Source: Rubrivivax sp.
Lineage (GTDB): Bacteria; Pseudomonadota; Gammaproteobacteria; Burkholderiales; Burkholderiaceae_C
Direction of reading: 5' to 3'
Length of the DNA stretch: 64,000 bases
Assembly (NCBI GenBank): GCA_027485165.1
Contig: JAIXRN010000050.1
Location: forward strand, 3,266-67,265
In this document: positions 1 through 64,000 of the stretch, in pieces
Layout: each line of letters starts with the position of its first letter
Position numbering within the stretch: position 1 is the first letter of the stretch
The notes under the pieces: model-generated
The model's input: only the letters and a program-made list of their open reading frames with translations
Database searches by the model: none
What the model was told of the DNA's origin: nothing
Translations under genes and position numbers: made by a program

Positions 1-168
1 GCGCGCCACGCCGGCCTGCGCGTGCTGGCGCTGTCGATGATGACGAACATGGCCGCCGGCCTGTCCGACGAGACGCTGAGCCACGCCCACACCATGCACA
101 CCGCGCAGGGCGCTGCAGAGCGCGCGGTGGACCTTTTGTGCAGCGTGTTGGCCAAACTGGAGATCTGA
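1..168 (+). CDS. xapA: Purine nucleoside phosphorylase (PNP/XapA type), 3' end only
   Basis: Frame 1 reads ARHAGLRVLALSMMTNMAAGLSDETLSH...LEI*, matching the C-terminal 'TNxAxG...LSH' motif of trimeric PNPs. Its stop overlaps the next ATG (TGATG at 166-170). Confidence 0.75.
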   Translation, partial: ARHAGLRVLALSMMTNMAAGLSDETLSHAHTMHTAQGAAERAVDLLCSVLAKLEI

Positions 169-1880
169 TGTACCGCACCTGCAGCAGCCGCGTCGCTGGC
201 CCCCGGTGGGGTGACGCCAGCGGCCCCGTGAAGCCGCTTCCACGGCGTCTGCTGGGCTTGGCTTTGGTGCTCGCGCTGGTGGGTTGCAGCAGCACGCCGC
301 CGGCCCCAGCCCCGGCCGACCGTGCGCCGCTGAAGCTGACCATCCTGCACACCAACGACCACCACGGCCGCTTCTGGCCGAACGCCGACGGCGAATACGG
401 CATGGCCGCGCGCAAGACGGTGATCGACCGCATCCGCGCCGAAGTCGCCGCGGCCGGCGGCCACACCCTGCTGCTGGACGGTGGCGACATCAACACCGGC
501 GTACCCGAAAGCGACCTGCAGGACGCAGAGCCCGATTTCCTGGGCATGAACCTGCTGGGCTACGACGCGGCGGCCGTGGGCAACCACGAATTCGACAAGC
601 CGCCGGCTGTGCTGGCCAAGCAGCGCAATTGGGCGAAGTTTGCCTTCCTGTCGGCCAACATCTACCAGGGTGGCCGGCGCATGTTCGAGCCCTACCGCAT
701 CTTTGAACGCAGCGGCTACCGCATCGCGGTGATGGGGCTGACCACCGACGACACCGCACGGCTGGTGCTGCCCGAGAACATCCGCGGCATCGAATTCCGC
801 AAGCCCATCGACGAAGCCGCCGCGCTGGCGCCGCAGCTGCGCGCCCAGGCCGACATGGTGATCGCCGCCACCCACATGGGCCACTACATCGATGGCCGGC
901 GCGGCGTGAATGCCCCGGGCGATGTGGAAATGGCGCGGCAGATCGGCGCAAAGGGGCTGGACCTGATCATCGGCGGCCACAGCCAGAACCCGGTGTGCAT
1001 GCTGGAACAAGGCATCCGCGACACCGCCTACGTGCCGGGCGGCCCGTGCCAGCCCGACCGCCAGAACGGCACCTGGATCGTGCAGGCGCACGAATGGGGC
1101 AAGTACGTGGGCAGGGCCGACTTTGAAGTGCGCCCCGGCGGCCAGGTGCAGCTGCTGAAGTACCAGCTGATCCCCGTGAACCTGATGCGCCGTGGCACCG
1201 GCAACCCGGCAGACGGCACGCGCAGCCCCTACACCGAACGCATCCCCGAAGACCCGGCCATCCGCAGCGTGCTGCAGCCCTTCCAGGACCGCGGCCAGCT
1301 GGCGCTGAACGTGCCGGTGGGCGACCTGCAGGGCATCTTCGACGGCGACCGCGACCGCGTGCGCCGCCAGCCCACCAACCTGGGTCTGCTGATTGCGCGC
1401 GCGATGCTGGAACGCACCGGCGCCGACCTGGCCGTGATGAACAGCGGCGGCATCCGCGATTCATTGCCGGCCGGCCGCATCACTTACCGCGACATCCTGA
1501 AGGTGCAGCCGTTTGCGAACCAGATCGGCGTCGTCCGCCTGTCGGGCACCGAGCTGCTGCAGTGGCTGGCCGCAGCCGCGCGCATGACGCCTGGTGCCGG
1601 TGGCTTTCCACAGACCGCCGGGCTGCAGATGCGCATCGAAGCCGGCCAGCTGAAAGAAGCGCGCGTGCAGGGCCAGCCCATCGACCCGCAGCGCGACTAC
1701 CGCCTGGCCGTCAACAACTTCACCGCCACGGGCGGCGACGGCTACCCGCCCATCGACAAGCACCCGGGCTACATCAACACGGGCTTCAACGACGCCGAGG
1801 TGCTGCGCGACTTCATCGCCCGCCGCAGCCCGGTGAACAGCGCCGACTACGCACCGGGAAACGACATCCAACGCCCATGA
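168..1880 (+). CDS. ushA: 5'-nucleotidase/UDP-sugar hydrolase, probable lipoprotein
   Basis: Metallophosphoesterase motifs HTNDHHG, DGGD, GNHEFD, THMGH and GGHSQ; C-terminal 5'-NT domain (NSGGIR, PFAN, GGDGY); hydrophobic stretch ending in lipobox-like LVGC. The exact start is uncertain. Confidence 0.9.
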   Translation: MYRTCSSRVAGPRWGDASGPVKPLPRRLLGLALVLALVGCSSTPPAPAPADRAPLKLTILHTNDHHGRFWPNADGEYGMAARKTVIDRIRAEVAAAGGHTLLLDGGDINTGVPESDLQDAEPDFLGMNLLGYDAAAVGNHEFDKPPAVLAKQRNWAKFAFLSANIYQGGRRMFEPYRIFERSGYRIAVMGLTTDDTARLVLPENIRGIEFRKPIDEAAALAPQLRAQADMVIAATHMGHYIDGRRGVNAPGDVEMARQIGAKGLDLIIGGHSQNPVCMLEQGIRDTAYVPGGPCQPDRQNGTWIVQAHEWGKYVGRADFEVRPGGQVQLLKYQLIPVNLMRRGTGNPADGTRSPYTERIPEDPAIRSVLQPFQDRGQLALNVPVGDLQGIFDGDRDRVRRQPTNLGLLIARAMLERTGADLAVMNSGGIRDSLPAGRITYRDILKVQPFANQIGVVRLSGTELLQWLAAAARMTPGAGGFPQTAGLQMRIEAGQLKEARVQGQPIDPQRDYRLAVNNFTATGGDGYPPIDKHPGYINTGFNDAEVLRDFIARRSPVNSADYAPGNDIQRP

Positions 1881-2656
1881 CCGCTGCCACCGAAGACCTG
1901 ATGGCGACCGCCCGCACCGCGCTGGCCTGCCTGGACCTGACGAGCCTGAACGACGGCGACACCGCTGCCGACATCGACACGCTGTGCGACAAGGCCATGG
2001 GCCATGGCGCCAGTTCCGGCCGTGGCGCCGTGGCCGCGGTCTGCGTGTGGCCGCGCTTCGTGGCGCAGGCGCGGGCGCGGCTGCCGCGGGCCATCGCCGT
2101 GGCCGCGGTGGCCAACTTCCCGGACGGCAGCAGCGACATCGCCCGCGCCGTGGCTGACACCCGGGCCATCGTGCAGGCCGGTGGCGACGAGGTCGACGTC
2201 GTCATCCCGTACCGCGACCTGGCCAGCGCACCCGCGCTGCTGGCCGCCGTGCGCGCGGCTTGCCCGCAGCAGCGGCTGAAGGTGATCCTGGAAACCGGCG
2301 AATTGCAAGACGCTGCACTCATCACCCGCGCCTGCCAGATCGCGCTGGACGCGGGGGCTGACTTCCTGAAGACCAGCACCGGCAAGGTGAAGGTGAATGC
2401 CACGCCGGCGGCGGCCGAACTGCTGCTGCAGGCCATCGCCAGCGACCCCCAGGCCGCCGCGCGCGTGGGCTTCAAGCCTGCCGGCGGCGTGCGCACCGTG
2501 GCCGATGCCGCGCTGTACCTGGCGCTGACAGCCCGCCACCTGGGCCCGGCAGCCGTGCAGCCACAACGTCTGCGCATTGGTGCCAGCGGACTGCTGGCCG
2601 ACATTGAAGCCGTGCTGGCCGGCGCCGCGCGCCCCGCGGCGGGCGCCAGCTACTAG
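1877..2656 (+). CDS. deoC: Deoxyribose-phosphate aldolase
   Basis: LDLTSL, AVCVWP, ANFP, DEVDVV, LKVILETGEL, FLKTSTGK, GFKPAGG and RIGAS motifs; ATGA overlap with ushA. Confidence 0.95.
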   Translation: MTAATEDLMATARTALACLDLTSLNDGDTAADIDTLCDKAMGHGASSGRGAVAAVCVWPRFVAQARARLPRAIAVAAVANFPDGSSDIARAVADTRAIVQAGGDEVDVVIPYRDLASAPALLAAVRAACPQQRLKVILETGELQDAALITRACQIALDAGADFLKTSTGKVKVNATPAAAELLLQAIASDPQAAARVGFKPAGGVRTVADAALYLALTARHLGPAAVQPQRLRIGASGLLADIEAVLAGAARPAAGASY

Positions 2657-2723
2657 CCTTGCGGCCTGCACCAGCGCCTGGCCCCGCCGCACCTTCTGCC
2701 CACCTGCTACCCACCCGCTGCCC

Positions 2724-4052
2724 ATGAACCTGCACCGCCCCTCGATGTCGTTCAGCCCCTGGTGGCCTGCGCTGCCGGCCCGCATGGCCGCTGCCGCGCT
2801 GCTGCTGGCCTGCACCGGCCATGCCCTGGGGCAAGCCGCGGCCCCGGCCCCGGCCCCCGTGGCGGTGGGTGTGGCCGCCTTCAACCTGGCCTGGGCTGGC
2901 ACGATGGAAGACTTCCAGCGCCATCTGCAGGTCTGCAGCGCGCCGAAGGTCAACTGGTGCGACACGCGCGCCCGCTGGGCCCCCGGCACCACCACCGCAC
3001 CGCCAGAAGAAGTGGCGCGCGCCGAAGCCTGCCAGGCCGCCACCATCGAAGCCGCCGGCGGGCGCGACGCGTCGATGCAAGTGGTGCCCTGCAATGCCTA
3101 CCGCAGCAGCCAGCCGCGGGTTGCTGGCGCCCCCGCGCCCGACCCCAGCGGGGTGCGCAAGCCCGAGGCCTACCAAGAAAAGCTCGACGGCCTGCGCGCC
3201 ACCGTCGAAGCCCTGGTGGACCGGGACCAGGTGCGCGTCATCGCCTTCCAGGAAGTGCGCTCGGCCGATGCGGTGCGCGTGGTGCTGGGCCGGCATGCCG
3301 CGCGCTTCGATGTCTGCGCAGCGCAGCACGGTGGCTTCCAGTCGCTGGCCTTTGCCTGGGACAAGGCGCTGTCGCCCAGCCTTGGCCGCTGCACCACGCA
3401 CGCCCCGCTGGCGGTGCTGGACCCGCCGGGCGACCCCGCCGCCTTCCGCCGCGTGCGCCCCGGGCTGGCCCTGCAGCTGGTCATCAACGGCGAACCCGTC
3501 ACCTTCATGAACGTGCACCTGAAGGCCGGCTGCGCCAGCGCGACCAACAGCAACCCGCGCTTCCCGGCCCGGCTGCTGACGGATGCCGCCGAAGCCTGCG
3601 AGACCTTCAACCGCCAGGTGCCGCTGCTCGAGGCCTGGATCGACGCCGTGGCAGCGCAGTCGCCACGCTTCGTGGTGCTGGGCGACTTCAACCGCCGCAT
3701 CGACGAAGAGCTGGCGCTGGCCATCCCGCGCGACCAGGTGCGCAGCAACGGCAGCAACCCCGCCGGCCCGCCCAGCCCGGGCGCCGATGGCCGCGTGCCC
3801 ACGCGCTACCTGTGGCCCGAGCTGGCCGATGGATCGCGCGCGCTGCACCTGCTGCCGCTCAAAGGCAGCGACGCGGGCTGCACCGGCTTCGTGGGCCTGG
3901 ACCACATCGTCGTCAGCGGCCGCCTGCAGGCCCTGCTGGACGCGGCCGGCATGGCCAGCACCGGCGCGCGCAAGGCGGCGGTGGTGAACCGGCCGGGCCA
4001 GCTGATCGAGAGCAGCGACCACTGCCCGCAGGTCGGGCGGCTGCTGTTCTGA
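2724..4052 (+). CDS. Secreted endonuclease/exonuclease/phosphatase (EEP) family protein
   Basis: N-terminal signal-like segment; EEP catalytic motifs FNLAW, FQEV, NVHLK, LGDFN, LDHI and SDHCP all present. Confidence 0.8.
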   Translation: MNLHRPSMSFSPWWPALPARMAAAALLLACTGHALGQAAAPAPAPVAVGVAAFNLAWAGTMEDFQRHLQVCSAPKVNWCDTRARWAPGTTTAPPEEVARAEACQAATIEAAGGRDASMQVVPCNAYRSSQPRVAGAPAPDPSGVRKPEAYQEKLDGLRATVEALVDRDQVRVIAFQEVRSADAVRVVLGRHAARFDVCAAQHGGFQSLAFAWDKALSPSLGRCTTHAPLAVLDPPGDPAAFRRVRPGLALQLVINGEPVTFMNVHLKAGCASATNSNPRFPARLLTDAAEACETFNRQVPLLEAWIDAVAAQSPRFVVLGDFNRRIDEELALAIPRDQVRSNGSNPAGPPSPGADGRVPTRYLWPELADGSRALHLLPLKGSDAGCTGFVGLDHIVVSGRLQALLDAAGMASTGARKAAVVNRPGQLIESSDHCPQVGRLLF

Positions 4053-4091
4053 AGCCCTGCGCAGCGGCTGACCCACAGCATCCCGCAAGGC

Positions 4092-5546
4092 ATGGGCCCT
4101 GATCTGCTGGCCAGCGAGATCATCCGCGCCAAGCGCGACGGCCGGCCGCTCACGCGGGCGCAGATCGACGCCTTCGTGCACGGCCTGGCAGCCCCCGAAG
4201 GCGCGCCCGGCCGCTGGGCCGACAGCCAGGCCGGTGCGATGGCCATGGCCATCGTGCTGCGCGGCATGTCGGCGCGGGAAACCGCCGACCTGGCCGACGC
4301 GATGACGCATTCGGGCCGCGTGCTGGACTGGTCGGCACAGACCGGCTCAGGCCTGCACGGCGTGGCACAGGCTGGTACGGGCCTGCACGGCGTGGCACAG
4401 ACTGGTTCGGGCCTGCACGGCGTGGCACAGGCTGGTTCGGGCCTGCACGGCCCGGTGCTGGACAAGCACAGCACCGGCGGCGTGGGCGACAAGGTGAGCC
4501 TGATGCTGGCCCCCATGCTGGCGGCCTGCGGCGCCGTGGTACCGATGATCAGCGGCCGCGGCCTGGGCCACTCCGGCGGCACGCTGGACAAGCTGGAAGC
4601 CCTGCCCGGCTATGGCGTGAACCCGCCGCAGGCGCAGCTGCTGCAGGTGCTGCGCACGGCAGGATGCGCCATCGTCGGCGCCAGCAGCGACCTGGCCCCG
4701 GCCGACCGGCGGCTCTACGCCATCCGCGACGTCACGGCCACGGTGGAAAGCGTGCCGCTGATCACCGCCAGCATCCTGAGCAAGAAGCGCGCGGCCGGCC
4801 TGCAGGCCCTGGTGATGGACGTGAAGACCGGCAGCGGCGCCTTTGCCGCCAACCTGCCTGAAGCCCAGGCCCTGGCGCACAGCCTGGTGCAGGTGGCCAC
4901 GGCCGCCGGCCTGCCCACCGTGGCCCTGGTCAGCGACATGAACCAGGTGCTGGGCAGCAGCGCCGGCAATGCGCTGGAAATGGCCGAGGCCATCGACTTC
5001 CTCACCGGCCAAGGCCCGCGCGATGCACGGCTGCTGGCGCTGACGCTGGCCCTGGGCGCCGAGCTGCTGCTGCTGGGCGGCCTGCAGCCCAGCCTGGCTG
5101 CGGCGCAAGCCGTCTTGCAGCACAGCCTGGACAGCGGTGCCGCCGCCGAGCGCTTCGCGCGCATGGTGGCCGCCCTGGGCGGCCCGGCCGACGTGCTGCG
5201 CGCACCTGGCCTGGGCAGCGCGCCGGTGCAGTGCCCGGCGCCCGCGCCCCGCGCAGGCTGGGTCGCGGCCATCGACGTGCGCGCGCTGGGCCTGGCCGTG
5301 GTGGCCCTGGGCGGCGGGCGCGCGCACCCGGCCGACAGCGTCGACCCGCGCGTGGGCCTGGCGGCGGCGCTGCCGCTGGGGCAGCAGGTGGCGGCCGGCG
5401 AGCCCCTGGCCGTTGTGCACGCCGCCAGCCTGGCCAGCGCGCAAGCCGCCGTGGCCGCTGTGCAGGCCGCCTACACACTGGCTGAAGCCAAGGCGGCGGA
5501 CGCCTACGTGGCGCCAGTCGTGCTGCAGCGCATTGCGGCCGGCTGA
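4092..5546 (+). CDS. deoA: Thymidine phosphorylase with an internal tandem-repeat insertion
   Basis: EIIRAKRDG, DKHSTGGVGD, PMISGRGLGHSGGTLDKLE, LYAIRDVTATVES, SILSKK and DVKTGSGAF motifs. Confidence 0.93.
   Translation: MGPDLLASEIIRAKRDGRPLTRAQIDAFVHGLAAPEGAPGRWADSQAGAMAMAIVLRGMSARETADLADAMTHSGRVLDWSAQTGSGLHGVAQAGTGLHGVAQTGSGLHGVAQAGSGLHGPVLDKHSTGGVGDKVSLMLAPMLAACGAVVPMISGRGLGHSGGTLDKLEALPGYGVNPPQAQLLQVLRTAGCAIVGASSDLAPADRRLYAIRDVTATVESVPLITASILSKKRAAGLQALVMDVKTGSGAFAANLPEAQALAHSLVQVATAAGLPTVALVSDMNQVLGSSAGNALEMAEAIDFLTGQGPRDARLLALTLALGAELLLLGGLQPSLAAAQAVLQHSLDSGAAAERFARMVAALGGPADVLRAPGLGSAPVQCPAPAPRAGWVAAIDVRALGLAVVALGGGRAHPADSVDPRVGLAAALPLGQQVAAGEPLAVVHAASLASAQAAVAAVQAAYTLAEAKAADAYVAPVVLQRIAAG
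4334..4450 (+). repeat. About four in-frame 30-bp tandem repeats (AQ[T/A]G[S/T]GLHG[V/P]) inside deoA
   Basis: Unit GGCACAG-(ACCGGCTCAG/GCTGGTACGG/ACTGGTTCGG/GCTGGTTCGG)-GCCTGCACGG-CGT, with period exactly 30 nt. Confidence 0.97.
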
Positions 5547-5627
5547 AGCGCCCCCCACACTGCAGGTGCAGGCCGCGCAGGGCGGTTGGCTACCATCTCC
5601 GATTCTTTGACCTTACCCACCCCGACC

Positions 5628-7880
5628 ATGAAGACTCAGCCCAGCCGCCGCCAAATCCTCAGCCTGTCTGCCGCGCCTGCGCTGTCTGCCCTGGCGTCGG
5701 CAAGCCCGCTGGCACTGTTGCCTTCGGCGGCACAGGCAGCGAAGGCTGAAAAGGCCCCGGCTACCAGCGCCGCACCGTTGCCGGTGGCACCGGTGCGCAA
5801 CGTGCCCGAGACCTTCTTCGGCACGGTGGTGGAAGACCCCTACCGCGACTTCGAAGACACCAAGGCCCCGGCCGTGGCGGCCTGGATGCAGGCGCACAGC
5901 GACCACGCCCACGCCACGCTCAAGCGCATCGCTGGCCGCGACAAGCTGCGTGCGCTGCTCGAGACCTACGACAGCGCAGCTTCGGCCCGCGTCTTTGGCG
6001 TACAGCGCCTACCAGGCGACCTGTACTTCTTCCAGCGCCGCAGCGCCACCGAAGACCAGTTCAAGCTGTACATGAAGCGTGGCCTGCAAGGCCAGGACCA
6101 GCTGCTCTTCGACCCCGAAACCCTGAAGCAGCAGACGGGCAAGCCGCACGCCATCAACTTCTACAGCCCGTCGCCCGACGGCAAGCTGGTGGCAGTGGGC
6201 GTCTCGGCCGCAGGTTCGGAAAACGCGGCCATGCGCATCATCGACACCGCCACCGGCCAGCAGCGCGGGCCAGAAATCTCGCGCACGCGCTTCGGCCTGG
6301 TGACCTGGACGCCCGACAGCAGCGAGATCTACATCCACCGCCTGCAGGCCCTGCCTGCGGGCGCCCCGCCCACCGACACCTACCAGCGCAGCAGCATGGT
6401 GGTGATGCCGCCGGGCGGCGACGAGGCCAGCATCCGCACGGTGCTGACCGCCGGCACCGACCTGGGCATCCCGGCCACCGAGTTCCCGCTGATGGAAGTG
6501 CTGCCCGACGGCCGCGTGATCGCCAGTGCGGTCGACGGCGTCTCGCCCGACTTCGCAGCCTGGCACACCACGCTGGCCGCGCTGCGCAGCGGCAAGCCCG
6601 ACTGGCGACCGCTGGTGACGCGCGCCGACGGCGTCACCGGCCTGGTGGTGCAGGGCCAGCGCGTGTATGCGCTCAGCTTCAAGGGCACGCCGCGCCTGCA
6701 GCTGCTGACGGGCGCGCTGGAAGGCTTCAGCATGGCCACCGCGCGCGTGCTGGTGGCCGAAAGCAGCCGCGTGCTGATGGGCCTGGCCGCGGCCAAGGAC
6801 GGGCTGTACCTGCGCGCCCGCGACGGCAACGTGCAGCGCCTGTTCAAGCTGGCCTACGCCGACGACGCCAAGCCCCTGGAAGTGCCGCTGCCGGTGCTGG
6901 GCAGCGTGGCCTTCAGCAGCGCGCAGCCCGACCAGGACGGCCTGCTGCTGGACCTGCAGAGCTGGACGCGTGCGCGCCAGATCTACGCCCTGGGCGCCGA
7001 CGGCAAGGTCAGCAACACCGGCCTGCAGCCCGCTGGCCGCTTCGACACCCCGGCCGACGTGCAGGCCAGCGAAGTCATGGTCAAGAGCCACGACGGCGTG
7101 ATGGTGCCGATGTCCATCATCCACCGCCGCGGCGTGAAGCTGGACGGCCGCAACCCCACGCTGCTGTACGGCTACGCCAGCTACGGCATCACCGAAGAGC
7201 CCGTCTTCAGCCCCAGCCGCCTGGCCTGGCTGGACCAGGGCGGCGTGTTCGCGGTGGCCAACCCACGCGGCAGCAGCGTGTTCGGCCGCCAGTGGCACCA
7301 GGACGGCAAGCAGGCCACCAAGCCCAACACCTGGCGCGACTTCATCGCTTGCGCCGAGTACCTGATCGCCAACAAGTGGACGCAGCCGGCCAAGCTGGGC
7401 ATCTGGGGCGGCAGCGCGGGCGGCATCCTGGTGGGCCGGGCCATGACGGAAAGGCCTGAGTTGTTTGCCGCCGTGGTGCCCGAAGTCGGCAGCCTGGACA
7501 TGGTGCGCATGGAAACCACGCCCAACGGCGTGCCCAACATCCCCGAATTCGGCAGCCGCAAGACCGAAGCGGGCTTCCGCGCGCTGCTGGCGATGAGCAC
7601 TTACCACCAGATCAACGACGGCGTGGCCTACCCCGCCGTGATGCTGACGCACGGCGTGAACGACCCGCGCGTGGAGGTGTGGAACAGCACCAAGACGGCG
7701 GCCCGGCTGTTGGCGGCCCAGCCCGCCAGCCGGAAAGCACGGCCCGTGCTGCTGCGGCTGGACTACGCGTCGGGCCACGGCATCGGCAGCACCAAGAGCC
7801 AGGCCCTGGACAGCCGGGCCGATACCTTCGCCTTCCTGCTGTGGCGTATGGGGGTGAAGGGCTTCGAGCTCAAGGGCTGA
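5628..7880 (+). CDS. Prolyl oligopeptidase (S9A), Tat-type signal
   Basis: SRRQIL twin-arginine-like motif; EDPYR at the N-terminus; GGSAGG nucleophile, HGVNDPRV (Asp) and GHG (His). Confidence 0.9.
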   Translation: MKTQPSRRQILSLSAAPALSALASASPLALLPSAAQAAKAEKAPATSAAPLPVAPVRNVPETFFGTVVEDPYRDFEDTKAPAVAAWMQAHSDHAHATLKRIAGRDKLRALLETYDSAASARVFGVQRLPGDLYFFQRRSATEDQFKLYMKRGLQGQDQLLFDPETLKQQTGKPHAINFYSPSPDGKLVAVGVSAAGSENAAMRIIDTATGQQRGPEISRTRFGLVTWTPDSSEIYIHRLQALPAGAPPTDTYQRSSMVVMPPGGDEASIRTVLTAGTDLGIPATEFPLMEVLPDGRVIASAVDGVSPDFAAWHTTLAALRSGKPDWRPLVTRADGVTGLVVQGQRVYALSFKGTPRLQLLTGALEGFSMATARVLVAESSRVLMGLAAAKDGLYLRARDGNVQRLFKLAYADDAKPLEVPLPVLGSVAFSSAQPDQDGLLLDLQSWTRARQIYALGADGKVSNTGLQPAGRFDTPADVQASEVMVKSHDGVMVPMSIIHRRGVKLDGRNPTLLYGYASYGITEEPVFSPSRLAWLDQGGVFAVANPRGSSVFGRQWHQDGKQATKPNTWRDFIACAEYLIANKWTQPAKLGIWGGSAGGILVGRAMTERPELFAAVVPEVGSLDMVRMETTPNGVPNIPEFGSRKTEAGFRALLAMSTYHQINDGVAYPAVMLTHGVNDPRVEVWNSTKTAARLLAAQPASRKARPVLLRLDYASGHGIGSTKSQALDSRADTFAFLLWRMGVKGFELKG

Positions 7881-7904
7881 AGTGCTGGCGCATTGAAACG
7901 CTGA

Positions 7905-8402
7905 ATGGCTGACGCGCCCATCGGCACGGCGGGCGCGGTACTGCGACAGGCCACGCGCGCCGACATCCCCGGCATTTGGGACGTGCGCTACGCGGTGCAG
8001 GAAAACACGCTGCGCCGGGGCGTCATCCACGACGAAGACGTGCGCGCGGCGATCGAGGACATCGGCCGCGGCTGGGTGGTGGCTGAAAGCGCCGAACCCG
8101 GCGCCCGCGTGCTGGCCTTCGCCATCGGGGTGATGGAACCGCCGCAACCGGTGGGCAAGGTGTGGGCGCTGTTCGTCCACCCCGACGCGCAGGGCCGTGG
8201 CTACGGCCATGCCCTGCACGACGTGATGCTGGCCTGGCTGCTGCTGCAGGGCGCGCAGCGGCTGTGGCTGGGCACGGGCCCTGGCACGCAGGCGTTGGGT
8301 TTCTACCTGCGGCGTGGCTGGCAGCTGAGCGCGACGCCGGCCGCGCCGGGGGAGGAAGACCTGGAACTCGAGTGGCCGGTGCTGGCGCCCGGCGGGGGCT
8401 GA
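7905..8402 (+). CDS. GNAT family N-acetyltransferase
   Basis: ALFVHPDAQGRGYG acetyl-CoA-binding motif and FYLRRGW motif B. Confidence 0.85.
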   Translation: MADAPIGTAGAVLRQATRADIPGIWDVRYAVQENTLRRGVIHDEDVRAAIEDIGRGWVVAESAEPGARVLAFAIGVMEPPQPVGKVWALFVHPDAQGRGYGHALHDVMLAWLLLQGAQRLWLGTGPGTQALGFYLRRGWQLSATPAAPGEEDLELEWPVLAPGGG

Positions 8403-8434
8403 AGCCGGCCCTGGCTGCGGGTTTGTTCCGAAGA

Positions 8435-8481
8435 CCGGAACCGGTTCCGGCTATCAGAATACCCAACCAAAACCGGTTTTG
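8435..8481. promoter_or_regulatory. Two LacI-type operator palindromes: CCGGAACCGGTTCCGG (8435-8450) and CAAAACCGGTTTTG (8468-8481)
   Basis: Both are perfect palindromes sharing an AACCGGTT core with central CG, directly upstream of a LacI gene; GGAG RBS near 8486. Confidence 0.8.
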
Positions 8482-8494
8482 AACTGGAGCTGTC

Positions 8495-9514
8495 GTGTCC
8501 ATTCGCAAGCTTGCCCAGTCCCTGGGCCTGTCGGTTTCCACCGTCTCGCGGGCCTTGAACGGCTACGCCGATGTCAACGCGGGCACGCGTGAACGGGTGG
8601 AACAAGCCGCGCGCGAGATCGGCTATCGCCCGCACCCCGTGGCGCGCCGGCTGGCCACTGGCCGCACCGGCGCGGTGGCGCTGATCTCGCCCGTGCTGGG
8701 CCCCAGCCGCTTCGACACCAGCTTTCCGCAGCTGATGCACGGCGTCACCAGCGGCCTGCAGGACGCCGGCTACTACCTGCTGTCGATGGCACTGCCTTCC
8801 GACGAAGGCGAACTGCCCGGCCTGCAGCGCCTGCTGGACGCCGGCGTGGTGGACGGCCTGATCCTCACCCGCACCCGCCCGCGCGACGCCCGCGTGGCGC
8901 TGCTGCAGGCGCGTGGCCTGCCCTTCGTCACCCACGGCCGCACCCTGCACAACGACCCCCACGCCTGGGTCGACACCGACAACGAACGCGCGATGCGCCT
9001 GGCCGTGGGCCGGCTGGTGACGCTGGGCCACCGCCGCATCGCCATGATCAACGGCCCCGGCGAGCTCACCTTCGCGCTGCTGCGGCGCGAAGGCTTCACC
9101 CAGGGCGTGGCCGCCGCCGGGCTGAATGGCGCGCATTGCCCCGTGGTGCACAGCGAACTGACCGCCGCCGCCGCGCACGCCGTGGCCATCGACCTGCTGC
9201 ACCCGGCCGACCGCGCGCTGCGCCCCACCGCCATCGTCTGCGCCAACGACGTGCTGGCGCTGGGGGCGGCCATGGCCTGCCGGCAAAGCGGGCTGCGCGT
9301 GGGCAAGGACATCTCGCTCACCGGTTACGGCAATTCCGAATCGGCCGAATTCAGCGACCCGCCGCTGACCACCGTCGACCACCAGGTGTTTGAAAGCGGC
9401 CGGCACCTGGCCGCACTGCTGATGCGGCGCATGGCCGGCGAAGCCCCGGAAGGCCTGCACGAACTGGAACCCGTGCGCCTGCTGGAACGCGCTTCCACCG
9501 CGCCGCCACCGTGA
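8495..9514 (+). CDS. LacI family transcriptional regulator
   Basis: SIRKLAQSLGLSVSTVSRALN HTH, IGYRPH hinge, periplasmic-binding-like C-terminal domain ending PPLTTV. Confidence 0.95.
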   Translation: MSIRKLAQSLGLSVSTVSRALNGYADVNAGTRERVEQAAREIGYRPHPVARRLATGRTGAVALISPVLGPSRFDTSFPQLMHGVTSGLQDAGYYLLSMALPSDEGELPGLQRLLDAGVVDGLILTRTRPRDARVALLQARGLPFVTHGRTLHNDPHAWVDTDNERAMRLAVGRLVTLGHRRIAMINGPGELTFALLRREGFTQGVAAAGLNGAHCPVVHSELTAAAAHAVAIDLLHPADRALRPTAIVCANDVLALGAAMACRQSGLRVGKDISLTGYGNSESAEFSDPPLTTVDHQVFESGRHLAALLMRRMAGEAPEGLHELEPVRLLERASTAPPP

Positions 9515-10794
9515 TGCGGCCCGCCTTCGGGCGCATGCTGGTGCTGATCGCCGCAGCACTGGCCGTGCCCGCCACTGTGGCCCAGACCACCATCGTCTCG
9601 ACGCAGATGCGCCCAGTCGAAGAGGCCGAGCTGATGCGCAAGCAGGTGCTGCAGGCACTGCCCGGCGGCGCCGCCTTCCTGCCCGAGGACGGCAACACCC
9701 TGCTCACGCGCATGCGCGCCGAACTGGGCGCGGCGCGCGGGCAGATCGATGTCGTCATCGCGCTCGACGGTGAGCTCGCCCCCATCGACCAGGAAGGCGG
9801 CCTGCAGGACCTGACGGATCTGGTGCAGCGCCTGTCGGCGACGCGTGAATTCGACCCCGCCGCGCTGGCTCTGGGCCGCATGGGCGGCAGCCAGCAGCGC
9901 TTCGTGCCGTTGATGACCAACACCTTCCAGATGGTGGCCAACAAGAAGGCGCTGCCCTACCTGCCCCCTGGCGCCAACCTGCACGCGCTGACCTACCCGC
10001 AGCTGCTGGCCTGGGGCCGCGCGCTGCAGGCCGCCACGGGCGAACGCAAGCTGGGCTTTCCTGCCGGGCCCCGCGGGCTGTGGTGGCGCTTCTTCCAGGC
10101 CAGCTTCTACCCCAGCCACACCGGGGGTGTGGTGCGCAGCTTTCGCAGCCCCGAAGCCGTGGCCGCATGGTCGGAGCTGCGTGAACTGTGGCAGGTGGTC
10201 AACCCGCGTTCCACCAGCTTCGCCTTCATGGAAGAGCCCTTGAAGACGGGCGAAGTGTGGGTGGCCTTCGACCACACCGCGCGCATGCTGCCGGCGCTGA
10301 CCGCCCGGCCAGACGACTTCGTCGCCTTCCCCGCGCCTGCGGGGGCCAAGGGCCGTGGCTTCATGCCCGTGCTGGTGGGCCTGGCCATCCCGCGCAACGC
10401 GCCCGACCGGGCTGCGGCAGAACGCGTGGTGGACCTGCTCACCCAGCCCGCCACGCAGGCCCGGCTGCTGGCGCTGTTCGGCTTCTTTCCGGTGGTGAAG
10501 ACCGACCTGTCCAGCCTGCCGGCCGGCGTGCGTGTGGCCGCCGCCGGCATGGCCGCCACGCTGAACGCGCCCGACGGCATCGCGTCGCGCCTGCCGGTGC
10601 AGCTGGGGCGCAAGAACGGCGAGTTCAACAAGATCTACGTCGACGCCTTCACGCGCATCGTGCTGCGCAACGAAGACATCGCCCGCGTGCTGCGCGAGGA
10701 ATCGCGCTGGCTCGACGAACTGCTGCAGGAAGCCCGCGTGCCCTGCTGGGCGCCCGACGCGTCCAGCGGCAGCCAGCCCTGCCGCGTGCAGTAG
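9511..10794 (+). CDS. Carbohydrate ABC transporter substrate-binding protein
   Basis: Signal peptide, CUT1 SBP-like length and position before two MalF/MalG-type permeases. Confidence 0.85.
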   Translation: MMRPAFGRMLVLIAAALAVPATVAQTTIVSTQMRPVEEAELMRKQVLQALPGGAAFLPEDGNTLLTRMRAELGAARGQIDVVIALDGELAPIDQEGGLQDLTDLVQRLSATREFDPAALALGRMGGSQQRFVPLMTNTFQMVANKKALPYLPPGANLHALTYPQLLAWGRALQAATGERKLGFPAGPRGLWWRFFQASFYPSHTGGVVRSFRSPEAVAAWSELRELWQVVNPRSTSFAFMEEPLKTGEVWVAFDHTARMLPALTARPDDFVAFPAPAGAKGRGFMPVLVGLAIPRNAPDRAAAERVVDLLTQPATQARLLALFGFFPVVKTDLSSLPAGVRVAAAGMAATLNAPDGIASRLPVQLGRKNGEFNKIYVDAFTRIVLRNEDIARVLREESRWLDELLQEARVPCWAPDASSGSQPCRVQ

Positions 10795-10822
10795 CCACCA
10801 GCCTGCCCCGCTTTGCAACGCC

Positions 10823-11671
10823 ATGCACTCGCCGCGCCTGCCCTACCTGTTGATCGCGCCCAGCGTGGTCTTCCTGCTGGTGCTGTTCGTCTGGCCGCTG
10901 GCCGAGACCGCGCTGCTCGCCTTCCGCACCGACGGCGGCGAGTTCACCACCCGCTACCTGGAACGCATGGCCGGCGACCTGAACTTCGGCCTGTCGCTGC
11001 GCAACACGCTGATGCTGGTGGCCGTGGTGGTGCCACTGCAGGTGGCTCTGGCGCTGGGCATGGCGCTGATGCTGCAGAAGCTGCAGCGCGGGCGCATGGG
11101 CTTCCTCTACATCTGGACCATCCCGCTGGGCGTGAGCGACCTGGCCGCCGGCCTGGCCTGGCTGGCCATCTTCACCGACCGGGGCTACTTCAACAGCGTG
11201 CTGAACGGCCTGGGCCTGGCCAGCGGGCCGGTGAGCTGGCTCAGCTACCAGGAACCGCTGGCGCTGTTCGTGTGCGTGGTGATTGCCGAGATCTGGCGCG
11301 CCACAGCCATCGTGCTGGTCATCCTGATGGCCGGCGTGCAGGCCATCCCGAAGGAATACCACGAGGCCGCCGAAGTCTTCGGCGCCAGCCCCTGGGCCCG
11401 CTTCACGAAGGTGACGCTGCCGCTGCTGCGGCCCAGCCTGCAGTCGGCGCTGATCCTGCGCACGGTGCTGGCCTTCGAGGTCTTCGCTGTCGTCTATGCG
11501 CTCGCCGGGCGCGACTTCCCGGTGCTGGTGGGCGAGGCCTACAACTGGCAGGGCGCCTACCAGAACAGCCATGTCGCGGCGGCCTATGCGCTGCTGATCC
11601 TGGTGCTGTCGATCGCCGCCACCGTGGTCTTCCTGCGCGTGCTGCGGGTCAACCGGGAGGCGCTGGCATGA
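10823..11671 (+). CDS. Sugar ABC permease (MalF-like)
   Basis: Multiple TM helices; EAA loop (YHEAAEVFGAS...FTKVTLPLLRP). Confidence 0.92.
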   Translation: MHSPRLPYLLIAPSVVFLLVLFVWPLAETALLAFRTDGGEFTTRYLERMAGDLNFGLSLRNTLMLVAVVVPLQVALALGMALMLQKLQRGRMGFLYIWTIPLGVSDLAAGLAWLAIFTDRGYFNSVLNGLGLASGPVSWLSYQEPLALFVCVVIAEIWRATAIVLVILMAGVQAIPKEYHEAAEVFGASPWARFTKVTLPLLRPSLQSALILRTVLAFEVFAVVYALAGRDFPVLVGEAYNWQGAYQNSHVAAAYALLILVLSIAATVVFLRVLRVNREALA

Positions 11672-12468
11672 AGCTGCAGCGCTTCCTCTTCGCCATGGCC
11701 GTGCTCGTCTCGGTGTGCTGGCTGGTCCCGGTGCTGCTGATCGCGCTCAGCGCCCTGGGCACGCGCGATGCCGCCACCGCCTGGCCCAAGAGCCTGTGGC
11801 CGGGCAGCCTGTCGCTGGAGACGCTGGACTTCTTCCTGAACTTCACCGGTGTCTGGCAGGCGGTGTGGAACAGCGTTGTCGTGGCCCTGCTGACGATGCT
11901 GATGGCCGTGGGCCTAGGCGCCCCGGCCGGCTACGCGCTGGCGCGCTACGACTTCAAGGGTCAGGACCTGTACCGCGTGCTCATCGTGATGACGCGCGCC
12001 TTCCCGCTGGCCATCCTGGCGCTGCCGCTGGTCACGCGCTTCATCGCCGTGGGCCTGTACGACACCCACCTGGGCGTGGCCCTGGTGCACACGGCACTGG
12101 CGCTGCCCTTCGCCATTCTGGTGTCGTCTTCGCTGTTCATGGCCATCCCGCGCGAACTGGAAGAAGCCGCATGGACGCTGGGCTGCAACCGCTTCACCGG
12201 CTTCGTGCGCATCGTTGCGCCGCTGGCGCTGCCGGGGCTGGCCGCGGCCATGGTCTTCAGCTTCGTGGTGTCGTGGAACGAGGTGTTTGCGGCGAGCGTG
12301 CTGACGCTCAAGCAGCGCACGCTCACCGCCTACCTGTTCGCCAGCCTGGAGGAAAGCCCGCTGCACTTCCGCTTTGCCGGCGGCTTCTTCCTCATCCTGC
12401 CGTCGATGGTGTTCATCTTCGTCGTGCGCAAGTACCTGTTCTCGATGTGGGGCATCGCCAACCGATGA
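11668..12468 (+). CDS. Sugar ABC permease (MalG-like)
   Basis: EAA loop (ELEEAAWTLGC...IVAPLALPG); ATGA overlaps on both sides. Confidence 0.92.
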   Translation: MKLQRFLFAMAVLVSVCWLVPVLLIALSALGTRDAATAWPKSLWPGSLSLETLDFFLNFTGVWQAVWNSVVVALLTMLMAVGLGAPAGYALARYDFKGQDLYRVLIVMTRAFPLAILALPLVTRFIAVGLYDTHLGVALVHTALALPFAILVSSSLFMAIPRELEEAAWTLGCNRFTGFVRIVAPLALPGLAAAMVFSFVVSWNEVFAASVLTLKQRTLTAYLFASLEESPLHFRFAGGFFLILPSMVFIFVVRKYLFSMWGIANR

Positions 12469-13481
12469 GCTCGATCTCGCTGCGCGGCGTGCGCAAGACC
12501 TTCAAGGGCTTTGAGGCCCTGCAGGCCATCGACCTGGAAGTGCAGGACCGCGAGTTCTGCGTGCTGCTGGGCCCCTCAGGCTGCGGCAAGACGACGCTGA
12601 TGCGCATCATCGCCGGCCTGGAAACCGAGACCGCGGGCGAGGTCGCCATCGGCGGCCGTTCGATGAAGGGCCTGGCGCCGCGCGAGCGAAACATCGCGAT
12701 GGTGTTCCAGAACTACGCCGTGTTCCCGCACATGACCATCGGCGAGAACATCGGGTTCGGTCTGCGCATGCGCAAGGCGCCCGAGGCCAAGGTGCGTGAA
12801 CAGGTGCTGCGTGCGGCGTCGCTGATGCACATCGAACACCTGCTCGACCGCTACGCCGGTCAGCTCTCAGGCGGCCAGCGCCAGCGCGTGGCGGTGGCGC
12901 GTGCGCTGGCAGTAGAGCCCGACGTGCTGCTGATGGACGAGCCCCTGTCCAACCTGGACGCCTTGCTGCGCCTGGAAATGCGCGCCGAACTGAAGGGCCT
13001 GCTGCGCGAACTGCGTACCACCACCATTTACGTCACCCACGACCAGACCGAGGCCATGAGCATGGGCGACCGCATCGCCGTGATGCACGGCGGGCACATC
13101 GTGCAAGTCGATGTGCCGGCGGCGGTTTACAACCATCCGGCATCGCGTTTCGTGGGCGGTTTCATCGGCAACCCGCCGATGAACTTCATCGCCGACGCCG
13201 TCACGCAGTCGGCCCTGGGCTGCACACCGCGGCCAGGGCTGACGCTGGGCATCCGCCCTGAAGAACTGCTGCCCTGCGCGGCGGGCACCGGCCTGGCCGT
13301 GCAGGCCCGGGTGGTGGAGATGCTGGGCGCGTCGCAACAGATCACCACGCAGGTGCGCGGCGAACTGCTGCGCATCAGCCAGCCGGCTCAGCCCAGCGTG
13401 CAGCCGGGCCAGGCCCTGCACCTGCACGCCCAGCCCAGCGGTGTGCGCTGGTACGACCCTGAAGGACAACTCGTCGCATGA
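12465..13481 (+). CDS. Sugar ABC ATP-binding protein (MalK-like)
   Basis: Walker A GPSGCGKT, signature LSGGQ, Walker B LLMDEP, YVTHDQ, and TOBE-like tail (LGIRPE). Confidence 0.95.
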   Translation: MSSISLRGVRKTFKGFEALQAIDLEVQDREFCVLLGPSGCGKTTLMRIIAGLETETAGEVAIGGRSMKGLAPRERNIAMVFQNYAVFPHMTIGENIGFGLRMRKAPEAKVREQVLRAASLMHIEHLLDRYAGQLSGGQRQRVAVARALAVEPDVLLMDEPLSNLDALLRLEMRAELKGLLRELRTTTIYVTHDQTEAMSMGDRIAVMHGGHIVQVDVPAAVYNHPASRFVGGFIGNPPMNFIADAVTQSALGCTPRPGLTLGIRPEELLPCAAGTGLAVQARVVEMLGASQQITTQVRGELLRISQPAQPSVQPGQALHLHAQPSGVRWYDPEGQLVA

Positions 13482-14761
13482 ACCCCACCCTTGTCCAGCG
13501 CGCACAACAGGTGCTGCGCGCCAACGACCGCAGCGGCTACACCATCCCCACCGCCGGCTTGTACCCCTTCCAGTGGAACTGGGACGCCAGCGTCTGCGCG
13601 CTGGGCTGGATGCAGTTCGACGAGCCGCGCGCCTGGCTCGAGATCCAGACGCTGTTCTCGGGCCTGTGGACCGAAGGCGACTACGGCGGCGGCAGCGCAG
13701 GCCTCTTGGCGCACATCACCTTCCACCAGCCCGCCGACAGCTACTTCCCCGGGCCCGACGAATGGGGCACCCAGGCCCTGGCGTTGCGCACCAGCAGCAT
13801 CAGCCAGCCGCCGCTGCACGCCACCATGGTGCGCTGGATGCTGGAACGCGCGCAGGACCGCGCTGCTGCCGAAGCCGCCGTGCGCGGCCTGCTGCCCGGC
13901 CTGCTGGCCCACCACCGCTGGTGGTACCGCACCCGCGACCCCGAGGGCAGCGGGCTGGTACGCATCCTGCACCCCTGGGAAACGGGCATGGACAACTCGC
14001 CGGCCTGGGACGCGCCCCTGGCCCGCGTGCCCGCCACCCCGCGCGCCTACCGCCGCCGCGACCTGGACCATGTCGACGCGTCGATGCGCCCGCCACAGTC
14101 CTTCTACGACCGCGTGGTGTACCTGATGGACGCCAACCGCGACGCCGGCTTCGACCCGCAGCGCATGCTGGAAGCCGGCCGCTTCCAGGTCAACGACATC
14201 GGCATCGTCTGCATCCTGCAGCGCGCCAGCCGCGACCTGGCCGTGCTGGCCGCACGCTTTGGCGACGAGGCCGCAGCCAGCGAGATGCGCCTGCATGTCG
14301 ACCGCACGCAGCAGGCCGTGGCCGCGCTGTGGTCGGACCGATGGCAGCAGCCCGTGTCGCGCGACGCACTCACCGGGGAACTGCTGGACCAACCCACCAG
14401 CGCCGGCCTGCTGTCGGCCTATGCCGGCTTCGGCTTCGACATCGCCCCGGCGGTGCAGGCCGGGCTGGACGAGACCGCTTACGGCGTGGCGTCCACCCGG
14501 CGCACCGCGCCCACCTACGACGCACCGCGCTACTGGCGCGGGCCGGTGTGGCAGCACATCAACCTGCTCATCAGCCAGGGGCTGGCCGAGCAGGGGCAGG
14601 CCGCCCTGGCTGCGCGCATCCGCGACAGCAGCGTGCGCCTGTTCGAGCGTTCCGGCTTCCACGAGTACTACCACCCCGAAACCGGCAGCGGCCTGGGGGG
14701 CCGCGACTTCAGCTGGACCGCCGCCACCTACCTGCACTGGATCGCCGGCCAGCCGGCATGA
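13478..14761 (+). CDS. GH63/MGH1-like (alpha/alpha)6 glycoside hydrolase
   Basis: YPFQWNWD, HPWETGMDNSP, YWRGPVW, EYY and FSWTAA motifs, typical of the mannosyl-/glucosylglycerate hydrolase-like GH63 group. Confidence 0.8.
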   Translation: MNPTLVQRAQQVLRANDRSGYTIPTAGLYPFQWNWDASVCALGWMQFDEPRAWLEIQTLFSGLWTEGDYGGGSAGLLAHITFHQPADSYFPGPDEWGTQALALRTSSISQPPLHATMVRWMLERAQDRAAAEAAVRGLLPGLLAHHRWWYRTRDPEGSGLVRILHPWETGMDNSPAWDAPLARVPATPRAYRRRDLDHVDASMRPPQSFYDRVVYLMDANRDAGFDPQRMLEAGRFQVNDIGIVCILQRASRDLAVLAARFGDEAAASEMRLHVDRTQQAVAALWSDRWQQPVSRDALTGELLDQPTSAGLLSAYAGFGFDIAPAVQAGLDETAYGVASTRRTAPTYDAPRYWRGPVWQHINLLISQGLAEQGQAALAARIRDSSVRLFERSGFHEYYHPETGSGLGGRDFSWTAATYLHWIAGQPA

Positions 14762-14792
14762 GCTTTCACCACCACAACGGAGACAACCGACC

Positions 14793-17225
14793 ATGAACCC
14801 GCGCTTTCCTGCTCACGCCCTTTCCACCCTGAGTACTGCCGTGCTGGCAGCCCTGGCCACGCTGGCCACTGGCGCCCAGGCCCAGACGCCCAACGCCCCT
14901 GCCGCCGACCCGCCGGCAGCACAGACCGTGGTCGTGACCGGCACCAGCACACTGCGCGCCGGCTTCGCCACGCCCCTGTCCACCACCGCGCTGGGTGCCA
15001 CCGAACTGGCACGGCTGACGTCCAGCAGCCAGGCCGACATCCTGGCCACCGTGCCCGGCATCAAGGCCGAAGGCGGTGGCGGTGAAGTCGCAGCCAACGT
15101 GCAGGTGCGCGGCCTGCCGTCTTCGGGCCAGTACCAGTTCACGCCGCTGCTGTACGACGGCTTGCCGGCGCTCAGCACCTTCGGCCTGAACTCTTCCGCC
15201 TACGACGTGTACATCCGCAACGACCTGGGCGTGCGCAGGCTCGAATTCGTGGCCGGCGGCGTGTCGAACCTGTTCGGCCCGGGCTCGGTGGCGGGCGTGC
15301 TGAACTACATCAGCAAGACCGGCGGGGCCAAGCACCAGGGCGTGGTGCAGCTGGAAGTGGCCGACAAGGGCCGCGTGCGTGCCGACGCCTACCTGGGCGG
15401 GCCTATCAGCGACCGCACCTTCTACGCCGTGTCGGGCTGGGTGCGCAAGGACGACGGGCCGCTGAAGTCGGGCCTGGCCACCGAAGGCTTCCAGCTGCGC
15501 GCGAACCTGATGCACCGGCTGGACAAGGGCACCGTGAAGCTCTTTGCCCAGGCCATCGACGACAAGGTGCAGTACTACCTGCCGCTGCCGCTGGACGGCG
15601 GCTCGCTCGAACGCGTGGCCGGGGCCGACGGGCAGACCGTCTACACCGTCAACACCGCGCAGGCCGCGGGCCTGACCAGCGTGCTGCCGGGCGGCCGCAC
15701 CTACAGCTCGCCGATCGCCGACGGCGTTTCCACCCAGGGCGGTTCGCTGGGTTTCGTGCTCGACCTGGACCTCGCCGACGACCTGGCCCTGAACGCCAAG
15801 GCCAAGGTGGCCCGGTACCAGCACCAGTTCAACCTGTTCCTGGACGGCGACGGCATCATCAACGTGCCCGAGCTGCAGGCCCAGTACCTGACGAACCGCA
15901 GCATCACCGGCACCGGCAGCTTCACCTATGTCGACAACGGCCAGGCGCTGGCCGCGGGCACGCGTCTGTTTGCCAACCGCGTGCTGAACCGCGACCGGCC
16001 GGCCGACGACGCCAGCGCCGAGCTGAACCTCGTCAAGCGCATGCAGCTGGGCGGGGCCACGCACAACTTCACTGTGGGCACCTGGATGGCGCGTACCACG
16101 GCTGAAGACAACAGCATCACGCAGACCTACCTGGCCGAATTCGCCAACCAGCCGCGCCTGGTGAACCTGGTGGCCAATGGCGTGAACTACACGCGCAACG
16201 GCCTGGTCGACCCGTCGGTGGGCTACACCCAGAACAAGCACCGCGCCACGCGCACCGCCATCTACCTGGCCGACCAGATCGAGGCGCAGCGCTGGGCGTT
16301 CGACGCCGGCATCCGTTTCGAAAAGCTCAGCGGCGACATCCGCCGCGAAACCACCGCCACCGTGAACAACATCAGCCAGGGTGGTACGAACGAAGCGGCC
16401 GCACTGACCAGCGCCGTGGTCGGCACCGGCAACTTCCTGGCGGGCAAGGTCAGTACCAGCGAAACCGCGGCGTCGCTGGGTGCGCTGTACAAGCTGACCC
16501 CAGCCACCAACCTGTACGCCAACCTGTCGCACGGCTTCTTCTTCCCCGAGGTGCGTTCGGTGGGCTTCAACGCCCAGGGCAACCCGGCTTCCTACGAGGG
16601 CGAGGTGATCGACCAGATCGAAGCCGGCGTGAAGGTGGCGGCCGGGCCCTTCAGCGGCACCCTGGCTCTGTTCACGTCGAAGCTGAAGAACCGCCGCAGC
16701 GTGACGTTCCAGAACACGGGTGGTGGTGGCATCGCCGAAGTCGTCACGCTGCTGTCGACCGAAGCCAAGGGTGTGGAAGCCTCGATGAGCTACCGCCTGA
16801 TGCCGGCCCTGCTCGCCAGCGCCAACCTGACCTACACCGACCACGAGATCAGCGAAGGCGCGCTGAAGGGCCGCGAACTGGAACGCAAGCCCAAGACCTT
16901 TGCCAATGCCGCGCTGAACTACGACGACGGCCGCTTCGACGCTGGCCTGTCGTGGAACTACCAGAGCCGCGCCTTCACCAACAACGCCAACACCGCGGTG
17001 CTGCCGTCCTACAGCCTGTGGCGCCTGAGCGCGGGCTACAAGATGCCGATGGGCGGCGACACCGCACTGCGGCTGGGCCTGGGTGTGTTCAACCTCACCA
17101 ACAGCCAGGGCCTGGCCGAAGGCTCGCCGCGCGTGGGTGCGGCGCAGGTGGGCGGTGGCCAGTTCTTCGTCGGCCGTCCGATCCTGCCGCGCCGGGTGTC
17201 GCTGACGGCCACCTACAGCTTCTGA
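14793..17225 (+). CDS. TonB-dependent receptor (carbohydrate locus)
   Basis: Signal peptide, TonB-box-like VVVTGT, plug domain (VRGL...LYDGLP) and terminal aromatic residue (ATYSF). Confidence 0.9.
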   Translation: MNPRFPAHALSTLSTAVLAALATLATGAQAQTPNAPAADPPAAQTVVVTGTSTLRAGFATPLSTTALGATELARLTSSSQADILATVPGIKAEGGGGEVAANVQVRGLPSSGQYQFTPLLYDGLPALSTFGLNSSAYDVYIRNDLGVRRLEFVAGGVSNLFGPGSVAGVLNYISKTGGAKHQGVVQLEVADKGRVRADAYLGGPISDRTFYAVSGWVRKDDGPLKSGLATEGFQLRANLMHRLDKGTVKLFAQAIDDKVQYYLPLPLDGGSLERVAGADGQTVYTVNTAQAAGLTSVLPGGRTYSSPIADGVSTQGGSLGFVLDLDLADDLALNAKAKVARYQHQFNLFLDGDGIINVPELQAQYLTNRSITGTGSFTYVDNGQALAAGTRLFANRVLNRDRPADDASAELNLVKRMQLGGATHNFTVGTWMARTTAEDNSITQTYLAEFANQPRLVNLVANGVNYTRNGLVDPSVGYTQNKHRATRTAIYLADQIEAQRWAFDAGIRFEKLSGDIRRETTATVNNISQGGTNEAAALTSAVVGTGNFLAGKVSTSETAASLGALYKLTPATNLYANLSHGFFFPEVRSVGFNAQGNPASYEGEVIDQIEAGVKVAAGPFSGTLALFTSKLKNRRSVTFQNTGGGGIAEVVTLLSTEAKGVEASMSYRLMPALLASANLTYTDHEISEGALKGRELERKPKTFANAALNYDDGRFDAGLSWNYQSRAFTNNANTAVLPSYSLWRLSAGYKMPMGGDTALRLGLGVFNLTNSQGLAEGSPRVGAAQVGGGQFFVGRPILPRRVSLTATYSF

Positions 17226-17235
17226 AGGCTGGCCG

Positions 17236-18459
17236 ATGCGCCCTGAACCGCTGGACTTCGGCAGCCGCAGCTTCCTGCGCGAGCACGCGCTGTGGGTGAC
17301 GGGCTTCTACGGCGAACAGGCGGTCGACCCCAGCGGCGGCCTGTACCACTACTTCCTGGACGACGGCCGGGTGTATGACCGGGTGAACCGGCACCTGGTC
17401 AGCGCCACGCGCTGGGTGGTCACCAGCGCCATCGCCCATGAATTGAGCGGCCTGCCGGGCTTCAAGCAGCGCGCCGCACACGCGCTGGAATTCGTGGACA
17501 CAGCCTTCAAGGACCGCCAGGGCGGGGGCTACCACTGGACAGTGCGCTGGGAACAGGGCCGGTCCACGCCCGTGGACCGCAGCAAGCACATGTACGGGCT
17601 GGCCTTCGTGATGCTGGCCTCGGCGCGGGCTGCGCGCATCGGCGTGGCCGGCGCAGCAGAGCTTCTGGACAGCACCTTCGAGCTCGCTGAACGCCACTTC
17701 TTCGAGCCGGCCGCGCAGCTCTATGCCGACGAGGCCGGGCCCGACTGGACCCTGGCCCCGTACCGCGGCCAGAACGCCAACATGCACGCCTGCGAAGCCC
17801 TGATCGCAGCCTTCGAAGCCACCGGCCAGGCCCGCTACCTGAACCGTGCCGAAGCCCTGGCCGAAGGCATCACCGTGCGGCTGGCGGCGGCCCAGAACGG
17901 CGACATCTGGGAACACTACCGCAGCGACTGGACACCCGACTGGGACTACAACCGCCACGACCGCAGCAACATCTTCCGCCCCTGGGGCTACCAGCCCGGG
18001 CACTTCACCGAATGGGCCAAGCTGCTGTGCCAGCTGGACGCGCACCTGCCGAAGCCCTGGCACCTGGCACGCGCCCGGCAACTGTTCGACCGGGCCTGGC
18101 AGACCGCCTGGGACGGCGTACACGGCGGCATGCACTACGGCTTTGCGCCCGACGGCAGCATCTGCGACGCCGACAAGTACCACTGGGTGCAGGCCGAAAC
18201 CCTGGCCGCCGCCGGTGTGCTGGCCGTCGCCACGAACAACCAGGCCTACCGCAGTGCCTACCTGGCGCAATGGCGCTACTGCTGGGCCCACTTCGTCGAC
18301 CATGACCAGGGCGCCTGGTTTCGCATCCTCACGCGCGACAACTTCAACCTCACGCGCGAAAAGAGCCCGGCGGGCAAGGTCGACTATCACGACATCGGCG
18401 CCTGCTACGACCTGTGGCGGGTGCTGCCGGAAAACGGCTCGATCAACAGGGCGGGCTGA
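17236..18459 (+). CDS. AGE family epimerase/isomerase (mannose isomerase/YihS-like)
   Basis: RHLVSATR, RGQNANMHACEA, QPGHFTEW, DKYHWVQAE and KVDYHDIGA motifs. Confidence 0.85.
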   Translation: MRPEPLDFGSRSFLREHALWVTGFYGEQAVDPSGGLYHYFLDDGRVYDRVNRHLVSATRWVVTSAIAHELSGLPGFKQRAAHALEFVDTAFKDRQGGGYHWTVRWEQGRSTPVDRSKHMYGLAFVMLASARAARIGVAGAAELLDSTFELAERHFFEPAAQLYADEAGPDWTLAPYRGQNANMHACEALIAAFEATGQARYLNRAEALAEGITVRLAAAQNGDIWEHYRSDWTPDWDYNRHDRSNIFRPWGYQPGHFTEWAKLLCQLDAHLPKPWHLARARQLFDRAWQTAWDGVHGGMHYGFAPDGSICDADKYHWVQAETLAAAGVLAVATNNQAYRSAYLAQWRYCWAHFVDHDQGAWFRILTRDNFNLTREKSPAGKVDYHDIGACYDLWRVLPENGSINRAG

Positions 18460-18468
18460 GCCGCGCCA

Positions 18469-19701
18469 TCACTCCTGCCGCAGGCATTCGATCGGCAGCA
18501 GCCGCGACGCACGCCGAGCCGGGTACCAGCCGAAGAACAGGCCCACGCCGGTGGAAAACAGCACAGCCACCAGCACGTGGCTGGCCGACAGGTCCATGCG
18601 AAAACTGCCCGCCGCCCCCGCATGGTTGACGGCCCACACCCCCGCGGCGGCCAGCACCACGCCGACGGCGCCGCCCAGCACGCACATCACCACGGCTTCG
18701 GCCAGGAACTGCGTCAGCACATGCCGCGGCTTGGCGCCAATGGCCATGCGGATGCCGATCTCGCGCACGCGTTCGCTCACGCTCACCAGCATGATGTTCA
18801 TGATGCCGATGCCGCCCACGACGAGCGATACCGCGCCGATCACGCCCAGGCCGATCGACAAGCCGGTGGCGATGTTGGCCCCGGTCTGCGCGATGCTGGC
18901 CAGGTTGGTGATGTTGAAGTCGTCGGGCATGTCGCCGGTGATGCGGCGGCGGTCGCGCAGCAGTTCGGCAACATCGATTTCGGCTTCCTTCAGCCGCAGT
19001 TCGCTGACCGACTGCACATTGATGTAGTGCACCGAACGCGGCCGTGGCAGCGTGATGGGCAGCGCCGTCAGCGGCACCACCAGCAGTTCGCCCAGGTCGG
19101 TGCCGTCCAGCGTGCGCCCGCTGCCGGCCAGCACGCCGATGACGGTGAAGGGCCGCCCGCCCACGCGGATGACCTGGCCCAGCGGGTCGCGCCGCAGGTA
19201 GTGCGCTTCGGCGATCTTGCTGCCGATCAGGATCACGCGGTTGGCGCTGCGCACGTCTTCCTGGCTGAAGGGCACGCCCTGGTCGACGACCCAGTTGCGC
19301 ACACGGAACATTTCGGGCGTGACGCCCAGCACCAGGCTTTGGCTGCTGTCGTCGCCGTACAGCACCGGAAAGCTGCTCTGCAGCGTGGCCGCCGCTGCCG
19401 CCACGCTGGGCAGGGTGTTGATGGCCGCAGCATCGTCCAGCGTCAGCATCACCGCGTCGGGGTTGGTCGGCCGTCGCGGCGGGCCGTTGCCGCCCGTGGG
19501 CGCGCCGCGCTGCACGATGAGCTGGTTGCTGCCCAGCACCGACAGTTCGCGGTCGATGAAGCTGCGCACCGCGTCGCCCACGCCCAGCATCAACACCACG
19601 CTGGCGATGCCGATGACGATGCCCAGCATCGTCAGCGCTGTGCGCAGGCGGTTGGATGCCAGCGAACGGAAGGCTTCGAAAAGAGTTTGCAGGAAGCTCA
19701 T
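18469..19701 (-). CDS. MacB/FtsX-like ABC transporter permease
   Basis: LRTALTMLGIVIGIASV, GGIGIMNIMLVSVSERVREIGIRMAIGA and PARRAS..LP motifs. Confidence 0.93.
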   Translation of the reverse strand: MSFLQTLFEAFRSLASNRLRTALTMLGIVIGIASVVLMLGVGDAVRSFIDRELSVLGSNQLIVQRGAPTGGNGPPRRPTNPDAVMLTLDDAAAINTLPSVAAAAATLQSSFPVLYGDDSSQSLVLGVTPEMFRVRNWVVDQGVPFSQEDVRSANRVILIGSKIAEAHYLRRDPLGQVIRVGGRPFTVIGVLAGSGRTLDGTDLGELLVVPLTALPITLPRPRSVHYINVQSVSELRLKEAEIDVAELLRDRRRITGDMPDDFNITNLASIAQTGANIATGLSIGLGVIGAVSLVVGGIGIMNIMLVSVSERVREIGIRMAIGAKPRHVLTQFLAEAVVMCVLGGAVGVVLAAAGVWAVNHAGAAGSFRMDLSASHVLVAVLFSTGVGLFFGWYPARRASRLLPIECLRQE

Positions 19702-19714
19702 GGGTGGTCTGCTA

Positions 19715-19977
19715 TCGGCCCAGAGCGGCCTGCGGCCGCTCTGGGCCCAGGGGCCCGTCCGTTTCGCACCCCCGTGCCCCCGCCAAGCGGGGGTTCCAGA
19801 ATGAAAGACGAGCCGGCCTCGCGGCCGGAAGTGCGTCCGACGTCAGACTACAGGATGGATGGATCGGCCGGCACGCCCCTACGTGGAACAAGCTGGAGCC
19901 CCCTCTTGGAGGGGGCTGGGGGGAGCGGTGTGTCCGGGCCCCTGGGCCCAGAGCGGCCGCAGGCCGCTCTGGGCCGA
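19715..19977. repeat. REP/REPIN- or MITE-like element with 43-bp perfect terminal inverted repeats, each arm a hairpin
   Basis: 19715-19757 is the exact reverse complement of 19935-19977. Each arm contains GGCCCAGAGCGGCC-N3-GGCCGCTCTGGGCC. Confidence 0.9.
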
Positions 19978-19983
19978 GAGCCA

Positions 19984-20707
<724 letters not shown>

Positions 20708-20718
<11 letters not shown>

Positions 20719-21952
20719 TCGCCGGGGCGTCGGCGCGGCGCGTGATGAGCGCATCGCCCGCCTTCACGCTGCCGCTCAGCACCTGTGCCAGTTCGGTGTA
20801 GCGGGTGTTGGCGATGCCCACCGTCACTTCGTGCGGCTGGGGCACCTGGTCGGAGCCCACAGTCCAGACCCGATAGACGCGCTGGCCGCCGCGCGTGCGC
20901 GTCAGCACGCCGTCGTCGCCGGCCATCGTCGCCTGGGGCATGGCATTGGCACTGGCCGTGCCCGCGCCGGGGGCCGAAGCGCCCTGGGGCGATGTTTTGG
21001 CTGCCGCCGCGGCCATGGCCTTGCGGTCTTCGTCGTCGGGCTGGTAGCGCAGCGCCGCGGTGGGCAGGCGCAGCACTTCGGGCTTGCTCTGCAGCACGAT
21101 GCGCGACTGCGCCGTCATGCCGGGCTTCAAGCGTTCGTCGCTGTTGTCCACGCCCACGATGATGTTGTAGGTGACCACGCCCTGCGTGGTCGTGGCGTTC
21201 AGCCGGAACTGCTGCACCACGCCTTCGAATTCGGCGTCGGGGTAGGCGTCGACCGTGAAGCGCACCTTCTGCCCGGGCTGCACCTGGCCGACGTCGGCTT
21301 CGCTGACATTGGTGTGGATCTGCATCTGCCGCAGGTCGCGCGCCAGCAGGAAGAGTTCGGGCGTCTGGAAGCTGGCGGCCACGGTCTGGCCGACGTCGAT
21401 GTTGCGGCGGATCACCACGCCGTCGATCGGGCTGCGGATGACGCTGTTGCCGACGTCGGCCTGGGCCGCGTCGACCTGCGCACGCGCCAGTTCCAGGCTG
21501 GCGCGGGCGGCGTCGTATTCGCGCTGGCTCTGGTCCAGCGCCAGGCCGCTGATGAAGTTCTGCGCCACCAGTTGGCGGTTGCGTTCCAGGTTGGCGGTGG
21601 CCAGCGCCACGCCCGCCTGCGCACTGGCCGCCTGGGCCTGGGCCTGGCGCAGCCGCGCCTGCAGGTTGGCCGGGTCCAGGCGCAGCAGCACCTGGCCGGC
21701 CTTCACGCGGTCGTTGAAGTCGGCCAGGCGTTCCATCACCGTGCCGCTGACCTGGGTGCCCACGGTGATGGTGGTCACGGGCTGCACGGTGCCGGTGGCC
21801 ATCACCACCTGGGTGATGGGGCCGCGGTCCACCAGGGCGGTGCGGTACTTGTCGGGCGGCGGCTTCACGGGTCGCTGCTGCCACCACCAGGCGGCGGCAA
21901 CAGCCAGCACCAGCATCAGGACTGCCAGCACGGCCTTCGTGGAACGTTTCAT
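20708..21952 (-). CDS. Efflux membrane fusion protein (MacA-like)
   Basis: N-terminal TM anchor, lipoyl-like VGTQVSG...VKAGQ and IRSPIDGVV, GQTVAASFQTP, LKPGMTA. Confidence 0.92.
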
Positions 21953-22064
21953 CGGTGGCGATCGGATCGGGCTGATGCGCAAGCACGCGTGGCGAGTGTA
22001 GGCCGCTGCCCTTGGCCCCGTTGGGCCCAGTGCCGCGCCCGCACTTGCGTTAGCGTTGCAGGCC

Positions 22065-22955
22065 ATGACAGCGCCCACCCTCGACGCCCCGGCCTGCCCG
22101 AACTGCAGCCGCGCCCTGGGTGCATCGCCGCCGCCCTTCTGCCCGGGCTGCGGCCAGGAAGTGCGCGTGCGGCCGCCGACGGTGGGCGAATTCCTGCAGC
22201 AGTTCGGCGGCGCCTACCTGTCCACCGAAGGCGCGATGTGGCGCACGCTCAAGCTGCTGTTCACCCAGCCGGGTGAACTGACGCGCCAGTACCTGGCCGG
22301 GCGGCGCAAGCATTACGTGCTGCCGCTGCGCCTGTACCTGACGATGAGCGTGCTGGCCCTGCTGGTGGTGCAGCTGCTGGGCGAAGTCACACCCATCGGC
22401 GGCACCGACGACCCGGCGCTGCAGGCGACGCTGCGCAGCGGCAAGCCCACGGTGGTGGTGAAGCTGGATTACGGCAGCAAGGCCGGCATCCGCGACGGCG
22501 TGCTGGTCTGCGAACGGATGCCGCGCTGGGTGTGCGAACGCATCAGCCAGCAGGTGCGGGCCGACCCACCGGCCTTCCTGGCCAGGCTGCAGCAGGCCAA
22601 CCAGAAGGTGGTGTCCCACTGGGGCCTGGTGATGCTGGTGCTGTTGCCGCTGTTCACGCTGGGCCTGCGCGTGCTGCACGCTGGCAACGGTATGGTCTAC
22701 GCCGAGCATCTGGTGTTTGCGCTGCACCTGCACGCTTTCTGGGCCGTGATGCTGCTGGCCTTGCTGGCCCAGTGGCTGCCGCTGACCGTGCTGGCCGTGG
22801 CCATCATGGTGGTCTACACCATGATGGCGGCGCAGCGGGTCTATGGCGGCCGCTGGTGGACCCGCGTGTGGCAGGGGGTGGTGCTGTCGGCGTATTACTT
22901 TGCGCTGCTCAAAGCCGCGGTGCCGGTGTCGGTGCTGGCGAGCCTGATACTGTGA
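22065..22955 (+). CDS. DUF3667-like membrane protein with N-terminal Zn ribbon, copy 1
   Basis: CPNC...CPGCGQ; WRTLKLLFTQPGELTRQYLAGRRKHYVLPLRLYL; EHLVFALH; several TM helices. Confidence 0.8.
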   Translation: MTAPTLDAPACPNCSRALGASPPPFCPGCGQEVRVRPPTVGEFLQQFGGAYLSTEGAMWRTLKLLFTQPGELTRQYLAGRRKHYVLPLRLYLTMSVLALLVVQLLGEVTPIGGTDDPALQATLRSGKPTVVVKLDYGSKAGIRDGVLVCERMPRWVCERISQQVRADPPAFLARLQQANQKVVSHWGLVMLVLLPLFTLGLRVLHAGNGMVYAEHLVFALHLHAFWAVMLLALLAQWLPLTVLAVAIMVVYTMMAAQRVYGGRWWTRVWQGVVLSAYYFALLKAAVPVSVLASLIL

Positions 22956-23857
22956 ACACGCCCCTGCCCGCAGGCGCCGCGGCCACACCCAAGGTCAGGG
23001 CCTGCCTGAACTGCGGCGAAGCCCTGCTGCCCATGGCCGGCGGCCAGCCGCCGCGCCACTGCCCGGCCTGCGGCCAGGAAACCCATGTGCGGCCGCCCAA
23101 GCTGGGCGAATTTCTGCAGCAGTTCGGCGGCGCCTACTTCGCCACCGAAGGCGCGCTGTGGCGCACGCTGAAGCTGCTGCTGCTGAAGCCCGGCGAGCTG
23201 ACGGCGCAATACCTGGCCGGCCGGCGCAAGCATTACGTGCTGCCACTGCGGCTGTACCTGAGCATCAGCCTGGTGGTGCTGCTGTTGTTCCGCATCTCGG
23301 CCACTGTCAGCCTGGAGTCGCCCGACGCGGTGCAGTTGGGCCAGGGCGAGATCCGCAACGGGTCGCTGAACATCGGGCTGGGCCGCGCGGGGTTGAAGGA
23401 CGGCGTGTTCTATTGCGACAACCTGCCGGGCTGGGTGTGCAAACGCGTCCAGCGCCGGATCGACGTCAAGCCCGAAGCTTTCGCGCAGGTGGTGCGCGAC
23501 GTCGGCAAGAACTTCGTCGCCAACCTGGGTGCGGCCATGTTCGTGCTGTTGCCCAGTTTTGCGCTGTGGCTGAAGTGGGTGTACTTCCCGCGCAGGCTGC
23601 ACTACACCGAGCACCTGGTGTTCGCGCTGCATGTGCATGCGCTGTGGTTCCTGGTGTTCGGCTTGACGCTGCCGCCCTTCGAATGGCTGCAATTGCTGCT
23701 TTTGGCCGTGCCGATCTACACCCTGCTGGCCATGAAGCGCGTCTATGGTGGCCGGTGGTGGGCCTTGTGCCTGCGGGCGGGCCTGGTGTCCACGCTCTAC
23801 GGCATCACGCTGGCGTTCGCGATGGTGGCCGTCGGCCTGTGGTCATTCCTGTTCTGA
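22952..23857 (+). CDS. DUF3667-like membrane protein with N-terminal Zn ribbon, copy 2
   Basis: CLNC...CPACGQ and the same core as the upstream gene; GTGA overlap. Confidence 0.8.
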   Translation: MNTPLPAGAAATPKVRACLNCGEALLPMAGGQPPRHCPACGQETHVRPPKLGEFLQQFGGAYFATEGALWRTLKLLLLKPGELTAQYLAGRRKHYVLPLRLYLSISLVVLLLFRISATVSLESPDAVQLGQGEIRNGSLNIGLGRAGLKDGVFYCDNLPGWVCKRVQRRIDVKPEAFAQVVRDVGKNFVANLGAAMFVLLPSFALWLKWVYFPRRLHYTEHLVFALHVHALWFLVFGLTLPPFEWLQLLLLAVPIYTLLAMKRVYGGRWWALCLRAGLVSTLYGITLAFAMVAVGLWSFLF

Positions 23858-24559
23858 AGCGGCGCCCAACTGGGTGGCCAGCGCGATGAAGTCACTGGCC
23901 ACGACATCAAACTCATCCGGCGTGCAGGCTTCCATCGTCCCGCCCGGCCCGCGTTCCAGCGGCCGCGGCACATAGGCCGTGCGCAGCCCGCAGGCGGCGG
24001 CGGCGCGCAGGTCGCTGGGGTGGCAAGCCACCATCATCACCTGCTGTGGTGGCAGGCCCAGCAGCTTCGCTGCGCCCAGGTAGACCTCGGGGTCGGGCTT
24101 GTAGTGGCCGAAAAGTTCTGCACTCAGCACCGTGTCCCAGGGCAGGCCAGCGTGTTTCGCCATGTTCACCAGCAGGGCCACATGGCCGTTGCTCAGCGTG
24201 GTGACGGCGTAGTGGCGCTTCAGTTGCAGCAAGCCGGCCACGCTGTCGGGCCAGGGCTGCAGGCGGTGCCAGACGTGGTTCAGGTCGGCGGCTGTGGGCT
24301 CGTCCAGCACGATGCCGCGTTCGGCCAGCAGGCGATTCAGGATGCGGCGGTGCAGGCCGTCCAGGTCGGTCCAGGGCAAGGCGCCGCTGCGCACGTCCTG
24401 CATCGCGGGGGCATAGCCAGCGCGCCAGGACAGGGCGAAGGCGCTGGCGCCTTCCGGGCCCAGGGGCAGGCCCAGGCGCTGCACTTCGGCCTGCACGCTG
24501 CCGTGCCAGTCGACCACGGTGCCGAAGACGTCGAAGCACAGGGCGCGGATGGGGTGCAT
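23843..24559 (-). CDS. Haloacid dehalogenase type II (HAD) family hydrolase
   Basis: FDVFGTVVDW, TLSNG, YKPDPEVY and MVACHPSDL motifs. Confidence 0.9.
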   Translation of the reverse strand: MHPIRALCFDVFGTVVDWHGSVQAEVQRLGLPLGPEGASAFALSWRAGYAPAMQDVRSGALPWTDLDGLHRRILNRLLAERGIVLDEPTAADLNHVWHRLQPWPDSVAGLLQLKRHYAVTTLSNGHVALLVNMAKHAGLPWDTVLSAELFGHYKPDPEVYLGAAKLLGLPPQQVMMVACHPSDLRAAAACGLRTAYVPRPLERGPGGTMEACTPDEFDVVASDFIALATQLGAASEQE

Positions 24560-24661
24560 GGCGGTGGCCTGGGTGTTGCGGCCTTCGACGAGGCGCATCC
24601 GGGGCATTCTAGGTTTGCCCCCACTGGCAGGGCGGGGGGCGCGCTGTTCCCGGGCGCCTAA

Positions 24662-26910
<2,249 letters not shown>

Positions 26911-26943
26911 TGTGCCAACCTATCCGCCCAGCCCTGGCCCCGC

Positions 26944-30252
<3,309 letters not shown>

Positions 30253-30328
30253 CGACACCGGCGTGCCAGGCGCAGCGGTGGGCGCCGGCGCCGACCCTCG
30301 TGCCCATGATCCCCTGCTGGAGACATCG

Positions 30329-31396
30329 ATGCCTTTGTGGACCGGGTTGATACCGTTGCTGGCCGGCGCCATGCTGGGCGCGTCGTTCTTCATGGCCCTC
30401 GGCCCTGCAGTGGTGGCGCTGTGCGCCGTGATGCTGGTGGGCGCGGTCGTGGCCGCCGTGCACCATGCCGAGGTCGTGGCCCAGCGTGTGGGCGAGCCTT
30501 TCGGCACGCTGGTGCTGGCCGTGGCCATCACCGTGATCGAGGTCGCGCTGATCATTTCCGTCATGCTGGCCGGCGGCCCGGACAAGGCCACGCTGCCACG
30601 CGACACGATCTTTTCCGCCGTCATGATCATCCTGACGGGTGTGGTCGGCCTGTGCATCCTGATCGGCGGCCTGCAGCACCACGAACAGAGCTTCCGCCTG
30701 GAAGGCGCCAATTCCGCGCTGGCGGCCCTGGTCGCGCTGGCCGGGCTGTCCCTGGTGATGCCCAGCTTCACCACCAGTTCGCCCGGGGGCACCTACACGG
30801 TGTCGCAGCTGGCCTTCGTGGCGGTCTCGTCCCTGCTGCTGTGGGGCGTGTTCGTGTTCGTGCAGACGGTGCGCCACCGCGACTACTTTCTGCCGCCCCA
30901 GCAAGCGGGGAACGAGGACATCCACGCCGCGCCGCCCACCGTGGCCCAGGCCTGGGCGAGCTTCGGCCTGCTGCTGGTGTCCCTGGTGGCCGTGGTCGGG
31001 CTGGCCAAGCAGCTGTCGCCGACCATCGAGGCCGGGGTCGCGGCCATTGGCGCGCCCAAGGCCGTGATCGGCATCGCGATCGCGCTGCTGGTGCTGCTGC
31101 CCGAAACCTGGGCCGCCGTGCGGGCCGCGCGCGCCGACCGGCTGCAGACCAGCATGAACCTGGCCCTGGGGTCGGCGCTGGCCAGCATCGGGCTGACGAT
31201 TCCGGTGGTGGTGGTCGCTGCCGTACTGCTGGACCTGCCGCTGGAACTGGGCCTGGCCCCGAAGGACCTGCTGCTGCTGGCCCTGGCCTGCCTGGTCAGC
31301 ACCATCACCCTGGCCACCGGCCGCACGAACCTGATGCAGGGCGCGGTGCACCTGGTGCTGTTCGCGGCCTTCCTCTTCCTGGCCCTGGTGCCCTGA
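30329..31396 (+). CDS. chaA: Ca2+(Na+)/H+ antiporter, CaCA family
   Basis: VHHAEVVA..VGEPFGTLVL, LLPETWAA and NLALGSALASIGLT motifs; GGAGA RBS upstream. Confidence 0.9.
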   Translation: MPLWTGLIPLLAGAMLGASFFMALGPAVVALCAVMLVGAVVAAVHHAEVVAQRVGEPFGTLVLAVAITVIEVALIISVMLAGGPDKATLPRDTIFSAVMIILTGVVGLCILIGGLQHHEQSFRLEGANSALAALVALAGLSLVMPSFTTSSPGGTYTVSQLAFVAVSSLLLWGVFVFVQTVRHRDYFLPPQQAGNEDIHAAPPTVAQAWASFGLLLVSLVAVVGLAKQLSPTIEAGVAAIGAPKAVIGIAIALLVLLPETWAAVRAARADRLQTSMNLALGSALASIGLTIPVVVVAAVLLDLPLELGLAPKDLLLLALACLVSTITLATGRTNLMQGAVHLVLFAAFLFLALVP

Positions 31397-31399
31397 ACG

Positions 31400-32356
31400 T
31401 CAGATGTCGAAGCTGTCGCCCGGGTCGGCGGCCAGCGCGCGGTCGACCAGGTCGCGCGTCAGCGGCGGCGCGAACTGGGTGATGAAGTCGTAGGCATAGC
31501 CGCGCAGATGGCTGCCGCGGCGCAGCGCCAGCCGCGTGGTGTTGGTGGCAAACAGGTGGCGCGCGTCGATGGCACGCAACGGGCGGTCGCGCTCTTCGTC
31601 GAAGGCGATGGCGGCGATGATGCCCACGCCCATGCCCAGCTCGACATAAGTCTTCACCACGTCGGCGTCCATCGCGGCCAGCACGATGTTGGGCTGCAGG
31701 CCCTGGCGCGCAAAAGCCTCGTCGATGTGCCGGCGCCCGGTGTAGCCGGTCTCGTAGGTGACGATGGGGTAGCCGGCCAGGCGCTGCAGGCTCAGCACTT
31801 CGCCCACGGCTGCCAGCTGCTGCAGTTCGTGCCCGGCGGGCACCACCACGCAGTGTGACCAGGCGTAGCAGGGCAGGGCCGCCAGGTCGGGGTATTCGGC
31901 CAGGGCTTCGGTGGCGATGCCGATGTCGGCTTCGCCATCCAGCAGCCAGCGCGCGATCTGCGGCGGCGACCCCTGGTGCAGCCGCAGCAGCACGCCCGGG
32001 TGCGCCAGGCTGAAGTCGCGCACGGCCGGCGGCAGCGCGTAGCGCGCCTGCGAGTGCGTGGCCGCGATGGTGAGCGTGCCGCTGCCGGCATTGGCGAAGT
32101 CGGCCCCGGCGCGCTGCAGGTTGTCGGCGTCGCGCAGCAGCGCTTCGACCAGCGGCAGCACGGTCTCGCCGGCCGGCGTCAGGCCCGTCAGGCGCTTGCC
32201 GGCGCGCACGAAGATCTGGATGCCGAGCTCGTCTTCCAGTTCGCGGATCTGCCGGCTGACGCCCGGCTGCGAGGTGTGCAGCGCCGCCGCGACTTCGGTC
32301 AGGTTGAAGCCGCGGCGCGCCGCTTCGCGCACAGAACGCAGTTGCTGGAAGTTCAT
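31400..32356 (-). CDS. cysB: CysB/Cbl family LysR regulator
   Basis: MNFQQLR...FNLTEVA..LHTSQPGVS, ATHSQARY, HQGSP, DADVVKTYVELGMGVG. Confidence 0.9.
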   Translation of the reverse strand: MNFQQLRSVREAARRGFNLTEVAAALHTSQPGVSRQIRELEDELGIQIFVRAGKRLTGLTPAGETVLPLVEALLRDADNLQRAGADFANAGSGTLTIAATHSQARYALPPAVRDFSLAHPGVLLRLHQGSPPQIARWLLDGEADIGIATEALAEYPDLAALPCYAWSHCVVVPAGHELQQLAAVGEVLSLQRLAGYPIVTYETGYTGRRHIDEAFARQGLQPNIVLAAMDADVVKTYVELGMGVGIIAAIAFDEERDRPLRAIDARHLFATNTTRLALRRGSHLRGYAYDFITQFAPPLTRDLVDRALAADPGDSFDI

Positions 32357-32399
32357 CGGGGCCCTGGTGACAAGGCCCGATTATCGGTGGCCGCCTGGC

Positions 32400-32909
32400 T
32401 CAGCCCTTGATTTCCGGCACGCGCAGCGAGGCGTCTGCCAGCACCGCGCCCAACGGGTGGGCGACGCCGGCTTCGGCGTCTTCCAGGCAGCGCAGCACCA
32501 GCGGGCTGCGCAGTCGGCCGGCCGCTGCCGCAAGCCGCACCTCATCCAAGGTGCACCACAGCGTGCGCACGATGCCTTCGTCCAAAGCGCGCGCCGGGTT
32601 GGGCGCATCGACCGTGCCCAGGTAGGCGAAGCGCACGTAGGTGACGTCTTCGCCGCTGGCCGGGCGCTGGAAGCGCGACAGGTAGACCCCCAGCAGCGCC
32701 TGGGGCTGGAAGACGCAGGTGGTTTCCTCCAGCGTCTCGCGGCACACGCCTTCCAGCGGCCCCTCCCCCGGTTCCAGATGCCCGGCCGGGTTGTTCAGCT
32801 TCAATCCTTCGGGGGTGTGTTCTTCCACCAGCAGATAGCGCCGCGGCAAGGCCGCGTCGTGCACGATGGCGGCCACGGTGACACTGGGTGCCCAACGGCG
32901 GGTATTCAT
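32400..32909 (-). CDS. Nudix hydrolase (NudJ-like)
   Basis: PSVTVAAIV and Nudix box PAGHLEPGE...RETLEET. Confidence 0.88.
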   Translation of the reverse strand: MNTRRWAPSVTVAAIVHDAALPRRYLLVEEHTPEGLKLNNPAGHLEPGEGPLEGVCRETLEETTCVFQPQALLGVYLSRFQRPASGEDVTYVRFAYLGTVDAPNPARALDEGIVRTLWCTLDEVRLAAAAGRLRSPLVLRCLEDAEAGVAHPLGAVLADASLRVPEIKG

Positions 32910-33036
32910 ACCATGCATGCTAGCCCTGCCTGCCTGGCATGGGTCTTTGTGGTAGCTTCGCAACCCTTTGGCGCCTGCTGGATCGACTCAGAAACCCGGC
33001 CGCCACCACACCCAAGACATTCGCGAGGAGCACTCG

Positions 33037-34632
33037 ATGCTGATAGGCGTTCCGCTGGAGACCGCGGCAGGAGAAAAGCGGGTGGCCACCGTGCCCGAAG
33101 TGGTGGAAAAGCTCGTCAAGCTGGGCTTCCAGGTGGCGGTGCAGGCCGGCGCGGGTGATGCGGCCAACTGCAGCGACGACGCCTACCGCGCTGCCGGTGC
33201 CGAGGTGCTGCCCGACGCGGCGGCCCTGTGGGCCCGGGCCGACATCGTCTTCAAGGTGCGCCCGCCCAGCGCTGACGAAGTGGCCCTGATGCGCACGGGC
33301 AGCATGCTCATCGGCTTCGTCTGGCCGGCGCAGAACCCGGCGCTGATGGAACTGCTGGCGGCCAAGGGCGCCACGGTACTGGCCATCGACGCGCTGCCGC
33401 GCCAACTGAGCCGCGCGCAGAAGATGGACGCGCTCACCTCACAGGCGGGCGTGACCGGCTACCGTGCCGTCATCGAGGCGGCGAATGCGTTCGGGCGTTT
33501 CTTCAACGGCCAGATCACGGCCGCGGGCAAGGTTCCGCCCGCCAAGGTCTTCGTGGCCGGCGCCGGCGTGGCAGGGCTGGCGGCGATCGGCACCGCGGCC
33601 AACCTGGGCGCCATCGTGCGCGCCAACGACACGCGCGCCGAGGTGGCCGACCAGGTGGTGTCGCTCGGCGGCGAATTCGTGAAGGTCGATTTCGAGGAAG
33701 AAGGCTCGGGCGGCGGCGGCTACGCCAAGGTCATGAGCGAGGGCTTCCAGAAGGCCCAGCGCGAGATGTACGCCAAGCAGGCGCGCGAGGTTGACATCAT
33801 CATCACCACGGCGCTGATCCCAGGCAAGCCGGCGCCCAAGCTCATCACCGCCGAGATGGTGGCCACGATGAAGCCGGGCAGCGTCATCGTCGACATGGCC
33901 GGCGAACAAGGCGGCAACTGCGAACTCACCGTGCCCGGCCAGGCCGTGGTGCGCCACGGCGTCACCATCGTCGGCTACACCGACCTGGCCAGCCGCCTGG
34001 CCAAGCAGAGCAGCACGCTGTACGCCAACAACCTGCTGCGCCTGACGGAAGAGCTGTGCAAGACGAAAGACGGCACGGTCAACGTCAACTTCGAAGACGA
34101 CGCGATCCGCGGCCTGACGGTCATCAAGGAAGGCGCCGTCACCTGGCCCGCGCCGCCGCCGAAGCTGCCGCCGGCACCGCCCCCATCCAAGTCCACGAAG
34201 GCCGATGCCGCCCCGACCGCCAAAGCCAAGGGCCACGGTCACGGCTCGGTGGAGCCGATGTCGGCCAAGACGCTGGGCATCGTGTTCGCGGTGGGCGCGG
34301 TGCTGTTCTGGTTCGTGGGCGCGTATGCGCCGGCCAGCTTCCTGCAGCACTTCACGGTGTTCGTGCTGGCCTGCTTCGTGGGCTACATGGTGGTGTGGAA
34401 CGTCACGCCCAGCTTGCACACGCCGCTGATGAGCGTGACGAACGCGATCAGCTCGATCATCGCCATCGGCGCGCTGGTGCAGGTGGCGCCGCCGCTGGAC
34501 GCCGCGGGCGCAGCCGACCGGCCGAACACGCTTATCCTGATATGCGCGGTCGTGGCCCTGGTGCTCACGGCCATCAACATGTTCGGCGGCTTCGCGGTGA
34601 CGCGTCGCATGCTCGACATGTTCCGCAAGTAA
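33037..34632 (+). CDS. pntA: NAD(P) transhydrogenase alpha subunit (fused dI plus TM, E. coli-like)
   Basis: [24 protein letters not shown] and [13 protein letters not shown] in one polypeptide; GAGGAG RBS. Confidence 0.97.
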
Positions 34633-34651
34633 CCGCAAGGCAGACCAGAAC

Positions 34652-36067
34652 ATGAGCGCAAGCCTCGCCACCGTCGCCTACATCGGCGCGATCATCCTGT
34701 TCATCATGAGCCTGGGCGGTCTCTCGAACCCCGAGACGGCACGCCGCGGCAACTTCCTGGGCATGGCCGGCATGGCGCTGGCCGTGGTCGCCACGGTGCT
34801 GGGCCCGCGCGTCACGGCCGCGGGTATCCCGTACATCGTCGGCGCGCTCGTCGTGGGTGGGGGCATTGGCGTTATCGCGGCCAAGAAGGTGCAGATGACG
34901 CAGATGCCCGAGCTCGTGGCCTTGATGCACAGCTTGGTGGGCCTGGCGGCCTGCCTGGTGGGCTTCGCAAGCTACGTGGACACGTCCACCGTGTTCCCGA
35001 CGCCTGTGGAGAAGACCATCCACGAGGTCGAGATCTACGTCGGCATCTTGATCGGCGCTGTCACCTTCTCGGGTTCGATCATCGCCTTCGGCAAGCTCAG
35101 CGGCAAGATCGGCGGCAAGCCGCTGCTGCTGCCGGGGCGCCACCTGCTGAACCTGGTGGGGCTGCTGGTGGTCGTCTACTTCGGCTACGTGTTCTTGCAG
35201 TCGCATGACGTCAACGCCGGCATGTGGCCGCTGCTGGTGATGACGGTGATCGCGCTGCTGTTCGGCATCCACATGGTGATGGCCATCGGCGGCGCCGACA
35301 TGCCAGTGGTGGTGAGCATGCTCAACAGCTACTCCGGCTGGGCCGCGGCGGCCACCGGCTTCATGCTGAGCAACGACCTGCTCATCGTCACGGGCGCGCT
35401 GGTCGGCAGCTCGGGGGCCATCCTCAGCTACATCATGTGCCGGGCGATGAACCGCAACTTCATCAGCGTCATCGCGGGTGGCTTCGGCGGCGGTGCGCCG
35501 GCGCCGGCAGCGGCCGGCGGCACGGCGCAACCGCAGGGCGAGGTGGTGCCGGTGAGCGCGGTGGAAACGGCTGAACTGCTGAAGGAAGCCAAGAGCGTGG
35601 TCATCGTGCCGGGCTACGGCATGGCCGTGGCGCAGGCGCAGCACACGGTGTTCGAGATCACCAAGCTGCTGCGCGACAGGGGCGTGAACATCCGCTTCGG
35701 CATCCACCCCGTGGCCGGCCGCATGCCGGGCCACATGAATGTGCTGCTGGCCGAAGCCAAGGTGCCGTACGACATCGTGCTGGAGATGGACGAGATCAAC
35801 GACGACTTCCCGGCCACGGACGTGACCATGGTCATCGGCGCCAACGACATCGTGAACCCGGCCGCACAGGACGACCCCACCAGCCCGATCGCCGGCATGC
35901 CGGTGCTTGAGGTGTGGAAGGCCAAGACCAGCATCGTGATGAAGCGCAGCATGGCCAGCGGCTACGCCGGCGTGGACAACCCGCTCTTCTACAAAGACAA
36001 CAACCGCATGCTGTTCGGCGATGCGAAGAAGATGCTGGACGAGGTGCTGACGGCCTTGCGGGCCTGA
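34652..36067 (+). CDS. pntB: NAD(P) transhydrogenase beta subunit
   Basis: [48 protein letters not shown] and [10 protein letters not shown] motifs. Confidence 0.98.
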
Positions 36068-36076
36068 ATCTTCCAG

Positions 36077-36303
36077 GGCGCCAACGGCGTGCTGAACGCC
36101 GCTACGCATGTGAAGGGCAGCAGCGCCATCCTCGGCATGCCCATCCTGGCAGCAGGCACGGCCAAGCCTGTGATCATGAACAAGCGCTCAATGGCCGGCG
36201 GCTCCGCGGGGCTGGATATCGAGCCGTCCCATATGGGCAAGCCATGATGGTGTCCGGCGACGCGAAGAAGATGGTCGAGGACATGGTCAAGGCGGTGCAA
36301 CAG
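36077..36303 (+). pseudogene. pntB: Degenerate 3' fragment of a second, different pntB (dIII domain), frameshifted
   Basis: Reads GANGVLNAATHVKGSSAILGMPIL...NKRSMAGGSAGLD..., then after a 1-nt frameshift MMVSGDAKKMVEDMVKAVQ. Confidence 0.85.
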
Positions 36304-36323
36304 TGCCCGTTCTGGCGTCTGGC

Positions 36324-36344
36324 GCAGCACCCCGAAGGTGCTGC
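36324..36344 (+). terminator. GC hairpin after the pntB fragment
   Basis: GCAGCACC-CCGAA-GGTGCTGC forms a perfect 8-bp stem, but there is no clear U tract. Confidence 0.35.
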
Positions 36345-36430
36345 CTCTGCGCCCGGCTTTGCCGCTGGCCAGCGCTTCAGAAGCTTTCAGTGGGGGCCGC
36401 CTCTGGCGCCCAAATGAAAATCCGTTACGA

Positions 36431-36475
36431 TTTCCTTTAGCAAGCGCTCGTATCGTGGCGGCTTGTGAAAGGAAA
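36431..36475 (+). promoter_or_regulatory. Inverted repeat covering the RBS of the fic gene
   Basis: TTTCCTTT-AG-CAAGC ... GCTTG-TG-AAAGGAAA; the right arm contains AAGGA just upstream of the GTG at 36481. Confidence 0.6.
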
Positions 36476-36480
36476 GCCTG

Positions 36481-37656
36481 GTGGACTACCCTCAACGCGC
36501 TGGCCGGTACGTCCAGCAGGCCACGGGCTACAAGGCCTACCTGCCAGCGCCCCTGCCGCCGGAACCGCCGTTGCTGTACGACGGCGAATTGCAGACCCTG
36601 CTGTCAGGGGCAGACCGAGACATCGGACGGCTGGATGCCCTGGCCGCGCTGCTGCCCAACCCCGACCTGTTTGTGGCGATGTATGTCCGGCACGAAGCCG
36701 TCCTGTCGTCGCAGATCGAGGGCACGCAGAGCTCGCTGGAAGATGTGCTGGCGTTCGAAGTCGACGCCCTGCGCGATGACGCACCGCGCGACGTAGAGGA
36801 AGTGGTCAACTATGTTCGCGCGATGAACCATGGCCTCGCGCGCCTGAAGGACCTGCCGCTGTCGCTGCGCCTGTTGCGAGAAATCCATGCCGAACTGATG
36901 CGTGGCGTGCGCGGCGGCGATAAATCGCCGGGCGAATTCCGGGCCTCCCAGAATTGGATCGGCGGCGCTGGCAGTACCTTGCGCACGGCCAGCTTTGTAC
37001 CGCCGCCGGCTCACGAGTTGATGTCCTGCCTGGGACAGCTGGAAGTCTTCCTGCACGAAGGGCGCCAGACCGTGCCGCTGCTGGTGCGCTGCGCGCTGGC
37101 ACACGCACAGTTCGAGACCATCCACCCCTTCCTGGACGGCAACGGCCGTGTCGGCCGGCTATTGGTGACGCTGATGCTGTGTGAAGACGGCGCGCTATCG
37201 CGCCCTCTGCTGTATCTGTCGCTATACCTGAAAGCGCACCGCGCCGAGTATTACGACCGTCTCACCGCGATCCGTACCCAGGGCCACTGGGAAGCCTGGA
37301 CCGCCTTCTTCCTGCGCGGCGTGAGCCTGACCGCCAGGGCGGCGACGCACACGGCCCAGGCCATCGTCGCGCTGCGCGACGCGCATCGCGGATCGGTGCG
37401 CCGTAACGCCAAGGCGCTGGCGCTGCTGGACCACCTGATGCTGCAGCCCACGGTCAGCATCAGGCGCGTGGCCACCCTGCTGGGCTGTACCCAGCCCACG
37501 GCAGCCAAGCTGGTGGGCGACCTGGAAACGCGCGGCTGGCTGCGCGAAGTCACGGGTTATGGCCGCAACCGCCTGTGGCGCTACCAGCCTTACGTTGACC
37601 TGTTCCATGCCGACGCGCTGCAGGCCCTGGTGCCGCTGACCCCCACAAGCCCTTGA
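36481..37656 (+). CDS. Fic family protein (Fic_N-Fic-HTH, SoFic-like AMPylase)
   Basis: EAVLSSQIEGT, intact HPFLDGNGRVGR motif, RPLLYLS, EYYDRL and a C-terminal HTH-like region ending RNRLW.Y. Confidence 0.93.
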   Translation: MDYPQRAGRYVQQATGYKAYLPAPLPPEPPLLYDGELQTLLSGADRDIGRLDALAALLPNPDLFVAMYVRHEAVLSSQIEGTQSSLEDVLAFEVDALRDDAPRDVEEVVNYVRAMNHGLARLKDLPLSLRLLREIHAELMRGVRGGDKSPGEFRASQNWIGGAGSTLRTASFVPPPAHELMSCLGQLEVFLHEGRQTVPLLVRCALAHAQFETIHPFLDGNGRVGRLLVTLMLCEDGALSRPLLYLSLYLKAHRAEYYDRLTAIRTQGHWEAWTAFFLRGVSLTARAATHTAQAIVALRDAHRGSVRRNAKALALLDHLMLQPTVSIRRVATLLGCTQPTAAKLVGDLETRGWLREVTGYGRNRLWRYQPYVDLFHADALQALVPLTPTSP

Positions 37657-37663
37657 ACCCACG

Positions 37664-37900
37664 ATGCCCACCCTGAACTGGCTGAACCGAGAGGCCGCCT
37701 TTCGCACCGCGCAAGCGGTACCCACGCGCGTGCTGCGCCCGCATGCGGCGGGGCACCGCTTCGGCGACGCTGACGGCGCACCGGGCCAGGTCGGCCGCTT
37801 GTGGGCCGAGCGCAGCCGTCAACGTGCGGTGTTTGCCCTGGTGTTTCGCAATGAGCGGGGGATGGCGGTCAACCAGCAGATCGACGCCGCCCTGGCATGA
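37664..37900 (+). pseudogene. Putative in-frame fusion of a Type III R-M Mod N-terminus and Res C-terminus (collapsed operon)
   Basis: The first ~38 aa (MPTLNWLNREAAFRTAQAVPTRVL) resemble Mod N-termini. The last ~38 aa (QVGRLWAERSRQRAVFALVF..ERGM.V.QQIDAALA) resemble Res C-termini. Both matches are from memory. Confidence 0.55.
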
Positions 37901-37902
37901 CG

Positions 37903-38040
37903 GTGAGACGTTCATGCCCTCCAGCGATCAGCGGCTACGCCGGGCTGAACGAGGAACTGTTCTACATGGCCAAGACGAGGATGGTGTTCTGCGACGCCAA
38001 GAAGGTGGTCGAGGATATGGTCAAGGCGGTGGAACAAGGC
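37903..38040 (+). pseudogene. pntB: Third pntB 3' end fragment
   Basis: SGYAGLNEELFYMAKTRMVFCDAKKVVEDMVKAVEQ; 37981-38036 matches 36247-36302 at 50/56 nt. Confidence 0.85.
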
Positions 38041-38210
38041 CGGGGCCGGTGTAGACAGCAAGCGCACCCCAATTCACGGGTGTGCGAACGCCACGCAATC
38101 AGGCCAACCGCCTGCATCAACCATATCCGCCGCGGGGCCTTCATCTGGCCGGGCGGCCCGGGGCACCGGATCATCCTGTCTTCCCTACACCTTGATGTCG
38201 ACCCTGCTGC

Positions 38211-39125
38211 ATGCGCCCGCTGGACGAGAAGGACTTCGCCCTGGCGGCCGAGTTGCTGCACGAGGGCTTTCCACGCCTGCGGCCCGCGTTCTGGGCCGCG
38301 GCGCTGCAACGCCTGCAGCGCTACGGCGGCAACGCTCAGACCGGCGTGCCGCTGGGCTGGTTCATGCTGCAGGGTGATGAACCGGTGGGCGTGGTGCTGA
38401 CGCCAGCCAGCCTGCGCCAGAGGCCCGACGGCAGCAGCCAGTGCGTCGTCAATCTCAGCAGCTGGTACGTGCGGCCGGAATTCCGCTGGCGCGCCGGCTT
38501 CATGTTGCGGGGCGTGCTGAACGACGCCACCACCGTCTACACCGACCTCACGCCCACCCCGGAAGTGCAGAAGATGCTGCCCCTGTTGGGCTTCGATGCC
38601 GTCAACCGCGGCGTTGCCCTGCACCTGCTGCCGCTGCTGTGCCTGCACCCGGGCGGTGGCGGCCAGCTGCGGGTGCTGCAGCCGGGCGAACCCTGGCCAC
38701 ATGCCGGCCCGCCGCGCGAACAGATCGAAGCCCACCGTGAACTGGGTTGCCTGCCCCTGGTGCTGCAGCCCGCCACGGGCGCACCGCAGTTGCTGGTGCT
38801 GAAACTGTGCCGGCTGCGCGGGCTGCCGGCGGCGCAGCTGGTGTATGCCGACAGCATCTCGCAGCTGCTGGCGCACCGCGGCGCGCTGGCGCGGCTGCTG
38901 TTGCGCCAGGGCGTGCTGCTGTTCATGCATGACGCGCGCCAGCCGGGCAGCACGCCCACGCGCTGGTTCCGCCGTCGCGACCTGTGGTTCGTGCGCGGCT
39001 CCGGCTTTGCCGACCGCACCGACGCCTTCGCGTCCGAGCTGTGCATCATCCACGCCAGCCGCACACAGGCGCCTGCCGGGCCGGCCAGCCCCGACACGGC
39101 ACGCACGGCGGGCCCGGCTTGCTAG
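38211..39125 (+). CDS. GNAT-like acyltransferase of unknown substrate
   Basis: VNLSSWYVRPEFR and TDLTPTPEV..MLPLLGF resemble GNAT motifs A and B; it overlaps the flippase start. Confidence 0.55.
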   Translation: MRPLDEKDFALAAELLHEGFPRLRPAFWAAALQRLQRYGGNAQTGVPLGWFMLQGDEPVGVVLTPASLRQRPDGSSQCVVNLSSWYVRPEFRWRAGFMLRGVLNDATTVYTDLTPTPEVQKMLPLLGFDAVNRGVALHLLPLLCLHPGGGGQLRVLQPGEPWPHAGPPREQIEAHRELGCLPLVLQPATGAPQLLVLKLCRLRGLPAAQLVYADSISQLLAHRGALARLLLRQGVLLFMHDARQPGSTPTRWFRRRDLWFVRGSGFADRTDAFASELCIIHASRTQAPAGPASPDTARTAGPAC

Positions 39126-40576
39126 TCCGCCACACGCTGGCTTACCTGCCGGCGCAGCTGCTCAGCCCGCTGACGCAGCTGGTCGCGGCGCTGCTGCTGA
39201 CGCACGCGCTGGGCGCGGCCGACTACGGCCTGGTGATGCTGGTGTTCGCAGCCCAGGAAGTGGTGTTCCTGATCTGCCTGTCGTGGTGGACCACCTTCTA
39301 CCTGCGCTACGGCGGCCGGCTGAACCTGGGCGCCGACGGCCAGGCCCTGGCCAGCACCGAGGCCGCGGTTTTGCTGCTGTCTTCCTTGGCCCAGGTGGCC
39401 GTCACACTGGGCATCGTGCTGGCCACCGACGCCGGGCTACCGCTGGTCTTCTTCGCTGCGGCCTGTGCCTTCACCGTCAGCCGCAGCCTGCTGCAGTTCC
39501 TGGGCGAACGCGCGCGCCGCGAAGCCGCCATCGCCGCCTACACCGCCGTGCAGGTGGCCGGCCCGCTAGGCGGCCTGGGCCTGGTGGGGGTGCTGATGGC
39601 GCTGGACGCCGCCACCCCGGCGCGTGTGCTGGGTGCCTTCGCTTTGATGCAAGGCGCCGTGGGCCTGGCGGTGGCCGCACGGCTGCGCCTGCTGGTGCGC
39701 CCGCGCGCGCTGGACCACGCCGTGCTGCGCGCCGCCGCGCGCTTCGGCGGGCCGGTGGTGTTCGCGCATTCGCTCAGCTGGCTGGGCGGCAACGTCATCC
39801 GCTTTGTCGTGCACCACGGCGCTGGCGCGGCGGCCCTGGGCTTGATGTCGGTGGGCTGGGGCCTGGCCACACGGCTTTCAGGCGTGGCCGCGATGCTGGT
39901 GGCGGCAGCGGCCTACCCGCTGGCCGTGAAGACGATGGAAGCCGGCGACCCCGCCGGCGCCCGCCGGCAGATCGCCGACAACTCGGCCCTGCTGCTGGCG
40001 CTGCTGGCACCGGCCGGCTTCGGCTTCTGGGCGCTGGCGCCGGGCCTGGTGCCGGCCCTGGTGGCCCCCGAATACCACGCCGTGACGCTGCAGATCCTGC
40101 CCTGGGCGCTGCTGGGCGCCTGCGTGCGCAACCTGCGGCTGCACGGCTGGGATTCCTGCTACCTGCTGTTCGAAGCCCCGCGCGACATGGTCTGGCTGGA
40201 CGTCATCGAATCCACCGTGATGCTGCTGGCCGCCGTGCTGGGGCTGTGGTGGGCAGGCGTCTGGGGCGCTGTGGCCGCCAGCGCCTGGGCCATCTGCGCG
40301 CTGGCCGTGCTGGACGCGCTGTGGCTGCGCCACCGCTTCGGCCTGGTGCTGCCGATGGGGGTGTACGGGCGCGTGCTACTGGCCGCGGCGGCGATGGTGG
40401 GTGCGTTGCTGGGCGCGCAGGCGCTGGGCTGGCGCGCGGCGCCACAGGTCGGGCCGCTGCTGCTGGCGGCAGCGGCCGGGGCGGGGGTGTACGGGCTGGC
40501 GCTGGCGCTGCTGTTTCCGCAGCAGCGAAGCAGCGTCACGCGCTGGCTGCGCCAGCGGCGGCTGGCGGGGGCTTAG
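39119..40576 (+). CDS. Polysaccharide flippase (Wzx/MOP family)
   Basis: About 12-13 hydrophobic segments, N-terminal RHTLAYLPAQL, 'YGLVMLVFA' and AAYPLA; the TTG start is inferred. Confidence 0.75.
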   Translation: MLVRHTLAYLPAQLLSPLTQLVAALLLTHALGAADYGLVMLVFAAQEVVFLICLSWWTTFYLRYGGRLNLGADGQALASTEAAVLLLSSLAQVAVTLGIVLATDAGLPLVFFAAACAFTVSRSLLQFLGERARREAAIAAYTAVQVAGPLGGLGLVGVLMALDAATPARVLGAFALMQGAVGLAVAARLRLLVRPRALDHAVLRAAARFGGPVVFAHSLSWLGGNVIRFVVHHGAGAAALGLMSVGWGLATRLSGVAAMLVAAAAYPLAVKTMEAGDPAGARRQIADNSALLLALLAPAGFGFWALAPGLVPALVAPEYHAVTLQILPWALLGACVRNLRLHGWDSCYLLFEAPRDMVWLDVIESTVMLLAAVLGLWWAGVWGAVAASAWAICALAVLDALWLRHRFGLVLPMGVYGRVLLAAAAMVGALLGAQALGWRAAPQVGPLLLAAAAGAGVYGLALALLFPQQRSSVTRWLRQRRLAGA

Positions 40577-40675
40577 CCACGCGGCCTGCCGTTGGCGCTG
40601 GGCTGGGGCCAAGGTTTCAGCGACGGTTTGAACGAAGCCTTAGACTGCAACGCTCCCACTGCCCATACTGTCTAG

Positions 40676-41470
40676 CTAGCCACCGTTCCGACGTGTGAGC
40701 CGTGTTCGCAGACTCAGCAGGGAGATACCCATGGCAAACAGAACATATGTTGCGGGTTCAGGGATCGGGATGGCTTCCGAGATAAAGGCCGTACCGTTGG
40801 CCGCACTCAAACCCTGCCCACCGTAGTTCACCAACAGATTTGCCGCGCCAGTGAAGGTGTTCACGCTGTAGATTCCGGTGCCAGCAACAGCGTATAAGTT
40901 AATGTTGTCACTGGTTGCGAGCCCGAAGACCCTGTCGATACCGATGGGCCCCAGTGCCGTGCCAGCGCCAGTCGTGGTGTTGAGCCTGATCAGGCTGTCA
41001 GCGGTAGGCGATGAACTGGACAGGTACAGCGCCCCCCCAACAAAGGCCAGGTCGCCTGACGACCGGTAGGTTGTCCCGCCGTTTCCAATCAGGCTGGCAG
41101 CGCCGGTCGTAACGCTGATCGAGTAAAGGCTGCTGCTGGCAGCGTAGAGGTTTCCTGCGGAATCAAAAACCAGAGAGTTCAGGTTTGCTGCGCCCAAGTT
41201 GCCAACCAGCGTGATGGCTGCTGACGCCGGATTGATTCTGTAGAGTGAATTGGAACTGATTCCGTACAGGCTTCCGGCTGGGTCGAAAGCAATATCCGTC
41301 ATCGTGACGCGCATGACACCGACGATGGTCACGGCACCCGTGGCGACGTCAACCTTCCCGAGCCTTCCATCAGCGTCATCGATCCACAATGTTGGCTCTG
41401 CGCTCGCGGCACCGCCCAAAGCGGATGTGAGGAATCCGACGGCAAGACTCGTTACGATTTTCGATCTCAT
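40676..41470 (-). CDS. PEP-CTERM exosortase-target protein with beta-propeller-like repeats
   Basis: Signal peptide ending ASA; repeats of D(I/L)AF...LY; C-terminal IPEPATYVLFAMGISLLSLRTR (PEP, TM, basic tail); visibly lower GC than its flanks. Confidence 0.88.
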   Translation of the reverse strand: MRSKIVTSLAVGFLTSALGGAASAEPTLWIDDADGRLGKVDVATGAVTIVGVMRVTMTDIAFDPAGSLYGISSNSLYRINPASAAITLVGNLGAANLNSLVFDSAGNLYAASSSLYSISVTTGAASLIGNGGTTYRSSGDLAFVGGALYLSSSSPTADSLIRLNTTTGAGTALGPIGIDRVFGLATSDNINLYAVAGTGIYSVNTFTGAANLLVNYGGQGLSAANGTAFISEAIPIPEPATYVLFAMGISLLSLRTRLTRRNGG

Positions 41471-41561
41471 TTTTTCTCCCAAATTTACGATATGAACAAC
41501 TGGATCAAATAGAAAGGTCGCCCTGCTGCTGGATACTGTCATGACGCATCACCAAGAAACG

Positions 41562-41678
41562 TCATTCGATCCAGAAGCGTCGCCGCCAGGCCCGGCGATC
41601 GGTTTGCGCTCCTGCGCTGGCAGCCGATGCCGCCAGCGCCAGACAAACCGCGAACTGTTGGATGTTGTGTGTTCGCAT
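41562..41678 (-). pseudogene. Short ORF that is almost only a signal peptide (38 aa), likely a truncated secreted-protein gene
   Basis: MRTHNIQQFAVCLALAASAASAGAQTDRRAWRRRFWIE*, preceded by a purine-rich RBS (GGAGCAGGGAAGG). Confidence 0.45.
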
Positions 41679-41791
41679 GGCCTTCCCTGCTCCCTCTTTC
41701 GTCTTTCGCGTGATGACGGCTTGCCCCGTGTTGGCCGCCGTGGGCTGCCAGCCGGGCAGATGAACGATCGCCGCCGGCAGGCGCCCGCGTC

Positions 41792-41829
41792 CTCACGAAG
41801 CCTTCACGGACACTTCACGGGCTCTCAAG
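41792..41829. promoter_or_regulatory. 11-bp-periodic direct repeats (Y-TCACG x3 plus a degenerate CTCAAG), a candidate winged-helix binding site
   Basis: CTCACG at 41792, TTCACG at 41803 and TTCACG at 41814, in the divergent intergenic region before a wHTH regulator. Confidence 0.65.
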
Positions 41830-41989
41830 AACCCCCGGGTCGGGGGGTCAAGCCGGCGGCAGGCAGCGCAGCCGGCCAGCGCTGCAACGGCCAGAATCAA
41901 CGCGTCGCATCCGGCGCCTCAGACGGCAGGCATCGGCCCCAGTGCGCGCTTCGGTCGTGAAACCTGCGCCTTGATTCGCCAAAACCGCC

Positions 41990-44878
41990 GTGACGAACCC
42001 TGATCCGGGCGCGCCCGCTGACGCCGCGTCCGCCGGCTTGCGCTTCACGTTCGCCAATGTCGACTTCGACGCTGCCGAAGGCAGCCTGCAGGTGGGCGGC
42101 GTACGGGTCGACCTGGAACCGCGCCCGCTGCGGCTGCTAGCTGAAATGCTGCGCCACGCCGGCGAAGTCATGACGCGCGACGAGCTCATCGACAGCGTCT
42201 GGGAAGGTCGCGTCACGGTCGACCATGTCGTGGCCAATGCCGTGAGCAAGCTGCGCGCAGCCCTGGGCGCCGAGGGCGCAGCGCGGCTGCAGACGGTGCC
42301 GCGCATCGGCTACCGGCTGCTGGGGCCGGTGCAGCGCCACGCCCGGCTGGTGGACCCGAGCCCGCTGCTGCCTGGCCAGCCGCTGGCGGGGCGCGAAGGC
42401 TACGTGCTGGAAAAGGCGCTGGGCAACCGCCGCCGGCAGGACGTCTGGCTGGCCAGGCATTTGCAGTTGGGCCATCTGCGGGTGTTCAAGTTCGCGCAGG
42501 ATGGCGAACGTTTGTCGGCATTGAAGCGCGAATACACCCTTTACCGCGTCTTGACGCAGGAACTGGGCCCGCGTGAAGACTTCGCTCGCGTGCTGGACGC
42601 CAACTTCGCCCGTAGCCCCTGCTACCTGGAATGCGAATACGGCGGCGACAGCCTGCTGGACTGGGCGGGCAGCGGCGCAGGCCTGGCCGCGATGAGCCTG
42701 GACGAGCGCGTGGCGCTGTTCCTGCAGGCGGCGCGGGCGCTGGCCGCCGCGCACGGCGTGGGCGTGCTGCACAAGGACATCAAGCCCGCCAACATCCTGG
42801 TCAAGACCGCTGCGGGTGCGGCGGCGTCTAGCCCCGAAAGCCAGGCTGCGCACTGGCAGCTGTGCCTCACCGACTTCGGCAGCGGCCGGCTGCTGGACGC
42901 GGCGCGGCTGCAGGCCCTGGACATCACCGCCCTGGGCCTGACGCAGACGCAGGACCAGGTGCTGGCCGACGCCGGCAGCGGCACCCTGGCCTACATGGCG
43001 CCGGAACTGCTGGCGCGCCAGGCACCGACCACCCAGACCGACCTCTACGCGCTAGGCCTGGTGCTGCTGCAGATGGCGGTGGGCGACCTGCAGCAGACGC
43101 TGGCCCCGGGCTGGCAGCGGCAGCTGGCCGACCCGCTGCTGGCCGACGACGTGAGCAAGGCCACCGAAGGCCGGCCCGAAGACCGGCTGTCGTCGGTCGG
43201 TGAACTGGTGCAGCGGCTGGAACAGTTGCCGCAGCGGCGGCTGGCGCGCCAGCAGGCCGCCGCCGATGCCGCGCGGCAGCAGGCCATGGCCAGCCAGCTG
43301 GCGCGCAGCCAGGCCCGCAGGCCCTGGGTGGTGGCCGCGGTCGCCAGCCTGAGCCTGGGCCTGGTCTTCAGCCTGTTTCTTGCCGGCCGCGAACGCGCAG
43401 CGCAGCAGCGGGCCGACGAGCAATCGCGCCGCGCGCTGGCTGTGAACGACTTCCTGACCAAGGACTTGCTGGTCGCGGCCGATCTGCGGCAGACCCCCGG
43501 CGGCGACCGTCCGGTGACGATGCTCGACCTGCTGCGCCGCGGCTCGCAGGCCGCCGTGCAGCGCTTCGAAGGCCAGCCCCTGATGGAAGTGGCGGCACGC
43601 CACCACCTGGCACGCACCTTCAACGGCCTGTGGGCCAAGACCGAGGCCCGGGCCGAATACGACCGCGCGCTGGCGATGCTGCGGCCGCTGGTGCCGCCCG
43701 ACGACGACTTGCTGCTGACGATGGAACTGGAACGCCTGATCGTGGTGGCCGACCAGATCGAACGCGACGCGGCCCGGGCCGACCTGGACCGCATCGAAGC
43801 CGTGCTGTTGGCGTCGCTGGGCCCGGGGCGACTGCCGGCCGCGCCCGAGCTGGCGATGCTGCTGCTGCAATGCCGCGTCTACATGTTGCATGTGCAGGGT
43901 CGCCACCAGGACGAGCTGCCACTGGCCCGGCAGTGGGTGGCCATGGCCGACGCCACGGCCGGCACGCCGCTGGGGCGGCGCGTCGACGCGCGCGCCGCGC
44001 TGGCCGCGACACTGAGGGCGCTGGGCGACCCATCCGGCGCCGAACGCGTGTTCGCTGAACTGGCGCTGCCGCCCTTCGACCGTGCACGCGAAAGCCGGCT
44101 GGCGATCAGCAATTTCGAGATGACGAATGCCGGCTTGCTGCGCGACGAGGGTCGCCATGCCGAAGCGGAAGCCCTGCTCGCGAAGGTGCATGAACGCCTG
44201 ACACAGGACAAGCTGCCCAGCGCCTGGCACCAGGGCTACCTGGACGCCGAACGCGGCCACAACTTCCGCGCCTGGAGCCAGCGCGAAGGCCGCCCGCTGG
44301 ACCCGGCGGCCCAGCACTACCGGCAATCGGTCGACCATTTCCGGCGCGGCCTGGGCGACGAGCACCAGTTCGTGCGGGCGATGCAGCTGAACCTGGTGAC
44401 CGTCGACCTGACCTTGGCCCGCTACGACAGCGCTTTGGCCGAACTTCGCGACATGGAAGCCTGGATCGTGGCCCGCGCCAGCGCCCACACCCAGCGCCGC
44501 CTGCAGCTGATGTTCGGCCAGGCGCTGCTCGGCCTGGGCCGGCCTGAAGACGCGCTTGTCCACTTGCGCCGGGTGCCTGCGCCGACGCAAGAGCCGCCAA
44601 CCAGGCCGCCAGAGAGCTGGCAGGTGAACGGGCCGCTGCCGCCGATCGAGCTGCTGGCCTGGGACGCGCAGGCGCTGCAGGGCCTGGCCCTGTTGCAATC
44701 GCGCCAGGCAGCACAGGGCCAGCCGCTCTTGCGCCAGGCCGTCGACGTGCTCACGCGCACCGGCTGGCTGCCACGCGGCGACGCCAGCTTCGATGCCCTG
44801 CTGCGGGCTGAAGTCCGGGCCGCGCGGCGGGTTGAAACGACGCCGGATGGCGCGCGCTCGCCATCGCGTCAGCGTTAG
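41990..44878 (+). CDS. Winged-helix (OmpR/CadC type)-Ser/Thr kinase-TM-TPR-like protein
   Basis: LEPRPLRLL...SVWEGR...VSKLRAALG...TVPRIGYRL (trans_reg_C); kinase motifs FK, E, HKDIKPAN, DFG, YMAPE and DLYALG; one TM (WVVAAVASLSLGLVFSLFLA); helical repeats C-terminal. Confidence 0.88.
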   Translation: MTNPDPGAPADAASAGLRFTFANVDFDAAEGSLQVGGVRVDLEPRPLRLLAEMLRHAGEVMTRDELIDSVWEGRVTVDHVVANAVSKLRAALGAEGAARLQTVPRIGYRLLGPVQRHARLVDPSPLLPGQPLAGREGYVLEKALGNRRRQDVWLARHLQLGHLRVFKFAQDGERLSALKREYTLYRVLTQELGPREDFARVLDANFARSPCYLECEYGGDSLLDWAGSGAGLAAMSLDERVALFLQAARALAAAHGVGVLHKDIKPANILVKTAAGAAASSPESQAAHWQLCLTDFGSGRLLDAARLQALDITALGLTQTQDQVLADAGSGTLAYMAPELLARQAPTTQTDLYALGLVLLQMAVGDLQQTLAPGWQRQLADPLLADDVSKATEGRPEDRLSSVGELVQRLEQLPQRRLARQQAAADAARQQAMASQLARSQARRPWVVAAVASLSLGLVFSLFLAGRERAAQQRADEQSRRALAVNDFLTKDLLVAADLRQTPGGDRPVTMLDLLRRGSQAAVQRFEGQPLMEVAARHHLARTFNGLWAKTEARAEYDRALAMLRPLVPPDDDLLLTMELERLIVVADQIERDAARADLDRIEAVLLASLGPGRLPAAPELAMLLLQCRVYMLHVQGRHQDELPLARQWVAMADATAGTPLGRRVDARAALAATLRALGDPSGAERVFAELALPPFDRARESRLAISNFEMTNAGLLRDEGRHAEAEALLAKVHERLTQDKLPSAWHQGYLDAERGHNFRAWSQREGRPLDPAAQHYRQSVDHFRRGLGDEHQFVRAMQLNLVTVDLTLARYDSALAELRDMEAWIVARASAHTQRRLQLMFGQALLGLGRPEDALVHLRRVPAPTQEPPTRPPESWQVNGPLPPIELLAWDAQALQGLALLQSRQAAQGQPLLRQAVDVLTRTGWLPRGDASFDALLRAEVRAARRVETTPDGARSPSRQR

Positions 44879-44986
44879 CCGGCACGCGCCTGCCGACCCC
44901 ACGTTCAAGTGGCCGCTGATGGCGGCAGCACCGGCCTGCGGGCTTGGGTCTAACATGCATCGCATCGTTCATATGGAGTACGCCTC

Positions 44987-46324
44987 ATGCGCCTTGTCCC
45001 TCTCGTCAGCGCTGCCATCGCCACCGCCTGTCTGTCGGTTTCCGTCGCCCAGGCCGCCCCCACCTGGATCACGATCGGCGAAAAGCCTTACCTGCAGCTG
45101 CTGAAGGTGGCCCCCGAAGTGCGCGCCGTGGCCAGCCGCCGCGTGCCGGTGATGAAGCCCGAACTGCGCGGCAGCAGCACCCTGGTGCAGGGCGCCGAAT
45201 CGGTCTACGCCGTGCAGGTGGATGACGAGGTGCTCGACCAGCTGTCGGAAGCCGTGCACCGCGAACTGCACCGCTGCGGCAGCTATGTGCGGCATGCATC
45301 CGAAGCCGAGGCCCTGGCCGTGCTGCACCGCCTGACGACGCCGGTCGCGCCCCAGCGCCTGCCCAGCTACGCAGTGGACAACCCCGAGCTGGTGAACCCG
45401 CGGCTGCCGCTGATGCAGGCCAGCAACATCCTGTCCACCATTACCCAGCTGCAGTCGTTCCAGAACCGCCGCCACAACAGCAGCCACGGCGCGAACGCGT
45501 CGAACTGGATCTTCAGCCAGTGGCAGGCGCTTAACCCTGGCAACCGCCGCGACGTGCGCGTGACGCAGACCACGCACACCACCACGCCACAGAAGTCGGT
45601 GGAATTCAACATCACCGGTTCGGGCAACAGCGGCGAGACCATCGTGCTGGGCGCGCACCTGGACAGTATCAACGGCGGCAGCAGCACGGCCGAGACCCAG
45701 CGCGCGCCGGGCGCCGACGACGACGCCAGCGGCGTGGCTTCGCTGACCGAAATCATCCGCGTGATGATGGCCAGCGGCTACACCCCCAAGCGCAACATCC
45801 GCTTCATCGCCTATGCGGCGGAAGAAGTGGGGCTGGTGGGTTCCCGCGCCATCGTCGCTGCGCTGCCCGGCCGGCGCGACAGGACCGTGGGCGTGCTGCA
45901 GCTGGACATGACGGCCTTCCAGGGCGACGCCACCGACCTGTGGATCTACACCGACTTCACCAACGCGTCGCAGAACCAGTTCCTGGCCAGCCTGGCCGCG
46001 ACTTACCTGCCCACGCTGACGGTGGGCTACGACTTCTGCGGCTACGGCTGTTCCGACCACGCCAGCTGGCACAACGCCGGCTACCCGGCGTCGTTCCCGT
46101 TCGAGGCCAGCGACGCCACGTTCAACTTCTCGCTGCACACCGTTAACGACACCACGGCCACGTTCGGCAACCAGGCTGACCATGCGCTGAAGTTCGCCCG
46201 TCTGGGCCTGGCCTACGCCATCGAACTGGCCAGCGACGGCACCCCGGCCGCCGCGGTGACGGGCGTGGCACCGGCAGTCCGCACCGCCACGGCAGCCGCC
46301 CCGACGCCGGCGCGCACGCGCTGA
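44987..46324 (+). CDS. Secreted M28 leucyl aminopeptidase
   Basis: Signal and propeptide; GAHLDS, GADDDASG, AAEEVG, QLDM and SDH Zn-ligand motifs. Confidence 0.92.
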   Translation: MRLVPLVSAAIATACLSVSVAQAAPTWITIGEKPYLQLLKVAPEVRAVASRRVPVMKPELRGSSTLVQGAESVYAVQVDDEVLDQLSEAVHRELHRCGSYVRHASEAEALAVLHRLTTPVAPQRLPSYAVDNPELVNPRLPLMQASNILSTITQLQSFQNRRHNSSHGANASNWIFSQWQALNPGNRRDVRVTQTTHTTTPQKSVEFNITGSGNSGETIVLGAHLDSINGGSSTAETQRAPGADDDASGVASLTEIIRVMMASGYTPKRNIRFIAYAAEEVGLVGSRAIVAALPGRRDRTVGVLQLDMTAFQGDATDLWIYTDFTNASQNQFLASLAATYLPTLTVGYDFCGYGCSDHASWHNAGYPASFPFEASDATFNFSLHTVNDTTATFGNQADHALKFARLGLAYAIELASDGTPAAAVTGVAPAVRTATAAAPTPARTR

Positions 46325-46385
46325 CCAGCCGCCGGCCGGCCACGGCCCGGCCCACAGGCCGGCACGCTAGCCGGTGGAAGGCCGC

Positions 46386-49364
46386 TCAGCGGCCCTGCAG
46401 CACCAGGCGCACGGCGCTGGCCACGTCCAGCGCCAGGCCCTGATGCCACAGGGCTTCGCAACGCTGCGCACCGATCTGCCGCGTCACCACGCCGCGCAGC
46501 CGGCGGATGTGGCGTTCGTCTTCCTGCACCAGCGGGCCGAACTGGCGGGTCCAGAAGACCGAGGCAAAGGCCATCAGCTGCACGGCCGCTTCAGGTTGGC
46601 CCAGCCGCGCCAGCACCCGCGGCGGGTTCCACAGCGCGTAGGCCAGGCCGTGGCGGAACCAGCGCTGCCAGCACAGCGCCAGGCAGCGGCGGTTGGCGTC
46701 CAGGGCGGCCTGCCACTGGCGCTGCTGGGCCAGCAGTTCGGCCATCGAGATGAGGCTGTCGATCTGCCCGATCCAGTCGCCTTCTGCCAGCGCCACCTGT
46801 TCGCACTGGCGGTAGGCGGCCATGGCTTCGGCGCTGCGCCCCAGCTGGCGCCAGCACTGGGCGCGGTTGCGCAGCCGCGCGTGCGCCCGACGCCGGTCGC
46901 CCAGCGCCAGCCACAGCGCCTGGGCCTGGGCGAACAGGGCTTCAGCCCCGGCCACGTCAGCGCCGGCTGCGCTGGCGTGCACATGGCCGGCCAGCACGCC
47001 CAGCTGCTGCAGCGCCAGCGCCTGCGCGGCCAGATCGCCGCTGGTGCGGGCCAGGTCCAGGGCTTCCTGCAGTTGCGCGCGCACCTGCGCGTGCTGCGGC
47101 GTGGCGCGGTCGGCAGCGCGGCCGGCCGCGATGTCCACCCAGGCCCGGCGCACCAGCGCGCGCGCCCGCGGCGCGGGTGCGCTACCGGCAGCGGCCAGAG
47201 CGGCGTCGGCATGCGCGCGCGCCTCGGCCACGAAGCCGGTGCCAAAGCGCAGATAGGCCAGCAGTTCGTGCGCGTCGGCGCGCAGCGGGTCGGCCGCGGG
47301 CAAGGTGCGCAGCGCGCTTTCCAGCGCCAGCAGCAGGCGCACCGGCAGGGCGTCGTGGTCGAAATGCGCGCGCAAGCTCACGGCCAGCTGTACCGCCTGG
47401 CGCGGCGCGCCATCCGCTTCGGCACTGGCCAGCATGGCGTGCACATGCGCCAGTTCGGGCGCCACGCGCGCCGGGCTGGGCAGTGGGCCCAGGTCGGCCG
47501 CCCAGCCCAGCAGCCAGTCGCGCAGCCGCGCACGCAGCGCAGCCGCCTGCGCGCCCGCGTGCTGCAGCGCAAATTCGCGCACGGGCTCGACGATGTCGAA
47601 GCGGGCGCTGTCGCTGGCACCGTCCAGCGGCCCCGATACGACCGCCCCGCCGCCCGTCGGGCTGCCCGAGGCCACGCGCACCAGCGAATGGTCGACCAGC
47701 GCGTCCAGCCGCGCCGCAGCCTGCGCCAGCGGGCTGGCCGTCACGGCGGCCACGGCGGCGGCGCTGGCGCTGCTGCCCATCACCGCCAGGGCTGTCAGGG
47801 TGTGCTGGCTGGCCGGGTCCAGCAGCTGCCAGCTCCAGGCGATGACCTGGGTCATCGACGCGTGGCGCGGGTCCAGCGCCGACCGCGCCCCGCCGCGTTC
47901 CAGCAGGCTCAGCTGGCCACCGCCGGCCGGCAGCGACAGCAGGCGCAGCAGTTCGGCTGGCGGAAAGCTGCGCACGCGCGAAGCCGCCAGCTCGATGGCC
48001 AGTGGCAGCCCGTGCAGCAGCCGCACCAGGCCGATGACAGCGGCACAGTGCCGTTCGGTGAGATGGAATTCGCTGCGCACCGCGCGCGCGCGGTCGGCAA
48101 ACAGGGCCACCGCCGGGTTGGCGGCGGCCTCGGCCAGGCCGCCCTCTTCGGGCGGCAGGGCCAGGGGCTCGGCCTGGAACAGCACTTCGCCGTCCAGCCC
48201 CAGGCGGCGGCGCGACGTCACCAAGATGCGCAGCTGCGGCAGCAGGGTCAGCAGCTCGGCCACCACGCTTTCGGCCCGGCCCACCAGCTGTTCAAAGTTG
48301 TCCAGCACCAGCAGCACGCGCAACCCCGACAGCGCAGCCTGCACGGCTTCGGGCCGGTCGGCACCGGGCAGGCGCAGCGCATGGGCGATGGCGTCCAGCA
48401 GCTGCGGCGCGTCCTGGCAGCCCACCAGGGACACGAAGGCCACGGCGTCGAAGCCCGCTGCTGCGACGCTGCCGCCGTCGGCCGGCCAAGACGGCGGGTG
48501 GCGCAGAGCCTGGGCCACTTCCACGCCCAGGCGGGTCTTGCCGCTGCCGCCCGGGCCCAGCAGGCTGACCAGGCGGTGCTGCAGCACCAGGGCGCGCAGC
48601 CGCGCGGTGGCCAGCTCGGCACCGAACAGCCGGGTCAGGTAGGCCGGCAACGGCGGGCCGACCGGGCTGTGGGGCAGGCTGGCCGAAGCGGCGGCCGGGG
48701 CCATCGAAGCGAGGGGGACTGCTGAAGCGGCCGAAGCGGCTGAAGCTGTGGAAGCCGCCGAAGCTGCTGAAGTGACTGAAGCGCCGGTGGCAGCGGAAGC
48801 CGAAGCGGAAGCGACCGCGCCAGCGGAAGGCAGCCGGCGCTGGTCGATCTGTTCGGCCAGCCCGGCCAGGCGCTGGCGTTCGGTCTCGATCCAGTCCCCG
48901 TAATGCCCGGGCATCAGCTCACCGCCATACAGCGCCGCCGCCTCGTCGGCCTGGCCGGCGCGGGCCAGGCGCTCGAAGCGCAGCACGTCGCAATCCAGCG
49001 CCCCGGGCGCCACGCGCACGTAGACGCGGTCGGCCAGCAGCACCCGGCTGCCGGGCTGGTGCGCGGGCTCGAGCAAGCTCTTCAGCGTCGACAAGGCCTG
49101 GCGCAGCCGGTTGCGGCCCACATCGGGCGCAGCGCCCGGCCACAGCAGTTCGGCCAGTTCTTCGCGCGCGTGGGCACGGCCGGGTGCCATCGCCAGCCTG
49201 GCCAGCAGCGCCGCCACGGCGCGCGACGGGAAACGGTCGAGGGTCTGGACGCCGTCGTGCGCACGCACGCCACCCAGCAGGCTGACCATCCAGCGCGCTT
49301 CGCCCTGCACGGCAGCAGCGCTGGCCGGGGCCTGGCGGAAGGGGGCGGGCGCCTGTGGGGGCAT
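46386..49364 (-). CDS. AfsR/SARP-like regulator (wHTH-BTAD-NB-ARC/STAND-TPR)
   Basis: LLARLA...REELAELLWP...RLRQALSTL (wHTH), LYGGELMPG..W (BTAD), GPGGSGKTRL, LVLDNFE, LHGLPLAIELAA and TPR-like tail. Confidence 0.88.
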   Translation of the reverse strand: MPPQAPAPFRQAPASAAAVQGEARWMVSLLGGVRAHDGVQTLDRFPSRAVAALLARLAMAPGRAHAREELAELLWPGAAPDVGRNRLRQALSTLKSLLEPAHQPGSRVLLADRVYVRVAPGALDCDVLRFERLARAGQADEAAALYGGELMPGHYGDWIETERQRLAGLAEQIDQRRLPSAGAVASASASAATGASVTSAASAASTASAASAASAVPLASMAPAAASASLPHSPVGPPLPAYLTRLFGAELATARLRALVLQHRLVSLLGPGGSGKTRLGVEVAQALRHPPSWPADGGSVAAAGFDAVAFVSLVGCQDAPQLLDAIAHALRLPGADRPEAVQAALSGLRVLLVLDNFEQLVGRAESVVAELLTLLPQLRILVTSRRRLGLDGEVLFQAEPLALPPEEGGLAEAAANPAVALFADRARAVRSEFHLTERHCAAVIGLVRLLHGLPLAIELAASRVRSFPPAELLRLLSLPAGGGQLSLLERGGARSALDPRHASMTQVIAWSWQLLDPASQHTLTALAVMGSSASAAAVAAVTASPLAQAAARLDALVDHSLVRVASGSPTGGGAVVSGPLDGASDSARFDIVEPVREFALQHAGAQAAALRARLRDWLLGWAADLGPLPSPARVAPELAHVHAMLASAEADGAPRQAVQLAVSLRAHFDHDALPVRLLLALESALRTLPAADPLRADAHELLAYLRFGTGFVAEARAHADAALAAAGSAPAPRARALVRRAWVDIAAGRAADRATPQHAQVRAQLQEALDLARTSGDLAAQALALQQLGVLAGHVHASAAGADVAGAEALFAQAQALWLALGDRRRAHARLRNRAQCWRQLGRSAEAMAAYRQCEQVALAEGDWIGQIDSLISMAELLAQQRQWQAALDANRRCLALCWQRWFRHGLAYALWNPPRVLARLGQPEAAVQLMAFASVFWTRQFGPLVQEDERHIRRLRGVVTRQIGAQRCEALWHQGLALDVASAVRLVLQGR
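48718..48812 (-). repeat. Degenerate 9-bp repeats encoding a Ser/Ala linker
   Basis: Seven consecutive NNNGAAGNN units from 48721 to 48783 encode SAA/STA repeats between BTAD and NB-ARC. Confidence 0.8.
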
Positions 49365-49563
49365 GGTGCTGCAGTCTAGGCGCGCGATGCAACGGGGTGG
49401 CGCCCCCACTGGGGGCGGCAGGGCAGGCGGCCACCCGGCCGGGGGGTGCGGGCATGGCGCCGGTACAGGGGGCCCGCTATCGAATGTCCTGATGCCCTGG
49501 GCGTCAGCTTGGCGTCAGAATGCGTTTTCCACAGGTTCCCCAGGCCTGCCAACCCCCCACGGG

Positions 49564-51228
49564 ATGAACACACCCCTCGCAGACCTGCACAGCGGCCCGC
49601 AAACCCTGTCAGCCATGTTGGCCGACAGCTGCCGGCGCTGGCCCACGCGCCCGGCACTCACCTGCCTGTGGCGCAGCCTGAGCTACGCCGAACTAGACGC
49701 CGAATCGCTGGCCCTGGCCGGCTGGCTGCAGGCCCGCGGCTTGCAGCGCGGCGACCGCGTGGCCGTGATGCTGCCCAACCTGCCGCAGCTGCCGGTAGCC
49801 GTGGCGGCGGTGCTGCGCGCCGGCATGGTGCTGGTGAACATCGCGCCGCAGTGCGCGGCTGCCGACCTGGAATTCCTGCTGAAGGACGCCGGCGCACGCG
49901 CCGTGATCGCCATCGACGAAGCCCTGCCCACGCTGTGCGAGGTACAGCACCGCCTGCCCATCAAGCACCTGGTCATCACCACACCCGGCGACCTGCTGGG
50001 CGCCCTGCGCGGGCGCTGGGTCAACCACCGCCGGCCCGTCTTCCATGCCCAAGCGCAGGCGGCGAGCAGCCCGCAGGCCCTGCCGGGCACAGAAAGCTTT
50101 CGCGAGGCGCTGGACCAAGGCCGCAAAGCCGGCTTCCGGGCAGTGGATGTGGCGCCTGACGACATCGCGCTGCTGCAGTACACGTCCGGCACCACCGGCC
50201 GGCCGCTGGGGGCGGTGCTGCTGCACCGGCAGATCGTGGCCAACCTGGCGCAGTGCCAGTCCTGGTTCGAACCCGCGCTGCGCCGCCTGCCGCCCCAGCA
50301 GGCCCTGGTGACGGCCTGCGCCCTGCCCCTGCACCACATCTACGGCTTCAGCGTGGCGCTGATGTTCACGCTGCGGCTGGGCGGCTGCGCCCTGCTGCTG
50401 CCGCACCCCGAAGACACCGCCGCCACGCTGAAGGCGCTGGCGCAGCACCCGGTGCATTGCCTGCCGGGCACCGACGCGCTGTTCCTGGCGCTGGCCAGCC
50501 ACCCGGCCTGTGCCAGCGTGGACTGGTCTGGCCTGCGGCTGGCGGTGGGGGGCAGCACGCCCGTGCAGCAGGCCACCGCGCAGCTGTGGCAGCAGCGCAC
50601 CGGCAGCGCGCTCTGCGAAGGCTACGGGCTGACCGAGACCAGCCCGGTTGTGACCTGCAACCCGGTCGACGCGCCAACCTGGACGGGCAGCATCGGCCTG
50701 CCCCTGCCCGGCACCGAACTGCGCCTGCTGGACGACCAGGGTCAGGCCGTGGACCCGGGCATGGCTGGCGAAATCGCCGTGCGCGGGCCGCAGGTCATGG
50801 CCGGCTACTGGCAGCGCCCCGAAGCCACGGCGCGCGTGATGACCGCCGACGGCTTCTTCCGCACCGGCGACATCGGCGTGCTGGACGACGCCGGCCAGCT
50901 GCGCCTGGTCGACCGCAAGCGCGACACCATCTTCGTCAGCGGCTTCAACGTCTACCCCAGCGAAGTGGAAGGCGTGGTGACGCAGCTGCCCGGCGTGGCC
51001 GAATGTGCCGCCGTGGCCCTGCGCGACGCGCGCGTGGGCGAAGCCGTGAGGCTGGTGGTGGTGAAAGCCGACCCCAGCAGCAGCTACCCCAGCGAAGCCG
51101 ACGTGCGCGCGCACTGCGAAGCGCACCTGAGCGGCCACAAGCGCCCGCGCCTGGTGGAATTCCGCGCCACCCTGCCCAAGACGCCGGCCGGCAAGCTGCT
51201 GCGCCGCGCGCTGCGCGAACAGAGCTGA
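49564..51228 (+). CDS. Long-chain acyl-CoA synthetase-like AMP-binding enzyme
   Basis: YTSGTTGRPLG, EGYGLTETSP, FRTGD, VSGFNVYPSEVE and PKTPAGKLLRR motifs. Confidence 0.9.
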   Translation: MNTPLADLHSGPQTLSAMLADSCRRWPTRPALTCLWRSLSYAELDAESLALAGWLQARGLQRGDRVAVMLPNLPQLPVAVAAVLRAGMVLVNIAPQCAAADLEFLLKDAGARAVIAIDEALPTLCEVQHRLPIKHLVITTPGDLLGALRGRWVNHRRPVFHAQAQAASSPQALPGTESFREALDQGRKAGFRAVDVAPDDIALLQYTSGTTGRPLGAVLLHRQIVANLAQCQSWFEPALRRLPPQQALVTACALPLHHIYGFSVALMFTLRLGGCALLLPHPEDTAATLKALAQHPVHCLPGTDALFLALASHPACASVDWSGLRLAVGGSTPVQQATAQLWQQRTGSALCEGYGLTETSPVVTCNPVDAPTWTGSIGLPLPGTELRLLDDQGQAVDPGMAGEIAVRGPQVMAGYWQRPEATARVMTADGFFRTGDIGVLDDAGQLRLVDRKRDTIFVSGFNVYPSEVEGVVTQLPGVAECAAVALRDARVGEAVRLVVVKADPSSSYPSEADVRAHCEAHLSGHKRPRLVEFRATLPKTPAGKLLRRALREQS

Positions 51229-51287
51229 ACCCCGCCACGGCCGCTGCGCCGGGCCGCCCCTGGCCCGGCCCGGCTAGAGTGCAGCCC

Positions 51288-52625
51288 ATGCTGCCCACCA
51301 TCGCCGACCTGCGCCGCCGCCTGACCGCACCCGGCAGCCACGAACAGCTGCTGGACGAGGTGCTGGCGCGGGCGCGTGAACCCGCTGCCGCGCATGTCTT
51401 CACCGCGCTGTTTGAAGACCAGGCCCGTGCCGCCGCGCGCGCCGCCGACGCCGCGCTGGCGCGGGGCGAGACCCTGGCGCCACTGGCAGGGCTACCGGTG
51501 TCGGTGAAGGGCTTGTTCGACGTCGCCGGGCACGTAACGCTGGCGGGTTCGCGGCTGCTGCGCGACGAGCCCCCGGCAGTGCAGGACGCCGCTGTCGTCG
51601 CGCGGCTGCGTGCAGCCGGCGCGGCGCTGCTAGGCCACAGCAACCTGACGGAATTCGCCTTTTCGGGCGTGGGCATCAACCCGCACCACGGCACGCCGCG
51701 CAACCCGGCTGATGCGGCGCTGGCGCGCATCCCCGGCGGGTCGTCCTCGGGCGCGGCGGTGTCGGTGGCCCTGGGCCTGGCGGTGGCGGGCCTGGGGTCG
51801 GACACCGGCGGGTCGATCCGCGTTCCCGCTGCCTTGTGCGGCCTGGTGGGCTTCAAGAACACCGCCGCGCGCACGCCGCTGAACGGAGCCTTCCCCTTGT
51901 CCTTTACCCTGGACACCGCCTGCGCGATGGCGCGCAGCGTGGCCGACTGCATCGCGGTGGACGCCGTGCTGGCGGCCCAGCTGCCGCTGGCGCAAGCGCC
52001 ACGCAGCATGGTCGGCCTGCGCCTGGCCCTGCCGCAGACCCTGGTGCTGGACGCGCTGGAAGCGCCGGTGGCGCGGGCCTTCGAACGCGCGCTGTCGCGG
52101 CTATCGGCCGCCGGGGCGCAGATCGTGCCGCTGCCGCTGGCCGAATTCGGCGAGATCGCCGACATCAACCAGCCCGGCGGCTTTTCTGCGGTGGAAGCCT
52201 GGGCCACGCACGAACCGGCCCTGCGCACGCGCCGCGCCGAATTCGACCCGCGCGTGGCCAGCCGCATCGCCCCGGGCGAGGGCGTGACAGCGGCCGACTA
52301 CATCCGCATGCGCCAGCGCCGGCAGGCCTGGGTGAGCCGCGTCACCGCGCGGCTGGCGGGCTTCGACGCTTACGTCTGCCCCACCGTGCCCATCGTCGCC
52401 CCGCCCCTGCAGCCGCTGGTGGACAGCGACGAGGCCTTCTTTGCCGCCAACCGGCTGCTGCTGCGCAATACCTTCACCACCAACTTCCTGGACGGCTGCG
52501 CCTTCAGCCTGCCGTGCCAGGCCGCAGGCGAACTGCCCGTGGGACTGATGCTGGCCGCCCCTGGCGGGCACGACGCCGCGCTGGCCGCCACCGCCCTGGC
52601 GGTGGAAGCCACGCTGGCCGACTGA
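51288..52625 (+). CDS. Amidase signature family protein
   Basis: PVSVKGLFD, GGSSSG and GSDTGGSIRVPAALCG. Confidence 0.92.
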   Translation: MLPTIADLRRRLTAPGSHEQLLDEVLARAREPAAAHVFTALFEDQARAAARAADAALARGETLAPLAGLPVSVKGLFDVAGHVTLAGSRLLRDEPPAVQDAAVVARLRAAGAALLGHSNLTEFAFSGVGINPHHGTPRNPADAALARIPGGSSSGAAVSVALGLAVAGLGSDTGGSIRVPAALCGLVGFKNTAARTPLNGAFPLSFTLDTACAMARSVADCIAVDAVLAAQLPLAQAPRSMVGLRLALPQTLVLDALEAPVARAFERALSRLSAAGAQIVPLPLAEFGEIADINQPGGFSAVEAWATHEPALRTRRAEFDPRVASRIAPGEGVTAADYIRMRQRRQAWVSRVTARLAGFDAYVCPTVPIVAPPLQPLVDSDEAFFAANRLLLRNTFTTNFLDGCAFSLPCQAAGELPVGLMLAAPGGHDAALAATALAVEATLAD

Positions 52626-52639
52626 AGAGCAGGCCGCCG

Positions 52640-53428
52640 ATGCGCTTTTTCGTGCCCGGCCCGCTGCAGGCCGACACCGACCTGGCCCTGCCGCCCGGCG
52701 CGGCCCGCCACGCCCAGGTGCGGCGGGTACAGCCGGGCAGCGCGCTGTGGCTGTTCGACGGCCGGGGCTGCGACTGGCCGGCCCAGGTGCTGCGCGTGGG
52801 CCGCAGCAGCGTGGACGTGCATGTGGGCCAGCCCCAGCCCGTGGCCACCGAAGGGCCCGTGGCCGTGCACCTGGCAGTGGGCATGCCGGCCAACGAACGC
52901 ATGGACACCGTGGTGGAAAAGGCCACCGAACTGGGCGTGGCCGGCGTGCAGCCCCTGCTGTGCGAACGCGCCGTGCTGCGCCTGGCCGGCGAGCGCGCCG
53001 AGCGCAAGCGCGAACACTGGCAGGCCGTGGCCGAAGCCGCGTGTGAACAAAGCGGCCGGGCCCGCGTGCCGGCCATCGCGTCCGTGCTGGCATTGCCGGC
53101 CTGGCTGGCTGGCCTGCCCAAGGCTGCGGCCCCCGCCAGCGCCACCCTGCGCCTGGTGCTCAGCCTGCGCACGGACGCCCTGCCCTTGGCCGCTGGCGTG
53201 CAGGCCTCGGGCTGGGCGCTGCCTTCGGTGCCCGGGCCCGCCCCAGGCGCCGTGGTGCTGGCACTGAGCGGCCCGGAAGGCGGCCTGGCCGCGGCCGAAG
53301 AAGACGCCGCCCGCGCCGCAGGCTTCCTGCCCGTGAGCCTGGGGCCGCGCACGCTGCGCGCCGATACCGCACCCCTGGCCCTGCTGGCATGGTTTTCACT
53401 GGCTGGCAACGGGCCGAGGGTGGGCTGA
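52640..53428 (+). CDS. rsmE: 16S rRNA m3U1498 methyltransferase
   Basis: HAQVRRVQPG, VEKATELGV, EAACEQSGR, GPEGGL and LGPRTLRADTA motifs. Confidence 0.93.
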   Translation: MRFFVPGPLQADTDLALPPGAARHAQVRRVQPGSALWLFDGRGCDWPAQVLRVGRSSVDVHVGQPQPVATEGPVAVHLAVGMPANERMDTVVEKATELGVAGVQPLLCERAVLRLAGERAERKREHWQAVAEAACEQSGRARVPAIASVLALPAWLAGLPKAAAPASATLRLVLSLRTDALPLAAGVQASGWALPSVPGPAPGAVVLALSGPEGGLAAAEEDAARAAGFLPVSLGPRTLRADTAPLALLAWFSLAGNGPRVG

Positions 53429-53528
53429 CAAAGCCGGCCTCAACGCCGAAACTCACCGATGTTCGCTGACACTCGCCGACATGCGCCGGCACGGTTTGCC
53501 AGCCTTTCTTCACCAACAGGAGTTGCAC

Positions 53529-54131
53529 ATGGGTTTGCTCGATTCGGTCATTGGTGCCCTGGGTTCGCAGGCTGGCGGTAACGGGGCAGGCGGCGGCGGG
53601 GGCAACACCCAGGCCGTGCTGGTGCAGGCCATCCTGGGCATGTTGATGCAAGGCGGCGGCGCCAGCGCGCAAGGCGGCGGTGGGCTGGGCGGCCTGGGGG
53701 CCATGCTGGGCGGCTTGGGCGGTGGTGGGCAAGGCGCAGGCGGTGGCTTGGGCGGGCTGGGGGCCATCCTGGGCGGCCTGGCGCAGTCGGGCGGCGGCCA
53801 GGGCAACCCAGGGAACTTGGGCGGAGGCCTGGGCGCCCTGCTGGAACAGTTCAGCCGCGCGGGCCTGGGCGACGCCGCGCAAAGCTGGGTGGGCACAGGC
53901 CAGAACCAGCCCGTGTCACCCGACCAGATCTCGCAGGTCTTCGGCGGCGACACCATCGCCCAGCTGGCCCAGCAGCTGGGCCTGGCACCTGGCGAAGTGG
54001 CCGGCCAGATGAGCCAGCTGCTGCCCGAGGTGGTGGACCGCCTCACCCCCAGCGGCCAGATCCCCCAGGGCAACGACCTGGCGGCGCTGGGCAACATCGA
54101 CGGCCTGCTGAACGGTCTGCTGCGGCGCTGA
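53529..54131 (+). CDS. YidB/DUF937 family protein with a Gly-rich insertion
   Basis: MGLLDSV, GGLGALLEQF..AGLG...SWVGTGQNQPVS and LLPEVVDRLTPSG. Confidence 0.85.
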   Translation: MGLLDSVIGALGSQAGGNGAGGGGGNTQAVLVQAILGMLMQGGGASAQGGGGLGGLGAMLGGLGGGGQGAGGGLGGLGAILGGLAQSGGGQGNPGNLGGGLGALLEQFSRAGLGDAAQSWVGTGQNQPVSPDQISQVFGGDTIAQLAQQLGLAPGEVAGQMSQLLPEVVDRLTPSGQIPQGNDLAALGNIDGLLNGLLRR

Positions 54132-54180
54132 GCGCGGCGCCTTCGCCCGCCACGACATCCACCAGCAGAAGACCGCCGCC

Positions 54181-55221
54181 TTGGACCTGTCCCGCTTCCC
54201 CCGCCGCCGCTACACCGCCCACGCCACCGCGCTGGAACCGCTGCCGCGCTTTTCAGCCCTGCTGGCACAGACCTGCCCGGGCGGCCGGGGCCCGGAGGTC
54301 TGGGTCAAGCGCGACGACATGCTGGGCCTGTTTCCGGGCGGCAACAAGACGCGCAAGCTGGAATTCCTGGTCGCCGACGCGCTGGCCCAGGGCGCCGACA
54401 CGCTGGTCACCTGCGGCGCACCGCAGAGCAACCACTGCCGCATCACCCTGGCCGCCGCCGCGCGCGAAGGCCTGCAGTGCCGCTTCGTCATTGAAGAACG
54501 CGTGCCCGGCAGTTACGACGCGCAGGGCAGCGGCAACCATTTCATGTTCCGGCTGATGGGCGTGGAAGCCATCACCGTGGTGCCCGCCGGCACGGCCATG
54601 GGCGCGGCCATGCAGGCCGTGGCCGACGAACTGCAGGCGAAGGGCCGCAAGGGCTACATCATCCCCGGCGGCGGCAGCAACGCGCTGGGCGGGCTGGGCT
54701 ACGTGGCCTGCGCGCAGGAACTGCAGCAGCAGTGCTTCGACGCCGGCCTGCGCTTCGACCGCGTGGTGGTGGGCTCGGGCAGTTCGGGCACGCACGGCGG
54801 GCTGCTGGCGGGCTTCCTGGGCAACCGCATCGACATCCCCATCACCGGCATCGGCGTCAGCCGCGACCCTGCCGACCAGGAACCCCTGGTGTGGAAGGAA
54901 ACCCAGGCCGTGTGCGACCTGCTGGGCCTGGGCCTGCACGTGCCGCGCGAATCGGTGGTCAGCGTAGGCGGCTACTGGCAGCCCAAGTACAGCGTGCCCA
55001 ACCGGCGCATGGTGGAAGCGGTGCAGATGCTGGCGCGCAGTGAAGGCCTGCTGCTGGATCCGGTCTACACCGGCAAGATCATGGCCGGGCTGATCGGCCT
55101 GGCGCGCGAAGGCGTCATTGCGGCCAGCGAACGCGTGCTGTTCCTGCACACGGGCGGGCTGCCTTCGCTGCACGCCTTCGAAGCCGCGGTGCTGGGCGAC
55201 GAAGCCGTGACGGCCCCCTGA
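54181..55221 (+). CDS. dcyD: D-cysteine desulfhydrase (ACC deaminase-like PLP enzyme)
   Basis: KRDD...GGNKTRKLEF, QSNHCR, GSGSSGTHGG, LDPVYTGK and FLHTGG motifs. Confidence 0.9.
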   Translation: MDLSRFPRRRYTAHATALEPLPRFSALLAQTCPGGRGPEVWVKRDDMLGLFPGGNKTRKLEFLVADALAQGADTLVTCGAPQSNHCRITLAAAAREGLQCRFVIEERVPGSYDAQGSGNHFMFRLMGVEAITVVPAGTAMGAAMQAVADELQAKGRKGYIIPGGGSNALGGLGYVACAQELQQQCFDAGLRFDRVVVGSGSSGTHGGLLAGFLGNRIDIPITGIGVSRDPADQEPLVWKETQAVCDLLGLGLHVPRESVVSVGGYWQPKYSVPNRRMVEAVQMLARSEGLLLDPVYTGKIMAGLIGLAREGVIAASERVLFLHTGGLPSLHAFEAAVLGDEAVTAP

Positions 55222-55237
55222 GCCCACAGCCACTGAA

Positions 55238-55288
55238 GAACGGCCCCCCTGGGGGGTAGCGAGCGCCAGCGAGCTTGGGGGCCCGTCA
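55238..55288. repeat. REP-like palindromic element between convergent genes
   Basis: ACGGCCCCCC...GGGGGCCCGT outer stem with an internal GCGAGC x2; the hydrolase stop codon lies at its right edge. Confidence 0.55.
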
Positions 55289-56569
55289 TCCGCAACGGCG
55301 GCCCCCGCCGCGCACGCAGTCGAAGAAGCCCAGCATCTGCGCCAGCGCCGGCGTGCGCAGGTCATCGGTCTCGAACAGCAGGCCGTGCCGCGCGCCAGGC
55401 ATCGTCTGCCCCACGCAGCCGGGGGCGCGGCTGCAGAACTCGCGCTGCGCATCGGCTTCCACCACCGTGTCCTGCCCGCCGTTGATCAGCAGCACCGGCC
55501 GCGTGACAGCCGCCGCCCCCGGCCCGCGCGCTTCGCGCGCAGCGCTGCAGGCCTGGCTCACCCAGCGCAGCGTCGGGCCTTCCACCTTCGCGTCGGCATG
55601 GCCGCAGTGTTCGGGCGCCGACGTGTCGGTGCAGGCCGATGCCCGGTCGGCCCAGCGCCGCATCAGCCGCGGCACGCTGTGGCTGAGGTCGTTGTCCTGC
55701 TTGGTGCTGGACGCTTCGAACGCCGCGCGCGCCGCGTCGAAGCCCTGGCCCGCCGCGCGCTGGGCCGACAGGCCCGGCAGCTGAAAGGGCAGGCGCGCCG
55801 CGAGCCCGTCGCACCAGCGCGCGGCGGCGCGGTCCAGGCGCGCGCCCAGGCCGGTCTGGCCGATGGTCGGCTCGAACATCGGCGTCACCAGCGCGGCGGC
55901 GGCCAGCGGTGTGGCGTCGCCCGCACGGGCCAAGTGCAGGGCCAGCACGGCGCCGCCCATCGAATGCGCCAGCGCGAACAGCGGGCGCGGGTTGCCGGTG
56001 CGCTGGGCCTGCACCTGAAGCGCGAAGCTGGCCAGGTCGGCCACCAGGTGGTCGAACTGGTCGATATGGCCCTTGTCGCCCTCGGCCGCGTCGGCCAGCA
56101 AACGGGTGGAAAAGCCCTGGCCGCGGTGGTCGTGGATGTAGACGCTGTAGCCGTTGGCCACCAGGTCGTGCACCAGTTCCTGGTAGTGGGCCAGACCTTC
56201 GGTGAAGCCGGGCACCAGCACGATGCCGCCGCGGCTTTCCTGCCGGTGCAGGTAGCTGCGGTGGTGGATCTTCACCGGCCGCTTTGCCCACCCGCTGGGC
56301 ACGCCCATGAAGTGGCCCACGCGCACGTCGGCGAATTCACGCGTGCGGGCTTCCATCTGCGCCGGCGTCATGCCGCCCATCTGGCTGAAACGCTCGGGCG
56401 TGGTCTGCACGGCGGCCAGGCGCGCAGGTGTCACCACCAGCGGCGCGAAGTCGCGCAGCGCGCTGGCCGGCAGCGGCGGCGGGGCGCTGGCGCAACCCGC
56501 CAGCAAGGCCAGGCCAGCGGCTGCCAGGGCGGCCTGTGCCGCGCGCCAGAAGGTGGGTGAGGTGACCAT
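55286..56569 (-). CDS. Lipoprotein alpha/beta hydrolase (lysophospholipase PldB-like)
   Basis: Lipobox LLAGC, PGFTE, DHRGQGFS, AHSMGG nucleophile, DTVV and HGL; TGATG overlap with the MFS gene. Confidence 0.85.
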   Translation of the reverse strand: MVTSPTFWRAAQAALAAAGLALLAGCASAPPPLPASALRDFAPLVVTPARLAAVQTTPERFSQMGGMTPAQMEARTREFADVRVGHFMGVPSGWAKRPVKIHHRSYLHRQESRGGIVLVPGFTEGLAHYQELVHDLVANGYSVYIHDHRGQGFSTRLLADAAEGDKGHIDQFDHLVADLASFALQVQAQRTGNPRPLFALAHSMGGAVLALHLARAGDATPLAAAALVTPMFEPTIGQTGLGARLDRAAARWCDGLAARLPFQLPGLSAQRAAGQGFDAARAAFEASSTKQDNDLSHSVPRLMRRWADRASACTDTSAPEHCGHADAKVEGPTLRWVSQACSAAREARGPGAAAVTRPVLLINGGQDTVVEADAQREFCSRAPGCVGQTMPGARHGLLFETDDLRTPALAQMLGFFDCVRGGGRRCG

Positions 56570-57924
56570 CAGGTGTCCTTGCGGCCGAACTCGGGGTCGA
56601 TGCGGATCCAGGCCGCGGCCAGGAACGACGGCAGCGTGGCCACGCAAGCCCAGATGAAGAAGTTGACGTAGCCCAGCTGGTCCTGCAGCCAGCCCGACCA
56701 CATGCCCGGGATCATCATGCCCAGCGCCATGAAGCCGGTACACAGCGCGTAGTGCGCGGTCTTGTGCACCGCACTGCCGTCTGCGCCACCGGCCACCATC
56801 AGCATGAACACCATGTACGCGGTGAAGCCGAAGCCGTAGCCGAACTGTTCCGTGGCCACGGCTGCGCTGACCAACCACAGGCTGCCCGGCTGCCACACCG
56901 CCAGCGCCACGAACACGGTGTTGGGCACGTGCATGCACAGCACCAGCGGCCACAGCACGCGCTTCAGGCCGAAGCGCGAGATCACCCAGCCGCCCAGCAG
57001 CCCGCCCAGCGTGAGTGCGCCAATGCCCACGGTGCCGTAGGCGATGCCCACGTCCTGCGTCTTCAGCCCCAGGCCGCCAGCGGCCACCGGGTCCAGCATG
57101 AAGGGCGTCACCAGCTTCAGCAGCTGGGCTTCGGCGAAGCGGTACAGCAGCAGGAAGGCCAGGATGCGGCCGATCTCGGGCTTGGCGAAGAAGGCGGCGA
57201 AGACCTTGAAGAAGTCGGCCCAGAAGTGCTGGCCGCGCGGCACGGGCACATCGCGCGCCGGCCGCGGCAGGGCCCAGAAATGGAAGGCCGCGCCAACCGT
57301 GAACACCGCCGCCAGGGCCCAGAACACCATCTGCCAGGCGCTCACCACACTGCCCGTGCTTTCCTGCAGCCAGCCGGCCAGGTAGACCAGCCCGCCCTGG
57401 CCGCCGATCATCGCCAGCCGGTAGAAGGTGCTGCGCACGCCCACAAAGGCGGCCTGCGTGCGCTGCGGCAGCGCCAGCATGTAAAAGCCGTCGGCGGCGA
57501 TGTCGTGCGTGGCGCTGGCGAATGCCATCAACCAGAACACGGCCAGCGTCATCTGCAGCATCTTCGGGCCCGGCAGCGTCAGCGCCACCAGCGCGAAGGC
57601 CACGCCGATGGCGAACTGCAGGCCCACGATCCAGCCGCGCTTGCGGCCCAGCAGGTCCACCACGGGCGCCCACAGCGGCTTCACCACCCAGGGCAGGTAG
57701 AGCCAGCTGGTGTAGAGCGCGATGTCGGTGTTGCTCAGGCCCAGGTTCTTGTACATGACGACGGCCAGCGTCATCACCACCACGTAGGGCAGGCCCTGGC
57801 CGAAATAGAGCGTGGGGATCCAGCGCCAGGGGCGGGCCGGGGGAACGGGCTGGGCCGTGGGCTGGGCCGCGGCAGCGGCAGCGGGCATGGCAGCGGGCGC
57901 GTCAGGAAGAGGGTGCGACGACAT
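56569..57924 (-). CDS. AmpG-like MFS permease
   Basis: TLYFGQGLP, PWVVKPLWAP.VD, SATHDIAADG and GYGFGFTAY motifs of AmpG-type transporters. Confidence 0.82.
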   Translation of the reverse strand: MSSHPLPDAPAAMPAAAAAAQPTAQPVPPARPWRWIPTLYFGQGLPYVVVMTLAVVMYKNLGLSNTDIALYTSWLYLPWVVKPLWAPVVDLLGRKRGWIVGLQFAIGVAFALVALTLPGPKMLQMTLAVFWLMAFASATHDIAADGFYMLALPQRTQAAFVGVRSTFYRLAMIGGQGGLVYLAGWLQESTGSVVSAWQMVFWALAAVFTVGAAFHFWALPRPARDVPVPRGQHFWADFFKVFAAFFAKPEIGRILAFLLLYRFAEAQLLKLVTPFMLDPVAAGGLGLKTQDVGIAYGTVGIGALTLGGLLGGWVISRFGLKRVLWPLVLCMHVPNTVFVALAVWQPGSLWLVSAAVATEQFGYGFGFTAYMVFMLMVAGGADGSAVHKTAHYALCTGFMALGMMIPGMWSGWLQDQLGYVNFFIWACVATLPSFLAAAWIRIDPEFGRKDT

Positions 57925-58138
57925 GGGGCGCGATGTTCACACAGGCCGGCCCGGGTGTTGCTTCCACGCTGCGGCTGGTCCGCCGGACGCCCCAATCTGG
58001 GCCAGCACAGTGGCATTTCCCGATGGCGGCGCAGAAACTCCGCCACAACACTGTGTCTGCTTTGTTTCGCCAATCCATAAGGGCCTGCCGGCCGGACGCG
58101 CCGGCCAGCGCCCACACACCCCGCGAGGAACGCCCCCG

Positions 58139-61009
58139 ATGAAGCTGCTTTCCCTAGTCACCGGCCTGGCACTGGCCGGACTGGCCACGCACACGCTGGC
58201 GCAAAACACCCAGCCGCAACGCATCACCATCACCGGGTCCAGCATCAAGCGCATCGCCACCGAAGGCGCACTGCCGATCCAGGTCATCACCGCCGCCGAA
58301 CTCGACCGCCAGGGCATCACCAGCGCCGAGCAGGTGGTGATGGAGCTGTCCACCAACGGCAACGGCCTGGACAACCTGGCTTCCAATGCCGATGTGGCAG
58401 CGGGCCCGGACCAGCGCGGCAACAACGGCGCCACCAGCGCTAACCTGCGCGGCCAGGGCAGCAACGCCACGCTGGTGCTGCTGAACGGCCGCCGCCTGGC
58501 GGCGCACGGCCTGAACGGCGGCACGGTCGACCTGAACCAGATTCCGATGGCGGCGATCGAGCGCATCGAAATCCTGAAGGACGGCGCCAGCGCCATCTAC
58601 GGCACCGACGCCATCGGCGGCGTCATCAACTTCATCCTGCGCACCAACTTCACGGGCGCGCTGGTGCGGGCCACGGTCGACATCACGCAGGCCGGCGGCG
58701 GCAACATCTACAGCGGGGCCGTGGTCGGCGGGCTGGGCAATCTGGACACCGATGGCTACAACCTGCTGGCCACCCTGAACGTGCGCGAGAACAAGGCGCT
58801 GCGGGGCGACCAGCGCGACTTCGTCAACACCTTCCAGACCGACCGTGGCCTGAGCGTGGACACACGCGGCACGCCGTTCGCCACGATTTTTCCGCTGGCC
58901 GGCACGCTGTTCCCGAACGCCGCCGCGTTTCCGAACGTGCCCGGCACGACGCAGAGCGCATCCGGGGGCCTGAACGTGCTGGACCTGCCCGGCCAGCCAG
59001 GCTGCGGCAGCATCCCCGGCCAGGCGCCTTACGAGGAACTGCTGTGGAACACACCCAGCGCGGCCTTGTCCTGCGCCTGGGACACAGGGCGGGCGGCCGT
59101 GCTGCAACAGCCCGTGACCGGCACCAACCTCGTGATGCGCGGCACGCTCAAGCTGGGCGAACACCTGCTGGCTGCTGAATTCGTGGGGTCGCGCACCGAA
59201 TCGGCCCGGCGTTTCTCGAACCTGCAGCTCTTGCCCAACACCACCACCCAGCAACTGCGCTACCCGCGCAACAGCGCGTCGCAGGCCAGCTATGACCTGG
59301 TGTTCAATGCCCTGCAGGCCGCCTTCCCCGGCCGCTTCACCGAAGCGCAGCGCGGCCAGTCCCTGGCCTACCGCTGGCGCTGCATCGAATGCGGCCCGCG
59401 CGAGATCGACACCGAGGCCGACACCCGGCGCTGGGCACTGAGCGCCGATGGCCCGCTGTTCGGTGGCTGGGACTACCGCGCCGGCGCCCTGCAGGCCGTC
59501 AGCGAAGCCAAGTCCACGCTGGGCGGTGGTTACTACTTCCGCGGCACCACGGCCACCGGCGCCAGCGACGGCGGCCCCGGCATCATCCCGGCGCTGAACA
59601 GCGGGCGCGTGAACATCTTCCTGCAGCCCGGCCAGACGCAGAGCGCCGACGGCCTGGCCGCCCTGGAAGAAGCATCGGCCCGGGGCACGGTGCTGTACGG
59701 CGGCAAGTTCACGGTCACGCAGATCGACGCCAGCGCCAGCGGCAAGGTCTTCGCCCTGCCGGCTGGCGATGCGATGGCGGCTGTCGGCGTGGACTTCCGC
59801 AGTGAGGAATACAAGTTCAACGGCGACGAGCGGGCCGCCGCCGCCCAGCGCGTGGTGCTGGCCGCGCCTTTCGACCAGGGCAACGTCCTGTCGGGCGTGA
59901 AGCGCGACGTGAAGGCGGTGTACGGCGAACTGCTGCTGCCCGTTGTCAAGGGCGTGGAAGTCACGCTGGCGGTGCGCCGCGATGAATACGACGGCTTCGG
60001 CACCACGACCAACCCCAAGGTCTCGGCCCTGTGGAAGCCCTCGGGCGAGTTCCTGGTGCGGGGTTCCTACAGCACCGGCTTCCGGGTACCCACCTTCAAC
60101 CAGCTGTACAACGGCGTTTCCGAGTCGCTGTTCACCGGCACGACCCTGGTGGACCCGCTCACCTGCCCGGGCGGCCGGCCCAACACAACCGAACCCGGCT
60201 GCGCCTTCATCGACCGGGCCGCCGTCATCATCAACGGCGGCAAGACCGACCTCGGGCCTGAAGAAGCCAAGATGGCATCGGCCGGCTTCATCTGGGAGCC
60301 TACGCCCCTGTTCAGCGTCGGCATGGACTGGTGGAGCATCAAGCGCGACGGCACGATCCAGACACTGTCGCTGACACAGCTGATCGACAACTACCGGCTG
60401 TTCCCCGAGCGCTTCATCCGCAACGCAGCGGGTACCCTGATCGCCGTCGACCAGCGCGTCATCAACGCGGGCGAGACCGAGACAACGGGTGTGGAAGTGA
60501 ACCTGCGCGGCGGCTTCAACGCGCTGGGCGCGCGCTGGACGGCCACGCTGGACGGCACCTACCTGCTGAAAAAGCGCTCGCGCGTGGTCCCCACCGCCGG
60601 CTGGGGCCCCAGTGAAGTGGGGCGCTGGACGGTTGCCGGCGATCTGGGCTTGCGCTGGAAGCACAGCGCCGGCCTGACCTACCGCCGCGGTGACTGGAGC
60701 AGCACGATCAGCCAGACCTTCCGCAGCGGCTACAACGACCAGGTACTGCCCGGCGTGCTGGCAGGCCGCGTGAACCCGCCGAACTGGAACCCCAAGGTCG
60801 CCGACTACATCACCTACAACCTGGGCGTCACCTACACCGGCATCAAGAACCTCACGCTCACGGGCGTGGTGAAGAACCTGCTGGACACGGACCCGCCCTT
60901 CTCGGTGGCGTACGACAGCGCCACCGGCGCAGGCAGCAGCTGGGAACCGCGGGTGGGCGACCCGCGCGGGCGCTCGTTCGTGCTGACGGCACAGTACCGC
61001 TTCTTCTGA
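58139..61009 (+). CDS. TonB-dependent receptor
   Basis: Signal peptide, RITITGSSIKR, ANLRGQG...TLVLLNGRR, IERIEILKDGASAIYGTDAIGGVINFI and terminal YRFF. Confidence 0.95.
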   Translation: MKLLSLVTGLALAGLATHTLAQNTQPQRITITGSSIKRIATEGALPIQVITAAELDRQGITSAEQVVMELSTNGNGLDNLASNADVAAGPDQRGNNGATSANLRGQGSNATLVLLNGRRLAAHGLNGGTVDLNQIPMAAIERIEILKDGASAIYGTDAIGGVINFILRTNFTGALVRATVDITQAGGGNIYSGAVVGGLGNLDTDGYNLLATLNVRENKALRGDQRDFVNTFQTDRGLSVDTRGTPFATIFPLAGTLFPNAAAFPNVPGTTQSASGGLNVLDLPGQPGCGSIPGQAPYEELLWNTPSAALSCAWDTGRAAVLQQPVTGTNLVMRGTLKLGEHLLAAEFVGSRTESARRFSNLQLLPNTTTQQLRYPRNSASQASYDLVFNALQAAFPGRFTEAQRGQSLAYRWRCIECGPREIDTEADTRRWALSADGPLFGGWDYRAGALQAVSEAKSTLGGGYYFRGTTATGASDGGPGIIPALNSGRVNIFLQPGQTQSADGLAALEEASARGTVLYGGKFTVTQIDASASGKVFALPAGDAMAAVGVDFRSEEYKFNGDERAAAAQRVVLAAPFDQGNVLSGVKRDVKAVYGELLLPVVKGVEVTLAVRRDEYDGFGTTTNPKVSALWKPSGEFLVRGSYSTGFRVPTFNQLYNGVSESLFTGTTLVDPLTCPGGRPNTTEPGCAFIDRAAVIINGGKTDLGPEEAKMASAGFIWEPTPLFSVGMDWWSIKRDGTIQTLSLTQLIDNYRLFPERFIRNAAGTLIAVDQRVINAGETETTGVEVNLRGGFNALGARWTATLDGTYLLKKRSRVVPTAGWGPSEVGRWTVAGDLGLRWKHSAGLTYRRGDWSSTISQTFRSGYNDQVLPGVLAGRVNPPNWNPKVADYITYNLGVTYTGIKNLTLTGVVKNLLDTDPPFSVAYDSATGAGSSWEPRVGDPRGRSFVLTAQYRFF

Positions 61010-61134
61010 CCACCGCCCGGGCCCGTGGCGCCGGCTGAAGTCGCGGCGCCGCGCCCGAACCCGCACCCTCACCTGCTGGGTTTGCGGCGTGAGGGCGGCT
61101 CTTCCGGGCGCGATCGGCCAGGACCCACCCGCAC

Positions 61135-62157
61135 GTGCTGACGACCCTGCTGCAACGGCTGGCCACCTTGGTGCCGACGCTCATCGGCGTCACCCTCGTA
61201 GCCTTCGCCTTGATCCGCCTGGTACCCGGCGACCCGATCGAGGTGATGGTGGGCGAACGCCAGCTCGACCCCGCCGCGCACGCCGCGCTGATGGCGCAGC
61301 TGGGCCTGGACCAGCCGCTGCATGTGCAGTACCTGCGCTATGTGGGCGGCCTGCTGCAGGGCGACCTGGGCAACAGCCTGGTGACGCGGGAAAGCGTGGC
61401 GGCGGAATTCGCCGTGCTGTTCCCGGCCACCATCGAACTGGCCGGCGCAGCCCTGCTGCTGGCCCTGGCCCTGGGCCTGCCACTGGGCATGGCGGCGGCG
61501 CTGAAGCGCGGTTCGTGGTTCGACCAGGCCGTGATGGCGCTGGCCACCGTGGGCAACAGCATGCCGGTGTTCTGGTGGGGCCTGATCCTGATCATGTTCT
61601 TCAGCGTCGGGCTGGAATGGACGCCGGTGTCGGGCCGGGTGGGCATCGAATACGACGTCAACCCCGTCACTGGCTTCATGCTCATCGACAGCGCACTGGC
61701 CAGCTGGCGCGGCGAAGAGCCCGGGTCCTTCACATCGGCCCTGCTGCACCTGGCCCTGCCGGCCTTGGTGCTGGGCACCATCCCCATGGCCGTGGTGGCA
61801 CGCATGACGCGCAGTGCCCTGCTGGACGTGCTGCGCGAAGACTACATGCGCACCGCACGCGCCAAGGGCCTGAGCCCGGCGCGCGTGGTGCTGGGGCACG
61901 GCCTGCGCAACGCGCTGATCCCCGTCATCACCGTGCTGGGCCTGCAGGTGGGCAGCCTGCTGGGCGGCGCGGTGCTAACGGAAACCATCTTCAGCTGGCC
62001 GGGCATCGGCAAGTGGTTGATCGACGCGATTGCCCGACGCGACTACCCGGTGGTGCAGGCCGGCATCCTGGTGTCGGCCCTGACCTTCATCGCCGTCAAC
62101 CTGCTGGTGGACCTGCTGTACGGCGTGGTCAACCCGCGCCTACGGGGCGGGCATTGA
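61135..62157 (+). CDS. dppB: Dipeptide ABC permease DppB
   Basis: PGDPIE, GLDQPL..QY, FPATIEL, ARMTRSA, TARAKGL and VLTETIFSWPGIG...RDYPVVQ. Confidence 0.93.
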   Translation: MLTTLLQRLATLVPTLIGVTLVAFALIRLVPGDPIEVMVGERQLDPAAHAALMAQLGLDQPLHVQYLRYVGGLLQGDLGNSLVTRESVAAEFAVLFPATIELAGAALLLALALGLPLGMAAALKRGSWFDQAVMALATVGNSMPVFWWGLILIMFFSVGLEWTPVSGRVGIEYDVNPVTGFMLIDSALASWRGEEPGSFTSALLHLALPALVLGTIPMAVVARMTRSALLDVLREDYMRTARAKGLSPARVVLGHGLRNALIPVITVLGLQVGSLLGGAVLTETIFSWPGIGKWLIDAIARRDYPVVQAGILVSALTFIAVNLLVDLLYGVVNPRLRGGH

Positions 62158-62166
62158 TGGCTTTGC

Positions 62167-62186
62167 AGTCAATGCTGGCATTGACT
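62167..62186. promoter_or_regulatory. Palindrome upstream of the TA pair, candidate autoregulatory operator
   Basis: AGTCAATGC-TG-GCATTGACT; the right arm includes a -35-like TTGACT. Confidence 0.55.
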
Positions 62187-62225
62187 ACACTGAGCCACCT
62201 CTTCACTGCATCATCTGCCCAAGCC

Positions 62226-62537
62226 ATGGCCACGCTGACGATCCGAGACCTGGAAGACAGCCTGAAGCAAGACCTGCGGGTACGCGCGGCCCAGCAGGGG
62301 CACAGCATGGAAGAAGAAGCGCGGCAGATCCTGCGGCGTGCGCTGCAGCCGCAGGGTGGCGCGCCCGATCTGGCGGCGCGCATCCGCGCGCGTTTCGGCG
62401 GCCTGGGCGATGTGGAGCTGCCGATCCCGCAGCGTGAACCCGTGCGTGACGCAGGCCTCTTCCAGGAAGGCAGTTCCAGCCTGGCGGCCGTTTCCGGGCC
62501 CGCGACTCGGCGCCAACAGGCGCGGCGGCGGCCTTGA
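62226..62537 (+). CDS. FitA-like ribbon-helix-helix antitoxin
   Basis: MATLTIRDLEDSLKQDLRVRAAQQGHSMEEEARQIL is a typical FitA/Arc RHH N-terminus; TTGA overlap with the PIN gene. Confidence 0.88.
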   Translation: MATLTIRDLEDSLKQDLRVRAAQQGHSMEEEARQILRRALQPQGGAPDLAARIRARFGGLGDVELPIPQREPVRDAGLFQEGSSSLAAVSGPATRRQQARRRP

Positions 62538-62959
62538 GCATCGTCCTGGACACCAACGTGCTGTCCGAGCTGCTGCGCCAGCAGCCCGCGCCGCAGGTGC
62601 TGGCCTGGTTCAGCCGCCAGCCGGCTGACGGCCTGGTCGTCAGTGCCGTCACGCAGGCAGAGATGCTGCTGGGCGCGAAGCTGCTACCGGCCGGCGCGCG
62701 CCGCCGGCAGCTGGAAGCCGCCGTGCGGGCCCTGTTCGAAGTCGACTTCCAGGGCCGCATCTGGCCTTTCGACGACGCTGCGGCCACCGCCTATGCCGCC
62801 ATCGTGGCGGGGCGCCGCGCTGCGGGACGGCCGATCTCGCAATTCGACGCCCAGATCGCTGCCATCGCCACCGCGCGCAAGGCGGCGCTCGCCACGCGCA
62901 ACCAGGCAGCCTTCGAAGGCTGCGGCCTGCGCTTGCACGATCCCTGGGCTGCAGCATGA
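62534..62959 (+). CDS. vapC: FitB/VapC PIN-domain toxin
   Basis: IVLDTNVLSE, SAVTQAE, DAQIAAIA and LATRN; the last acidic position appears altered (RNQAAF rather than RNxxDF). Confidence 0.9.
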   Translation: MSIVLDTNVLSELLRQQPAPQVLAWFSRQPADGLVVSAVTQAEMLLGAKLLPAGARRRQLEAAVRALFEVDFQGRIWPFDDAAATAYAAIVAGRRAAGRPISQFDAQIAAIATARKAALATRNQAAFEGCGLRLHDPWAAA

Positions 62960-63852
62960 CGGCCGCCGTGGCCACGCTGCGGCAGCCACCATCGCCCGCG
63001 CGCGCCTTCGCCACGGCCTTCGCTGCCAACCGCGGTGCACTGCTGGCCTTCGTGTTCTTCAGCGCCATCGTGCTGGCCGCGCTGCTGGCGCCCTGGCTGG
63101 CTCCGCACGACCCCATCCAGCAGTTCCGTGACCACCTGCTGACGCCGCCCGTGTGGCAGGCCGGCGGCCTGGCGCAGTTCCCGTTCGGCACCGACGAACT
63201 GGGCCGCTGCCTGCTGAGCCGGCTGCTGCACGGCGCGCGCATCAGCCTCTGGATTGGCCTGGCTGCCGTGCTGCTGGCACTGGTGCCTGGCGTGGTGCTG
63301 GGCCTGCTGGCGGCCTTCTTCCAGCGCTGGCTCTCGCCCGTGATCATGCGCACGATGGACATCCTGCTGGCCCTGCCCGGCCTGCTGCTGGCGATCTGCG
63401 TCATCACCATCCTGGGCCCGGGCCTGGTCAACACCGTCATCGCCATCGCGGTGGGTTCGCTGCCGGGCTATGTTCGGCTGGTGCGCGGCTCGGCCCTGGC
63501 CGAGCTGTCCAAGGACTACGTCACTGCCAGCCGCGTGGCTGGCGCCGGCACGCTACGGTTGATGTTCGACACCGTGCTGCCCAACTGCTTGGCCCCGCTG
63601 ATCGTCAACGCCACGCTGTCCTTCAGCAGCGCCATCCTGGAAACCGCCGCCCTGGGCTTCTTGGGCCTGGGCGTGCAGGCCCCTATCCCCGAATGGGGCA
63701 GCATGCTCAGCGCTGCGCGCGACTACATCGAACGCGCCCCCTGGGTGGTGACCATCCCCGGCCTGACCATCCTGTTCACCGTGCTGGCCATCAACCTGAT
63801 GGGGGACGGCCTGCGCGATGCGCTGGACCCGAAGCTGAGGGTGGCGGCGTGA
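62956..63852 (+). CDS. dppC: Dipeptide ABC permease DppC
   Basis: PFGTDELGR..LSRLLHGARISL, MRTMDILLALP, YVTASRVAGA, LGLGVQAPIPEWG and NLMGDGLRDALDP. Confidence 0.93.
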   Translation: MTAAVATLRQPPSPARAFATAFAANRGALLAFVFFSAIVLAALLAPWLAPHDPIQQFRDHLLTPPVWQAGGLAQFPFGTDELGRCLLSRLLHGARISLWIGLAAVLLALVPGVVLGLLAAFFQRWLSPVIMRTMDILLALPGLLLAICVITILGPGLVNTVIAIAVGSLPGYVRLVRGSALAELSKDYVTASRVAGAGTLRLMFDTVLPNCLAPLIVNATLSFSSAILETAALGFLGLGVQAPIPEWGSMLSAARDYIERAPWVVTIPGLTILFTVLAINLMGDGLRDALDPKLRVAA

Positions 63853-64000
63853 GAGGCACAGGGTCGTCCGCTGGGTTCCTGTCGGCGTGCCGACTTGGTC
63901 CCCGGGGCTACGTCAGTCGGGTAGCCCCCTCCGCTCATGTCCCCCGCCAGCGCCTTGCAGGCCAACAGTCCTGCAGGCCACTGCGCTGGCTCCTCCTTGA
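63853..64000. repeat. Multi-hairpin intergenic element, truncated by the window end
   Basis: GTCGGC-GT-GCCGAC (63881-63894), GGGGCTAC-N9-GTAGCCCC (63904-63928) and a nested GCCAGCGC/TGCAGG...CCTGCA/GCGCTGGC stem. Confidence 0.5.

Follow-up and report, generated by a model that had tools for sequence, protein, structure and literature searches.

How do duplicated 3′ ends of pntB come to bracket a small defence cassette? The locus lies in a 64,000-nucleotide stretch of DNA from Rubrivivax sp. (contig JAIXRN010000050.1; hereafter the window). A preliminary description had read it as the scar of a defence island that targeted a protein-coding att site in pntB, on the model of elements that restore a target gene by duplicating its 3′ end, and had named tandem gene duplication as an explanation that would refute it. 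The features of the locus are collected in Table 1.

Table 1. Features of the pntB locus, in window coordinates
Feature	Position	Strand	Basis
pntA, fused alpha subunit, type I (E. coli-like) transhydrogenase operon	32968–34632	+	amino acid identity to relatives
pntB, intact, type I, 471 aa	34652–36067	+	Pfam PNTB, E = 6e-200
frag1, type II pntB pseudogene stump, codons ~402–478	36068–36302	+	81% nucleotide identity to the 3′ ends of type II pntB in relatives of the genus
GC hairpin 3′ of frag1, GCAGCACC...GGTGCTGC, no T-run	36324–36344	+	fold of 36300–36360, −27.2 kcal/mol
SoFic-type Fic protein, 391 aa, Fic_N + Fic + C-terminal wHTH	36481–37656	+	Pfam, PADLOC
78-codon ORF, first half, N-terminus of type III Mod methyltransferase	37664–37780	+	PADLOC, G118 alignment
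78-codon ORF, second half, C-terminus of type III Res enzyme	37785–37900	+	G118 alignment
frag2, type II pntB tail	37900–38036	+	89.6% nucleotide identity to type II pntB of G006 and G027
GC hairpin 3′ of frag2, GCGCACCC...GGGTGTGC, no T-run	38062–38085	+	fold of 38036–38100, −22.9 kcal/mol
orf304, former 3′ neighbour of type II pntB	38211–39125	+	no family match
HfsF-like polysaccharide flippase, former 3′ neighbour of type II pntB	38984–40576	+	NCBIfam HfsF, E = 1e-11

The pntB tails and the resident operon

The two repeats at 36247–36302 and 37981–38036 were recomputed and gave the value reported before, 50 of 56 nucleotides identical, and homology to pntB 3′ ends confirmed that both are pntB C-terminal coding sequence. 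The 56-nt match stood, but its limits did not: pntB homology extends over about 78 codons in the first copy (frag1), and in the second (frag2) it is unambiguous from 37929 onwards (SGYAG...) and may begin as early as ~37900. Taken as direct repeats, the two span ~106 nt at 79% identity, including the 50/56 core. A repeat search placed three segments in one family, in which 37980–38052 was 82% and the tail of the intact pntB (36007–36079) 63% identical to the reference at 36246–36318. The locus contains three pntB tails rather than two, namely those of the intact type I gene, frag1 and frag2.

Type I and type II pntB share ~51% amino acid identity over the full gene and ~60% over the last 80 residues. 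In many relatives, either a type I or a type II operon occupies one slot flanked by the same genes, and in many relatives of the genus the chromosomal slot of the window's pntB is held by type II pntB. The window's pntA shows 78–90% amino acid identity to pntA of type I relatives (G016, G013 and G227), as opposed to a match of only 44–55% to the split pntAA/pntAB of type II relatives. The listed pntA ORF has TTG as its start codon, and the true start is probably a little 3′ of it.

Judged by homology, frag1 and frag2 are remnants of type II pntB, the other type than the intact gene adjoining them. The left repeat does not restore the present pntB: it is what is left of a type II gene whose place a type I operon has taken. 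A paralogous pntB was ruled out as the source of the fragments because the assembly, which leaves 7% of the genome unassembled, contains a single full pntB besides the two fragments and no other complete copy.

Immediately 3′ of the type I stop codon, frag1 begins; it carries a 1-nt deletion near 36245 and a stop codon changed to CAG. Substitutions absent from 16 intact genes numbered 19/129, 7/47 and 3/57 in its three segments, and the difference between the first two segments (26/176) and the last 56 nt (3/57) is too weak to prove that frag1 is a mosaic (Fisher p = 0.066). The reading frame of frag2 is intact, its stop codon has become CAA, and its amino acid identity to type II pntB is 83–86%. 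Seven of 105 positions in frag2 carry substitutions unseen in intact genes, and the counts for the two fragments are too weak for ordering events.

Both tails are followed by a GC hairpin, as had been noted, and a terminator scan found no canonical terminator after either. The segment comprising frag2, its 3′ spacer and orf304 is colinear with pntB(II)–orf304 of G006, where pntB(II) is directly followed by homologues of orf304 and the flippase (60% and up to 81% amino acid identity). In G017, G012 and G013, pntB is followed by the next conserved gene; these and G006 are other species at 55–90% identity and not sibling strains.

The cassette and its complete counterpart

ORF and Pfam inspection bore out that only fic and a 78-codon ORF (37664–37900) lie between the repeats. 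The fic product matched the Pfam families Fic_N (2e-27) and Fic (1e-18) and the PADLOC SoFic model PDLC03963 (E = 8e-119, model positions 5–359 of 361). Its catalytic Fic motif, HPFLDGNGRVGR at ~37122–37157, fits HxFx(D/E)GNGRxxR, and fic is an intact gene with a predicted SoFic anti-phage defence function.

The 78-codon ORF gave no match in a Pfam search, nor in a tblastn search of its 78 amino acids against plasmids, and its identity came only from PADLOC and from comparison with G118, a relative with the complete arrangement. Its first half matched positions 1–28 of PADLOC MTase_III (E = 3e-4) and the start of the G118 Mod gene (80.6% nucleotide and 67% amino acid identity), while window positions 37785–38041 aligned with the end of G118 Res plus the pntB tail at 72.8% over 257 nt. 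This alignment shows the ORF to be a mod start fused to a res end by a deletion of ~4.2 kb, measured in G118, with the joint between 37770 and 37785. A functional type III restriction–modification (R-M) system needs complete Mod and Res; of these the window keeps 78 codons, with ~4.2 kb missing relative to G118. The Fic/R-M cassette described earlier between the repeats held up in the form of a SoFic gene and the remains of a collapsed type III R-M system.

In G118, the order is pntB(II), SoFic, Mod, Res and a pntB tail, followed by the conserved flank, and the right junction is as in the window. G118 Mod matched PADLOC MTase_III on two pieces (E = 6e-67 and 3e-62), and Res matched REase_III with E = 6e-152, reaching position 894 of 898. 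Both R and M homologues are present in the G118 insert, whereas the window retains only the start of Mod and the end of Res; the insert measures ~5.7 kb in G118, of which ~1.6 kb is left in the window, in either case below 20 kb. By hand count, the direct repeats of G118 span ~108 nt at ~92% identity; in both genomes more than 30 bp of target sequence is duplicated, and the limits of 20 kb and 30 bp are those used for such inserts in PMC2853133. The G118 tail differs from its own intact pntB at ~9 of 108 nt (hand count on the alignment), and only 2 of 105 bases are unseen in other intact genes, which indicates that the two copies are different natural alleles rather than a gene and its decayed self-copy. 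A cassette between pntB(II) and a duplicated tail is thus shown directly by the structure of G118, and homology indicates the same for the window.

Cargo between pntB tails in related genomes

The preliminary description had proposed the pntB 3′ end as an integration hotspot and suggested looking for duplicated ends elsewhere. Such duplications were found, and the site has been reused with varied cargo: SoFic with type III R-M in G118, SoFic alone in G163, a substrate-binding protein gene in G227 (copies 88% identical over 252 nt) and vapBC in G575, from another family (copies 95% identical over 207 nt, terminator included). Further remnants occur in G410/G481, a single genus and again of another family, where a type II tail lies 3′ of a whole type I pnt operon. 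In G118, G575 and G227 it is the left copy that makes the gene complete. SoFic genes directly after pntB of either type in different lineages are related at 46–82% amino acid identity. Two further candidates, fragments on G526:C9 and G432:C42, were ruled out as mere contig ends, and pntB pieces in other contexts (G084:C36, G108:C259, G188:C426 and G016:C5) were left out of the evidence.

Most of the relatives compared are fragmented metagenome bins, and the joints are placed to within ~20 nt, no donor/recipient pair or sibling being close enough for base-level comparison. At this resolution, the tails start at codon ~353 (G163), 385 of type I (G227), 402 (frag1), 409 (G575) and 431–437 (frag2/G118, and G410/G481), so that the junctions fall at about five different codon positions and share no crossover core. 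The G118/window and G410/G481 events appear to be independent, and their junctions are only about three codons, or a few, apart; each coincides with the beginning of a 20-nt stretch common to both pntB types, ATGGCCAGCGGCTACGCCGG. A site-specific enzyme would also produce such near-coincident junctions. Several cargos end flush with a gene end; random joints would be expected to look less tidy, unless selection had trimmed them.

Two crude screens of the window's own genome for other gene-tail remnants, blastn self-hits and a tblastn search that compared the last 70 amino acids of each of 7,633 long ORFs with the 15 kb that follow it, yielded none beyond pntB among the hits inspected. The other inspected hits were tandem paralogues, palindromic repeats, tRNAs and wrong-frame repeats.

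Integrase or recombination

As the preliminary description had stated, no integrase was detected: the window's contig carries neither a tyrosine integrase nor a serine recombinase. The tyrosine integrase profile PF00589 had no match on G000:C67, G118:C155, G227:C6 or G066:C62/C74, and the serine recombinase profile PF00239 had none anywhere in G000, G118, G163 or G227; its single match in G575 was on another contig than pntB. The pntB contigs searched measure 67 kb (G000), 66 kb (G118) and 334 kb (G227). Fic, Mod and Res account for all ORFs of the complete G118 island. Since no recombinase was found and both cargo and junctions vary, we read these loci as insertions driven by recombination, with long target duplication, in which C-terminal ends were displaced in series.

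We consider it probable, with moderate confidence, that the pntB 3′ end has undergone integrase-free recombination at least twice, which left nested scars, as well as one internal deletion. In a type II pnt genome, SoFic, Mod and Res would have ended up flanked by a complete pntB on one side and, on the other, by a duplicate of its last 35–50 codons. Entry may have required one RecA-type homologous exchange in the conserved pntB tail and one illegitimate joint, either through homology-facilitated illegitimate recombination or through Campbell-type entry of a circularised fragment bearing a pntB tail. The displaced pntB copy, still joined to its old downstream genes, would be frag2. The type II operon up to about codon 401 was replaced, as the structure shows, by type I pntA–pntB, whose stop codon now abuts frag1; we list cassette entry and operon replacement without implying a time order. 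A deletion of ~4.2 kb, as the alignment to G118 shows, joined the mod start to the res end, with SoFic as the sole intact defence gene left. The repeated use of pntB may reflect the near-invariance of its tail across the order, the position of the operon end beside a flexible region, and the survival of only those events that leave a complete pntB.

A classical integrative island, with a tyrosine or serine recombinase that recognises an att core within the pntB tail, its gene since lost or acting in trans, is in our view unlikely. It would explain why direct repeats of the target's 3′ end surround defence cargo, why the left copy completes the gene in three genomes, why the window and G118 have a common right junction and why that of G410/G481 lies ~3 codons away at the 20-nt stretch. 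Against it stand the complete G118 island without a recombinase, the absence of both profiles from the pntB contigs searched, the scattered junction codons, cargo that extends to an entire pnt operon and to a binding-protein gene on its own, and the left edge of frag1, where there is no att site but the stop codon belonging to a non-homologous gene. Integrative elements such as phage 21 and e14 in icd rebuild the 3′ end of a protein-coding gene; they carry their own integrase gene and, as far as is known, always use a single core site for the crossover. The pntB loci resemble them in having an intact target with a substitute 3′ end and the displaced original at the far side of the insert, and differ in lacking an integrase and in their variable junctions. 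Of the earlier interpretation, the bracketed defence cassette remains, while the attL/attR and integrase mechanism is not supported, given the missing recombinase and the roughly five junction codons. When duplicated gene ends surround a defence cassette, they are readily mistaken for what a lost integrase has left behind, a reading that does not hold here.

Equally doubtful is a self-propagating cassette, in which cargo plus one pntB tail loops out as a circle and re-enters elsewhere by a single crossover in the tail. The related SoFic genes after either pntB type, the inclusion of the terminator in the duplicated unit of G575 and the different natural alleles of the two G118 tails are consistent with it, and a "virus-like life cycle" of R-M systems is a published hypothesis (PMC2853133). 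Ordinary homologous recombination in the flanks, however, would spread the islands equally well, and the cargo-specific junctions mean that each cassette would need its own founding illegitimate event. There is a small chance that the last 100–370 nt of pntB, near-invariant, serve as a portable homology arm for a RecA-only, integrase-free mobile cassette and that pntB is an order-wide landing pad for defence and toxin–antitoxin genes. If cassettes truly move by such repeats, housekeeping gene tails would offer a general enzyme-free route for the spread of defence genes.

A tandem duplication that arose in situ at the 3′ end of pntB, with cargo inserted between the two copies and the spare one decaying, is very improbable: a direct-orientation segment is its primary product, and G410/G481 and the window's pntB–frag1 pair have little or no cargo between copies, but it is already contradicted for the window, where, as in G410/G481, the spare tails are type II beside an intact type I gene and the own genome offers no type II template, and the spare tail of G118 resembles another strain's functional allele and not a decayed copy.

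Integrase-free recombination, the reading we prefer, has precedents, and the scar appears from sequence comparison to be of a known kind, an integrase-free insertion with long target duplication that recurs at pntB in related bacteria. Inserted R-M systems of types I–IV, among them cases in Burkholderia and Acidovorax, lie between target duplications that are long and variable, and they carry no mobility genes (PMC2853133); the account of such insertion of R-M gene complexes is that of Nobusato et al. 2000, cited by Furuta et al. 2010 (NAR 38:2428; PMC2853133). The features described there are shared by the present insert, which combines SoFic with a type III R-M system, is shorter than 20 kb and has no mobility gene, and by its direct repeats, which far exceed transposon duplications and vary in length by event; the same account includes repeats overlapping the 3′ end of the upstream gene and beta-proteobacterial cases (PMC2853133). 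Unlike those inserts, one pntB tail serves unrelated cargos (R-M with SoFic, SoFic, vapBC, a binding-protein gene and a pnt operon), the repeats are 5–20% diverged and look like different alleles, and two scars are nested at a locus whose resident gene has been swapped for a xenologue.

The window also shows an anchor with stacked 3′ remnants, in the order pntB(I), frag1, cassette, frag2. At T6SS/rhs loci, serial 3′ displacement has been ascribed to homology-facilitated illegitimate recombination (Kirchberger et al. 2017; PMC5361080), and orphan 3′ arrays of rhs/CDI/T6SS effectors are also credited to Jackson et al. 2009 as cited in that paper. As in those loci, a conserved 5′ anchor receives incoming DNA consisting of a new 3′ part and downstream genes, and old 3′ ends are displaced downstream and accumulate in series. 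The rhs/CDI/T6SS genes encode polymorphic toxins whose displaced ends are different toxin domains with immunity genes, whereas pntB is a housekeeping transhydrogenase gene with tails near-identical in function and the payload between them.

With an intact relative, an internal deletion and several independent parallels at pntB, the locus is a well-resolved natural example of a little-used concept, insertion with long target duplication combined with 3′ displacement. For the annotation of defence islets, we suggest searching for extra tail copies of the upstream gene and treating tail lengths that vary as a sign of recombination, not of an att site.

Replacement flexible genomic islands (Lopez-Perez et al. 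2014; PMC4033161) are exchanged through homologous recombination in the conserved genes at their borders; the published cases are clean allelic replacements, recognised by SNP peaks, and have no duplicated gene tails (PMC4033161). They share with the present locus a variable island beside a conserved gene that takes the crossover, and in Pelagibacter this border gene is pntB (PMC4033161).

pntB tails downstream of the intact gene

The preliminary description had reported two 56-nt stretches around a Fic/restriction-modification (R-M) cassette that are identical at 50 of 56 positions, encode the pntB C-terminus and are each followed by a GC hairpin. Direct comparison confirmed the identity, both stretches read as PntB tails (here frag1 and frag2), and both hairpins were found, without a T-run. 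A repeat search returned one family with three members, namely 36246-36318 (reference), 37980-38052 at 82%, and a weaker one, 36007-36079 at 63%, which is the tail of the intact pntB. In the left fragment, frag1, one nucleotide is deleted near 36245 and the stop codon is lost; the whole assembly contains only one complete pntB.

Features of the pntB locus in window coordinates
Feature	Position	Description	Evidence or context
intact pntB	34652-36067	471-aa PntB, type I	Pfam PNTB, E 6e-200
frag1	36068-36302	last ~78 codons of another PntB	directly 3' of the intact pntB stop codon
fic	36481-37656	full-length SoFic	PADLOC E 8e-119, covers 5-359 of 361
frag2	~37900/37929-38036	second PntB tail	
orf304	38211-39125	no Pfam/NCBIfam match	60% aa homologue directly 3' of pntB in G006

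We call the window's kind of operon, in which PntA is fused and PntB has 471 aa, type I, and the kind with split PntAA/PntAB and a 478-aa PntB type II; the two PntB types share ~51% amino acid identity. Both operons are common among the 222 genomes of the genus and occupy a slot between the same flanking genes: upstream the homologue of window 32400-32963, downstream those of 44987-46324, 46389-49514 and onward. At the nucleotide level, frag1 is 81% identical to the type II genes of three relatives (G006, G027 and G017) and frag2 89.6% identical to type II pntB, whereas the fragments share only 63-71% with the window's own type I tail. Both are type II pntB remnants. Because frag2, its spacer and orf304 are colinear with G006, in which a complete type II pntB runs directly into the homologues of orf304 and of the HfsF-like flippase, frag2 is the tail with which an ancestral type II gene originally ended, and it remains joined to its old downstream neighbours. 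The other fragment, frag1, is the stump remaining after type I replaced type II. In the window, orf304 overlaps the start region of the flippase ORF.

Pnt remnants were also seen at other loci. A third pnt operon, heavily decayed and in several frames, lies on the minus strand in G016 (L035, G016:C5, ~7400-10325; pntA 35-56%, pntB 38-50% aa), away from that genome's intact type I operon. Isolated type II pntB tail fragments (L034, G108:C259, 6785-7015; L037, G188:C426, 4759-4965) lie next to, and divergent from, a paralogue (39-43% aa) of the gene at window 49024-51225, at a locus other than the one studied, in two genomes that have an intact pntB of type I. A 130-codon type I fragment with 86% amino acid identity to the window's pntB (L036, G084:C36, 7135-7524, minus strand) has a lactate permease and lutABC-like genes as neighbours and is separate from the intact pnt operon of G084.

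Cargo between the tails

The proposal that defence genes lie between the repeats was borne out by PADLOC and by alignment to a relative, G118, which identified SoFic and the remains of a type III R-M system. The Fic motif HPFLDGNGRVGR is intact. Over residues 1-28, the following 78-codon ORF matches type III methyltransferases at their N-terminus (PADLOC E 3e-4). The beginning of the G118 Mod gene aligns with window 37664-37770 (80.6% nt), and the end of the Res gene plus the pntB tail with 37785-38041 (72.8% over 257 nt), so ~4.2 kb has been lost between 37770 and 37785. The ORF is a fusion of the start of Mod with the end of Res. An inverted repeat with 7-bp arms (GGCATGA...TCATGCC; 37885-37915) spans the Res stop codon at the frag2 joint; in reverse complement, the right half matches sequence from within Res in G016 (blastn E 0.17, possibly chance).

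In G118 the arrangement is unbroken: a single 66-kb contig runs from the conserved upstream gene through pntAA, pntAB, a complete type II pntB, SoFic, Mod, Res and a type II pntB tail to the conserved downstream flank. Its SoFic is 47% identical to the window's at the amino acid level, Mod is frameshifted in that assembly, and Res matches its profile to position 894 of 898. The spare tail, ~35-50 codons long, differs from the intact copy at ~9 of 108 positions (hand count on the alignment), yet only 2 of its 105 bases are absent from 16 other intact genes. The two copies are therefore distinct natural alleles, which is what a donor origin of one of them would produce.

Recurrence after pntB in other genomes

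Fic and R-M genes also follow pntB in G016 (type I; a 5'-deleted SoFic with 82% aa identity, then an independently collapsed Mod/Res, then vapBC), G004 (type I; another Fic, then type I hsdR and hsdS) and G027 (type II; Fic directly 3' of pntB), so that several lineages have a small defence islet in the space after pntB. The vapBC-like pair of G016 (L023, G016:C4, ~7700-8100), an AbrB-type antitoxin and a PIN toxin after the Mod/Res scar, was recognised from translation only.

The suggestion that the pntB 3' end is a hotspot was supported by a survey for duplicated 3' ends with cargo, in which the structure recurred in the genus and the order, with different cargo between the tails. It was found on one contig in four of the 222 genomes of the genus and in three more in a 400-genome sample of the order, and is thus rare but recurrent. 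G163 carries SoFic (78% aa) and a right fragment from codon ~353. In G227 a type I operon is followed by a lone ABC substrate-binding gene and then by a type I fragment that starts at codon 385, the tail copies being 88% identical over 252 nt. In G575, from another family, vapB-vapC is accompanied by a pntB fragment that starts at codon 409; the duplication, 95% identical between copies over 207 nt, takes in the terminator. In G410 and G481, from a third family, a complete type I operon with its hairpin precedes a type II tail that begins at codon ~431. The window's own joint between type I pntB and frag1 falls at type II codon 402.

In the window's own genome, two crude screens for gene-tail remnants downstream of long ORFs gave no further clear case among the matches inspected. 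Its contig C21 carries a 102-nt element in two copies 87% identical (G000:C21:111360-111461 and 111583-111684), with complementary GGGTGGCCCC/GGGGCCACCC ends; one copy overlaps a long ORF at its end, and the element resembles a REP-type palindromic repeat. In metagenome assemblies, contig breaks are frequent within the final ~100 codons of type II pntB (in G066, one contig ends and two begin there; C218, C62 and C74), and about one quarter of the listed type II matches have an open frame below 400 aa (rough count). Such breaks would fit repeats or strain variation in this tail.

Route of formation

The preliminary description had interpreted the tails as attL/attR-type duplications left by an integrase since lost, which our data do not support. 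In two independent events the joints lie within a few codons, at the start of a 20-nt stretch common to both pntB types; a site-specific enzyme would give such near-coincidence, but a recombination preference for the shared stretch explains it as well. Against an att site, the complete island in G118 has genes for Fic, Mod and Res and no others, hence no recombinase. Phage_integrase had no match on the structure-bearing contigs of G000 (the window's genome), G118, G227 and G066, nor did Resolvase anywhere in G000, G118, G163 and G227; its sole match in G575 was on a contig other than that with the pntB structure. Moreover, cargo and tail lengths differ among G163, G227, G575, G410/G481 and the window, frag1 at its left edge directly follows the stop codon of a gene whose divergence is too great for recombination of the homologous or att type, and the G118 copies are different alleles.

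For the structures observed at pntB we favour an integrase-free recombination mechanism, inferred to combine one homologous exchange in conserved pntB sequence with one illegitimate joint. This could proceed by homology-facilitated illegitimate recombination (HFIR) or by single-crossover entry of a circularised fragment carrying a pntB tail. Either route would leave pntB complete, followed by cargo and by a displaced tail of any length, and would need no enzyme encoded by the element; repeated rounds would stack tails as in the window. Decay statistics of the remnants did not separate the two window events in order.

The window pattern is that of "insertion with long target duplication", published for type I to type IV R-M systems with repeats of 46-423 bp and without mobility genes, in cases that include Burkholderia and Acidovorax (PMC2853133). 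The scars also resemble the C-terminal displacement at rhs/T6SS loci, which has been attributed to HFIR (PMC5361080), and in Pelagibacter, too, pntB has been described as recombining, there as the border gene of a replacement island (PMC4033161). The window locus is thus a well-documented example of an already known kind of rearrangement.

Follow-up and report, generated by a model that had tools for sequence, protein, structure and literature searches.

The window, by which we mean the whole 64-kb stretch of DNA analysed, contains a gene for a 962-aa protein in which a CadC-type winged helix-turn-helix (wHTH), a Hanks-type Ser/Thr kinase, one transmembrane (TM) helix and a region of helical repeats follow one another (Table 1). 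This four-part architecture, proposed in the initial annotation of the locus, is borne out by Pfam, hydropathy and AlphaFold analyses, the full-length model having a pLDDT of 87. The earliest possible start of the gene is the GTG at 41990 and the true start may lie up to ~17 codons later, whereas position 41792, previously taken as the start, is located one base 5' of the first TCACG (41793) of a repeat in the intergenic region. Across this region lies a divergently transcribed gene for a PEP-CTERM protein, which combines a DUF4394-like region with a signal peptide and a PEP-CTERM tail and probably starts with the Met at 41470 (MRSKIVTSLAVGFL...). The G+C content around this gene is 0.59 versus ~0.70 in the flanks (composition profile). 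According to Pfam, the neighbours of the kinase gene encode the PEP-CTERM protein and an M28 peptidase, and no sigma gene adjoins it.

Table 1. Coordinates of the features at the kinase locus, as positions in the window
Feature	Position	Strand	Evidence
Divergent PEP-CTERM neighbour gene, possible second target or co-sensor	40676..41470	-	Pfam PF14339, PF07589 (E 8e-5)
Predicted operator, three direct repeats at 11-bp spacing, GTCC-TCACG / CTTCACGG / CTTCACGG	41789..41821	+	Conservation, uniqueness
wHTH-Hanks kinase-TM-TPR gene, 962 aa	41990..44878	+	Longest ORF in frame
CadC/OmpR-type winged helix-turn-helix, residues 17-118	42038..42343	+	Pfam Trans_reg_C, residues 39-110 (E 2.8e-14); AlphaFold pLDDT >90
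Hanks-type Ser/Thr kinase, residues 138-411	42401..43222	+	Pfam Pkinase, residues 234-367 (E 1.5e-16); Foldseek
Single TM helix, residues 446-467	43325..43390	+	Sole hydrophobic peak; conserved RRPW motif just before
TPR-like solenoid, predicted periplasmic, residues 511-949 (~440 aa)	43520..44836	+	AlphaFold, Foldseek

The winged helix has CadC as its top NCBIfam match, and the nearest PDB sequence is the DNA-binding domain of CadC (5ju7, E 8e-14). Its recognition helix starts at residue 79 (DHVVANAVSKLR), and residues 79, 82, 83 and 86 align with CadC His66, Thr69, Gln70 and Ser73, respectively (5ju7 alignment). No BTAD was detected after the wHTH (Pfam, E <= 0.01). The TM helix is the only 19-residue segment of the protein with a Kyte-Doolittle mean above 1.6, and the family-wide net charge of its flanks, +3.4 on the N-terminal side versus +0.5 on the C-terminal side, fits an N-in/C-out orientation. 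The region beyond it consists of all-alpha hairpin repeats (pLDDT 86 and pTM 0.83 in the AlphaFold model of the C-terminal part) and resembles generic TPR solenoids only, the Foldseek matches including LGN, NprR, RapI, CNOT10 and the anti-sigma factor DdvA; the TPR_12 and TPR_10 matches fall below the gathering cut-off in this protein and are recorded for most homologues. A PDB sequence search with the predicted periplasmic domain returned no match. The single TM helix and the charge of its flanks thus support, as a prediction, the extracytoplasmic TPR sensor that had been suggested for this protein. The PADLOC matches of the locus (PD-T4-6 and mad6) span the generic kinase domain only, and a reading of the protein as part of a defence system was accordingly rejected.

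Relatives are encoded at no fewer than 586 loci (>=586) in species-representative genomes of Xanthomonadales, Burkholderiales, Nevskiales, Steroidobacterales and Halieaceae, and the best 120 database matches all combine wHTH and Pkinase (+TPR) in ~900-940 aa. The family is unnamed in annotation and, as the initial annotation had surmised, no characterised example was found in the open-access literature searched.

The kinase domain and its catalytic residues

All the kinase motifs originally quoted for the protein (LHKDIKPAN, DFG, YMAPE and the Gly-rich loop LGNRRRQDV) were recovered, and the fold matches those of Stk1, PknB, PknA, PknI and PknF (Foldseek). Intact are Lys167, Glu181, the non-RD HKD motif (residues 261-263), Asn268, DFG (295-297) and APE (337-339). 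In a set of 96 sequences with 34-52% identity to the window protein, K167, E181, D263, N268, D295 and P338/E339 are invariant, and F296 and A337 are conserved in >=90%. By contrast, the Gly-rich loop is degenerate: in LGNRRRQ of the window protein, Arg replaces the second Gly and GxGxxG is not matched, so that catalytic competence is not assured. This degeneracy is a genuine, family-wide property, with GxGxx[GSA] retained in 22 of the 96 members and lost in the other 74.

Could the domain be a pseudokinase, that is, a dead scaffold whose kinase fold merely relays dimerisation of the TPR sensor to the winged helix of a ToxR/CadC-like tethered activator? The loss of the canonical Gly-rich loop would fit such a role, as would the non-RD HKD, with which activation-loop phosphorylation is not expected, and the appearance among the Foldseek matches of PknI, a low-activity kinase. 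However, the (near) invariance of the catalytic residues across sequences this divergent is difficult to account for unless the domain binds nucleotide or Mg and probably also transfers phosphate, and homologues with the kinase-TM-TPR layout, PknS for example, are active kinases (PMC13147305). We therefore consider a dead scaffold unlikely. The initial annotation had placed 'kinase' and 'pseudokinase' side by side; the degenerate loop that it had noted stands, but a pseudokinase appears less likely than was then allowed.

A conserved 11-bp-periodic repeat upstream of the kinase gene

Three copies of TCACG at exact 11-bp spacing had been reported from the intergenic region, and TCACG-N6-TCACG-N6-TCACG indeed occupies positions 41793-41819, the full repeat unit reading GTCC-TCACG-AAGCC-TTCACGG-ACAC-TTCACGG. 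This predicted operator is located 171 bp upstream of the start of the kinase gene and 323 bp from that of the PEP-CTERM gene. With as few as 15 specified bases, a repeat of this small size might have arisen by chance or local duplication and be functionless. However, the triple occurs once in the 64-kb window versus 0 times in 100 dinucleotide-preserving shuffles and is the sole perfect copy in the 4.63-Mb genome, for which ~0.008 perfect triples are expected from composition; the reversed-sequence control gave 0 sites at 0 or 1 mismatch.

Recurrence of the repeats near homologues had been set beforehand as a check, and 11-bp-periodic triples were found upstream of 69 of the 80 homologues examined (out of the >=586 loci), with a PWM score above that of every shuffle. 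At these 69 loci, the distance from the three-repeat site to the kinase gene downstream of it is 14-185 bp (391 bp at one locus), and the site always has the orientation of the gene. A relaxed regular expression matched 44 of the 80 loci, every time on the strand of the gene, whereas a strict pattern produced 34 matches in 51 kb of upstream sequence versus 2 in 1.34 Mb elsewhere. Exact TCACG triples also precede the genes of three homologous loci (L011, L013 and L018), and more distant members have TAACG or TCAAG triples instead. In a 5-way alignment of the upstream regions of the nearest relatives, with a protein identity of 46-59%, no block other than the repeats is conserved. The site accompanies the kinase gene in all five of the taxa named above, and exactly one such site, at the kinase gene itself, is present in each of the three genomes scanned, namely, that of the window, a complete Rhodanobacter genome and that of L013. 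Taken together, the recurrence upstream of homologues, the local enrichment of the strict pattern and the isolation of the conserved block rule out, for all practical purposes, a functionless chance repeat.

The format of the site is of the ToxR/TcpP/PhoB type. Because the kinase gene is the only gene that always adjoins it, in a fixed orientation and, with one exception, at 14-185 bp, autoregulation is the conserved reading, and the triple most likely represents the predicted operator of the kinase protein itself. The intergenic region of the kinase gene did not yield a sigma-70 consensus promoter. The spacing between the third repeat and candidate -10 boxes varies with the lineage (14-55 bp), and this inconsistency led us to reject a common class I or class II promoter geometry. 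A hairpin downstream of the site was rejected as well, being no better than in shuffles (z = -0.86).

Targets and readers of the site

The initial annotation regarded the protein as an activator of the adjacent exported-protein gene. In the corresponding alternative to an autoregulatory operator, the repeats mainly constitute a ToxR/CadC-like activator site for the divergent exported-protein gene, and autoregulation is incidental. The homologous loci lend some weight to this alternative: 52 of 61 have a divergent coding-like ORF, with a median distance of 70 bp between its start and the distal repeat, and, by crude regex and hydropathy tests for signal peptides and lipoboxes, 23 of these ORFs have a lipobox and 42 (~80%) a lipobox or a hydrophobic N-terminus, compared with 10.5% and 44%, respectively, of the other genes at the same loci. 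In Burkholderiales relatives, a divergent gene for an Ig-repeat lipoprotein and the kinase gene are equally close to the site, at 61-214 bp and 154-184 bp, respectively. Moreover, the genome of the window encodes two other TPR-ectodomain regulators whose genes face PEP-CTERM genes head to head. These regulators and the divergent exported ORFs indicate that a regulator facing an exported protein is a real theme.

Nevertheless, the divergent partners belong to unrelated families (28 BLAST clusters), ~9 of the 61 loci keep the site without a close divergent ORF, and in the window the site is farther from the PEP-CTERM gene than from the kinase gene. A PEP-CTERM gene was found beside none of the homologues in the 80 loci (tblastn, with spurious matches only from a regex for the tail). 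More generally, the PEP-CTERM, M28, SARP-like, flippase-like and 304-aa proteins of the window had no tblastn match in these 80 loci, and a conserved gene neighbourhood was rejected on this basis. Thus, of the activator proposal, the PEP-CTERM partner did not hold up beyond the window, whereas a divergently encoded exported protein or lipoprotein did at most homologous loci. We consider activation of that gene as the main function of the repeats possible but somewhat doubtful; as a second target or a co-sensor of a primarily autoregulatory system, the divergent gene is plausible.

The identity of the reader is addressed by the half-sites. In 53 of 65 loci, the two proximal half-sites have the same sequence, and they differ by subfamily together with helix residues 79, 82, 83 and 86: helix H-A-T-G goes with TTCAAG, N-A-N-A with CTAAC(G/C), K-P-N-T with GTAACG, H-A-N-S with TTCACG, A-A-N-S with CTCACC and S-T-K-A with TTCCGAC. 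In Dokdonella and Lysobacteraceae, paralogues of different subfamilies each have their own site type. Still, this covariation could stem from shared inheritance; the half-site core changes 5 times on the 64-row tree, and an independent-pairs test yields 1-4 pairs, too few for statistics. The distal repeat is TCACG in 37 of the 65 loci irrespective of helix type, a constancy that is not explained by a single-reader model.

The best additional site in the genome of the window, C96:12948, consists of TCAYG in four copies preceding a gene for a membrane protein, and a site of this type is also present at the orthologous promoter in the genome of L012. It was rejected as a second target because this promoter, which belongs to a gene unrelated to the kinase, has 11-bp TCAC(G/C) repeats in 9 genomes of the genus that yielded no member of the kinase family; a similar motif is therefore read by some other regulator of the genus. 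Such a factor, or the AfsR-like protein encoded at 46386-49409, might also read the TCACG repeats of the window, all the more so as SARP-type regulators bind direct repeats spaced 11 bp and the distal repeat is TCACG in most subfamilies. However, the site accompanies the kinase gene across distant lineages and occurs singly in the genomes scanned, the proximal half-sites vary in concert with the helix encoded in cis, and the SARP-like protein of the window is among those without a match at the homologous loci. A reader of the OmpR/SARP type other than the kinase protein is, in our view, quite improbable.

Relationship to known systems and a possible mechanism

The kinase-TM-TPR module is homologous to the receptor kinases that phosphorylate ECF43 sigma factors, PknS (with EcfK) of X. 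citri and PknT (with EcfP) of V. parahaemolyticus, with the transcription factor fused in the family described here. PknS consists of a cytoplasmic kinase, a TM segment and periplasmic TPRs and phosphorylates EcfK (PMC13147305). The layout of the receptor and, presumably, the control of transcription are thus shared, but in the PknS and PknT systems the transcription factor is a separate ECF43 sigma encoded next door and the kinase is preceded by an N-terminal extension of ~60-83 aa, whereas the window protein has a DNA-binding wHTH in place of the extension, lacks an adjacent sigma gene, is non-RD and has a degenerate Gly-rich loop. Paralogous kinase-TM-TPR genes in the genome of the window match residues 196-705 of the protein, and the gene for an ECF43-type sigma adjoins one of them, at C45. 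In the surroundings of the 80 homologues, a recurring sigma-like cluster was not seen, a few of the clusters having been run through Pfam.

The architecture, the topology, the conservation of catalytic residues, the conserved and unique predicted operator in a fixed orientation and the subfamily-specific half-sites are supported by computation. In the explanation that we favour, and regard as reasonably probable, the protein is a single-pass inner-membrane 'receptor kinase-transcription factor' with its own predicted operator and gated by its kinase. A long helix and the TM segment would join the cytoplasmic wHTH-kinase part to the periplasmic TPR solenoid, and the winged helix would bind the three TCACG repeats in the divergent promoter region, most likely as a head-to-tail pair on the two gene-proximal repeats with a third contact at the distal repeat. 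As these repeats are directly upstream of its own gene, such binding would make the kinase gene autoregulated, and it may also co-regulate the divergent exported-protein gene. We infer that a periplasmic protein or peptide in the TPR groove would shift the oligomeric state of the kinase, which might then phosphorylate either a part of its own polypeptide (the kinase, the winged helix or the linker) or a different substrate, and that phosphorylation would gate DNA binding or the recruitment of RNA polymerase. More tentatively, the family might embody an undescribed one-polypeptide design, in which the TPR sensor drives a non-RD kinase to phosphorylate its own winged helix, or RNA polymerase at the promoter, and so to switch a private operator at the membrane, four helix residues provide a half-site code for each paralogue, and the divergent exported protein or lipoprotein serves as ligand or partner in a feedback loop that links envelope-protein export to transcription; this more elaborate scheme is speculative, and we would not bet on it as a whole.

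To our knowledge, bacterial Hanks kinases reach transcription solely via separate substrates, such as sigma factors, SARPs and response regulators, and membrane-tethered ToxR/CadC regulators are thought to act without phosphotransfer. The wHTH-kinase-TPR family merges the two designs. New for this family are a precise predicted operator, candidate specificity residues and a recurrent exported partner gene, which make the transcriptional output of the kinase directly testable, an opportunity that bacterial Ser/Thr kinases rarely offer. Orthogonal sensor-promoter pairs might also be derived from the family.

Like ToxR, TcpP and CadC, the protein is predicted to combine an N-terminal cytoplasmic OmpR-type wHTH, one TM helix and a periplasmic sensor, and its short half-sites are one helical turn apart, the ToxR and TcpP sites being TNAAA-N5-TNAAA and TGTAA-N6-TGTAA, respectively. 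It differs from the characterised members of this group, which lack a kinase, in the complete Hanks domain of ~275 aa between wHTH and membrane, in having a 440-aa TPR solenoid as the sensor and in the conserved site at the regulator's own gene. The exactly spaced, 11-bp-periodic direct repeats, here in three copies, also recall the operators of OmpR/PhoB-type regulators, such as the pho box and the PmrA box, which are hexamer-N5-hexamer direct repeats as expected for head-to-tail wHTH dimers; unlike these regulators, the window protein has no receiver domain, and the distal one of its three repeats does not covary. In the AfsK-AfsR and PknH-EmbR pairs, a Hanks kinase phosphorylates an OmpR/SARP-type regulator in trans, so that a Ser/Thr kinase is likewise coupled to an OmpR-family winged helix and to direct repeats spaced 11 bp, but kinase and regulator are separate proteins, and AfsR and EmbR are soluble and have a BTAD, which was not detected in the window protein. 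AfsR, too, carries TPRs (PMC10936776). As for CadC, His66 and Thr69, which contact DNA and are required for its function, align with variable helix positions of the family, whereas CadC binds Cad1 at sites with a head-to-head rather than a direct-repeat arrangement (PMC5430869). Finally, the HTCS-type hybrid TTRs of Bacteroides are likewise single membrane proteins that unite a sensor with a kinase and a DNA-binding domain, albeit with a His kinase, a receiver domain and an AraC-type HTH; in the TTR census, Pkinase appears in only 27 TTRs, which are not discussed there (PMC10269533).

Architecture, topology and spread of the kinase family

The protein encoded downstream of the three TCACG repeats joins, as the initial annotation had it, a winged-helix (wHTH) DNA-binding domain, a Hanks kinase, one transmembrane (TM) helix and helical repeats, an arrangement borne out by Pfam, an AlphaFold model, fold matches and hydropathy. 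The start first given for its gene, 41792, lies one base ahead of the first TCACG and is not the gene start. At the N-terminus the top NCBIfam model is CadC, and the nearest solved sequence to the wHTH is 5ju7, the DNA-binding domain of Escherichia coli CadC (E 8e-14). TPR matches in Pfam are weak. The AlphaFold model of the full protein, for which an alignment of 96 homologues served as input, has a mean pLDDT of 87, and its kinase fold matches Stk1, PknB, PknA, PknI and PknF; the C-terminal 472 residues, modelled separately (pLDDT 86, pTM 0.83), match peptide- or protein-binding TPR solenoids (e.g. LGN, NprR and RapI) and also the periplasmic portion of DdvA, an anti-sigma factor. Since the protein contains a single hydrophobic segment (residues 446-467), flanked across the family by a net charge of +3.4 on the N-terminal side versus +0.5 on the C-terminal side, the wHTH and kinase are predicted to be cytoplasmic and the TPR domain periplasmic.

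Features of the kinase gene, its product and the upstream repeats
Feature	Position	Strand	Basis or detail
wHTH-kinase-TM-TPR gene, 962 aa	41990-44878	+	longest ORF in frame
TCACG-N6-TCACG-N6-TCACG	41793-41819		unique in window; 0 in 100 shuffles
Trans_reg_C	residues 39-110		Pfam, E 2.8e-14
Pkinase	residues 234-367		Pfam, E 1.5e-16
wHTH	residues 17-118		AlphaFold
Kinase	residues 138-411		AlphaFold
Helix	residues 413-440		AlphaFold
Long TM-plus-stalk helix	residues 447-497		AlphaFold
Helical hairpins	residues 511-949		AlphaFold
Kinase residues	Lys167, Glu181, 261-263, Asn268, 295-297, 337-339		VFKF (Lys167), KRE (Glu181), HKD, Asn, DFG, APE

The glycine-rich loop of the kinase (LGNRRRQ) is indeed degenerate, as noticed initially, and this is a family trait, because only 22 of the 96 aligned homologues keep GxGxx[GSA]; the non-RD HKD motif is a family trait too. 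K167, E181, D263, N268, D295, P338 and E339 are nevertheless invariant across these homologues, with F296 and A337 conserved in at least 90%. A catalytic core so strictly conserved speaks for a kinase that is atypical but works, and against a dead one, so that, where the initial annotation had left the choice between kinase and pseudokinase, the domain is probably active and the pseudokinase the less favoured reading.

The best 120 database matches, all of about 900-940 aa with wHTH and Pkinase domains (with or without TPR), carry only generic names. Scanning a single genome for each species revealed at least 586 family loci, distributed among Xanthomonadales (Luteimonas, Rhodanobacter, Dokdonella, Pseudoxanthomonas and Thermomonas), Steroidobacteraceae, Nevskiales, Parahaliea and, within Burkholderiales, the Rubrivivax/Ideonella/Aquabacterium group. 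The spread is patchy: members were found in 8 of 60 genomes sampled from the window's genus and in 1 of 300 sampled from its order, and the window's own genome has one full-length copy. Two homologous loci, L089 (Dokdonella ginsengisoli) and L066, hold two members each, in tandem or close together, which points to paralogue expansion within genomes.

The repeat site and its predicted reader

The perfect TCACG triple occurs once in the 4.63-Mb genome, and the repeats recur near homologues. Exact triples with 11-bp spacing lie upstream of the family genes at three of the 80 loci fetched for comparison (L011, L013 and L018), and TAACG or TCAAG triples with the same spacing precede more distant members. 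A relaxed pattern matches 44 of the 80 loci, on the gene's strand in every case, and a position weight matrix derived from these sites outscores all shuffled controls in 69. The strict form T[AC]A[AC]G, three times, was found 34 times in 51 kb of upstream sequence versus twice in 1.34 Mb of other sequence from the loci. When the five closest upstream regions are aligned, the repeats are the sole conserved block; a complete Rhodanobacter genome and that of L013 contain exactly one such site each, at the family gene. The third repeat ends 14-185 bp ahead of the approximate start codon, except in L027 (391 bp); members from Burkholderiales have a distance of 154-184 bp, and those from Gammaproteobacteria mostly one of 36-90 bp. 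Taken together, comparative sequence evidence strongly supports the repeats as a predicted binding site.

Genome scans allowing one mismatch returned a few extra sites. The best, at position 12948 of contig C96 of the same genome, recurs at the orthologous promoter in the genome of L012; at this promoter, however, nine genomes of the same genus have TCAC(G/C) repeats where no family member was found, and the site was therefore rejected as evidence of a regulon. Its occurrence shows that some other regulator in the genus reads a similar motif. The repeats there (C96:12948-12990 and loci L108-L118) are TCAC(G/C) or TCATG with 11-bp spacing and occur whether or not a genome encodes the wHTH-kinase; they precede a gene for a conserved membrane protein of about 213 aa (motif RWDDHRYYHH), divergent from a glycosyltransferase gene and adjoining a class-III aminotransferase-like gene.

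That this other regulator reads the window site is a minor alternative, and the half-sites themselves bear on the identity of the reader. The two half-sites closest to the gene have the same sequence in 53 of 65 loci; they vary between subfamilies and shift together with recognition-helix residues 79/82/83/86, with the site core changing only five times on a 64-row tree and an independent-pairs test being without power. H-A-N-S, the window's combination, goes with TTCACG, H-A-T-G with TTCAAG, N-A-N-A with CTAAC(G/C), K-P-N-T/N with GTAACG, A-A-N-S with CTCACC and S-T-K-A with TTCCGAC. These positions lie on a single face of the helix (i, i+3, i+4, i+7) and align with CadC His66, Thr69, Gln70 and Ser73, the first two of which are needed for CadC function (PMC5430869). 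In Dokdonella and Lysobacteraceae, paralogues from different subfamilies each have their own site type. The pattern is the one expected of a private operator read by the winged helix encoded in cis. A caution comes from the distal repeat, which in 37 of 65 loci has TCACG irrespective of subfamily; in most subfamilies it reads (G)TC(C/G)TCACG (operators of L011-L090, e.g. L041, L024 and L035), while the proximal two change in concert.

Candidate target promoters

The kinase gene alone accompanies the site at every locus, and autoregulation would accordingly be the conserved function of the predicted operator. The initial annotation had proposed the adjacent PEP-CTERM gene as the target; neither this gene nor the other window neighbours (M28 peptidase and AfsR-like protein) occur near any of the 80 homologues, and what stands of the proposal is a recurrent divergent, exported partner. 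In 52 of 61 loci, a divergent coding-like ORF starts no more than 450 bp from the distal repeat (median 70 bp). Twenty-three of these ORFs have a lipobox, against 10.5% of other genes in the same loci, and 42 have a lipobox or hydrophobic N-terminus, against 44%. The partners are diverse, a first-pass set of 53 falling into 28 unrelated BLAST clusters: Burkholderiales relatives have, for example, an Ig I-set-repeat lipoprotein, and Xanthomonadales lipoproteins without Pfam matches. The window's genome encodes at least 31 PEP-CTERM tails (by regular expression), and in it two further regulators with TPR ectodomains likewise face PEP-CTERM genes head to head: a CadC-like wHTH-TM-TPR protein (C63:84424-88089) and a pair of ECF43-type sigma factor and kinase-TM-TPR protein (C45:89682-94000). 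The recurrent divergent exported genes, together with these two cases, indicate that facing an exported protein is a real theme; the protein may be a co-regulated target or a partner of the TPR sensor. No sigma-70 consensus promoter was found in the window's intergenic region, and the spacing from the site to candidate -10 boxes differs by lineage.

Related systems and genomic surroundings

ToxR/TcpP/CadC is the family that comes nearest in DNA-binding domain, topology and the format of the site, but its members have no kinase, and the window protein is therefore not a plain member. In AfsK-AfsR and PknH-EmbR, a Hanks kinase is coupled in trans to an OmpR/SARP-type regulator. The kinase-TM-TPR module has homologues among paralogous genes of the same genome and shares its layout with the receptor kinases PknS/PknT, whose substrate is an ECF43 sigma factor encoded next to them (PMC13147305); the window protein has a DNA-binding domain fused where those kinases carry an N-terminal extension. 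Bacteroides hybrid two-component regulators are the histidine-kinase counterpart of this all-in-one design, and a census of transmembrane regulators lists Pkinase in only 27, without discussing them (PMC10269533). In keeping with the initial impression, no characterised example was found in the open literature searched. The design represents a new combination of known modules, widespread and unstudied, that comes with a concrete predicted operator to test.

The window holds housekeeping genes (pntAB and purB) among signalling genes. A candidate gene for anti-phage defence, about 4 kb upstream of the kinase gene and its site (36481-37656, +), encodes a Fic/DOC protein that has an HTH at its C-terminus and gives a full-length match to the SoFic model of PADLOC (E 8e-119). 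Directly 3' of the kinase gene lies an M28 (LapA-like) aminopeptidase gene (44987-46324, +), followed by that of a 1007-aa AfsR-like protein (46386-49409, -) with weak wHTH, NACHT/AAA and TPR matches and no PADLOC match. G+C content is 0.59-0.61 over 40500-41999, which takes in the PEP-CTERM gene together with the intergenic region, versus 0.68-0.75 on either side; this stretch may be a small acquired island. A 304-aa ORF without family match (38211-39125, +), in a region where start codons are uncertain, shares about 140 bp with the 5' end of a polysaccharide-flippase-like gene (38984-40576, +) with weak HfsF and Polysacc_synt matches.
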